Shown in pieces: positions 1 through 64,000 of a stretch of DNA of 64,000 nucleotides (its first letter is position 1; each line of letters starts with the position of its first letter). The notes below the pieces were generated by a model. The model saw nothing but the letters and a program-made list of their open reading frames with translations, had not been told where the DNA came from and did not search any database. The position numbers and the translations under genes were made by a program. This DNA comes from Paraspadella gotoi (Eukaryota; Animalia; Chaetognatha): positions 800,721 through 864,720 of the forward strand of contig CM119271.1 of assembly GCA_051294375.1 (NCBI GenBank), read 5' to 3'.

Positions 1-619
1 TGGGATAATGAATCGGTCATCCGATTTAAAAGTTCCCGCGTTTCCAATGACCAATTTAAACCTGGCGTATTTCCCCTCCCTCCTCATTTTGGCACGAGAT
101 TGCAAATCGTGTCAAGGGAGAGCGTCCCACCCCCCACCCATTCCACTTTCCCGCGTATCTGATCGGCATTGTTTGGTTTTTCGGGTCTCAAATTTCGGAC
201 GCGCAACACAATAGACCAGGATCACTCAGATCCTTACGTTCCCTGGGTGGAACTGCCCATGGTCCATCTTTGTCCTCTACATTTCGTCCCATCTCTGAGA
301 GTCTTCGTGTCCACTGTCTCCGAAAATTTTCACACTCCCGCGCTCCGTTCTTGGCTCCATTTTCCCCCGGAGCGAATTTCGGGTTTCATGAAGTTTTCAG
401 CAATCCCTCTCCGCTGTTTTCCCGATTCTCCTTTTCTCGACGGTCAGACAGTCGTTTTACGAAGGGGCCATATCATTGTTCTTTTCTGTCATGAATTCCC
501 TTGGTAAACCGACTACATCCTTTTTCCCCTCCATCCGCAACAAATACATGATGTATCCCTTGCCAAGCGCGCGTCTTCCCACAAACTGCGCATCTTCTCT
601 CCCCTCCCCCCACTCAAAC

Positions 620-905
620 TTCGTGTCGCAACTTCGACCGGAGCTATTGAGAAATAAAAACATAACAGGCTTGACCGCAGAGTCTTTCAACGCCGCGTGC
701 GGCCCCACCCCCACCCCCACCCTTTCCCTAAGCGTTTACCCGCAATGCCGATCCCGCAGCGAGAAATTGAAATTATAAAAAAAAAAAAAAAAAAAACCTT
801 TATCATCTCGCTATCAGAGCACGCGGTGGTTACTGTTTCGCTGGTTCAACGCTGTTCGAGGGCCCGAATTTAACGTTAACTCGCTGGGTGGTTATTCTTC
901 GCCAT
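620..905 (-). other. Possible 5' end of a minus-strand gene continuing off the left edge
   Basis: GC-rich island with a palindromic YY1-like motif CGCCATTTTAAAATGGTCG (900-918), a short uORF MAKNNHPAS* (905-876), ATG ATA AAG|GT (806-798) and a possible 24-nt exon 643-620 after a good acceptor (TTTCTCAATAG). No downstream exon could be identified. Confidence 0.2.
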
Positions 906-3900
906 TTTAAAATGGTCGCTATCCCATTATCAGTGAATGAAACGCGACCCAAAAAAAAAAAACTCTAGCCATGACTTCTGTTGTTTCAGATCTCGGACTC
1001 GGGAGTTTTTTGCTTTTCTTTCCACGCCCTCTCTATCGTTTTTTACCCCTTTTCATCACTCCGGTTCAGTAAATAACAACAAACAGCAGCCAGAGCATTC
1101 CACAACTTCCGTCCAATTTTGCGGACTGTGAAAAAGAAAAACCCGGCTTCTCTTTCTTCCTGAAAAAGAAATTGCTCTCGTAGGTGCAAATGGCCTTAAT
1201 TTTGTCATGCCGACAGACATAGTGTTTACTAAAAAAATTTTGATTTTTGCATTCCTGCAATATTCTCAATGTTTTTTGGGAAAACCTGCAATATATAGCT
1301 ATACTCTTCTCCCAACGGTAGCATGACAATCTGGAAAGCACTGCCATCCCAGCGAACATCGCCATCCCTTAACCCCTTCCCTAATACACGCTACAATTTC
1401 CGAGTCCTTTGATAAAAAAAAAGTGGACTAGTCTACGAGCCGATACAGTAAGATCTCCCAAAAAAGGCTTGCCGCCTCATTACAAAAAAAAGTTATCAAT
1501 CTCAAATTACAAATCGTGCCACGCGTCTCAAGTTCACCCATATAAAAAAAAAATACAATGAGAATTGAAGTCAAAATCTCCCACACTGGCATTTATGCTT
1601 AAGAAATTTTACAAGTATTTGTGGACAAGATCTCTGAAGAAAAAATACGAGCATGCCAAAGTCATCCTTGCTTTGTAGGAGCGAACACTGATAAATCGCT
1701 CCTTCGTCGATATTCCCACCCCCTGCCCTTACCTCCTTTACCAAGTCTCGAAATAGAGAGAGCAAAGAGCGCAAATAAGAGAAATTAAAAGAATTTGGGT
1801 ACTTCGTTATTATATTATTACTTACGTCGCTGTGGAAAAAAAAAGAATGAAATATTATCGTCGTATCGCTTCTTTTTTTTTTTAATTAAACGTTCGCTTC
1901 ATTTTTTAAAAATTGAAATTGATATTTGCCAAAATGATATTAAATGTGCTTGCTGCCACTTCATTGTTGAGCGTGATATGAAATCATATCATGTATTTTT
2001 CATATAAAAAAAACTATTCCTCAATTGTTCGCGTAATAATAATAATAACAATGACCAAACTAGTCTTCGGTTATCTCGCTTTTTAACTTGATTACCGATA
2101 TGGCCTGACATTTCCGTTATTTAATTTCACGATTAATCCTCTTTCTCTCTATCATTTCCCATGAAAACCAACAAAAAAGGACTAATAAAAAATTTTGAGC
2201 CGTTAATTACACGATTGGTGCATGGTAAAATTGGTAAATGTCCACCATGTATCGGTACCAAAAGAAAACATAAAAAGGTGGTTATCGAATATTTTTCTTT
2301 TCCAGGCTTAGTGCCGTTAGCGGTATAAAAAGACTCAAAAAGAGAATTTGCCGAAATCTTCATCCTGATTTTTGGCTAATAATCCCCACCTCCCATTTTT
2401 TAACAATGTCGTCAAAAACTGCCTTACTTTTAAAAAAAAAACTATTTCCTTTTGAGTTTCTAAACCGGGTTTTTGGCAGTGATTTGTTCACCAGAAGTAT
2501 TTCGCAATTGTATTTTGTAATGTTATTGCATGATATCACGTCAGTTTTTTTCTCTGGTATTAAGCTAAACCACCTTTTTTCCTAATTGCGATCTCTTTGA
2601 CCATCCGTGTCAAGATTTTTATAATGTGGAATATTTGGAATGCAATTGCAACTATGGTAGATTTTTTTCACCTTAATTTTCAGTTACAAGCGCTAGACAT
2701 AGTAAGCACACGTCAGGCTGTCTTGTAGTTCAATGTTTTGTTTTGTTTTTGTTTTTTCTAATCAGTGTTTTATTTCCAGTCAAGTTATAGCGCCTTTCTC
2801 GTTGGACTGCAATTGGGAGGCGCATGTATTACGAGTTGCCCTTCCATTATTGACTATTCTTACACTATTTCTGTCTTTCTTCGTATATTAATTTAAAATA
2901 GGTGATTTATACAAATATTAATACTAATACTGTGAATATCATCAGTTAATCAAAAATGTTTTTCGTAAAAAAACTACTTAAAGATGACCGCATCAACAAT
3001 GTCTGCGGTAAATTTTATTCACTCAACACGTGAAGACAAAGGTTGTTTAGTCTTAGATAATTTTAACTTGTATAATGAGGTGATATACTCACTTTAGTCC
3101 GCATTGATTAGTGATTATTGCGACGAAAAGCCAAAAATTGATATAAAAAAAATTAAAAAAAGCTTTTCTATTGCATGTATCATACTCGGTATAGGATTGA
3201 AGTACAGTTAATAAGTTGATTCTCAATTCCAGAGGTGCTTGCTATTGAGATAGATTTGTCCGTTGAATTTTTTTTCAAGTTTGAACGGATTGGCCGGATC
3301 CAAGAATCCGAGAGCCTTCCTTCGTGCGTCATGTTCTCATCATTATATTTCTGATGAAAAATGCTCTAAATTGTTCTTTACAACAAAAAACAAAAAAATT
3401 TAAAAAAATCTATAAAAACAAAAAAAAAAAAAAAAATCCAGAAAATCACCCAAAAAAATTACAAAAAGAAAAACAATCATTCTGGTCTCATTTATGAAGA
3501 AATTTTATTAATTGTACTGTTAGTTATCAACATTGTCTTGTTGACTGCACTTTGAACACCGTTTTTTACTTTGGTCCCTCTAATTCTTTCATTGATGTTC
3601 ATTTTAAATCTTGTCTTGACTCTTCTATACCATTGTTTGAGTTTCACTCGTTTTCTATTGTCTTTTTCCATCCACCTTAAATTTTATCTGATGATGTCAG
3701 ATTCAATCGCATTGCTGTGGTATCGTAGCATAAATTCTTTGCTGCAAACTATTTCCTCTTACGTCAGAGCAGCCGAGTATGTCTAGCATTTAAAAAACTG
3801 TATTTAAAAAAAATTGCCTGGCATTGTAAAGTTTTTGAAAGCTGTCTAGCCTAGAGTCTTGTGATAATAACAACGAATAATACTTTGAAATATTTTAAAA

Positions 3901-5389
3901 AAATATTTAATTTAACAGATTTTAGTACTGTTCTTTGCTATTATGAATGTTGAACAAGAGTCAAGGCGTAGTGGCCGGATTAACCAAACTAAGCGTGGTA
4001 ACTCCGATAGTCTGAACGGAAGACTAAACAAATTGTGAAAAATTATTGAATAAAAATATTTAGCTGTATTGAAATTACGATTTAAAAGATATTCTCCCCA
4101 AAAAAAAACTTTCTTGACCAGTTAGCAAAGTTTAATGCCGATTTAAATTTTATTTACGTAGAATTATTTTGACCCGCAGATGATTGGTTAACTATGCTCA
4201 ATTTGACAATTATATATTATCTGCCAAGTTTTGTCGCAGCTTGACCATCAAATCTAATTTGAATGGGCAATAGTGTAGAGAGCTGCTATTGTATGCTAAT
4301 CTCATTTAATCAATCCAATAATTGTAAAGTTTAACGATGTACAATAAATATTCTTCCTTATCACTTCAGAATATTATTCGACTTTATTTTTAATTTTATT
4401 ATTTCTCGTACGCCACTACAGTTAATATTTCCTCATTATAAGATAAAGATAGCTTGAAATTGTAGTTAATATAGCTTATATATATTATGGGGGATTATGA
4501 TGAAAATTTAGTTACTAGTACAACTATTACTACTGCACAAGTGTAAAAGTTAGCAATTTATTCAAAAGTTAGATTGTCACGGTTTCGAATAAACCAGATT
4601 TGATCTCTGAATATCAATAACTAATATTGGTTTTTTAAAATTACTTAATTTTTTAATATTAAACAAATTAAAGCAAAATTTCAAATCGTATAATATTTAT
4701 TATTTTTATAAAGCTTAATATATATTTTAATGATAAAAAATAACCCTTATCCTTTGTTTGGACATGTTTAATATCAGTAGTACTTTTGTGGTAGCTTCTC
4801 TACCATTTTCCTTCAATCGTGAATTGCAAATAAGTTAAGAGCTACATGATTGATATTTTCTCGTTATTATTTAACTCAAGGTTAGGGTTCTTTTAAACCT
4901 TTTTATCAGAAAAAAATAAACTGCAATATAATTATATATTTGAACATTTAGCACAAATTAAAAAAATTGTTTAAGATTAAAACTAACTTCTTGTTAACTT
5001 CTATTATAAAATTTGTAAAGCCATTATTAGACCGAGAAGCTAAACTCGGATTTTCAAAAAACCTTGCAGATATGATCACACTGACATATAATGCTAATTC
5101 GAACCTCGACTGACGAGTACTCTATGCTCAAAAGGTTAGTACACTGGACCAGCTTACTCGAATATGCAAATGAGATAAACGAGTCACGAGAAACCAGTAT
5201 GAAAGAAAAATGTATTTTAATTATTAAATAATACTCGCTTTTTTATTAAAATACTTTAAACAATAATAACAACTCATTTTAATATTTGTTGGTTATAAGT
5301 ATGTGAAGTATTGCCGTATTTGTCTATCATTATCATTCTAAAAACAACAATTACATCGGTGATGAGGAAATTGCTACAGTCCACTAAGG

Positions 5390-6010
5390 ATGGCTCGTCG
5401 GACTAAATCCAAGTCCACTTTGAAGAAGAGTTTCTCTAAATATCTCGGTGGCATTTTGTGGAAGGTATAGTGTCGGGTCGCCGTGAAGTTGTCGATATCT
5501 TTCTCGCCCGCCGCACTGACGCGAATCAAAATTTCTACAAACGAACGACAAGTCCACAAAAGATGCCGAAAGGGGATCCCGCTGAAGAAAAGAAAAAAGA
5601 TCTCTTCAGTTGACGACGCGTTCCTACTGGACCTGGAGGATGTCCACGCCCTCGACATTCTTTCGTCAGATGACAACGCTTCACCGCGCAAGAAAAGATT
5701 TCTTTTCTGTTCTTCTATTGGATGCCGAGATTCGAAATTCATCGCGGAAGTTAGGATGCTCTCATTGCATTTAAATTGAATGGGAATGAACCATCGGCGG
5801 CCCACTGCGGCCAAAGGATCGCCGAGCTCCGTAAGATTTCATCAAATATCCTGTCATTGTATCGAGGTTGACAACGAGCTGCTCAGACGCGAGATTCAGC
5901 GACATTTCGACGCCGATTTTTTTGCCGATGCCATCGACGAGGTCTCTACCAACGTGCGAGATAACTTTATGGAGCAAATTCAGTCGACGATGCGTTTCAT
6001 CAGCGGGTAA
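5390..6010 (+). pseudogene. 207-codon frame with two in-frame stops (TAG 5468-5470, TGA 5777-5779); unknown basic protein, pseudogene or unresolved spliced gene
   Basis: GC-rich island in AT-rich DNA. ATG 5390 (MARRTKSKSTLKKSF...), ORF 5483-5779 and ORF 5780-6010 are all in one frame. GT donors precede both stops but no phase-compatible AG acceptor giving a normal-sized intron was found. Confidence 0.3.
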
Positions 6011-6346
6011 TAGAGCGGAAAAGAATAGTGAAGCTTATTTCCATCGAGATTTCTCTCGATAGCAATATTTGACGCCGGAGATTCACAAAAAAAAGTTTAA
6101 AAATTTCATATTTTTACTTTAAAAAAAAAATTCGAGTTTCCATTGCTGAAAACGAAAATTAAATCTTCATATATGTCAAACTCAAACAAATTTATAGAAT
6201 CGTATATTTAATAAATTATAATAATAATATATTAAACAAAGTTTAAAAAATATTTTCATCAACGATTTTTATTTAACGATATATGGACATGATTGATTTA
6301 TTGAGTCTATAGCGTAATAATTCATTTACAATATTGTGTAAAATTA

Positions 6347-6395
<49 letters not shown>

Positions 6396-6514
6396 AGAGA
6401 GAGGGCAAAAAGTTTCCAACACAGAGATAGTGGTTAAAGAATGAGTACAGTTTAAGTTGAGGTCAGATCATTGGTGAAAGAGAGAGAGAGAGAGAGAGAG
6501 AGAGTGTGAAATAT

Positions 6515-6900
6515 TATGCCTCGCCTCAGTTACTTTTATTCTTCTTCTAAGCCGAATTAGTATTTTTGACCGTACTTAGTTGTCCTCCGAATCGCAAATC
6601 TGATATTTCGTCGTGTCTTGTTGTCAGTCTCTGAGTCATAATTTGGAGAGACTCAAAGGCAGTATTTAGTTCGTTTTTTGCCTATTTCAAAGTAGCATCG
6701 CCCGTCCTCAACGAGTTTTACAGGACTTTTTTATGTATATTTGAAGTAAAATACAAGTTTCTAGACCTTTATCTCCACTTTTTATTCACCATTTCCTCGA
6801 GATTCAGCGAAAAAGATTCATTCAATCCTACGTCAGACTTTCAAGGGACGGACGAGGCCGCGAACGCACGAGATCACGAGCGTGAAATATAAAGGATATT
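6515..6900 (-). mobile_element. HINE/DINE-1-like interspersed repeat (family H2)
   Basis: Reverse-complement match to 32705-32910 plus 33680-33890 (e.g. CGTCCGTCCCTTGAAAGT.TGACGTAGG); GTCC motif and terminal hairpin as in Helentron-associated elements. Confidence 0.45.
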
Positions 6901-7384
6901 TCACAGAGAGAGAAAAACAAGAGAGACAAAATAATGCATTGTGCAATGTACAACAAGGAATAAGTTTAAACTAATAATATATAATATTATTATAGGTAAA
7001 ATTCGAAATCAAATTTATAAAAATTTCGCCGCGATTTACCCGCATTATAAACTAATATCAAATGTTCATATACTTGAAAATTCACCTCTGTAATACGAAA
7101 TTCTCCAAGTTCATACGTCTTGCCTTGTCTTGCAATATCTATATCATACAATAATTTCATAAAATAACTGTATTAATCCTTTCAGCTTCGTTGAGTTTAG
7201 AGATTTAAACAAAGTTTGAAAATAATTTCATCAACGATTTTAAAAATGAAGAGTCGAAACATGTCCTTACAAAACTTTAAAAATGAAATATTCAAACTTT
7301 ATTTTTAAATGTTGGACACAGGCTTTTAGAAATCCAATTTTGGGGAAAAAATCTTAATGTGAGGTCGAAATGCCAGTTTAGTCG

Positions 7385-9590
7385 AAATCGCTTTGAACTA
7401 CCTGGCTGAACGGGCATTTCCAATTTTTCCACAATTTTTTAAAACGTTTATAATCATTATTCTATTTAAATTATTTTTTTAAAATAAAGAAAAAGTAAAT
7501 ACACTTTTATCTATATTAACTTTATATTAATCATTAATTTGAAATAACCATTTTAAAAAACAGGCCAGCAAGTAGCATTTTCTGCCTGTTTTGACTTTAT
7601 CAATCACTTTAAAGGTAAAGTTCAATCAAGATTGTATAAAAATGTATAAAATATATATTGTAATAAAAACTATTTGCTTCATTTAAAGATAGGTTAAAAA
7701 CTTTTTAAATTTTTATTTATTTATTTATTAATTATATTTTCAAGTAAATGATTACTGAAAACATCCAATCGTTTTTTTATTTTTAAAAAGACCAATAAAC
7801 AAGTAATTTTGGTTTATTAAACACAATGCAAAGAGAAAAACTATTGTTTATGTTTTAATAAAAAATTATTAGAGGAAAACGCAAATTTTTTTGAGTCTTT
7901 AACAACATTATTTTTTTTATAAATGGACAAGTGGTTCGACTCTTAGTTTTCGAGTCTTTCATCAGCATTAAAAAAGATTACATTTCACAAACTTTTTATA
8001 TTTGTTTAAAGGGACGAGAGAGAAGGAGGAGATATTGAGGGAGAGAGGAGAGAGTTCTCAACAAAGAAATTGAGTAAAGGACAGTGGTCAATTTAGGCAC
8101 AGAGTGAGAAAAGTGAGGGAAGGAGGAGACGTGAAGTACATTTGAAATAGGTTAAAAAGAAAGAGAGAGAGAGATGACTAATCATTTGCAATGTACAACA
8201 GTGAATAGAAGTGAAAACGAAAGTAACAAATTAATTAATAAATAAATGTTTGTGAGATTTGGGTTTAATAGGTAAGAATGAAATATGAAAAGGAAGAATA
8301 AAGTTTGGAGGATAGCTAAGTAAGTTTTAAAGAAAAATAGATAAAGAGCTCAAAATGAGCTTGGTCCCCTGGCCGGGCCATGAGGGACATACCGATTGCT
8401 CGGTGTATTTGGCCTGTAAGGCTGAGAGGATATTGTGGTGTGGATTGGTTTCGCTGGTCTGGCAAAATCCGGCTTGGAACATGCCAAGTGCACTCGCTAT
8501 ATCTCTCGGCCTATAGGTCTGCCGAAGGCCTCTCTTCTCACATTGACAGCGGCAAGTTTTCTGTTCCGGCCCGTTTGAAACGGGAATAAGATCCCCCTCC
8601 TTGGCAGCCCGTGTTTTTGGGCGCGCTCACACGAAAGAGTTGTGCCAAGTTGCCGCAGCCCAGAGAGCTCAATCATTGCCTGCTAGAGTCCCGCCTACCC
8701 GTTGAGTGGGACGGGGAACAACCCGGCGCTGAGGTGGCGTGCTGCTCCCCACAGTTTTGATTAGCGGAATATATCTTGAGGAGTTCGAATCGTCCTCCAC
8801 ACGGTTCAAAGAGGTTCCGAGGTTTGATGATTACTTTCGTTTTCACTTCATCATTTTAACATGCCCAAATATGATCTCTCTCTCTCTCTCTCTCTTTCTT
8901 TTTCAATCAATCTCATTTACTCACCTCTCCTTCCTTCCTACTTTCTCCTGTCCTAAACTGATCATCCAACTTGAAATGTTATTCACAATTTTATCTTTAA
9001 ATTAAATTTCTTTAATAAATTAAAAAATAAACTCGTGAAAATCTGTGAATACAGTTTTTCATCAGTACTAATAAAAAGTTATGGGAGACATGGTGAAAGG
9101 AAACCATTCCATCTCTCTCACTCTCTCTCCTCTTTTTTTTCTCTCATAACATGTCTCCAAAAATTTTTAATTTATGCTGATTGTGATTTGATTATGAAGA
9201 TATGACTTCCGCGAAACATGTCATAATTTCAAATATGAAGATAATAAAACTTTACAATTGCCAAAACAAACCAACGGACATGTACTTATCTGAATTAATG
9301 TTTGCAAATATAGTGATTACATCTAGTTAAAAATCAGAATAAAATTTTTAACAAATTTTAAAAACCCTATTTTTTAATGAGGTAATTAGTCTCGTTTCAG
9401 GGCTAAGAAAGAAAAAATATTAAATGTACAATCATTAATTGTACTTTAAGAGACTGGGTTAATAAAAAGAATAAAAAACTAATTAAATTTGTTTATTTTC
9501 ATTAGATATTATATAATACTACAAAAATTATGGGAAATCTAAAAAAACTAAAAATGCTCCATTCAGGCCTGGTAGTCCAAGCGATATCGT
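7385..9590. mobile_element. Degenerate TIR element with nested repeats
   Basis: TTGAACTACCTGGCTGAACGGGCATTT (7392-7419) is an imperfect inverted match to AAATGCTCCATTCAGGCCTGGTAGTCCAA (~9552-9580). A homologous inverted copy of the left part lies at ~16790-17450. Confidence 0.35.
7925..8400 (-). mobile_element. Penelope-like pLTR remnant with variant minimal hammerhead (CUGAUGA...GAAC...GUC at 7925-7968)
   Basis: Minus strand reads GCTGATGAAAGACTCGAAAACTAAGAGTCGAACCACTTGTCC. Shares a GA-rich tract, the TGCAATGTACAACA motif and GAGCTCAAAATGAGCT with 13341-13930. Confidence 0.5.
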
Positions 9591-11989
9591 AGGTTGCGAC
9601 GGTTTTTGACTCACCATCAGGAGTTCCCTACCCCAATTAGTATAGTTAGCCTGTCCCAACAGTAAAAATGCAAGCTTTAATATTTTTTTGAAATGTTTTA
9701 ATGTCCGTACATAAACTTGTTTAAATAATAATCATTCTAAAACACGGACTGTTACAATTAATCACAGAAAAAATATGGAAGAAATACGGAAGATGAAAAA
9801 AAATCCCGAATGATCACGATAGAGAGACGACGAGACGAAAGTCAATATCTCTCTTATCTTTTGGTCGTCTGGACTTTACATTTATTAAACAAAACTTATT
9901 GCAATGTTAAAGAATATGAGTATGTAAATATAATTTACAAATAAATATTAAGCAGAATTATGAGGTATTAAGAAAACTTATAAAGTTTGGATGATATATT
10001 TACCAAAAGAAAAACCAGATTAAGTTCATTTCGATAAAACAGATCACTTTAATTTCAAAAACGCCTTTAATTACAATTTATAAAAGTTTTTTAATAGAAA
10101 TTTTTTTTCTGAAATAGAAAATTAATTTTTGTTAACAGTTGAAAAAATCTAAAGGAAAAATCCAGGTGTCTTCACTGAAAAAATCATACAAAAGAACAGT
10201 TTCTAGATCCGAAGACTCGTATTTAGGAAATTAGCATATTTTGAGAAAGCCGTTTTTTTTGTAACTACCTTTACGCTTAATTTCAGTCAATTTTGCCTAT
10301 CTTATAAAAACTTTTATTGCTTTGTGAATAATCATGCCAGGTTTTTGATTTAACTCGATGTACTTCCATAGTTAGATTTTGGGTCTACCATTATAAAATG
10401 AATCCATTCATATACTTAAGCATCTTGCCCCTGATACTGGACAGTAGAGTGATGTAAAAATGATACAATTTTAAAAAATAAGATTTAGCATATAAAACAT
10501 AAAAATAAAAACTAAGAAAAATACTTTGGTAAATTTATTTTTTAATTGTATACATTTGTTGGCACCAGTGAGCTATATTTATATATAGTATTAAGTATAT
10601 AAAATTTCTAATTCTTAAATTTTAAGATCGAATTTGGATTCCTTGCAAAAAGTTAACATAAGAAAGTATAATTCTTTTTGAAAAATTATTTCATTAAGTT
10701 GGTTAAAAATGTAAAAAACTATATTTAAGACGCCGATTTTCAATTTTCCGTTTAAAAATATAGTTTTTTATAATTTTAATTTTTAACCTACTTAATAACA
10801 TAATTTTTGAAAAAGATTTATATTTTCTTTAATCAACTTTTAACGAGGAATCTGAATCTGTTCTCAGAATTAAAAAAAAAATATTAAAATTTTGACATTA
10901 TATAAGGGTAGTACTATATATAAAATAAGCTGACTGGGCTATTAGGGGTAGCCCCACTCAATGGAGTGAATCAAAAATTTAGAATGATTGTATGCTCAAA
11001 CGAAAATTTATACATATTTAAGTATACTTTCAATGGACAAAACATTTTTTATGGGGCTTTATACCCAAATAATTAATTTTTTAATATTTATTTATAAATA
11101 AGAAAGGCCAAAATTTTTTTAATAATTTTTAAATTTTAAGACAAGATTCAGATAGCTTATAAAAATTTGTTTGCACAAAGTATATTTTTTTTTTAAATAT
11201 TTTCATGATAAGTGAGTCAAAAATAAGAAAAACCGTAAAGAATATCATCATCATCTTTCGATGATTTTCAGTTTTTTTATATTTACACATCTAGGAGAAA
11301 AAAACCATTTGTTTTTATCAACGAATTGTTTTATAAAACAATTCGTTGATAAAAACAAATTTTTTTCTTTTAAATTTCAAAATGCAACGAAATTGATAGT
11401 TTATACACAATATTTATACATCGAAAACGTAAGAATTTTTAAAAGCTGTAATTATATTTTTTGTTTAACTTTTAATGCTCTATCAGAAAACATCAAAAAA
11501 TTTTAAGATTTCAAAAAAAAAATTTTATAATGTTAAAAAAGACAAGTAATATTTAATATATTAATCAAGACGTATAATATAAATTTTTTAAAAAAATGAT
11601 TGCTTAAATATTTAGTCAAGACAACTAAAAATACTTAGCTAATAGTCGAAATTTTATATTATCTCTGGAGTTGGTCCCTACTACTATATTTTTAAAAAAA
11701 TAAAAAAAACTACAGATTAATATTTATTAATGTGATAGTTTTCAAGATATAACTGCTAAATTTTGATTCCAAACTTTCACTTCACCCTACTGGACAGGTT
11801 ATTTTGGCATAAGGCCTTCTCCCTCTAAAAAGACTATTTTAAATGTAAACTAAAAAGGATTAAATATTTTTAATATATTTTTTAATGTATTAATAATTTA
11901 TATAAATGTTAATAAATAATAATGCATATTTATATCAAATTAATTTGAGTATTTAATTACTATTTTCTAATAAAATTAAGGTTTTACAC

Positions 11990-12530
11990 TTTTTATCGTC
12001 GCAATCGCTTTGCGTTTGCGACGATCGAGTAACGCTTTTGGGCATAAGTGGCGTAGTCGTTGTCGTCGGCGTTCCAAATTATAGATCGCCTTTTTTTAAT
12101 GATAATTGGGTGTATGAAGCTGAAAATTTATATACGGCTTCTCATAATCGATGTGCTTAAAATTGAGTCAGGACAGTTATTTTAACAAAACAAACAAATT
12201 TTCTCTCTTTTATTTTTATATCTCTCTCTCTTTTCTCTTTTAATTATAAGTCTCTCTCCCTCTCTCTTTTCCCTAGTCACTGATTCATAGGGAAAAAAAG
12301 AGTTGCAGCTGGTTCTGCAGGGGCTTATTCTTTTTCTCTCTTTTCTCCTGCTGCAACTTTAATTTTCCTCGGTACTTTATTATTTTTTTTATTTGACAAT
12401 CGCAAAATATAATTTTTCTTTCTGTTTATAAATTTTTTTTCTCAAATTTTATTTTTTTAGTATCAAAATTTTTCGTCAATCCAGATTTTTCTTATACGAT
12501 TGCGACATCCTTATGATTTTAAGATTTTTT
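11990..12530 (+). mobile_element. HINE-like element (family H3)
   Basis: Subterminal inverted repeats GTCGCAATCG (~11998) / CGATTGCGAC (~12497) and a 5' hairpin. Homologous inverted segments at ~61710-61830 and ~44230-44265. Confidence 0.45.
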
Positions 12531-13340
12531 ATAACCCGTTTTATTAGTGTATCAAGATGGATTTAGATTTTCACAAACGTTTACACAAGTGATCACACAT
12601 ATAAATACTTTAATTTAAAACACCTTTTATTCGATTTGAAATTCTCAACATGAGAGATCCCGGTCGATTTTTATCTGGCTCCTAAATTATGCAAATTAGC
12701 TTAAGATCGAAATTGTCAGATAACGATGACTCTCTTTATTCGCGTAATTTTAAACGTTTTATTGTTGTAATATTATAAATAATTAAATATTTAAGTTTTT
12801 AGAATATATATTATAGATTCAATTTTGACCGGGAGAAATGTTCGTAGACCTCAACGGAGCATGTCTATCGATTCGTCTTTTTATGGGCTATCTATTGGTG
12901 TAGTTTTTAAGTGTTTAAAAATATGTTCTAGGGTGTTACAAAAGCGTTAAAGTCACGTGACTGGCGCCAAAAACATAATTTCATGACTAAGTTGGTAATT
13001 TTTTTTTTATTTACATTAAAACATAGTTGGAAACAGATTTAGAATTAGAAAATGACTTGCTGAAGCTATTTATAATATTGCTTTTTAATAATTTGTTTTT
13101 AAATATTTATAATAATAACCGGAAGTTTTTGTCTAGAATTTGATTAAACCAAATGGTTCGCTGAATTGCATATCTACCGGAGGATACTCTGCTTTTCTGA
13201 ATTGCTTTTACTTACACCACTAGTTTAGTAAATACATATAGGTTAAAAACAAGTTTAAATAAATTTTTGGCTCTTTTAAAATTATTTTTTTAGTAGAAGA
13301 GACGAAAAAGTTTTTACTACAATGATTTATTTTATTCAAT

Positions 13341-13378
13341 GGACATGTTTCGAACTTTTGTACAAGTCTTCATCAGCA
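13341..13378 (-). ncRNA. Minimal type I hammerhead ribozyme (Penelope-like)
   Basis: Minus strand TGCTGATGA-AGACTT-GTACAA-AAGTTC-GAAACATGTC: complete CUGAUGA/GAAA/GUC core with palindromic ACAUGU stem III, typical of dimer-acting PLE hammerheads. Confidence 0.75.
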
Positions 13379-13731
13379 AATATCAGTTTTAAATATTGGG
13401 AAAATGTTTGTGTTAAAGAAGAGTGTGTGTGTGTGAGAGAGAGAGAGAGAATGAGAGAGAGAAAAACAAAGTTTTCCAACAAAATGGAAAGAAAGAATAG
13501 TGGTCAGAGGTGAGGACAGGTTGAAGGTAAGGGCAGAATGAGTGAGTTGTGAAGAAGAAGTGAAAATGGTCAATTGAGAGAGAGAGACAATTAGATAGTA
13601 AAATAACAATACATTAGTGCAATGTACAACAATGATATAAAGTTTTTAAAACTGAATAGCGGTTTTTAACAATTAACTAGACGAAAAACACTTTTTTTTA
13701 GTTTTTCACAACGAATTTTTATTTGTATAGT

Positions 13732-13774
13732 TGCAGACATGTTTCGAACGTATATTTCGTTCATCATCAGTGCT
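13732..13774 (-). ncRNA. Minimal type I hammerhead ribozyme (Penelope-like)
   Basis: Minus strand GCA-CTGATGA-TGAACG-AAATATA-CGTTC-GAAACATGTC-TGC: intact core, 5-bp stem II, 3-bp stem I. Confidence 0.8.
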
Positions 13775-15008
13775 TTAACTAATAGTAATAAATTAAGTGA
13801 AAAGAAGAATGTGAAATTTGAAATGTGCATTTGATTAGGGATAGATAAGTTAAAGAGAAAAGAGAAATGTAAGAATTAAGAAAGAGCTCAAAATGAGCTG
13901 GCCCCCCTTGGTAGAGCAAATGGGGGACAGGGCTGATAGGCCGGGTCATGAGTGCGTCATTGGTTGAGAGGAGAGGGCTACAGAGCTGACGATGGTTGGG
14001 TCGGGGATTTCGCCTTGTGGAAGAATTCCTAATGCCACTCTTGTCTCTCCGACTGCCCTCGTCTTGCCTGCTGACGAGGTAGGCGGTTGTCCGTTCTTGC
14101 CGCTTTTGCGACAGGAGTGGTGGACCTCCTCTCCTTTCTCCTGTAGCCGTCGTTTTGGTGGACGCTCGGCCCACAGAGAAAGGGACTGAGTTGCTACCTT
14201 TGAAGGGGAAGTTAAGTATAATAATTCTGCACAAATGATTTATTAATCTTTGCAAGGATTGATATCGATGTGGCGTGAAACTTGGCAACGCCCACTATAT
14301 TTTATTTGTTATACATAAATTTTTTAAATTCCAAAAAATAATTTTTTTTATAAATTTCCTTTTTTTTTTTACCAAACCTACGCAGAATAGCCCTAAAGAC
14401 GAATTTGACTACAGTTTTTGATTTGTTTTCAATGGATTTTCAATGATTTTGACCCACTTAAAATAATTTTCTAAAAAGAGTTATATTTCCTATTATCAAC
14501 TTTTGTGAGGAATTCGAATCTGCTTTCAAAAATGAGAAAAAAACATTTTAAAATTTTAACATTTTCTATGTATAAATATGGGCGTGTGCGAAAATTGAAA
14601 AATAAAATATAATTTTATATAAAAATGTTCACAGGTACAAGCCTGTTCGTGATCTACTATTCGAATTTTGATTCTACTTAATTTTAATATTTTTGCTATG
14701 CTTTTCTAGACAACCTTTTTCTCGCTAATGCTAAATTTCCTTCCTAAATTAACTCGGCTAATTAGTAATCCCAATACTTCTAATGTTCCTCCAATTAAAT
14801 TAGATAACTATTGATTATTTAATTTCCTATATTTAGAATTTGCTCTGACGTCTCTCTCATTCGCATCGCCGCATTCGACCCCGAATCTTGTCTCTGAAAT
14901 CGACAGCGTCTTTTTCTTTGCTTCTCGGACCCCGAATTCGTCTCGCTCAACGACGCCGGGAGATAACTTTCCGGTGTTTTCAGCACACATCCATCTCCGT
15001 CATATAAC

Positions 15009-15036
15009 CTTTCTTCAGCGCCGCCTCCGTCGCCAT
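15009..15036 (-). CDS. Possible first coding exon MATEAALKK(G) of an unidentified gene
   Basis: CpG-rich island 14840-15160; CAAGATGGCG start/YY1-like context followed by a GT donor at 15008. No downstream exon found in the window. Confidence 0.25.
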
Positions 15037-16968
15037 CTTGGTTCCATTATTCCGCGCCGCCGCCTCTTCCTGGGACTTGGGGGGGGGGGTGTGACGCTCG
15101 TTCTCCCGCTCACCGCCCCTCCCGCCGAGGAGACTTTGGGCAATAGGGTGGAGTGTTGAAAAGATTGAGTGATTGAACATTATTTTTTTGCTGCCTTTAG
15201 ATATGTAATTAACGAATTTTAAATCCTTTAAAATTGTTTTTAGCATAACAGTGTAGTAAATTCAATTATTTATGTAGTAATATCCTTATAAAATGATTGA
15301 ATTTTAAAATATTTTTTTTTAAGAACAGATTTGGATTCGCGGTAAAAAATTAAAAAACTTTTAAAAAATTTATTATTTTATAAGAATATTACTACAAATA
15401 TGTTCTATTTTATTATACTGTACCATATTAACTATACTGTTCCCGAAACAATAAGAACAAAATATATTTTGTACTAATTATATTATCTCACGTCTAAATA
15501 CTCTATTTTATCATTCAAATAATTTTTTTGTTCGAGTGCTCCACTCTATTGGCATCCCATCCTCGATCCGCGGCGCAACGGACTTGGTGAGCATGGCGCT
15601 GCTGTCAGTTTTGCAAGAATAATTGTTTTAAATTTATTTTAATTGCTATTTTGATGATATTTTTAAACGGAAAGCAATTGGGTTAAGGGTGATTAGGGGT
15701 GGCTAGGGGTAGTTAGGGTTTATTGTTAGTGGAGTTTTTTGTATTGTAATCCTTTTTTTCGTTGTGTATAAGATTTAGAAAAAGTTTGGAATTAATTTCA
15801 TCAACTATTTATTTTCTGAAATATATTTTTAATAAAAAGTGGAACTTTTTTTTCATTTTTGGGTTACGATATAGAAGCAAAAAACAAATAACCGACTGGT
15901 CGGCGAATGTAAAAATAAGCTGAGGACGTCAGTGACCTGTGTCGGTTCTCCGACCTCTCAACAAGATGATTCATGTGGAGTTCCAACGATTGATCCCACT
16001 TGACTGGACCGGGGGTGACACCGGTGGCTGGAGGAGCCTGAGCGGCGCCAACGCCGGGCAAGTTCGGGGCAGAAGTGTGCGTGTCCAATGCTTCGTCTGG
16101 GAATGAATCCGTCCATGTTGAAATCGTTTTGTCTTTTGAGAGATTTTTTTTTACTAAAGTAAGCACGAGAAGCTTGCGTAAAAAATGTGGCAAGATGGGT
16201 TCACAAATTTGGGAGAGTTGTTATTTGTAATGATTGAAATGGTAAGTAAGAAAATAGCGAAAAACGATAAACAATAGGAAGAAGGTAAGGTAGGTTAAAG
16301 AGCAGTTACCCGACCTTGGTTAAATGTCAGTTATGACAAGTTCAGTCTCCTTGTCGCGGTTGTTGTTGACGCAGCAACGTATTCCTTGCATTAAGCAAAG
16401 TAATAAAGTTAGTTATTAATAAGGACTGAAGATGAAAGCGCCGAAAGTTCAAAAGGGTACTACGGGAGTCGTCATCCAATTGTTTATATTAAATTATCAT
16501 CCAATCACTTTTTAAGTTTTATCAGTAATCATATTACCTCATTCTCTTAGAAATTCGTTTCCTATATTTAATAATATTAACATTTTCTTTCCGTAGTCAG
16601 CTCCGTAATTTTCCGTTTATTTCTATTTGACCTGGAATTAGGATTTTGGCTTTACCGCCGATTCTAGATTAGTTTACTCATATAAAATTTTATTAAAATC
16701 GGAACTAAAATCTAGACGTAATTCACGTCGATCGGTACCAAATTTATCGAAATCGAGCCACCAGGAAAAGAGACGATGTTTTCTTTACATAAATATAACG
16801 GCCCAACATTAATTTTTTTTATTTAAAAATAAACAATAGTTTGAACATTGTATTAATAAACCAAAATTATTTTTCATTCTTTTTAAAGTAACAAAGCCTA
16901 TTGTATTCCTTTCAGTAATAATTTACTTTAAAAAATAATATTTAATAAAATAATAAATATAAAATATA

Positions 16969-17053
16969 GAGATTGAGGTAAAGACGAAGTCTTTTTCAAC
17001 AACGATGGGATTTTATTTAAAAACAAAAAAGACTTCGTCTTTACCTCAATCTC
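16969..17053. repeat. Perfect ~28-bp inverted repeat (hairpin)
   Basis: GAGATTGAGGTAAAGACGAAGTCTTTTT ... AAAAAGACTTCGTCTTTACCTCAATCTC. Confidence 0.9.
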
Positions 17054-17767
17054 AATTCGATACACAATGAAAAGAAAGAATTCTCGCAATATAAAATTTA
17101 AAAAGTTTTAACCTAGTTTTAAATGAAAACAAACCAGTTTTATACTAAATATATTTTTATACATTAAAGGTGAAGTTCAATCAAAATTTTTCAAAGTGAT
17201 TGGTCAAAACAAGGAAAATGCTCGTTCTGGGCCCTGTTTTTTAAAACTGACTTCAAATTATAATAAATATTAAAGTTTATATAATAAAAAGTTTAATTTA
17301 CTTTCGCTTTCGTCTAAAAAAGTAATTTAAATAGATTATCTTAAACGTTTTAAAAGTGGGAAAATGCTCGTTCAGGGCCCGGAAGTCAATCGATTTCGAC
17401 TAAACAGCAATTTCGACCTCTCCATCAAATTTCCCACCCCAAAATTTTTTTGAAAGATTTTAATACTGTTATGCAAAATATTTTTGAAAAAGGGCTTCTT
17501 TTTTATGTTATATACAAAGGCAGCAAAAAAATGTTTCATCGCTCAATATTTTCATCACTACTGTAGATATCTTGCCTTTTGACTTTAGAGAATTTATTCA
17601 CTTTTCACTTTTAACTTATTCTTTGTACCAACTTCATAGCTTATAAATTTTTTTACTTCAAATCTTGATCAAAATTTAAAAAAAAACATTTTAAGCCAGA
17701 TTTTTTTTTTACATCAGAAATCGCAATTCTATACAAAAACGAAAAAGTCGCGAAAGTCACTTGACCA

Positions 17768-19102
17768 TCATCGGCGTTCCTCTCCCTTTTTCATCCTTAT
17801 CTCCTCCATCAAATTCTTTAAGTACCCAATCTCCATCTCCAGGCCTTCCACCTTTTTCCTCAACTCAGTGTTCTTCCTCTCCTCTTCTTCTTCCTCCTTG
17901 AAGATTGAACAAGCTTCCTGCCTCTTCTTCAAGCGGTACCGCTGCGCAGCCGTCTTGTTCTGACCCTTTTTCTTTAACCGCCGCGCCTCCAAAGCTTCGA
18001 CGCGAGACGATTTGGCGGTCTCGGCGTTGGTGGACGCGCTCGCTTTTCGGCGTCGCGGCGCTTGCTTCTGAGCGTAAGGATGGAAATGATCTATGCGTTC
18101 TGTGGTGGGGACATTCGAGGGAGGTGGAGGCATTGATGACGCTGCCTCCGTCTTAACGACAAAGGGATCGTCCTGGAGCTTTTTCGCTTTTAGTGGCGCG
18201 ATTTCCGAAAACTCAAATCGGCTCAAGTCTATCGTATAAAAGGAGGCGATGTCTAAGTCTTGATTATCGAACGCATGATTGGGCCCTGGATCCGTCAGGA
18301 CTTCGGCGTGGTTTCGGAGCGGCGGCGCCAGTTCGTCCCTTTCGTTCTCGTTTAAGCTTCCGATTTCTTTGAAGAAGGCATCGAGGTCGAAACTGTTGTC
18401 GCTGAGATCGTCGAAGAGTTTGGCGCAATGTTCGTCTGCAATGTAAATAGTAGTTGAATTACATAATCATTAGGATATTAAAAGTTGTTAGAAAGAACAA
18501 TTTTTATATGAAATTGGTACAACCAATATAAAAATTATCCATTCATTTAATAAATAAGCTATCTTGCCCCTGACTTTGGACATGTTCGTTTACCATAAAG
18601 CGAATTCAAAAGCGAACAATCTTCGCCGGGCGTCGCCGAAGCCAAGGTTGAGTCGCCTTCGAGTTTCTGAAAATAAACAAGACGTTAGAAGCTAAAATTG
18701 ATTCCTTATGTCGAACCGCCGCTCATTCCCTCACCGGTTTCTTGAGGTGGGGGCCATCCTCGACGACGTCGGTCCACTCCACGCCGAATCCGCAGTCGAG
18801 CAGCGTCTCGGGAGAGACTTCGGCAACGGCGGTCGTCGTTTCCTCGGAGAGGGTCACCACCTCTGCGCCAATCAACGGTTCTGGAGGAATTTGAAGAAGT
18901 GAAGGGCTAAATTTTAATGATGCAATACTGATGCAAATCTCAAGGTGATTAAAATTACCCGTTCCCCCTCACCTTGCCACGCGAAGCCATCAAACTTGAA
19001 GGGATCAGGTATGGACGCCTGATCCCCCGCGGCACCGTAGCCCAAATACTCGTATGCTGCGTGAAGAGACATCGTGTCGACGATCGACTTGTCCTTCAAC
19101 AT
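17768..19102 (-). CDS. ATF4: ATF4/ATF5-family bZIP transcription factor, 4 coding exons, 338 aa
   Basis: Exons 19102-18973, 18880-18735, 18666-18594 and 18435-17768; all GT-AG, phases consistent, 1017 nt. C-terminal bZIP RRLKKKGQNKTAAQRYRLKKRQE...LRKKVEGLEMEIGYLKNLMEEI matches the ATF4 pattern (QNKTAATRYRQKKR...EIQYLKDL). uORF layout is typical of ATF4. Confidence 0.88.
18918..18937. promoter_or_regulatory. Two tandem C/EBP-ATF response elements (CARE/AARE) in the ATF4 intron
   Basis: TGATGCAAT (18918-18926) and TGATGCAAA (18929-18937), 11 bp apart. Confidence 0.6.
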
Positions 19103-19163
19103 TTAATCGGTGGGATTTTTCGATGATGCTCGAGAGAGCTCCTTTGGCGGTTGGGGAAGCCAT
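19005..19163 (-). promoter_or_regulatory. Inhibitory uORF overlapping the ATF4 start out of frame (52 aa)
   Basis: ACCATGG at 19163, 61 nt upstream of the main ATG (19102); stop at 19005, inside the CDS. Confidence 0.75.
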
Positions 19164-19288
19164 GGTTGTCTGGTAATGAAATAAGGTGAAAGTTAGTGAG
19201 GCTGGCAAAGCTATACGACGACGAAAAAAAAAAATTAAGACGCTCTTGGGGGGGGATATGGGAAATAAACCATTTGGGTTCTTAATAG

Positions 19289-19327
19289 TTATCGCAAGAC
19301 GTTCCCGATCCGGGCATCAACGGCCAT
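19289..19327 (-). promoter_or_regulatory. 12-aa uORF in a putative ATF4 5'UTR exon (19383-19271)
   Basis: AAAATGGCC start, MAVDARIGNVLR*. Acceptor TTCTAATCCACAG at 19384; weak donor at 19270. Confidence 0.45.
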
Positions 19328-20076
19328 TTTTCGCAGCCGCCTCGTGCCTCACCCGAGGCGAGAATGATCAAGATAATAAAATTCTGTGGATTAGAACGAG
19401 AAAACGAATATGTACGTTTTCAAAGATCAAGAGGCTTATTTTTACATTCGCCGACCGGGATTTTGTGGTCAGTTATTTGTTTTTTGCTTCTTATGAGCAA
19501 CATATAGAAATCTCGCTACGGAAAAAAAAAGACACTAATAAGAGTAAAAAAACTTTATATTACAAATTTTATTTCGAAACCTTTGCGAACCCGAACTACC
19601 CGTAATCCAAAACCACCCATAATCCTAACCACCCCTAATCCCTAACCAGTAATCACTTTTAACCCAATTGCTAACCGTTTAAAAATTATAAAATCAAAAT
19701 CTTGTTGCGTTATTTGTTTGATTTGTTTACGCACAATTAGTTTTATTAAGAAACAAAGTTCGGACATGTTTCGGTTTCAATCAGCGCAAAAATGTACTTA
19801 TTTGTGAAACAAATATTTTTACAGACTTCGAAGTTTGAAGAAAGAGTCTGTAAAAAAATTTGTTTCACAAATCAATTCATTTTTGGGCTGGTGAAGGCTT
19901 ACATTGAAGCCAAAACATGTCCAAAATTTATGTTTTACTTTTTACCTTTAACATAAAAATAGCAGGCTAAATTTTACTTTAGCGGACCGCGGTTTTGGCG
20001 GCTTTTTAAAAACCACTTAGAAATATTTATTTAGAAACAATTTTTTAAAAAATTACTCAATTACCCTAGCCCTCTA

Positions 20077-20268
20077 TGGTGGACTAAAATCCACCAACCG
20101 TTCATCAGCGGCCATTGGTTCTGGAGGCAAGTCATTCGCCTCCTAACACAGAGGGACGGGGCGCTTAACCCGCCTGTAACACGGTGTTACAGCTTGATCC
20201 GAAGCTCAGGAACTGCTTATATTGAACGGTTCTGTCACTAACATAAAACAATAATTACTGTCTCTTCA
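20077..20268 (+). mobile_element. tRNA/twister solo LTR, family F1, copy A (internally deleted)
   Basis: TG...CA termini with perfect 6-bp TSD CCTCTA (20071-20076, 20269-20274). Twister core at 20151-20216; tRNA T-arm and P5 5' strand are deleted. Confidence 0.8.
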
Positions 20269-20616
20269 CCTCTACACTAACTACCCCATGCCCACCCTTA
20301 ACCCTAACCCCGGTCGGCGAAATGAAAAGTAACCCAAATAATTAAAATAAATTTAAAACAATTATTATTAATTATAAAATTTAAAAAATTGTATTACTGC
20401 ACAAAAAAGTGTATATTATAGCGCAAACTGAGACTGGACGCGAAAGGGAAAACAAAAATGGATTAACAAACCACCGACCGTTTGTAGCTAAGGTTGGTTG
20501 CGGACGTCGAATAGTAAAGTTACCCATTATATTACATAATATTAGTATTATTACTCACTTTTTATGATTTGTCGAACGCAAACCGAAGTTTGCAGTGGGC
20601 GTTGGGGGGAGGTCGT

Positions 20617-20628
20617 TTAAGCTGCCAT
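20617..20628 (-). promoter_or_regulatory. ATF4 uORF1 (M-A-A-stop) in exon 1
   Basis: AAAATGGCAGCTTAA in a GC-rich exon ending at a GTGAGT donor (20558). A CARE-like TGACGCAA lies upstream at 20941-20948. Confidence 0.7.
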
Positions 20629-21361
20629 TTTAAATTTGTAATAATTTATTTGCTTCTAAGACGATCGAAGTTGCCAGGGAAGAATGAAGGAGAGTCCGGC
20701 TCGGGAGGTGCGGGTGGAGACGGCGTGGTCCAAGAATTTTCTAGAAGATATTCCTCCGCGGGATTTTTGTAAAAATATAGAATGAATAAGTGACCAGAGA
20801 GACGGAAAAACCTTTTTCTTTTTAAGATGTTGCTCGGCTTTTCGTTATCAGTTTAAATTTCTTGGTATTGTTCCGTAAAATTGGAGAACTACTTTTTATT
20901 ATAGATTCGCGGAAGGATTTGGTTGTAAAAAGGACGTATGTTGCGTCAGCCCTTAAATTTCTTTTTGCGTGTGAGGCTGAGGTGGACGTGCGAGGATATT
21001 AACACGGTACACGCAGACGTCGTGGGATTCGTTAATGAAAAATTGCAAGATTACTTGTTAAATTACTTAATTAGACTTTAAAATTTTATATTAAAAATTT
21101 AAAATGTAACAATTTTATAAATTTCACTATATATTAGATTTAATTATATTATTTATATATTCTTTATTCGTAACGATGATTATTTTATCAGCCTCTCTTG
21201 CTTTAAAGTTTAATGCCTTATCAGTGGGAAGAACAAGAACAATGAAGTTTAAGATTTTTTTGACGAATCGCCTCAAGCTGGGGTTGTCGTGAAACAAGGG
21301 AAAAATGTGGTTTACCAGTAAAATTCGAGTGTCGCTATTCAATGACGCTATTCAATGACGG

Positions 21362-21563
21362 TGTAGAGGCACATAAATACATTTTATTGACAATAATTAT
21401 TGACACACAAAAAGACATGCTCAATCGTTGAGAGGCTAAGAGAGACTCTCGAGGGAGAGAGAGAGGGTGTCGATGGTCTGAAACCTGCTTCCCTCGCGAC
21501 CATACAACAGACTGACTAACTGGGGTCAACCCCGTGGTGGCGAAACCATCGTCACCATAAGCA
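21362..21563 (-). mobile_element. Conventional solo LTR (family L3)
   Basis: TG...TACA ends with AATAAA near the 3' end. Homologous to 40186-40504 (ATGG.GACGA.GGTTTCGC..CACCACGGGGT.GACCC.AGTTAG). Confidence 0.5.
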
Positions 21564-22023
21564 ATAAGCATAACTGAAAAATGTCTATAATTTCAAATTT
21601 TGTCTATTTCAGCCGTTAAGATAGCTTATTTATTGATTTTTATATTGGTTGTACCAATTTCAATTTCAGCATGTACAGAATTATTTATTTACACTATAGA
21701 CACAGACACACTGATAGAGGGAATGCCCAGAATCTTTGACAAGAGGAAAATTCTAACGAGTCATGTAAATGTTTTACGTACAAAATTAAAAGTAGGTAAT
21801 TCGCGAACGCGGCTTTACGCAAGAAGTTCCATGTTTAATCGCACTGATAGTCGCAGGGGGTACTTGAATTGAGGTCTTAGAGGTGTTCGGTTAGCGTTCA
21901 GCCATCAAAAACCTAAAACCGGCAATAATTACAAATTTTTAATGATTATGTGCACTGTGCAGTTTTCAGACTCTAAACTGGCATAATAATAATTGTTTTT
22001 AGCGAAATAACATCAGCGTTTAT

Positions 22024-30959
<8,936 letters not shown>

Positions 30960-33109
30960 TGCATTCATCTCATCGTCGAGGGTTGAATTGTTTTCGAAAA
31001 AAATTTTATAAATTTTTTGCGGAGGCAAATCTTCTTATTAAGTTTTATTATTATTTTTTCTCTGTGCGCTGAAATGTCAATGTCGTCTGTGTTATCGAAA
31101 CAAAAAGACATCGCTTCGTCGATATTCATTTTTTTTAATTCATATTTTTCATGTACAACTTTCGCTGTTTCAGTATTTACCTTCAAGCACCGTCTCGCAA
31201 GATATAACTAGAAACTTCCGGGCCGAATGTGTGACAGAGAGAGAGAGAAATTGAAAGTGTGTCGCTTCCACCTGCTCGCCCTCGTTCGGGGTGAGATTTC
31301 GTCACCTTTTTTTTCTCTCATCTTTGTTCTATTCGCGGAAGCTAGATGCCAGTAGCGAAGCGGTGATTGTCTCTCCCGTTATAGTTGGATATTTTTCCTG
31401 GAATTTTTTAAAATTTTGTTAATATTTGGATTTATTTATGGATTAGCTCGAATATAGGGCTTAGAGGATATTAATTATATTTAAAAAAGAAAAACCTTTT
31501 TCGTATTTTGTAACATTAACAATTTTCTCTCTTCACTGGTTGTTAACAGGTTTTTTAATTTTATATCTAAATTTCTTCTCGTCTGTTCTGACTATTCAGC
31601 AAATATTAATTATAAAAATAAAAAAAATGGTCAATCTACTTTTTGTTCCTTATTTCCTTAGTACTTCTAAAATCTAAAACCAACTTTTTTCTCTACCGAG
31701 TCTTATGTAGTTTCTTATGGAAATCAATAAAATCGACAAACATGACTAGTTATTAAAAATAACCAACTATTTAATTTTCCCTTTTGCTATTTAACTTTTA
31801 TGTTTATCACAATTATCACAAGGTGAATCACAACCGCGCGTGGCTTTCCCGTTTTTCCAGTTTTCGAGTTTGAACGAAAAGAAGTTGACGCAACAGTGAG
31901 AAAAATCAAGATCTCTCTCTCTCTCCTCTTATCCAAAGCGTCTCATTTCTGTTCCATTACCCTGGAATTTAAGTTTTTCCTTAATATTTTTTATTTAAAT
32001 AAACTTATAACCTAATCCTTATTCCTAATCTCTAACCCTTATCCCTAACATAATTATTAATTTTTAAACCTAACCCATAACCTTAAACCCTAATCCCTAA
32101 CTTCTTAACCCTAATAATTAACCAACTCTCAAACCTTAAATTAACTAAGGAGTAGTGTTTCCTTAACCGTTAATTTTTCTACAACATTGGTTAACCGTAA
32201 ACGGTTAAAATCGGTTAATTTAGTGACTTAGCTTATTTGATAATATAAATGCAAAAGAAGGAAAACAATTAAAACTTTGTATTCGAATCTTATTTCAATA
32301 TATAGGATGCAATAATAAAGCAAAGGAAGACACTGAATTATAATAGAAATCTCAATGATGGCGATTACGAGATTCTATCTTTTTTTAAATTTAATAGTTA
32401 TCTTTAAAAAGTGTCAACAGTTAAAGTTTTGAGTTAAGAGATAAAATTGCTTTTGCACTTCTCTGCTTAGACTGCAGAATATATTATTTTCAAATGTGGT
32501 GCTTGTTCACCTGTTGCGTAAAAAAACCTATTTTTTAAAAAAACTTTCATAAAGCATTATGCTGATTTGTTTTTACTCATCTCAGCCCACAAAAATTTAA
32601 GGATACGCTCTGTTTTAAAGTGTGCAATCTTAACAGTTTCCAAAATAAATTTTTAATACTCATTCATGGCAGGTCAATACAAAAAAAAATTGAAATAACT
32701 TGGTATATATCATGCTCGTAATATCAAGCGTTACGGCGTCGTCCGTCCCTTGAAAGTGTGACGTAGGTTTTCATGAATCTTTTCCGCTGAATATGTCGTA
32801 AATGATGAATGAAAAGTAGAGATGAAGATTTAGAAACTTGTCTTTTATATCAAAATGTCCATAAAAATCCTATAAAACACAAGTTCAGGACGGTCGATGC
32901 TACTTTTTGAAAGTCATGAGTCCCGCACTATCATCGATTTAAGTAAGATGCAATTTTTTTTTAGTTTAAGAAAAGAAAACCTGTAGAATGAAGGAGCAAC
33001 TGTAGATTTTTGTCAGCCAACCTTCAACCGACAATCCTCTCTCTCTCTCTCTCACTCCCCTCCTGCCATTCCTAGTCATCTTTTTTTATTATTATTATTA
33101 TTCTCTTTC

Positions 33110-33164
<55 letters not shown>

Positions 33165-33415
33165 GCGACCAGAGCGGTTTTTATCAAACTTATATAAGTT
33201 AGAGAAAGAAAAAGAGAGAAATACTTGTCTGAAGAATGAAACTTGGTCATAGGAAAAGACTCAGACAATTGCACCAATTTATTTCTCATTGAGTAATTTT
33301 TCGCTAAAAAATTGAATTTACCTGGAAAAAAAAATTCAATGACTTTAAAAAAAGTGTGTACTGTTTAATTACATATTTTTCTGTTTTAGTGATTTCAAAT
33401 TTTTTTTTATAGTAT

Positions 33416-33653
33416 TGTAGTTTTGAGTATTTCATACCCCACTACTCGTCCGAGAATCAGCAGCACCTATGGCGCCGGAGGTAGCAAGACCTCCTCCCAA
33501 CCCAAAGGACTCGGGTTCGCGCCCTGCTGATTCACACAAGTAAAAGCGGGACGGGGCGTCTAACCCACCTGTAGTGTCGGACTACAGCCCGATCCGAAGT
33601 TCGGGACCTTGTGTGCAACGGACGGTAAACTGCTCGCGGCATCGTCTTCCACT
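33416..33653 (+). mobile_element. tRNA/twister solo LTR, divergent subfamily F1b
   Basis: Starts TGTAGT; tRNA-like head (TGGCGCCGGAGG ... GGGTTCGCGCCC) inside a GAATCAGCAG/CTGCTGATTC stem. Inserted into an H2 HINE, with GTAT repeated at both flanks. Confidence 0.75.
33533..33615 (+). ncRNA. Type-P5 twister ribozyme (F1b)
   Basis: CACACAAG-TAAAA-GCGG-GACGG-GGCGTC-U^AA-CCC-AC-CTGTAGT/ACTACAG-CCCGA-UCCGAAGU-TCGGG-AC-CTTGTGTG. T2 is AC/GU, compensatory to GC/GC in F1. Predicted cut at 33561/33562. Confidence 0.82.
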
Positions 33654-34171
33654 GTATATTCCTTTGCATTTACGGCGGGTTCCAACTATTTTTTAAAAAA
33701 ACTATTATGTATCCCAATAATAACTTTCGAATCGATCATAGTGTCTCGCCAAATTACGACTCGGAGATCGACAAAAGAATGACAAAAGACGAAATAACTA
33801 ATAGTAAATAATTTGGCCGAACGCGTGAGGACAACTTAAGTACGGTCAAAAAATAAGAGGGAAAAAGAAAATAACTGAAGCGAAACATAATATAAAATAA
33901 ATAAATAAAAAATATAAAAACTTATATTAGTCTGATTTGAGCGCTTCACTTTGTTTTAAGAAAATTTTTTCTGAAACATAATAAGTTGAAGTAAACAAAA
34001 TATTTTTTACCAAAATATCTAAATTAGAGAAAATAAAATGTAACCGATTTTAACCGTTAAAATAAAAAAATTAACGATTAAGTTAAAAAAAATTTTAACC
34101 GTTATTAACGGTTAATTTTTAACGGTTAAGGAATCTCTACTCAGGAGTGAACGACACTCCGCTCACTTGCT

Positions 34172-34356
34172 TTTTCTCAGCACGCCCCATCTAATCTTGA
34201 ATTTAGAATTACATTAATTTTTTTAGTTAAAAGATTAAGAAATGGATAGTAATTAAGTTAGTGATTAAGGCTTAATCCATAACCAAATCCTTAATCCTTT
34301 AACTAAAAAAATTAATGTAATTCTAAATTTAAGATTAGATGGGGCTTTCTGAGAAA
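34172..34356. repeat. Foldback/MITE with ~65-bp arms
   Basis: TTTCTCAG..GCCCCATCTAATCTTGAATTTAGAATTACATTAATTTT... and its reverse complement ending GATGGGGC..CTGAGAAA. Confidence 0.75.
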
Positions 34357-34754
34357 ATAGTAGACTGTACAGGGTTCGGACCCCCCATAAGAAAAATTAC
34401 TATTTCCTTTGATAATTTGTACTTATTTAGAGGAGAGATGAACGATATAGATCATAGAGAAAAATGTAAAATGAATTTTTTAAAGCGAAGGCTTGTTGTC
34501 TTCATTGAAATTGTTAAGAATGCGTTAAAGAATAGCATCATTTTTTGGCAGAATAAACTGGTGAGAAGTTGGGAGTAACATATTGTTGTATTTTGATGCA
34601 AGCGTAGTACAATATAGTACAGCAGGATTGGCATTAAAAAAACCATCCAAAAAAACCCACCCAAAAAAAAACCCAAAAAAACCTGCTAAAAAAACCAATT
34701 TGATTTCAAATTGACGCTGAGGAAAGCTTGAATTAAAGCCAAAACATGTACGTT

Positions 34755-35468
34755 TTTAGCCGGGTCTGCTTACTTGCTGCTTATCTGCTTATTCCAGCTC
34801 TATAATTCACTTTGTCGGTCCGCCCCCCAATCTTGTCGGGCATTCACTTATATCATATCAACATCAATTTATGATAAATTATGCATTGTGATGTAAACCT
34901 TTCTTTTTCGTTGCGTAATGTTAATTAGAAGAGTTTGAAATTATTGTCAACGAATTTATTTTATTAGAATGGACATGTTTCGTTGACAATAATTTCAAAC
35001 TCTTCTAATTGATAAATTATGCAAAAAAAAATGATGTCCGTCCGTCCGTCTGTCCGTCCGTCCGTCCGTTCCACCTTTGCAAAAAACTCCAATAACTCGT
35101 GATTGGATGGATGGATTGGATCGAAATTTTGTGTGTGGGTAGGAAAGTGTGTGATTGAGCTGGAAATCAAGTTTCGATGGAATCGTCCGAGTGGAAATGA
35201 GTTAAAATGGAAAAAAACCAAAAAAATATTTCACTATTCACATTAATATTAATTAATTAATTATTTAATTGCTTAATTTGTTTGCTCAAACTTGTTCTTT
35301 ATGAAAATAAATCGTTGTACCTAATTTCAAATTCTAAGCATAATTAATCATAACTTGATGTTCTGAGAGGATATAAGTGACTTTCCGACAAAATAATTGG
35401 GGGCGACCAACAGACCGAAAAGTGAATTATAGAGCCGGTATCTGCTGATAAGCAGAACCGGCTAAAAA
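34755..35468. mobile_element. Two oppositely oriented H1 HINE fragments
   Basis: Plus-strand head 34755-35250 with (GTCC)n; minus-strand head 35335-35468 (CTGCTGATAAGCAGAACCGGCTAAAA). Confidence 0.6.
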
Positions 35469-35705
35469 CTTAGATACATGCTAGAGTACAAAAAGTAAAA
35501 ATAGATTGTTGAATGTTGAAAATATAGATATAAATACATTCTCTAAATGCATTTAGGATAACTTGTAAAGTGTTTTAAGAGTTTTATAATTTCATGTATA
35601 AATCAATATATAATCAATAAATCAATATTATATGATGCACACCTTATCCTAAAACTGTTATTTTAGAACATATTTTTTATTTTTGTACCCACTATGTATA
35701 TTATA

Positions 35706-38700
35706 TTAATTGAAATGATAATTTGTCGACATCAAAATTCCAAGAAAAAAAATAAAAAAATAGACATAATTATTTGGAATATTTAAGTAACTATTCTCCA
35801 GAATGAATAACAATTCTTGAAAGAGATTACAATCATTATTGTAGAAGTATAAATAAACTCGATTAATGGGAGAATAATAGTCAAAAAATCTCATTCCAGT
35901 CTGCCTCATAAAATCGAAATTTATTTTTCTTATGATCAAGCGACTGTGCTTCGTGGTGACGTTATTGTTTACAGGAAACGCCTTCGTCGGCAGAAATACT
36001 GAAAGTAACATGTAAATTCCCAAGCAAGTAATCACAAAAGCAATTTTTAAAAGTAGAGGGTATCTCTTAGACACTGAGCTTAAATGCGTTGTAATTGAAT
36101 TTAGAATGAGCAAAATAAGTAAACCACAAAAATAATAGAAATTTTCTTTGAAAAAAGACAACATGTAAATAATCCTGAATGTTTGTTGGGTTAGATATGG
36201 AGCAAAGCAAAATTCCATGAGTTGTCTTTGCTTAGATTTCTGCCATTTTCCAGTTAAAACTATTGTTAAAATTATGAAAGAAATTAATAACATAAAATAA
36301 AGACTCTGAACTATTAACTTAATTTTTTTTGGCCTTATATTCTGTAAAAGTCTCATCGTCATTGCAGTAAAGAAAACAGTCAGACACATGAATTCCGTTT
36401 TTAAAAGTATAGTACTGATGTTATAAAGCTTCCATTGGGAATCTACCAGCAGATTTTCAATTTCCGGAACCGAGATCTGATCAAGGTCAAAATGTCTTTT
36501 TCCAACTAACACAAACATATTTTTAACCTTTAAAATATTTCCAGTAATATTTCTATATACATCGATCAAATTAAAATGTTTAATTGAATAAAAAATATAA
36601 GTATAAATGGTGATCGGTGAAAAACAAATAGTAATAATTATTGTTAAAGTCCATTTAACTAAAATCTGATTCAAAAAGAGAAACAAAGCATTGTATGAAC
36701 CACAAAGTACAATATCAATCAGGATAAGAATTAGCAGAATTCTAAGATCTACTTCTAAAAGTGTATAATTTCCAAGAACATTTGGTCTGTCAACAACGAT
36801 TCCCTCGGTACTGCAATTCTGATCCAATCGATAATTTTTATAAGCAAGTTTTCTCCATTTTTTGCTTACCATCCCCTTTGTCATAACAATACAAACAATG
36901 TCACGAAATAGATCGTCTATATTGTCAGAATCAGACAAGTCGCTTTCATTATATTTAATGATAAGTCGTGGAATGTTTATGTCCCTTAAAAATGAAAGTC
37001 CCCAATCTAAATATTGAGTTGAACAGACCTGAAATTGCTGATACGTTAAAAAGTAAAATGAAAAAATTGACACGTTAAATAATGTTTTGAATAACAACTG
37101 GAATACTTCTGTTTTTGTAAATGTCTCTCGTAATCTCATTTTAGGATAAAAATTTGGACGAAAAATGGTTCCTACAATTTCTATTATTTCAATTTCTGTC
37201 AAAACCCGGCTCGCTAATATTGGTGAAATAAAGACTAACCAAATACAGCAATGGATAGCCCAGTGATAAATCAGAAGTAGACCGATCGCTATGCCAAATG
37301 TCCCTTGCAGGGTGCACAAAAGACTGCACAAAGTTGATATGAATCGGTTCTGAGTTGTTTTCCGCTTTGTTGAATTTGTTTCTCTGTATTCATTGGCCAT
37401 CTTAGCTAAGCTTATACCAGAAATAGACATTGACATAAGGCTGAAAAAATTATCTATCGCGTATTTACACTTTCTGAAATCGAATGACGAATGAGTGGAA
37501 CAATCGCAATTGCGACCTTCTATTAGAATCAATGAGCCATTTCCGATATTTTTAAAATATCTTCCTTTCGTCATTTTTCGATGTTGAAGGCAAATCTTCA
37601 GTGAAACATGATACAGGCGCAAAAAATGTTAGTCAAATACATGAAATTTGTCATAATATACACATTACAGTATGTTTTTTTTATTATGATACCCTTTAAA
37701 ACATTTTACCTTTTGAAATGCAACATTTAGTTGTGCCCAGGGATGTGGAGCCGACCTAATTTTGTCTCGGCTCCAGCTCCGGCTCCAGCTCCAGGCAAAA
37801 TTTTTTTCCGGCTCCAGCTCCGGCTCCGGCTCCAAGCAAAATTTTTTTCGGCTCCGGCTCCGGCTCTAGCAAAAATTTTAACTCGGCTCCGGCTCCGGCT
37901 CCAACTCCGGCTCCATTACTATATATATAATTAAAATTTAAGAAATTAAATATTCATAATATATTCTTTAAATCATATAATTTATATTTTGATTATATTT
38001 AACATTTATTTTATATTATATATAATATATTTTAATATTAAAAATATATTATATAATTAAAATTATTTTTAAAAATATTAGAATAATAAGCAAAATAATT
38101 TTTTATTTTTTGGTGATATCCTCACTCTTTGATAATTTAACTGTGAATTATATTTNNNNNNNNNNNNNNNNNNNNNNNNNNNNNNNNNNNNNNNNNNNNN
38201 NNNNNNNNNNNNNNNNNNNNNNNNNNNNNNNNNNNNNNNNNNNNNNNNNNNNNNNATTATATTACTATCAATGAAGGAAATCTTAAAATCTTAAATTTTT
38301 TTAAATTTTTTAATGGATTCTGATAGAGCATAAAAAGTTNNNNNNNNNNNNNNNNNNNNNNNNNNNNNNNNNNNNNNNNNNNNNNNNNNNNNNNNNNNNN
38401 NNNNNNNNNNNNNNNNNNNNNNNNNNNNNNNNNNNNNNNNNNNNNNNNNNNNNNNNNNNNNNNNNNNNNNNNNNNNNNNNNNNNNNNNNNNNNNNNNNNN
38501 NNNNNNNNNNNNNNNATTCCTACCTCATGGGATTCCTCAAACACGGGATTCCTCCCACACGGGAATCCTATCGGATCCTATCGGATTCTTCCCGCAGAAA
38601 ACATAGACTTTTGCAACTGCGAACAGCTGAACTGACCTGACTGCTGCTATATAACTGAGTTTAAAATGTCAGTGAGGATTTTCTCTCTCACACACGGGAA

Positions 38701-41700
38701 TTGACTTTGGCCGATTTCCTTTGAGTCACTCATCGGACTTTTCCGAACACCGACCTGAGGAACATGGACGCCTTGTCTTTATACTCACCTCATTATACTC
38801 TGTGCTCTACCCATGATTCTTCTATGCACTTACTGTTAAGGTAGATAGATTTCACTTCGATCTAGCTCTCCAGGTCCCCAGCTAAGATTTATTTATATCT
38901 CTTTTGACAAATTCCGGCGCAAAATACTCTTGGTATAGTTTTAGTGTCTCTGAAGCATTTTCAAATCTAGATGTAGGTAAAAAATTTAGTAGTTTTTGTT
39001 GAGGTTTTTTAATCTTTCTGTACTATAAATAAAACATAGAAATTACACAATTAAAAATTAAATTAAGAGGTCAAACTCGGAATAAAATTAAAGGCAAGAC
39101 CTAACAGATTAAAATATTTTTTAATTTTTGCTTTTATGATTTATTGAATTCATATAAAGTCCCGAAGAGACTTACAATTTCATAGTTTAAAAAATGATAC
39201 ATCCATTTTGTTGGCTTTCCCTTATCAGTTTTTTTGGGCATTTTGAATATCGATGGAGAGATAAGACAAAGCCGATCCCAAATATGTATTTGCTTTTTAT
39301 TTATCATTAATTTTAAGCAAAAGGTAAAGTTGCAAAGTTTAATTAGGTCGACAAAATAATCTAATTTTGCGAAACGAAAATTGACGTGTCGCACAAAAAT
39401 GTCCATTTTTTTATTATCCTATTTATATTTTTGAGTATTTTGGGTATCGACTGAAAGCTAAGATCATGAGGTTTTTAAAAATGTTTTTCATTTATCTACA
39501 AGTGGAAATCTTTAGTCTAAGGAGCCCAAATTTTATTCCAAAATAGCTCAAGACATGTATTTTTTAGCGCCTCTAGATCATATACAACTCAATTAGATAT
39601 AAATCTATTTTTGAGTTGAGAATATGCGATGTTCATTTGTTTAAAACAAAACAATTCTCGCACACCCACAGCTCCTCTTGTGAAATAGTCAAAATTAAAA
39701 AAACACAAGTGTAAATTAATATTCCATTTTGTGCAAACAAAACAATTTTTAGTCTTAAGGAAAAGTTTTAAATTGAGAAATTTGTCTTTGCCTTCATTTT
39801 GAATTTAATCCCACATATTTAATTAATTTGATTTCATTCATTTTTAAATTAAAATCATAAAAGGAGGATATCCATAGCATGTTGATTAAAACCAGTCGTT
39901 GTGTATATTAAAAATTAAAAATCAATACTCAAAATTATTACATAAGCAAATAATACGTACCTGCATATTGATATCAATAGGGATTTCTTATGATGGTTTT
40001 TTTAATGTTATGACGTAGAAGCGCATGCTAAATTGGTACTTTATTTATATATTATGTTAGATAACAATTAAACATAATATATAAAAGAAATAACAAATGA
40101 TACAATTCATATAAACAACGTCTAGTAGTTCTCAAATAATCGATATACTTATGATTTAAAATCTCTATAACAATTTAAAGTATACGTAATGGCGACGAAG
40201 GTTTCGCACACCACGGGGTAGACCCTAGTTAGGTCACTATGTTGTAGGGTCCGCGAGAAAGAATGCCGTTCACTGAGCGTCTCCTCTCTCTCTCTCTCTC
40301 TACTCTCTCTCATCTCCACTCTTTTACTTGGTCATACTTGGATTCTTCTCTCCGTCAGTCTCTTCTCAAGCAACCTTTTTATCACTTAACTCTCTCTCTG
40401 TTAACTGTAGTCGGCGTCGCTTATAGTAAACTTCGCTTTTTTATTCTTATGCCAAGTTCTCAGCCTCAAAAGATAATTTATTTTTTAGAGTAAGCTCTGC
40501 TACATTAAAAATGATAAAAGATTTTACTTACCTTAACTTGACAAAGTATCAAATGTTATTTGAACCTTAAACTAACAGGGAGAACTCAGACGTATAAAAA
40601 ACTGGTTAAATGCAACGGGAGAGAGAGAGAGTAAGAGAGAGAGAGAGAGTTCCAAAAAATAGAGAATTATGTAATTGTAAGAACGTACGTGGAACTGAAG
40701 ATGACTGTCCGTTATTTCTATAACCCCCTCGAACAGCATGAATGGGTCCCTGGGCTTGGAACCAGGCTTGAGGGTTTGTCATACCCCCAAGGCGGCTTAC
40801 GGCCATCCTCATGCTTCCCGCAGGGTAGGTACCAGGTTGGGATTGAACCAGGTACCTAGTGGTCATGAGCTGATGGCTTTACTCAATGAGCCACCGGGTC
40901 ACAACTGAAAGTGTCATGCTTCTACGCGGGGTGAACCTAGGCAATGCCCGACTACATGCCCCCCAGATTGTAACCCACCCTGCACTGCTTCCAGTGGAGG
41001 GAAGGGAGCAATCTTCAGCTCGACCAAGGGCCTGGAATCAGAAGGTTGGAATACGCTCCACAGGATGGGCTCACCAGTGTGAATAAGGCGCTACGTGGGC
41101 TGAAGATGACTGTCCGTAACTTCTATAACCCCCTCTAGCAGCCATGGAACGGGTCCCTGGGCTTGGAACCAGGCTTGAGGGTTTGCCATGTCCCAAAGGT
41201 GGTTTACGGCCATCCTCACACTTCCCGCAGGGTAGGTACCAGGTTGGGATTGAACCCGGTACCTAGTGGTCATGAGCTGATGGCTTTACTCAATGAGCCA
41301 GCGGGTCACAACTGAAAGTGTCCTGCTTCTAGGCGGGGTGAACCTAGGCAATGCCCGACTACATGTATATTCACCAAAAAAAATTAATTGTCTTTAAAAT
41401 ATTCTCAAATACTTTAAAAAATATTTTTGAATTTGTTATCACAGTTTTTGTTATCTTTCGGCGCGAGCTGGCACCTACCTTATCAGTATCACCAGTCCAT
41501 TCTAAAACAGTGGCCGCAGTTTGAACCAGCAACTGCAAATAGGATTCTACTATCACATGAATCAAATTCAGTCGGGTTAAAACTATATTTTTGAGCTTTT
41601 CTGATTTCAGCGCTTTCTTCAAATTGAGTGGGGATTGTCTGGGGTGTGATATGAGACAGGTTTTTTTTAATTAATTATCCAAAAACAATTTAAGAATATG

Positions 41701-44700
41701 CATTATGCAATGTAATTCAATCACAATAACCGTCAATTTTGTCCTTAATACTTTTTAGGTAATTAGTCCATTACTGATATTCTACTAATTAAGCACTTAA
41801 AATACATATTTTTCCTTTTTATGCTTGGTAAAATGATAGTATTAACAAATGTTAATACTAATGTTGGATCCTATTTAAACATAGGTGAATTGTAATTGAA
41901 CATTCATTTGTTTAGTTTGATTATTATATTAGTTACTTCAAACAAATTATTTTTATTGAAATTATTGTGATAAAAAAATGATAATTAAGCCTTTTTTATA
42001 TAAACTTAAATTTGAATATATTGAAACATACAAATCATTGGAAATTTTTGATGAAAAGTTGCAAGATTGTTTTACTATATGTATTAGACTTTAAAATTTG
42101 TTGTTAATATTTTAAAATAATGTAAACATTTAATATTTTAAACTATATATTAGTTTAAAATATATTCTTTATATAAAGTAATAAATATTTTACTATTTAA
42201 CTTTTACCTGCTGTCCAGATAGATGTCAAGATCAATGGCTGCAGATCCTAACCCAATGATATGCACAAACAGCGTGAGAATCCAGCGTCGCCTGTTTTCT
42301 GTCAATCGCGGAAAAATCCTCCCGAATCTTTCATGTGGTGTAATGAAAAATTAAATGATAATATTAACTGAAATTTATGAAATTGGTACAACCAATATAT
42401 TTATTTATTTTATTCAATAACTAATCTATCTTGTCTCCTGACAGAATAGTTTATGATATGTTAAACTTAAAGCCTCCATCCCTCTTTGCACTTTGATTAA
42501 TACTCTTTCTCAGTTCAGTTTGTTAACTTCCAGAGCACTTTGCTTCCCTATCAATGATGTTGTACTATATAGTATTAGACAAGTATTAAGTCGCAGAATA
42601 CATTTGTACTTCGTATTAGCACATACAATAGGAAATATAAAAATAATAAAGTATAAGATAGTAAACTTCATTCATTGTGATTTTGGTGTAAAGTATAAAA
42701 AAAAGTAATTAATTTTTAGTCGGTTCTGCTTATCAGCAGATTCCAACTCTATAATTCACTCTGTCGGTCCGTCGGTCCCACCCCAAAATATTGTCGGTAA
42801 ATCATTATTATCATATCAGAACCTCGAATTATGATAAATTATGCAAAAAAAATGATGTCCGTCCGTCCGTCTGTCCGTCCCCCCTTAGCAAAAAACTCTA
42901 ATTACTCGTGATTGGATGGATGGATTGGTATGAAATTTTGTGTGTGGGTAGGAAACTGTGTGATTGAGATGGATATGAAGTTTCGATGGAATTGTGCGAG
43001 TGGAAATTGGTTTAAATGGAAAAAACAAAAAAATCTATTTCACTATTTGAACGCCAATTGCTCATGAGTGGATAGGGTAATTGACTTGAAATTTTGTATG
43101 ATGGTAGGAAAGTGTGTGATTGAGCTGAATATAAAGTTTTGATGGAATCGTGCGAGTGGAAATGAGTTAAAATGGAAAAAACAAAAGTCATAATTACTTA
43201 AAGTCATTTTTACTTAAATTTACTCATAATTATTATGTTTATTAAAAATTGGATTGATAAATTGAAATTGAATTTTGTGTGTGGGTAGGAATGTATGTGA
43301 TAAAGCTGGATATAAATTTTTTGATGGAATTGTAGGAGTAAAAAAGAGTTCAAATTAAAAAACCAAAAAACACATTTATTTGAATTTTTTAAAGTTTTGC
43401 TGGTTGGATGGAATTAAATTTTTTGTGTGGGTAGGAAAGGATTGTTGATTTTTTAAAGCGTCTGGATATAAAAACTTTCGATCTGGTGACTTATATGGAA
43501 TGCAGGTGTGCAGGGAAGGAAATTAGTTTTTTAAATGTGGAGAAAAAAAAAACATAAGTCGATTCGAATTTACTAAAAATCTTGTTACTTATTCCTTACC
43601 AATAAATCACTCCAGATTAGCATCATAATTGAAAGATGCAATAATACTGACCGGCGCGCCAGATACAGCCCACCATGATTGTTTCGAACAAACTTTGTGT
43701 CTCACACGACTCCGTGTCACTACCACGTAGAGCTCGATTCGCATCGCAACATCACCGACCTACTTTAGTCTGCCGCACAGGACTCAACACTTGTAGAAAC
43801 AAACACTACATAACAAGTACGATCGAAAGTCGTATAACCTGGTGATCGCTCACCCTACACTCCGATGGCTCGATCAACAGTTCATACCATCGCTCATCAA
43901 GTGGTGGATACACGGAAAACGTCGTACTTCTGGACGAACAGCCTTGATATAAAGTTTTCAGTGAAACCCGCCACACCCCGAACAAACGTCCCGTTAATGC
44001 ATATCTACTTTTCAACAGGTTGGCGCATAACCCCCGTACACTAGTGGAAATTGCCCAGTTTTTTAAATGGAAGTTAAAAAAAAAAAAAAATATGAGTCAC
44101 ATTTACTTGAATCTTTTTATTTTATTTACCATATAGATTGAGATAATTTTGTGAGCCGGTGAAAAGTGAGTGAGAAGCTAGATATAAAGTTTTGACGGAA
44201 TGCAAGTTGAAAAATTAGAAGTTAAAAAAATCTTAAAAGCATAAGGATCGTCGCTATTGCATAAAAAGAGAGAGAGAGAGGAGAGAGAAGAGAGAAAGGA
44301 GAGGAGAGAGAGAGAGAGAGAGAGAGAAGAGAGAGAGTGAGAGAGAGAAGGAGACATAAAATAAAAAATCTTAAAGACTCAAGATCGAGCAGAGCCCACT
44401 ATCATAGAAAATTAATGAAAAAACGGGAAAAAAGAATGAATCATGCGATAACGAATTGTTGATGTACTAGTAATTGATTGAGGTAATACTAATTGATTGA
44501 TGTAATAGTAATTTATTGATGTAATAGGAATTGATTATTGATTCGATGATAATCAATTATTGATGCGATGATAGTCATTCACTGCTGTGATGATAGTCAT
44601 TCAGTGATGCGATGATTGTCATTCATTGATGCGATGATTGTCATTCATTGATGCGATGATAGTCAATAAACAAACAAATGCGTGTATGAGTGAAAGAAAG

Positions 44701-44701
44701 A

Positions 44702-44735
<34 letters not shown>

Positions 44736-44803
44736 GAGAAAGAGAAAGAGAAGAGAGAGAGAAAGAGAGAGAGAGAGAAGAGAGAAAAGAGAGAGAGAGA
44801 AAG

Positions 44804-44841
<38 letters not shown>

Positions 44842-45309
44842 GAGAGAAAGAAGAGAATAAATCCACGAAAATCTTGGATGAAAATATGGGATTTTGTATT
44901 GAAAAAAGCGCGGATAAATGGCAATAATAAAAGTTTTTAGAAGGAAAAAAATAATCAGAATTTTTCAAAAAACAACGATCACGCAAGAGTACGGACAGAT
45001 AGGGACACACACAACAGAGACAGAGAGACAGAGAGAGAGAGAGAAAAAGAGAGAAGAGAGAGAAGACAGCCGCTGCAGAGAAAAAGAGAAGAGAAAGAGC
45101 GATATATAATAATAAAAGAGAGAGAGAGAGAGAAAGCTCTACAGCCCCTTTTACTGTTAGAGATTCAGCAGTACTTATGCGCCGCACGTAGCGTGGCTAT
45201 TCTCTACCCAAAAGACCCGGGTTCGCGCCCTGTTCGCGGCATCGTTTTTTACATTAGTGAACCCACATTATATCTAAAAAATTTTTTAAGAAAAAAAAGA
45301 GAGAGAGAA

Positions 45310-45351
<42 letters not shown>

Positions 45352-48300
45352 ACCTGGACAGACGCTGCAGAGCCGGAACTCGTTTTTAGACAAATCAGAA
45401 GAAGCAGTGACGGAGAAAAAGAGAGAGAGAGCGACATATAATTAAAACGTTTTTGTTTTGTAAATAAAACATAAACATACGAATATTGATATGAAACATG
45501 AGAATTTTAAAGATCTTGATGATTAGAAGCCATATATGAAAATTCAACTCCCTATGATATCACATTTTCAGAAGCCATGATTGCAAAAAAGCGAGACCGA
45601 AGCTAAACCGAATCAAAATCTAGACAGGACGGGCTTTGCCGCCTGGCTCGATAATAGAGGATATTTGTTTGTTTTGATAAAATGTAAACAAAACATTTAA
45701 TAACTGTCCTGACTCAATTTTAAGGACATCGATGATGACAAGCTGAATATAAATTATAATTAATCTATTAATTAATTAATTAATTAATCTATTAATTAAT
45801 TTATTAATTAATTATCGTAGGCAGATCCGACATTGTTGCTCAAACTTGTTTTACCTATGCTCTCTCTTCTTTTATCTTTTTCTCATTCTCACTCTTTTTC
45901 ATATTAATATATACTGGATGTATAAAATCTTTAAAATGTATTGTAAGAAAAAAAAACTTTGTAGAGTTTGATTTTAGCGGAAGTTTGGTTGCCTTGAAGT
46001 TTTAATGAATCAACAGATTTTGCAAAAACGTGTCTATTGGGAGAAAAAATTTCTGACATATTAAAAGAATGCGGTTTTTTAGATATTGAATATTAGTAAG
46101 TTCTCATCTGATAAAACAATAAAATTAGTTCAAAAACAAGTTTTAGTTAATAAAAAATGCACCTCACAAATTAAAAGCTGACTTAAAATTTTTTTCAGCC
46201 AAAATATTGAATTTTTTGTACTAATTTTTTAGATGTTGGAAGATCAGTTGATAAGGAATATTTGCCTAGAATTGTCAGTAAATCAAACTATTTTTGTTTA
46301 ACAAATTGTAATAAAAATTAAAAATGCGAGTTTTTGACAAGTGAATTTAAAAATTAATTCAAAGGCAAACAATAGATTTTTAATAGAATATGAACTGACT
46401 CAGAGGTAAGGAAGATAAAAAGACCTGAAAGCCGAAAAATAAAAAAATTTCCAAATCATCTTGGAATTCAAATCTCAAGACAAAAGTCAAATGGATAAAA
46501 ATGGACATAATTTTTTATTAAAGAAATCATGTCTTACCGTATATTGAAGCATAGAAATTCACCAACGAGTTCTATGTTTATAAAGAGAAGATAACTATAG
46601 CCAACCTTTTTTTTAAATAAAGAGTATTTCATATTTATCAGTAGAAAAAAAAGAATAATAGTTAGTAAAGTTACAATTTCATTTTTTAAAATACCCGAAT
46701 CAATATCACTGCTTTATTAAACAAGTTTGAGCAAACAATGTCGGATCTGCCTACGATAATTAAGTGGTAATAAGCTAACTTGGTCAACTTGCATAATTTA
46801 ATCAACTTGCATAATTTGGTCAACTGACATAATTTGGTTAACTGACATAATTTGGTCTACTGAACATAATTTGGTCAATGACTTAATTTGTTTAACTATC
46901 ATAATTTGGTTAACTGACATAATTTGTTCAACTGACATAATTTGGTCAACTGACATAATTTGGTCAATTAAGATAATTTGGTCAACTGGCATAATTTGGT
47001 CAACTGGCATAATTTGGTCAACAGGCATAATTTGGTCAAATTGCAGATTTGGTCAACTGGCATTAATTTGGTCAACTTTCAAAATTTGGTCAACTGGCAT
47101 ATTTTTGTCAATTGCATAATTTGGTCAACAGGCATAATTTAGTCAACTTGCAGAATTTTCAACTGGCATAATTTGGTCAACTTTCAGATTTGGTCAACTG
47201 GCATATTTTTGTCAATTGGCATAATTTGGTCAATCATTCAATCAATCAGAGAGAGATAGAGAGCAGAGAGNNNNNNNNNNNNNNNNNNNNNNNNNNNNNN
47301 NNNNNNNNNNNNNNNNNNNNNNNNNNNNNNNNNNNNNNNNNNNNNNNNNNNNNNNNNNNNNNNNNNNNNNNNNNNNNNNNNNNNNNNNNNNNNNNNNNNN
47401 NNNNNNNNNNNNNNNNNNNNNNNNNNNNNNNNNNNNNNNNNNNNNNNNNNNNNNNNNNNNNNNNNNNNNNNNNNNNNNNNNNNNNNNNNNNNNNNNNNNN
47501 NNNNNNNNNNNNNNNNNNNNNNNNNNNNNNNNNNNNNNNNNNNNNNNNNNNNNNNNNNNNNNNNNNNNNNNNNNNNNNNNNNNNNNNNNNNNNNNNNNNN
47601 NNNNNNNNNNNNNNNNNNNNNNNNNNNNNNNNNNNNNNNNNNNNNNNNNNNNNNNNNNNNNNNNNNNNNNNNNNNNNNNNNNNNNNNNNNNNNNNNNNNN
47701 NNNNNNNNNNNNNNNNNNNNNNNNNNNNNNNNNNNNNNNNNNNNNNNNNNNNNNNNNNNNNNNNNNNNNNNNNNNNNNNNNNNNNNNNNNNNNNNNNNNN
47801 NNNNNNNNNNNNNNNNNNNNNNNNNNNNNNNNNNNNNNNNNNNNNNNNNNNNNNNNNNNNNNNNNNNNNNNNNNNNNNNNNNNNNNNNNNNNNNNNNNNN
47901 NNNNNNNNNNNNNNNNNNNNNNNNNNNNNNNNNNNNNNNNNNNNNNNNNNNNNNNNNNNNNNNNNNNNNNNNNNNNNNNNNNNNNNNNNNNNNNNNNNNN
48001 NNNNNNNNNNNNNNNNNNNNNNNNNNNNNNNNNNNNNNNNNNNNNNNNNNNNNNNNNNNNNNNNNNNNNNNNNNNNNNNNNNNNNNNNNNGACGACGAGG
48101 TCCAGAAAGAATGAGGAGAGAGTGATCTCTGATTTTTTTTGGTGTGAGAAGTCGAAAATGGGAGGGAGAGAGGGTGGGTCGAAGTCCCAGTGAGGGCAAG
48201 GATCGGTGGGAGAGTCGTCGTTTGGTCAGGACATGGACATTCCTCTCTGCGCAGCTGTTCTCTCGAGTGGAGGAATGGATGAGAAAGAGAGGCGCATCAT

Positions 48301-51300
48301 AAAGGAGAGAGGAAGAGGAGGCCGGGAAGAAGAGCGAGTGAAGAAAAAGGCGCGAAAAGAGATGCTGAGATCGAGGATCGGCTCACGGGTCAAGGAGGGA
48401 GGGTTAGTAAAAGAATGCGCGATTCGAATCCATCGGTGAGAGAAGGGATCAGTACGGCAGCAAAGAAATTGTGTAATGAAAACTAAAAAGAGAGGAGTAG
48501 TTTTAGGAGAAAAGATAGAAATTGGTATTGAAATAGTAAACAATAATCAAAAAGTAATGATTAATATAATTAAAATCGAAATGGTTGCATTAAATATTAT
48601 ATTAAAATGGAAATATATATATATCTCTGTGAAATAAAATGAAACGGGATTGTGGGTTACAGAGTGACAATAAGAAATACAGATTAAAACGAAATAAAGG
48701 TAATCATGAAATTACGGAATAATAATAGTGACAAATAGTAGAGTAAATAAAGTAGAGTAGTAACAATAAGAGGAGAGACAATGTCTTGAAATATCTAATT
48801 AGAGTAACCGTGGGGAGATAGTAAAATAGTAAAAGGAAAAATACTAAGGGAAAAAATTACATTAATGTCCCGGTTATCTTGCTAAGAAAATAGATTACCG
48901 ATTTTATATGTTAACAGTACAACACTAAATGTCCCGGATTAGCTAAATAGATAGTGGGTTAGTGATCTTACCTGCTTCTGTTGCTGTGATATTGTCTCTC
49001 TGGCGTTGAGTGAAGAAACAATTTTCCAAATGTTCTAGCATGATAGTTATTCTGTGAATATAGTGTAATATCTATCTCCTCCTGATCTCACATGACCAGG
49101 CTTCGCTCCCTCTCCCTTCTTGAACGTCTCGTCTCTCTCTCTCCTTCTCTCTCTCTCTCTCCCTCTATTTCTCTTTCTCTCTCTTTCTCTCTCTCGCCCA
49201 GGCCAAAATCTCTCTCCCTCGCTGTTACTGCACACTTCACATAGTTACGTGACTAGGCATCGCTAGGAAACAAAAAAACCAGATCTGACTGAGCTCCCTC
49301 TCGACGCTGAGATTGCCCCCCTATTCTCTCTCTCTCTCTCTCTCGCTCCCTCTCTCTCCCTCTCTCTCTTGCTTTCTCTCTCCCCCTCTCTCTCTCTCAC
49401 TTCCTCTCTCTCTCGCATCTTCTCTCCCTCTCACTCCCTCTCCCCGTTTCTTCTTGGTTTCTTTGTCCTTTCTCAGAATGGATACCATTCAATATGAGGA
49501 TGAATACTCTCAATTTTATGAGGAAGCTCCCTGGACCGACGTTGTTTCCCAATCTATTTCAAACATAGAAAACAGGTTTGAGAAATTAGAAAAGGTTCTA
49601 CTAGACAAAATAGTAGGCGTGTATGAGTCCAGAATAGATCAATGGGATACAAGATATTCAAAACTTCGATCTTTGTACGACAAAAGAGGAGACGGACTTC
49701 TTGAGACCAAACAAAAGCTTTATGACTTAACTCAAGAGCTAAAAGAAACTAAGGAGGAACTTTCAGGGATGAAAAACCAAAATGACAAAATTTTACAAAT
49801 TCAGTTAAAACTCGACAACAGTAGCAAGGAACTTAAAGAAAAAGAACTGGAGCTTAACAACGTAAAGAAGCAGCTAAAAGAAAAAATGGATATAGTCGTG
49901 AGAATGGAAAAAGAAAATGAAAAGATTTCACAGTTTCAAATTAAACTCGACAAAAGAAACAAAGAATTTAATGAAAAAGAACTGGAACTTTGCAACATAA
50001 AGCAAGAGCTAATAGAAACAAAGGAAAAGGTCGCGCGAATGGAAATTGAAAATAAAAAGGTCTCACAACTTCAGATAGAGCTTAGTATAAAGGAAAAGGA
50101 ACTGCGTGACATCAAAATAGTGTTAAAGGAGAAAAAAGAAAGTCTGTCAAAAACGGCTCAACCCGAATCGCCGCCCGCCTTGGCCTTGCCCCAAAATGAT
50201 AAGAAAGAAAATTCTACCTCTCTTGTCTTTCCTCCCTCTACTTCAGCCCCCAACTATAAAGGATCGTTTTCAGCGCCCATTCTTCCATCATCTAATCAGA
50301 AATCCGCACGAAGGAGATATGCGCTGATAATGAGAGGACCAATTCCAGAGAAAGCACAGCAAATTTTCTTTTCCCATCAATCTAAAAACTCGGTAACCTG
50401 TCTCTTCTGTAGAAATGACCACTCAATTACCCACTGTTTTCAATTCAGAACTCTTCATTTCAATGACAAAAAATCATTTGCTACTAATCATCGACTCTGT
50501 TTTAGATGTCTGACGCCCGGTCATGTCTCCAAACATTGTCGGTCTAATCGTCATTGTGCTGTCTGCAATGGGTTTCACCATTCGTCACTTCATGATTCAT
50601 CGGTAAAAAAATTCACAGAACGTAGACCTGAGTCACCACCCATATTAGTTCCCATGACGAGGACAACTCTTCCAGCTAGGTTTCCTGCAGCACCAACAGC
50701 AACTTCAACGCCAACAGCAACATCAATTCCAACAGCGTCCCCAACCCCAACAACATCTACAACGCCAGCTGAAATAACATCAACTTTAACTCTCATATGA
50801 TCCGTGACCACTTGTTTAGATATAAAATTTTGCAAACAAAATACACAAATCTGTCGGCAAGGTAATTCAAAGAACAGGGCAGTGCTTATAAAATTTGACT
50901 AGGATTCATTTCATTTCATTCCATTACCAAGGATGAGTGAGGAAGGGTTATCAGGACCCTTTCAGAAACCACGTTCAAAGGATGAACTTACATTTGTTGT
51001 GAAAACCTGGGAAGTAAAGAAAGCCTTACCCAAAGATATTGAATGGAAAGTATCAATTGCTACCCTTAAGTGGGATCTACAAAATTCATAGAAACCTTCT
51101 TGTTGAAATAATAACAAGTTAAGACCCGATGGTGGAATGAGAGAAATAGGTGAGCATGAATCACAAGGATTACTCCAAATACTTAAACCAGAGAATTGCC
51201 TCTCCCTTCTGATGCTTAAAAATACGATGAATGCAACAAAACTCGAAAACTCAAAACAAAAACCCAAAAACCTTACCAAATCAAACTCCAAATCATACCC

Positions 51301-54300
51301 TTCAAAGCGTCTTCTAAGTTCTCGTTATGGCTGTGTCTTAATGACTTAATGACTTGCCCCCTTCTCTGAAACCACCAACAACTTATCTTGAAATTAGTCT
51401 CTACTCTGGCTGAAACCCTTTTTTTTTTTTGCGCAAAAATTTCACATATGACGTTGCCTCTTGCACCATTTCTCTTTTGCGCTTTTGTTTTACTTTCCAA
51501 CTCCCAGGCTAACTTGGTTTTCCGTTGTCTCACTCCTTTATCAATTCTTATTAATTGATACTTTAATTGATTTTGAAATTAATTCCCTTAAAGATCTGAA
51601 CCTTCACTGATTAAATCTCTTAGCTTCAGGTATTTCTCCTGCTGGACTCATTTCCTAGGAACGAAAGATGAGTCATTGGTTCAACCATCATCCATCAAAT
51701 CTACAGTACACTTTATATTAAGTATTGTTGAGTATAAAAAAATTATTTAAGTTAACTGTATGAAAACAAATATTTTTGTTAACCCTATTCTTTCCCTGCC
51801 TTGTTCCTTGCCGAATGTTCACTTTAAAAAAAAGTAAAAAAAAAAATACAATACAATGATTTAGTCAAACTCACTTTCAGAGTAAAAAAGTAAAAAAAAA
51901 AAAAAGGATCGACATTTAAAAATGTCACAATAACATATTTAAACCATTCTCAATTTCATTATCCAGTTAGGTACGGAGTCTGCCTTTAGGCCGAACGAAC
52001 CGGGACGTAACGCCAACGGCGATGACGATGGCGACGATGACGACGACGATGGCGACGATGACGACAACAATAACGATGGCGATCCTCAGATCGCTAAAAA
52101 CCCTTCCTCTTCTCTCATTTCTCCACTTCCTCCCTCTTCCCCACCCCAACCCACTCCCCCCCTTCTCTCTCCTGCGCATCTCCCCTTTTCACGGACTCCA
52201 AATCATTGTAAGAATAAAAACTAAAAATTACCTCCGACTTTAATCTCTCTCGGCGACTCTCAGGACAAATCTCCGTCTTTCTTACGATCTCCCGGTCAAC
52301 GTCATCATTTTTCTCTTCACGGTGATCTGGAGCGACCTCCAAGGGACCAACGTCTTCTCATGTATCTCTTGGGCTCCCCTTTCCCTGCTTCCCCCTCTTT
52401 CCTTTCTGTGTACCATGACCCCCCTTTGTTTTTACTTTTTTTTCTCTAGTTACAGTAAAAGCTGCTGCTTTTAAATCGATTTTCCCTTTGTAAAAAAAGT
52501 CGAATTTGAAATTTGTGATTTAAAATTTTAATTTTGAATTTGAAATAGTTTTTTAAAAAATTTTTCTTTCTTTTCTCAAACGTATATCGCTTCTAGTTTT
52601 ATACTTCCTTGTGTGTTCATTTAGTTGATTTCATATGTTCTTAGTTCAGGATTAGCATCTTTTATTTCCTAGGAAGTTTTACCCAGCACACTTATCACAC
52701 AAGTAAATGGAACAAACACATTCTAACTTAATATGAAACCGAAGAAAGACGTCTGTACAATGTGGATATAACATAAAAACACCTTTGTTTTTTTTTTGTT
52801 CTCCTATTTAATACTCTTTCCCCCTCTCGTTTTAACTGAACTTCTGATAGATTTAGAAACTTAACAAGAGAAGAAAAACAAATTTGAAGATAATAAATGT
52901 ATGGAACGGTAATTCGAAGAAAAGATTCATAAATATAGAAGTTGTTGTCTGCAGCATCATCCATAGCTGTGTTCTTACTGTCGATGAGTTTTTAAAATAT
53001 AATCTTCTAGCTTAGGTGGAAATACTAGAAACTAACTGCACACTAATATGTAATTGGATTAAGTAATACACCTACTCACAAGAGACAGTAATTAGAAACT
53101 AGAATGCCTCTCTTTGTGATTAAATATTTTAACGGTTGGAAGAGAAAAGAAATAGAGAAAAGTTAGTTATCTCTTTTTTAATAATAAAATCTATTTTTAT
53201 ACAATTCTAATAAATCAATTAACCATATATTTCTCAGAGAGAAAAATTCAAATCGAACTTGTTTACCTACAACAAGGGTATGATAAATCAGTCATGTATG
53301 GTTTATATCAAGATAGAAGAAAAAAAAAAAATATCTATATTTCTGACTCGAGTTATAACTAGAGTAAGAGGAGATGCAATTACCACGTATATCCACAGGT
53401 CGGTCCATCGGGCCCGATACTTTCGAGTACAACGAACAGGAAGGAGGGGGGAAGGCAAAGGCGGCGAAAGCGCAGCACCCCTCACTCAAAGATAGCCAAC
53501 ATCGCCAGTAAGTACAAAGTTGGACTTCAAGGGCGAAAAAAATCAATTTCTTCCGCCTCCCACCCTTATCGATGGACCGGAAGATTACTCGCGTCCAGAT
53601 CACCGTGAAGAGAAAAATGATGAACGTTGACCGGGAGTAATTCGTAAGAAATCACGCCGTTGAGATGGTTTCCTGAAGTCGGAGAGAAGATTATCGGAGG
53701 GTAATCTAATTAGGTTTTTTAATTTAATGATTGGAGTCCCGTGAAAGGGGACAGATCGATGACTGCGGCAAAGGCGACTTCCGGCTAGAGACGAGCCCTC
53801 GGGGGGGAGTCATGGTTGGGGTGGGGAAAGAGGGAGCGAAGTGGGAGAACAGAGACGGCACACGAGGTAAGCGCGAGAGTCTCAGTTTCCAATTACGATG
53901 CAATGTTTAAGAGATGAGCTAGCGACCGCAACTCAGTTCTACTTCCGTTAGGCCCGCCCCAGCTCCAAACATCAGCAATCGGTTCCACGCCATCGTTCGA
54001 CCACCATGAGCTCTACACTCCTCGACGTCGGGCCCCATCGGGCATCCGTGCCGCGTTCGGCGTCTACGTGCCCCCTCACCGTCGTTCTCACAGAACTTCG
54101 TCCGGCCACCGCCTCAAGCGACGCATAACATGATGCATGGGCACTAAATGGGAGTATCGCACACTGCTAAGTATGACAGGCAGAAAGGAGTGATTAAAAC
54201 AATCAGTATGAGTTGGGTGGAGACGTTTCTACACCGAGATTGCTGAAATAAAGAGTTATGGGGTTCTTTATTCAAGATATTATAGCCTTTTCACCTTTAC

Positions 54301-57300
54301 CTTATTGCGTGGAGTTGGGACTAAATCTTGTAATTGTTTTTTTTTTATTTTCTTTTAAAGTGAACATTCGGCAAAGGAAGCCACGAGAGCAGCGGAAGTA
54401 TCATCTCGCGGCTCAGGAGCCACTAATCTAACATATCCTCTGCTCTTTTCATCACCAAGCGTCTAATCCCTTACACTAATTCTTTTCACTCTATCAACAC
54501 ATCAGTAATACTAGAATGTAACTGTAGATTCCATGGATGATGGTTGAACCAATGACTCATTCGTTCTCCTAGGAAATGAGTCCAGCAGGAGAAAATACCT
54601 GAAGCTAAGAGATTTAATCAGTGAAGGTTCAGATCTTTAAGGAATATTTAATTCAAAATCAATAATCACAAGTGAATCCAACACTAGAGTCAAGAAGATT
54701 GATAAAGGAATAAGTAGACGAACCAGAAATACGCAGATTTCACGCCTGGGAGTTGGAAGTAAACAAAAGCCGCACAAAGAGAAATGAGTGCAAGAGGCAC
54801 AACCGTCTCCTCCTCTGCTTAATTTCCATCTCTATGTGAATTTTTGCGCAAAAAAAAAAGGGTTTCAGCAGAGTAGAGACTAATTTCAAGATAAGTTGTT
54901 GGTGGTTTCAGAGAAGGGGGCAAGTATTAAGTCATTAAGACACAGCCAGCCACTGTATACGAGATCACTAGCATAATGTACGTTTTATTTAGGCTATGAT
55001 TTTTGCACTTATACGATGTACTATTCGTTGGCCTTATCTCTGTTCGGTATTCTCCTGATTTAAGAGGTGACTTAATGGAATTGTAAACGCCCTATCAGCG
55101 CGAGTATGTCAGCTTATGCCATGTATTTAACCACGTATTGCCTGGCAGTACTTCCTCCCTATGAGTGATTAATTAAATTTCCATATTTAGTTACATCATA
55201 CACTATTCTCCTGCCTCAATTCACACATTCATCGGTCTTAAATCTTATTATATATTTATTTCAAAACGAAGGAAAAGGTATTACAGATATAGAAGTTCAT
55301 GAATCAGATTTCACACTACATTATACGTAGGTCTATATTTGACTTTTCTATTTCATATATTATCTATTGACGTCGGAGGCTTTCTTTCAATTCCCAGATT
55401 TTCAACAACAAATATAAGTTCACCTTTGAACGTGGTTTTGACAAAAGGGTCCATGTAATACACCTACTCTACCATCCATATGGCGATTTACCATAGCGAG
55501 AGATGGATTATGCAACATGTTGATATCATAGTCAACATTCTTATATAGCACTGCCCTCGTATCTCCATTTGCGAAAATTTAAAACCTATTGCAGAGTCCT
55601 AGAGATTCAGTGCCCTATCCACTCATGAGCAATTGGTGTTCAAATAGTGAATATATTTTTTTTTTGTTTTTCCATTTAAACTCATTCCCACTCGGACGAT
55701 TCCATCGAAACTTTATATCCAGCTCAATCACACACTTACCTATCCACACACAAAATTTCATTTAAATCCATCCATCCAATCACGAGTAATTGTGTTTTTT
55801 GCTAAGGTGGGATGACGGACGGACGGACGGACGGACGGACGGACGGACATCATTTTTTTTGCATAATTATCATAATTCGATGTTCTGACATGATATAAGT
55901 GTGTGCCCGACAATATTGAGGGGGCGGACCGACGAACGCGAAAAAGTAGTTATAAGAAGTCGGGATCTGCTGATAAGCAGATCCGACTAAAAATAGGGGC
56001 AGGGAGAGGGAGAAAGAGTGAAAAGAAATTAATATATGGGGATTGGGGAGAATTGTGAAAACGAGAATGATTAAAAGGAAAGTAAAGATAATAAAGAGGG
56101 AAAAAAGAGAATCAGAGAGGGAGAAAAAGCAGAGAAAGAGAGGAAGGGAAAAATGTCAAGGAAGAGAAATATGAGGGCAGAAAAGTCGGAGAAAGAGAGA
56201 GACAGAGAAAAGAGAGAGAAGGTTCAAAAGAGAAAAAAAATAGTGAAAAAAATGGAAAAAGTTTTATAATATAGAGTGCCGTTTTTTTGCCTAAGCAGTA
56301 ATATATCTAAAAAACACCATGAATCTTACGAGCTATTTAATCGATTAAATTGTTTTAGTTTAATCCTAATTTGGGCTGATACCGTAATTAGAATGATTGC
56401 CGTAAAAGAAATCATGTCGTAAATTATAAATTCACCCAGTGAGTTCTATGTTATAAGGAGAAGATAACTATAGCTAGGAACTGACGTCGTTCTTAGAGAT
56501 TGAGGAAGATATTTTCAATAGAGATTTTTGTTCAAATCTGACTACCAAACAATATAAACAAAACAATAAAAATACTTAATTCCGATCCTGTTGTATCTGA
56601 AGGACTCACATTTTTTTTCTCTTGTCAAATCATCAACATCTTGATATCAAACAAGCCAGAACAAATAGACTGGAAAAATTTTTTATCTCTGATTTTATAT
56701 AGAAATGAAAGGGATTTTTTTCCTTGAAAACGATACAAACGTGACTGAGGTATGTTCCTGTTCAACAAATGACGTCCAATTTTGGAATCCTTTGGCAAAG
56801 TGTCTGAAGGGCTCTCAAAATTTGTCTTTACATTTTTTTTGGTTATTTTGATATGATACAATCATGGGAAAGTGAATTAGTTCATTTTGGTGAAATTTTT
56901 ATTAAAATCAAAAGTAAAAGAGGAGCTAACGATCGGAGTTTTTAGAGTTTTCAACCGAGAGTCAGATTCGGTAAAAATCTTCTATGGCGAAAATCTTCCA
57001 AAGAAGGGGTGGATTTTCCAAAGATTTTGGTTAATATTTTCTATATTTATGGTCGGATTTTTTTGAAACTTAATATTAACAATATTGCCATCATTCTACC
57101 TTGGCCGGTATAAGAATATATTAAAAAAACCTATGGCTTTGTTCATCAGAGTTTAGTCCTACTATAGCCAACCGTTTTATCAAATGAAGAATTTTTCATA
57201 TTTATCCGTGAGAACAAAGGAAATTATAATTATTTAAGTTCTAATTTCATTGTTTAAAATACCCGAATCAAAATCACTACCTTATGTCATAATCCAGTTT

Positions 57301-60300
57301 ATTCTCAAATTCGAATCTCACAGCTGCCACCACATTTAAGTAAAAACGAAATCGAAACAAGATTTATTCTGAGAATAATAAAGTGACGGTGAGACACACG
57401 CAGGAGTCCAGATCAATTCTACTGAAACTAAAGAAAGCTTGGTCTATTTATATCTAGAAAAGAAGATCAGAGGCAAGAGTTATTTTGACAGTTCCATGAC
57501 AGTATATGAATAAACTTTTAAATATTGATTAATTAAAAAATAGTTGTGTCCTTTAATTGCTATTGAACATCTCTTTTGATAATAAAAAAGCTAAAAAACA
57601 ATAAAAATTTTATTATAAATGGTCGTTAAACATTGATCAATTTTTTACGCTTATTTGCATATTCGGGCATTTGTTATTCAGCCAGTGGGAAGTAATTAGC
57701 AAACTTTAGGAGAAAAAGTCCTAAAACGTGACATTTTAGCCCAAGCTATTCTTAATTTTTTGACTTGACCTTCATACCCCACTCTATACAATCTAAAATA
57801 AGTGTAGAAAAACCTTTTTAAAAATGCGATCCCATGAATTGTCGACACGAGAGAGTGAAGAACGAAAATGAGAAGGAGAATCCACCCAATGATTATCGTG
57901 TAAGTCTCCCTGGTTTTTACAAAACAATCCTTGGAATTATACATAATTAAATATTTCTATATATTATAGACAAAGCCTATTATTTATTATGAGATAGTAT
58001 AATTAATATGGAATTAACATAGAAAATTAATATATTAAAATGACAGTAAATATTGTTATGTATTAGTGACAAAACCGTTCAATATAAGCAGTCCCTGAGC
58101 CTTGGATCAGGCTGTAACCCCGTATTACAGGCGGGTTGAGCGCCCCGTCCCTCTTAACTGCTAAGCGACCACTGGGCTAGAACCCCGGACCTTTGGGTTG
58201 GGAGGCGAATGACTTGACACCGGCACCAATGGCCGCTGATGAACGGTTGGTGGATTTTAGTCCACCATAATATTTCTTAGACGATAACATTGATCAAAGA
58301 CTTAAAGTATGATGCTATCTAAAAATTAATTAAAAAGTTTAAAATTTTTAGTTATAAACAAAAGAAAGGTTTTATTATATAGTATCTGAATTGTAAAAAA
58401 GTTTTTACCTACAGATTATTATGAAATAAGATAACAATTTTTTTCAGTTTTTCAACTATCACTGAAACTATGTCAGTTTTTGTAAATCGCTTTACAGATT
58501 TACTTACCCCCTGAAAAGTTTTTTCTCCCGATTTTCCCAATTTTTTTTTTCGTCTTCTTTATAACTTTTTCTACCTACTATGAGGATTTGTCTCTTACTT
58601 TTTCTACTATGAGCATTTTCCCTTTACTTTCTATAGAAATTTGCTCTTCTGTCTGCACCCACTAGATATTCACTTGCATTGCTTTACACAAAATAACAAA
58701 TTTTTGCTTGTTATGGTCTTAATAAACCAGATGGCTCCACAAACAAAAGAGCGTTTTTAAAACAAAATAGCAATGAAATTTAGTTTTAGTATATCTTTTC
58801 TGAAACAAAAGAACAGTCCTATTAAATCTTCTTTGTATTTTCACCCTATTCTACTAGAGGGCTTTACAAAACAGGAGGCCTTTTGTAAGACAAAGGAACA
58901 TTCAAAAAAATTTATCTGCACCCACTAGATCTTCACTTGCACCTGCTCTACAACAAAATAGCAAGTTTTTTTAAATTTTTTCATTGTAAATATTTTTAAA
59001 AATAATTTTTTTGTTATTTTTGCAAAATATAAAAATATGCAAAATTACCTGTTTTTCTATTTTCTTGTTGCTTGCATTGTGAATGGCCTTCTTTCGCCGC
59101 TTGCAACATAATCTTAAAAGTATAATGATCTTGCCAAACCTTACTATCAAAAAAATTAATAAAAAGTATTATAATCTAATTTGCATATTGCAGTAAATCA
59201 TGATTAAATAGAAATTCAAACAAAAAATATTTGAATCGATATGAAACAAAAAAATGGACACACATTTTAACTTCCTCACCGCCTCACTAATGGAACTTGA
59301 TAGTTGAAAGTTGAAAAAATGCTGCAAGTTGAAAACATTATGTAAGTTGAAAAAATTATGCAAGGTGAAAAAATATTGCAAATTGAAAAAATTATACAAG
59401 TTGAAAAAATTATGCAAATTAAAAAAATTATGCATGTGTGGCAAGTCATAGGAGGGTCGATATTATTGATATCACGTGACGATGAGGTGACAACTGAGAT
59501 GTGAGATGTCTAAGATGACATGACAATTATCATTTATGATATAGTCCATCGCAGGGAAAAGATCACCTCTAATTTTGAATTGATTGTTTATTTGATTTGT
59601 TGATTAGAATCATTTGATTTGTTGAATTTGAGATAAAAGTTTTTCTCTAGCTTTTTAATGTATTCTTACATTATAGTAGAGTAGATAAAAACATTTGTTG
59701 TGGAGCATAAAAACAATGTATTCAATTCAAGAGTAAAAATCAGTAAAAAATCAGTAAAAACAAAATCAGAAACCAAAGACCCATCTGGTGGAGGATGATT
59801 TTAATTGGATTCGAAAACAAAAGTCTCAGTTGATTTAAAGGTTTAAAAAAGGGATTTGAAGCTTTTATTTTGTGGCTAGCTGGATGGGTAAGTTCGGTGA
59901 ACGAGGCATCCTAGAACCTTAGGCCCGGGTTCGAATCCCGGAGTGGTTAATTTTTTTATATATGATTTAATTGCTACACATGTTGAAAAAATTATGCAAG
60001 TTGAAAAAATTATGCAAGATGAAAAAAATTATACAAGTTAAAAAAATTATGCAACTTGAAAAAATTATACAAGTTGAAAAAATTATACAAGTTGACAAAA
60101 TTATGCAAGTTAAAAAAATTATGCATGTTGAAAAAATTATGCAAGTTGAAAAATTATGCATGATGAAAAAAATATACAAGTTGAAAAAATTACGCAAGTT
60201 GAAAAAATTATGCAGGTTGAAAAAAGTATGCAAGTTGAAAAAATGATAAACGCTAAAAAAATGATAAAAGCTAAAAAAAATAATGCAAGCTAAAAAATTG

Positions 60301-60599
60301 ATACAAGCTGAAAAATAATACATGTTGAAAAAATGAAAAAGTTAAAAAATGATGCAAATTTAAAAAAATATTATTATTGCCGCAGTAACAGTTCAGTTTA
60401 AGCCTTTGAAAGCGATTTACATGTATTGGCGCAGCCACTGGTTATTACTTTGTACTGGTTTAAAATTATTTTACTTTTGCCAAATAATTACTTTGAGAAA
60501 AGTTTTATGTGAATCATCCGCAGGTCCGACAAGACATCAAAGATTTGCAGAACCGACGAGGTTGTGATCCCTATACCCATCTCGATGGACCAGGTTTGC
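35706..60599 (-). CDS. Divergent XK-related (Xkr scramblase-family) multi-pass membrane protein, about 800 aa, 5' end uncertain
   Basis: Exons 60599-60509, 57956-57814, 42327-42208, 41638-41479 and 37595-35706. XK-like motifs appear in order: LQIFDVLSDL, WILLLIFVLHSLVS, FVHIIGLG, IVESYLQLLVQ, SMSISGISLAKMANEY. Phases are consistent for the last three introns; the first donor is non-canonical. Confidence 0.65.
37738..37915 (+). mobile_element. MITE terminus with (GGCTCC)n hexamer arrays
   Basis: CAGGGATGTGGAGCCG end followed by several GGCTCC/AGCTCC blocks; truncated near an assembly gap. Confidence 0.55.
38156..38515. other. Assembly gaps (38156-38255, 38340-38515)
   Basis: Runs of N. Confidence 1.
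40186..40504 (+). mobile_element. Conventional solo LTR (family L3), second copy
   Basis: Homologous to 21362-21563; CT-rich middle; ends CTACA. Confidence 0.45.
40676..41363 (-). mobile_element. Complete TRIM-like non-autonomous LTR element (family F2) with tRNA-derived, twister-containing LTRs
   Basis: 5' LTR 41363-41078 (TGTAG...CACA), 1-nt spacer, PBS TGGTGAGCCCATCC from 41076, 121-bp internal region, PPT-like TGGGGGGCA (40965-40957), 3' LTR 40956-~40676. Each LTR has A-box TGGCTCATTGAG and B-box GGTTCAATCCC. Confidence 0.8.
40743..40822 (-). ncRNA. Type-P5 twister ribozyme (F2, 3' LTR); paralogue at ~41150-41229
   Basis: GCGGG-AA-GCAT-GAGGA-TGGCCG-U^AA-GCC-GC-CTTGGGGGT/ACCCTCAAG-CCTGG-UUCCAAGC-CCAGG-GA-CCC. 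T1 is UCC/GGA, a double compensatory change relative to CCG/CGG in F1. Confidence 0.72.
42716..44403 (+). mobile_element. DINE-1/HINE-like element (family H1)
   Basis: TTTTAGTCGGTTCTGCTTATCAGCAGA head hairpin, (GTCC)n, ~130-bp internal direct repeats, 3' GAGCAGAGCC subterminal inverted match at ~44387-44396. Confidence 0.6.
45150..45253 (+). mobile_element. F1b LTR derivative lacking the twister
   Basis: GATTCAGCAG...GACCCGGGTTCGCGCCCTG joined directly to TTCGCGGCATCGT...TACA; matches 33455-33527 and 33632-33650. Confidence 0.6.
45808..46763. repeat. ~45-bp inverted repeats bounding ~950 bp
   Basis: ATTATCGTAGGCAGATCCGACATTGTTGCTCAAACTTGTTT / AAACAAGTTTGAGCAAACAATGTCGGATCTGCCTACGATAAT. Confidence 0.7.
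46780..47233. repeat. 18-bp tandem satellite (AACTGGCATAATTTGGTC)n
   Basis: About 25 units; the same unit on the other strand at 63880-64000 and 30010-30150. Confidence 0.9.
47271..48090. other. Assembly gap
   Basis: Run of N. Confidence 1.
49478..50800 (+). CDS. BEL/Pao-type Gag-like protein (coiled coil, three zinc knuckles, Pro/Thr tail), 440 aa
   Basis: First ATG at 49478 (MDTIQY...). Long E/K/L heptad region; CLFCRNDHSITHC, CFRCLTPGHVSKHC and CAVCNGFHHSSLH form the BEL/Pao triple knuckle. No protease or RT downstream. Confidence 0.75.
   Translation: MDTIQYEDEYSQFYEEAPWTDVVSQSISNIENRFEKLEKVLLDKIVGVYESRIDQWDTRYSKLRSLYDKRGDGLLETKQKLYDLTQELKETKEELSGMKNQNDKILQIQLKLDNSSKELKEKELELNNVKKQLKEKMDIVVRMEKENEKISQFQIKLDKRNKEFNEKELELCNIKQELIETKEKVARMEIENKKVSQLQIELSIKEKELRDIKIVLKEKKESLSKTAQPESPPALALPQNDKKENSTSLVFPPSTSAPNYKGSFSAPILPSSNQKSARRRYALIMRGPIPEKAQQIFFSHQSKNSVTCLFCRNDHSITHCFQFRTLHFNDKKSFATNHRLCFRCLTPGHVSKHCRSNRHCAVCNGFHHSSLHDSSVKKFTERRPESPPILVPMTRTTLPARFPAAPTATSTPTATSIPTASPTPTTSTTPAEITSTLTLI
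50870..55560. repeat. Large inverted duplication (arms ~50870-52335 and ~53590-55560), right arm indel-rich
   Basis: 51330-51440 matches revcomp 54835-54950; 51590-51710 matches revcomp 54520-54650; 52090-52330 matches revcomp 53590-53850. Confidence 0.8.
55612..55992 (-). mobile_element. H1 HINE copy
   Basis: Reverse complement of 42716-43080, including (GGAC)n. Confidence 0.65.
58036..58267 (-). mobile_element. tRNA/twister solo LTR, family F1, copy D (232 bp; L4 mutated to UCCAAGGC)
   Basis: Colinear with copy C and the same length; degenerate TSD. Confidence 0.8.
59305..60360. repeat. 18-bp satellite (GTTGAAAAAATTATGCAA)n, blocks 59305-59435 and 59980-60360
   Basis: Tandem units related to the 46780 satellite. 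Confidence 0.85.
59875..59948 (+). other. tRNA-like/SINE head remnant
   Basis: B-box in a T-arm hairpin CCGGGTTCGAATCCCGG; no complete cloverleaf. Confidence 0.4.
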
Positions 60600-60856
60600 C
60601 TGTGATTGAAATTTATCTATTTTTAGGTTTTTAAATAATTATTACGAAAAAAATATTTTTGCACTAAAACAAATAAATAAAAAAACTATGGAAGGTTGAA
60701 TTCCTAGACAAAATGTAAGAAGGGTATTAATTTTAAATTAAAATTTAAAAATAAACGTAAAAATTTTACTGTACATACTTATTAAACTTAATTATTCTCT
60801 TTATATAATGTAATGGTAAGTGGGATGTTAGTGTTGTCGTCTGGAAATAGATCGAG

Positions 60857-61140
60857 TGTGGATAAAGCGCTAAGTGGGCTGAAGACGACTGTCCATAACT
60901 TCTGTAACCCCCTCTAACAGCCATGGAACGGGTCCTGGGCTTGGAACTAGGCTTGAGGGGCTGCCACGCCCCCAAGGGAGCGTACGGGCGTCCTTACGCT
61001 TCTTACAGGGTAGGTACCGGGTTGGGATTGAAACCGGTACCTAAATGTCTTGAGCTGATGGCTTTACTCAATGAGCCACCTGGTCACAACTGAAAGAGTC
61101 ATGCTTATAGGCGGGGTGAACCTAGGTAATGCCCGACTAC
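60857..61140 (-). mobile_element. F2 solo LTR with decayed twister
   Basis: Colinear with 41078-41363. Catalytic G changed to A (AAGGA), UAA changed to UAC, T2 lost. Confidence 0.8.
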
Positions 61141-63321
61141 TGGAGCATCTATACAACACAAAGTTAAAAGTTACTTTCCGCCATAGTTTTCTAATTAGAT
61201 ATTAGATATCATTCTTGTTAAGAAGTCATTTATTGAAAATTTCAAAATACCTAAAAGTCTGAGCAGAAGGGGTGGAGAGGATAATTTTTTATGGGATTAA
61301 GGTTATTTATGATTCGTTATTGTTGAGGGTTAAGACTACCAAGTAGAATTGAATGTTCTGATAGGGATACATACCGGGGAAAGCTGTTTAAAGAAAGTGG
61401 CGTCCTTATATATTAGATGTAAATTAAAAGCAACTTTACTAGAGCAAAATACTATGGCGTCTGTTGGTAGGTTGGTCGGTTTGAAAGTTACTGCTGCAAA
61501 ACACCTTTTGCAGGACTTGACTGGTTATATGGCTCATTACTTAAGCATTAAGCAATTCACAAAAAGTCTTATTTTTTTCGTCTTTTTTTGTTTTTATCTG
61601 TCTTTAGAAATACTTTTTCATAGGCTCTAATAATAATCTCTTTACTCTTGAAACAGTTTTGCATTAAAATAGCTAAAAGATAATTTGGCATAATATTTAG
61701 CATACTAAAAAAAATCTTAAAAGCATATGGGTCGTCGCAATCGCATAAGAAAAATCTGAATTGACGACAAATTTTGATACTAAAAAATCAAATTTGCGAT
61801 TGTCAATTAAAAAAAATAATAATTTACTGAGGAAAATTACAGTTATAGTTTCTGAAAATAGAAATCTACTATGAAATTAAATTGAATAGGGGCGGGGGTA
61901 TAGAAATCTCATTACACAAAAATAAATGACACTGCTAAAATCTTTATATCACAAATTACATTCCCCTAACCCTAACTACCCCTAACCCTAACCACCCCTA
62001 ACCCAATTGCTTACCATTTAAAAAATATAACATAAAAATATTATTTATTTTCTTTTCATTTTGGTTATTTGTTTAAGGTAGAAAATGAATTGTTTATGTA
62101 CGAATTTTATTTAGAAATATAAATTTCGCAAAAACGAAATATAATTTTCGCAAAAACGAATTGACTTGTGAAACAAATATTTTTACAGACTCTCTTCAAA
62201 CTTTATGAAAATATTTGTTTCACAAGCCAATTCGTTTTCGCGCTGATGAAGGCTTACATTGAAGTCCGAAATTTATGTTTCTTAGTAAAAAAAACTCGTA
62301 CATCAACAAACAATTCATTTTTTACCTCAAACTTTAAAATTATAAATTTAAATAAATTTAAAACAATTATTATTTATTATAAAATTAAGAAATTTGTATA
62401 TTACTTTGCAAACTAAGACTCGACGCGAGAGAGAAAAATTTAAATGACCGCTAGTACCTAAAGTTGGTTGCGGACGTTGAATAGTAAAGTTACCAGGAAA
62501 TATAATATTTTAATTAAAAAAAGGTTTATATCCGTGCAATTGTATTTTTTTATTAGATCATTGTAATTATTAAAAAACTTGTGTGACTTGCCTATTGATT
62601 TTTTTTTTGAAGCCTTGCAAATCGGAACTTTGAAGTTAAAGCGACGATTCCTGTGGTAATAATACAATCAATTAAAGCTGGTCATCAATGATAAATTTCC
62701 TGAAAGAGGAATAACTTTGGTAATGAACAATATACAGGGTTGTAACCTAAAGTTTTAAAATAATATTCGGTTGTAGCCTCATCGTTTCTGTACCTCTCTC
62801 TCTTTCTCTCCCTCTCTCTCTCTATCTTTTAGGATTTAAGTATTTCGTGTTTTAATTAATTCCACAATTTAATACGTAAAATAAGTGATATATGTCATTT
62901 ATTCTTCCTTTGTAGCAAAGTGAATAAATCGCGCGATACAGAAATCGATAATGAAAACTGTATGATCGAAAATTGATTGAAGCTCCCATTTTTGTGATAA
63001 TGAAAGGACGAAAATAAAAGATCATAATGAAAATGGAAACTTGGAAGGTAATGACGAAAGATTTTTCGGGAGCTCCAAACTCAACTAATTGATCAAATTG
63101 TTCGATTAAACAAACTGATTGATTGATCGATCGGCTCCTCTGCTATAAGTAATACTGTCCAAAAAATGACACACTACATCTTTCAGAATTTAATGGCTTT
63201 TTAGAAAATTTAATTTGGAAAGGCCCTTGATTTAATTTTTAGAGGTCGAGAAGCGGGAAGAACTTGGCACAATGTAGTACTACTATGAGTATGACTAAAC
63301 TCTGACGAAAAAAGCCAGATT

Positions 63322-64000
63322 TTTAGTCGGTTCTGCTTATCAGCAGATTCCTCACTTTGTCGGTCCGTTGGTCCCACCCAAAAATCTTGTCGGTAAATCA
63401 TTATTATCATATCGGAACATCGAATTATGATAAATTACGCAAAAAAATGATGACTGTCCGTCCGTCCCCCCTTAGCGTTAAACTCCAATTACTCGTGATT
63501 GGATGGATGGATTCGAATTAAATTTTGTGTGGGGTAGGAAAGTGTGTGATTGAGCTGGATATAAAATTTTGATGGAATCGTGCGAGTGGAAATAAGTTTA
63601 AATGGAAAAAACAAAGTCATATTTATATATTTATTTATATATTTATATATATATTATATATATATTTATATATATATATTTATTTTCATATTTATCAAAA
63701 ATTGGATAAATAAATTGAATTGAAATTTTGTGTGTTGGTAGGAAAGTATGTAATTAAGCAGAAAAGACAATTTTTATGGTATCGTCGAAGTGGAAAAGAG
63801 TTTTAATTAGAAAACCAAAAGAAACATTTATATGAATTTTTAAAAAAATTATCTCTCTGACTCTCTCTGATTGATTGATGGACCAAATTATGCCAGTTGA
63901 CCAAATTATGTCAGTTGACCAAATTATGCCCGTTGATCAAATTATGTCAGTTGACCAAATTATGCCAGTTGACCAAATTATAAGCTGGTTGAACAAATTA
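63322..64000 (+). mobile_element. H1 HINE copy running into the 18-bp satellite
   Basis: Same head and internal repeats as 42716; satellite from 63880. Confidence 0.65.

What the first reader, a model, noticed from the sequence alone, without database searches (positions are those of the whole stretch)
40676..41363. Candidate animal LTR-retrozyme: mini LTR retrotransposon whose LTRs carry a tRNA-derived Pol III promoter plus a twister ribozyme
Seen (minus strand): 286-bp LTR (TG...CA), PBS starting TGG one base after the LTR (TGGTGAGCCCATCC), 121-bp non-coding interior, G-rich PPT and a second LTR. Each LTR has tRNA A/B boxes followed by a type-P5 twister. The predicted cuts (41206/41205 and 40799/40798) are 407 nt apart, and the element has no TTTT on the sense strand, so Pol III could read through both. 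Established: plant LTR retrozymes use LTR hammerheads to release circular monomers; Cassandra/Helenus (5S-derived) and Ajax (tRNA-derived) are TRIMs with Pol III-derived LTRs; twister leaves 5'-OH and 2',3'-cyclic phosphate ends that RtcB-type ligases join. Inference: double self-cleavage yields a 407-nt one-LTR circle holding PBS and PPT, which an autonomous partner's RT could copy around to regenerate two LTRs. This would explain a ribozyme cutting downstream of the promoter. I am not aware of a described element combining tRNA promoter, twister and LTR/PBS/PPT in animals, but could not search for one.
Basis: partly seen in the sequence, partly recalled or inferred. Interest (0 to 1): 0.95.

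Follow-up and report, generated by a model that had tools for sequence, protein, structure and literature searches.

The report
Twister-ribozyme mini LTR retrotransposon, animal
This is an ageing copy of an abundant, protein-free jumping element, likely of an animal, whose two end repeats each carry a tRNA-like promoter motif followed by a conserved twister-type RNA fold that is predicted to cut the element's RNA into a 407-base unit, which would likely be closed into a circle and copied by a helper element's enzyme.

Summary
The anatomy is real: a 286-bp LTR, PBS-like site, 121-bp interior, G-run PPT and a second LTR (about 92% identical); sequencing runs hold very many copies. Each LTR has tRNA A/B-box motifs and then a P5-permuted twister fold. 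Rfam scores it only 16.5 bits (cut-off 37.6) because P1 is shrunk to a 6-nt self-complementary word, P2 is bulged and P3 is added. Two other LTR families in the window carry the same fold, with compensatory changes in both pseudoknots; the third was found out of sample and keeps 23 of 23 pairs. This copy is decayed (pseudoknot mismatch in LTR1, P2 mismatch in LTR2). My ten literature searches found no twister version. Two catalogued wasp Helenus LTRs appear to hold an unremarked hammerhead in the same place. Cleavage, Pol III use, circles and the primer tRNA are untested; lack of TTTT is chance-level. The scan noted related twister-LTR families earlier on other pieces of this genome. New variant of a known kind.

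The parts
41078..41363 (-). 5' LTR (LTR1), 286 bp, TG...CA
   Evidence: loose ends at both borders
41289..41300 (-). tRNA A-box-like motif, LTR1 (one mismatch to the pattern used)
   Evidence: fits the TRGCY motif given for Helenus in PMC10886601
41246..41256 (-). tRNA B box, LTR1, 44 nt after the A-box start
41149..41228 (-). Twister fold 1 (type P5: P5, bulged P2, T1, 6-nt P1 word, T2, P3, P4/L4); predicted cut 41206/41205; T2 mismatch at 41200, P3 6 of 8 pairs
41207..41212 (-). Self-complementary hexamer in place of the P1 hairpin (LTR1)
41063..41076 (-). PBS-like site, one base after LTR1; primer tRNA not identified
   Evidence: 9 of the first 10 bases fit the tRNA-Trp end listed in Fig. 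S2 of PMC10886601, compared by eye
40957..41077 (-). Non-coding interior, 121 bp
   Evidence: longest ATG ORF in the whole element 63 aa sense, 66 aa antisense
40957..40971 (-). PPT-like end with G6 run (40964-40959)
   Evidence: 10 of 15 purines
40676..40956 (-). 3' LTR (LTR2); 3' end scrambled, true end within 40672-40676
40839..40893 (-). A box to B box span, LTR2
   Evidence: alignment to LTR1
40742..40821 (-). Twister fold 2; predicted cut 40799/40798; both pseudoknots and catalytic bases intact; P2 mismatch at 40812, P5 mismatch at 40743
40799..41205 (-). Predicted 407-nt unit between the two cuts (one LTR equivalent, PBS, PPT)
   Evidence: inferred product
41364..41367 (-). Probable 4-bp TSD, 5' copy
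   Evidence: same four letters at 40673-40670
40670..40673 (-). Probable 4-bp TSD, 3' copy (requires LTR2 to end at 40674 without CA)
   Evidence: uncertain
40654..40659 (-). First T-run (T6) after the element, in the flank; possible Pol III stop
60857..61141 (-). Solo LTR of the same family (A), 87% identical; general-base G and A2 lost; flanks match at 3 of 4 bases
27590..27823 (-). Family B solo LTR (TA...CA, exact 4-bp TSD), tRNA-like head plus twister of the same topology; other copies 20075-20268(+), 58041-58269(-), fragments near 24.8 kb and 25.8 kb
33416..33653 (+). Family C solo LTR (exact 4-bp TSD, terminal CA altered), tRNA-like head plus twister; found out of sample
45155..45253 (+). 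Twister-less sister of family C (99 bp, TG...CA): same head and tail, T6 run where C has none

Best explanation
This is a decayed copy of a very abundant, non-coding mini LTR retrotransposon, likely of an animal, whose LTRs carry tRNA A/B-box motifs followed by a conserved twister fold; Pol III likely starts in the 5' LTR, the two twisters are predicted to cut out a 407-nt unit, and that unit would likely be ligated into a circle and copied by a helper LTR retrotransposon. Shown: the LTR/interior/LTR layout, abundance, box motifs, and the twister core with covariation in both pseudoknots across three LTR families. Inferred: Pol III use, cleavage, ligation by an RtcB-type ligase, tRNA priming at the PBS, and a Gypsy-type helper (4-bp TSDs in the sister families). 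A double cut removes the terminal repeat needed for strand transfer, so only a circular template lets reverse transcriptase run past the junction and rebuild two LTRs with the promoter, as modelled for plant retrozymes. The 6-nt self-complementary word that replaces P1 likely lets two twisters pair, which would favour cutting in two-LTR transcripts; this last step is the least certain.
For: Anatomy. Abundance: 6081 contigs of run X1 lie on the stretch; interior bins show summed depth 39,061-75,878 against 30.3 in the unique flank (the tool warns this is not a copy number). X1 record 2 spans LTR2 start, whole interior and LTR1 end with 20 other letters, so it is another two-LTR copy. Twister core: phage and metagenome P5 twisters above Rfam's cut-off (42-55 bits) share the 18-nt P4/L4 (by design of the search) and also both halves of the P1 base (L004, L005, L009); L006 has a 3-bp P2. 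Families A and B align without gaps over the core; 94.8% of 154 cells pair, 9 of 22 pairs change on both sides, including 2 of 3 T1 pairs; slid controls 19-50%. For the 13 template-defined pairs, family B keeps 13 of 13 with 4 double changes, p about 0.003-0.013. B's T1 variant occurs in a 49-bit phage twister (L096). A model from A+B found family C (58.3 bits), which keeps 23 of 23 pairs over 10 differing positions, with a double change in T2 (854 of 200,000 redraws). Of 8 variable positions in laid contigs, 4 lie in the P3 loop, 1 is the P2 bulge, 1 keeps its pair, and 2 are places where this copy departs from a better-paired majority. P1 and P2 imperfections are tolerated by tested twisters (PMC11662667); P1 is dispensable (PMC5408937). 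Circle model and RtcB ligation: PMC4918200 and PMC7229834. Host: ATF4-like gene in the window (E 7.6e-9 to 1ci6).
Against: No cleavage, transcript or circle data exist here. Rfam gives 16.5 bits against a cut-off of 37.6, and family B gave no twister hit. Energy models do not favour the twister scaffold in these copies (-12 to -15 against -25 to -30 kcal/mol, pseudoknots not counted; P2 and P5 pair probability 0.0 in whole-LTR folds). The 407-nt unit is not unusually self-paired (z -1.27), unlike the stable folds reported for retrozymes. LTR1's T2 mismatch is of a kind that lowered mean cleavage from 0.76 to 0.53 in PMC11662667, so this locus may cut poorly. The covariation rests on three families (few events), and P1 and P3 pairs were chosen by inspection of A and B. 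One cut alone leaves a terminal repeat and needs no circle. The PBS matches no listed tRNA fully, and this copy's TSD is uncertain. A decayed fragment near 22.9 kb and the solo A copy have P1 words that are not self-complementary.
Confidence: 0.58

Rival explanations
1. The twister is active, but the element replicates as a linear RNA. One cut (at either LTR) trims an end and still leaves a terminal repeat for normal strand transfer; the ribozyme acts as an end-former in place of the oligo-T terminator, and circles are by-products or absent.
For: A cut in LTR1 only leaves about 128 nt of repeat; a cut in LTR2 only leaves about 100 nt (coordinates). Weak P1/P2 may make cleavage partial. The twister-less sister at 45155-45253 has a T6 run where family C has none. 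Cassandra is described as using a linear RNA with short terminal repeats (PMC10886601).
Against: Both LTRs carry the same ribozyme, and nothing seen here would make only one cut. Plant LTR retrozymes with the same layout accumulate circles (PMC4918200, PMC7761336).
Confidence: 0.24
2. The fold descends from a twister but no longer cuts; it is kept as a structural signal, for instance a dimerisation or packaging element built on the palindromic word.
For: Sub-threshold Rfam score, no intramolecular P1, a 2+1-bp P2, and competing folds. Predicted hexamer duplex energies are -6.3 to -8.9 kcal/mol in 7 of 8 copies.
Against: The general-base G is kept in 7 of 8 copies, A1 in 8 of 8 and A2 in 7 of 8, and both pseudoknots covary; a non-catalytic signal would not need these. 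Tested twisters tolerate such P1/P2 defects.
Confidence: 0.11
3. The element is not an LTR retrotransposon: two tRNA-headed, twister-bearing SINE or Penelope-type repeats lie in tandem around a spacer.
For: This copy's TSD and LTR2 end are unclear; tRNA-promoter plus hammerhead SINE-like repeats exist in Schistosoma (PMC6765202); unchecked scan notes report similar twisters in Naiad elements of other genomes.
Against: TG...CA ends, TGG one base after the LTR, a G-run before LTR2, a multi-copy interior bridged to both LTRs, 55 bp upstream of the A box, and exact 4-bp TSDs in 2 of 2 intact B copies and in C.
Confidence: 0.04

Closest known systems
Helenus TRIMs / TRIMp3 (Kojima 2024, PMC10886601; main text parts 1-4 of 6, supplement parts 1 and 5-10 of 11 read)
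   Same: Short non-coding two-LTR element with tRNA A/B boxes in the LTR, PBS, G-run PPT, solo LTRs, 4-bp TSDs in animals; 688 bp lies within the 311-1263 bp range.
   Different: The paper describes no ribozyme (one mention, in a reference title). Twister L4 motifs gave 0 hits in the supplement (positive control 48 hits; line breaks can hide matches). Many listed LTRs have a T-rich run just after the B box (by eye); here a twister sits there.
Helenus-2_SyJa and Helenus-2_SyUm (Synergus wasps, Data S1 of PMC10886601)
   Same: tRNA boxes, then what I read by eye as a type III hammerhead, no T4 run after the B box, tRNA-Trp PBS.
   Different: Hammerhead rather than twister; not remarked in the parts of the paper I read; my reading was not computed.
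Plant LTR retrozymes (Cervera et al. 2016, PMC4918200; review PMC7761336; PMC9695139; passages read)
   Same: Ribozyme in each LTR, non-coding interior, PBS, PPT, 4-bp TSD; a double cut gives a unit without R that circularises; Gypsy helper proposed.
   Different: Type III hammerhead, tRNA-Met PBS, 600-1000 nt units, plants, no tRNA-type promoter reported in the passages read. Animal retrozymes are described as lacking LTR, PBS and PPT (PMC7229834; bioRxiv 10.64898/2026.07.22.740005).
Type-P5 twister ribozyme (Rfam RF02684)
   Same: Order of elements, catalytic G and A, L4, T1, T2, P4; near-identical words in L004, L005 and L009.
   Different: P1 hairpin replaced by a 6-nt self-complementary word, P2 has a 1-nt bulge, P3 and a P5 stem are present; score below cut-off.
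Twister variants of Schistosoma Perere-3 (PMC8501958; passages read) and dimeric hammerheads of Penelope-like elements (as reviewed in PMC6765202; passages read)
   Same: Twister serving a retroelement in an animal; palindromic shortened stem that works as a dimer (hammerheads).
   Different: Perere-3 is an autonomous non-LTR element with one 5' twister; the dimeric precedent is a hammerhead, not a twister.

Membership tests
Helenus / TRIMp3 | Short non-coding element with two LTRs | tested here: met
   688 bp, longest ATG ORF 66 aa
Helenus / TRIMp3 | tRNA-derived A and B boxes in the LTR | tested here: met
   TRGCY at 41300 and GGTTC at 41256; not a functional tRNA (ARAGORN finds none at ps85)
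Helenus / TRIMp3 | PBS complementary to a tRNA 3' end | tested here: inconclusive
   TGG start in place; 9 of 10 to a listed tRNA-Trp, by eye; host tRNAs not available
Helenus / TRIMp3 | PPT before the 3' LTR | tested here: met
   G6 run, 10 of 15 purines, like the G-run ends in Data S1
Helenus / TRIMp3 | 4-bp TSD (animal families) | tested here: inconclusive
   Probable for this copy; 3 of 4 for solo A; exact in 2 of 2 intact B copies and in C
Helenus / TRIMp3 | Pol III transcription and Gypsy helper | not testable with these tools
   No raw RNA reads and no genome
Twister ribozyme | Conserved catalytic and loop bases (general-base G, A1, A2, L4) | tested here: met
   Present in both LTRs
Twister ribozyme | Two pseudoknots T1 and T2 | tested here: met
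   Double changes in 2 of 3 T1 pairs and 1 of 2 T2 pairs across families; LTR1 itself has one T2 mismatch
Twister ribozyme | Stems P2 and P4 | tested here: met
   P4 5 bp; P2 2+1 bp with a bulge in all three families
Twister ribozyme | Intramolecular P1 stem | tested here: not met
   6-nt self-complementary word only; P1 is reported dispensable
Twister-P5 (RF02684) | Score above Rfam gathering cut-off | tested here: not met
   16.5 bits against 37.6
Twister ribozyme | Self-cleavage at U^A | not testable with these tools
   Needs a bench assay
LTR retrozyme | Self-cleaving motif in each LTR around a non-coding PBS/PPT interior | tested here: met
LTR retrozyme | Type III hammerhead as the ribozyme | tested here: not met
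   No hammerhead family listed; the motif is twister-type
LTR retrozyme | Highly self-paired unit RNA | tested here: not met
   Circular fold z -1.27 against 60 shuffles, on this decayed copy
LTR retrozyme | Unit-length circular RNA in vivo | not testable with these tools
   Only assembled contigs were available

The most novel reading that the evidence does not exclude
A radiation of animal LTR retrozymes arose when a twister cassette was inserted behind the tRNA promoter of a Helenus-type LTR and replaced its oligo-T terminator. The twister is an obligate dimer: its P1 forms only between two copies through a palindromic hexamer, so two-LTR transcripts cut and circularise while transcripts of the many solo LTRs mostly do not. 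Wasp Helenus-2 reached the same design with a hammerhead, so Pol III promoter plus ribozyme would be a recurring way to build a circle-replicating LTR element.
Probability: 0.33. Interest if true: 0.88.

Novelty: new variant of a known kind. Interest (0 to 1): 0.74.

Why it matters
LTR retrozymes are described as plant elements with hammerheads, and animal retrozymes as lacking LTR, PBS and PPT. An animal LTR element with its own Pol III-type promoter and a twister would extend circle-based LTR replication to animals and to a second ribozyme class. It would give twister, whose biological roles are mostly unknown, a testable job. The palindromic P1 offers a natural dimer-gated twister, which my search for dimeric twisters did not find described. 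The fold falls below Rfam's cut-off, so such ribozymes are likely under-counted in animal genomes. All key predictions can be tested with short in vitro transcripts and one RNA blot.

Tried and rejected
No genome is held, so no genome-wide copy, TSD, tRNA or helper search was possible. No RNA holder listed for certain; X9 is only guessed to be RNA and all runs are contigs, so expression and circles were not tested; 'goes back about 406' joints also occur in DNA runs and show nothing about circles. Rfam over 39.5-42.5 kb gave 0 hits at E<=1. A type-P1 or type-P3 register using the downstream G-rich word at about 41135 was tried by inspection and rejected (no P2, no A1). Rfam's own register has no U^A before P2 and was rejected. 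Self-priming: the best match of the PBS to the element is 7 nt, not pursued. No-TTTT as evidence: chance-level (301 of 1000 for A, 455 of 1000 for B). Search for phage twisters with a collapsed P1: 84 loci, 15 parsed matches, 11 distinct, 0 of 11 with an exact palindromic linker. No viral contig held the family's 20-nt core word. The metagenome scan gave 7 loci with no LTR similarity beyond the searched word; 6 of 7 were Rfam P5 twisters. L001, L008, L094 and L095 did not look like twisters. Homologue search with the bZIP protein found none at E<=1e-8; the Atlas gave Rotifera and Arthropoda clusters, so the phylum stays open. Supplement parts 2-4 and 11 of PMC10886601 were not read, only motif-searched.
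Full report
Observation. On the minus strand, LTR1 runs 41363-41078 (286 bp, TG...CA), the interior 41077-40957 (121 bp), and LTR2 starts at 40956. The repeats are 407 apart and 92% identical by BLAST. Of the first 260 aligned positions 19 differ, and 10 of the last 24, so LTR2's 3' end is scrambled and lies within 40672-40676. The four bases before LTR1 recur at 40673-40670, a probable TSD. TGG starts one base after LTR1. A G6 run precedes LTR2 (10 of 15 purines). The longest ATG ORF is 66 aa. An A-box-like motif starts at 41300 and a B box at 41256. TTTT is absent from the sense strand, but also from 301 of 1000 shuffles.

Abundance and host. No genome is held. Twelve runs hold the stretch or part of it, nine of them of organism A. 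In run X1, 6081 contigs lie on it; interior bins show summed depth 39,061-75,878 against 30.3 in the unique flank, which suggests thousands of copies although the tool warns that this is no copy number. Loose ends pile at 41363, 41078 and 40956. One contig spans LTR2 start, interior and LTR1 end with 20 other letters, so other two-LTR copies exist. A solo LTR lies at 60857-61141 (87%). An ATF4-like gene in the window (E 7.6e-9; nearest Atlas clusters Rotifera and Arthropoda) points to an animal; the phylum is open.

Is it a twister? Rfam gave nothing over 3 kb and 16.5 bits for Twister-P5 on LTR2 alone, against a cut-off of 37.6 and in another register. Searching with the P4/L4 word retrieved phage and metagenome loci; 7 of 8 scanned hold P5 twisters of 42-55 bits (L002 and L007 are the same sequence). 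Three of them (L004, L005, L009) also share both halves of the P1 base with the element, which reads like their P1 with the hairpin's middle removed. L006 has a 3-bp P2. A descriptor matches only the two LTRs in the window, against 0 in 100 shuffles. The fold is: P5, P2 of 2+1 bp with a one-base bulge, GA, T1, a 6-nt word, U^AA, T2, P3, P4/L4.

Covariation. A second LTR family (B) in the window has a tRNA-like head, exact 4-bp TSDs in 2 of 2 intact copies, and the same fold; outside the core it has no significant similarity to family A. Three A and four B copies align without gaps over the core. Of 154 cells 94.8% pair; 9 of 22 pairs change on both sides, including 2 of 3 T1 pairs; slid controls give 19-50%. 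Taking only the 13 pairs fixed by the twister template, B keeps 13 of 13 with 4 double changes (p 0.003-0.013 when differing letters are redrawn). B's T1 variant occurs in a 49-bit phage twister. A model built from these seven copies found one new strong hit, family C at 33416-33653 (58.3 bits). C keeps 23 of 23 pairs over 10 differing positions against B, with double changes in T2, P3 and P4 and a different 8-bp P5 (854 of 200,000 redraws). These are three families, so few independent events, and P1 and P3 were first chosen by inspection. Within family A, 8 positions vary in at least 3% of laid depth: 4 in the P3 loop, 1 at the bulge, 1 keeping its pair, and 2 where LTR2 departs from a better-paired majority.

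State of this copy. LTR1 has a T2 mismatch (41200) and 6 of 8 P3 pairs; LTR2 keeps both pseudoknots but has a P2 mismatch (40812); the solo copy has lost the general-base G and A2. In a test of natural twisters, P1, P2 and P4 defects were tolerated, one mismatch in the 2-bp pseudoknot lowered mean cleavage from 0.76 to 0.53, and A2 changes nearly abolished it (PMC11662667, section 32 read). The locus is thus an ageing copy, and the mechanism below describes the family. Energy models, which omit pseudoknots, prefer other folds, and the 407-nt unit is not unusually stable (z -1.27).

The P1 word. All three families have a 6-nt self-complementary word here, each different; 7 of 8 copies keep it, with predicted duplexes of -6.3 to -8.9 kcal/mol. 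About 5% of hexamers are self-complementary when G-U is allowed. The innermost pair joins adjacent bases and can form only between two molecules, and it changes on both sides between A and B. That suggests a dimer, as reviewed for Penelope hammerheads (PMC6765202, passages). Against it: P1 is dispensable (PMC5408937, passages), a collapsed hairpin gives a palindrome by itself, and a decayed fragment near 22.9 kb has a non-complementary word. No phage twister with such a palindrome was found (0 of 11 distinct parsed matches from 84 loci).

A possible origin. At 45155-45253 lies a 99-bp TG...CA element with family C's head (79% over 75 nt) and tail but without the 106-nt twister cassette, and with a T6 run where C has none. 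It looks like an ordinary Helenus LTR. It is one copy, and deletion from C is also possible.

Mechanism (inferred). Pol III would start just upstream of the A box in LTR1 and run to the first T-run at 40659. Two cuts would release 41205-40799, with PBS and PPT but no terminal repeat. By the plant retrozyme model (PMC4918200, passages), ligation to a circle lets a helper reverse transcriptase copy past the junction and rebuild both LTRs; RtcB circularised animal retrozyme monomers in vitro (PMC7229834, passages). A single cut would leave 100-128 nt of repeat and allow normal replication, which is the main rival. The PBS fits 9 of 10 bases of the tRNA-Trp end in Kojima's Fig. S2, by eye; the host's tRNAs could not be checked.

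Comparison and novelty. Helenus is the tRNA-derived TRIM and Ajax the 5S-derived one; animal Helenus makes 4-bp TSDs and is thought to use Gypsy (PMC10886601). The element fits Helenus on the features I could test, with PBS and TSD inconclusive. That paper describes no ribozyme, and twister loop words gave no hit in its supplement. Helenus-2_SyJa and SyUm LTRs hold what I read by eye as a type III hammerhead after the B box. It works like an LTR retrozyme but is not a member by the hammerhead criterion. Reviews and a 2026 preprint place LTR retrozymes in plants and describe animal ones as non-LTR; one review mentions insect elements with type III hammerheads as in preparation. Twister is known at the 5' end of a non-LTR element (PMC8501958) and in an exogenous plant circle (PMC12542633). 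Ten searches listed no paper on a twister in an LTR element or on a natural dimeric twister; the library lacks most subscription papers, and Repbase and Dfam were not searched. Unchecked scan notes report related families in this genome (units of 413-488 nt) and palindromic P5 twisters in Naiad elements elsewhere; they are not counted as support.

Verdict. Real element, very likely a true twister fold under selection, circle replication likely but unproven. New variant of a known kind; interest 0.74.

Noticed in passing
window 27590-27823(-), 20075-20268(+), 58041-58269(-), about 24759-24853(-), 25727-25848(-): Family B: solo LTRs with TA...CA ends, tRNA-like head and the same twister topology; no interior seen in the window.
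   Followed up: yes
window 33416-33653(+): Family C solo LTR with twister; its only T4 run lies upstream of the tRNA-like head.
   Followed up: yes
window 45155-45253(+): Twister-less sister of family C ending in T6 then CA; possible pre-insertion form. A 3-nt direct repeat flanks the cassette in C.
   Followed up: partly
window about 22900-23030(-): Decayed fragment of a fourth tRNA-head plus twister copy related to C; truncated in P3, P1 word not self-complementary.
   Followed up: partly
PMC10886601 Data S1, Helenus-2_SyJa-LTR and Helenus-2_SyUm-LTR: Apparent type III hammerhead with long complementary loops downstream of the B box, not mentioned in the parts of the paper read; read by eye only.
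   Followed up: partly
window 17768-18466(-): ATF4-like bZIP reading frame, used to place the host among animals.
   Followed up: yes
window 49289-50800(+): 503-aa frame with a coiled-coil stretch and three Cys/His knuckle-like motifs that recall a BEL/Pao-type gag (recalled, untested); no Pfam hit, Atlas score 0.77.
   Followed up: partly
window 35706-37628(-): 640-aa stop-free hydrophobic frame with no Pfam hit.
   Followed up: no
window 42712-43077, 55613-55994, 63319-63615, 35010-35238: Another interspersed repeat family with short tandem GTCC-type units inside; not classified.
   Followed up: no
window 41220-41211 with 41110-41101 (-): A 10-bp long-range helix can pair the general-base strand with the LTR 3' part and competes with the twister fold; it could silence the ribozyme after transcription.
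   Followed up: partly
L003 144-208, 433-489, 902-969; L006 238-297, 902-960: Metagenome contigs with clustered ribozymes: a pistol plus two P5 twisters within 900 nt (L003), two P5 twisters (L006).
   Followed up: no
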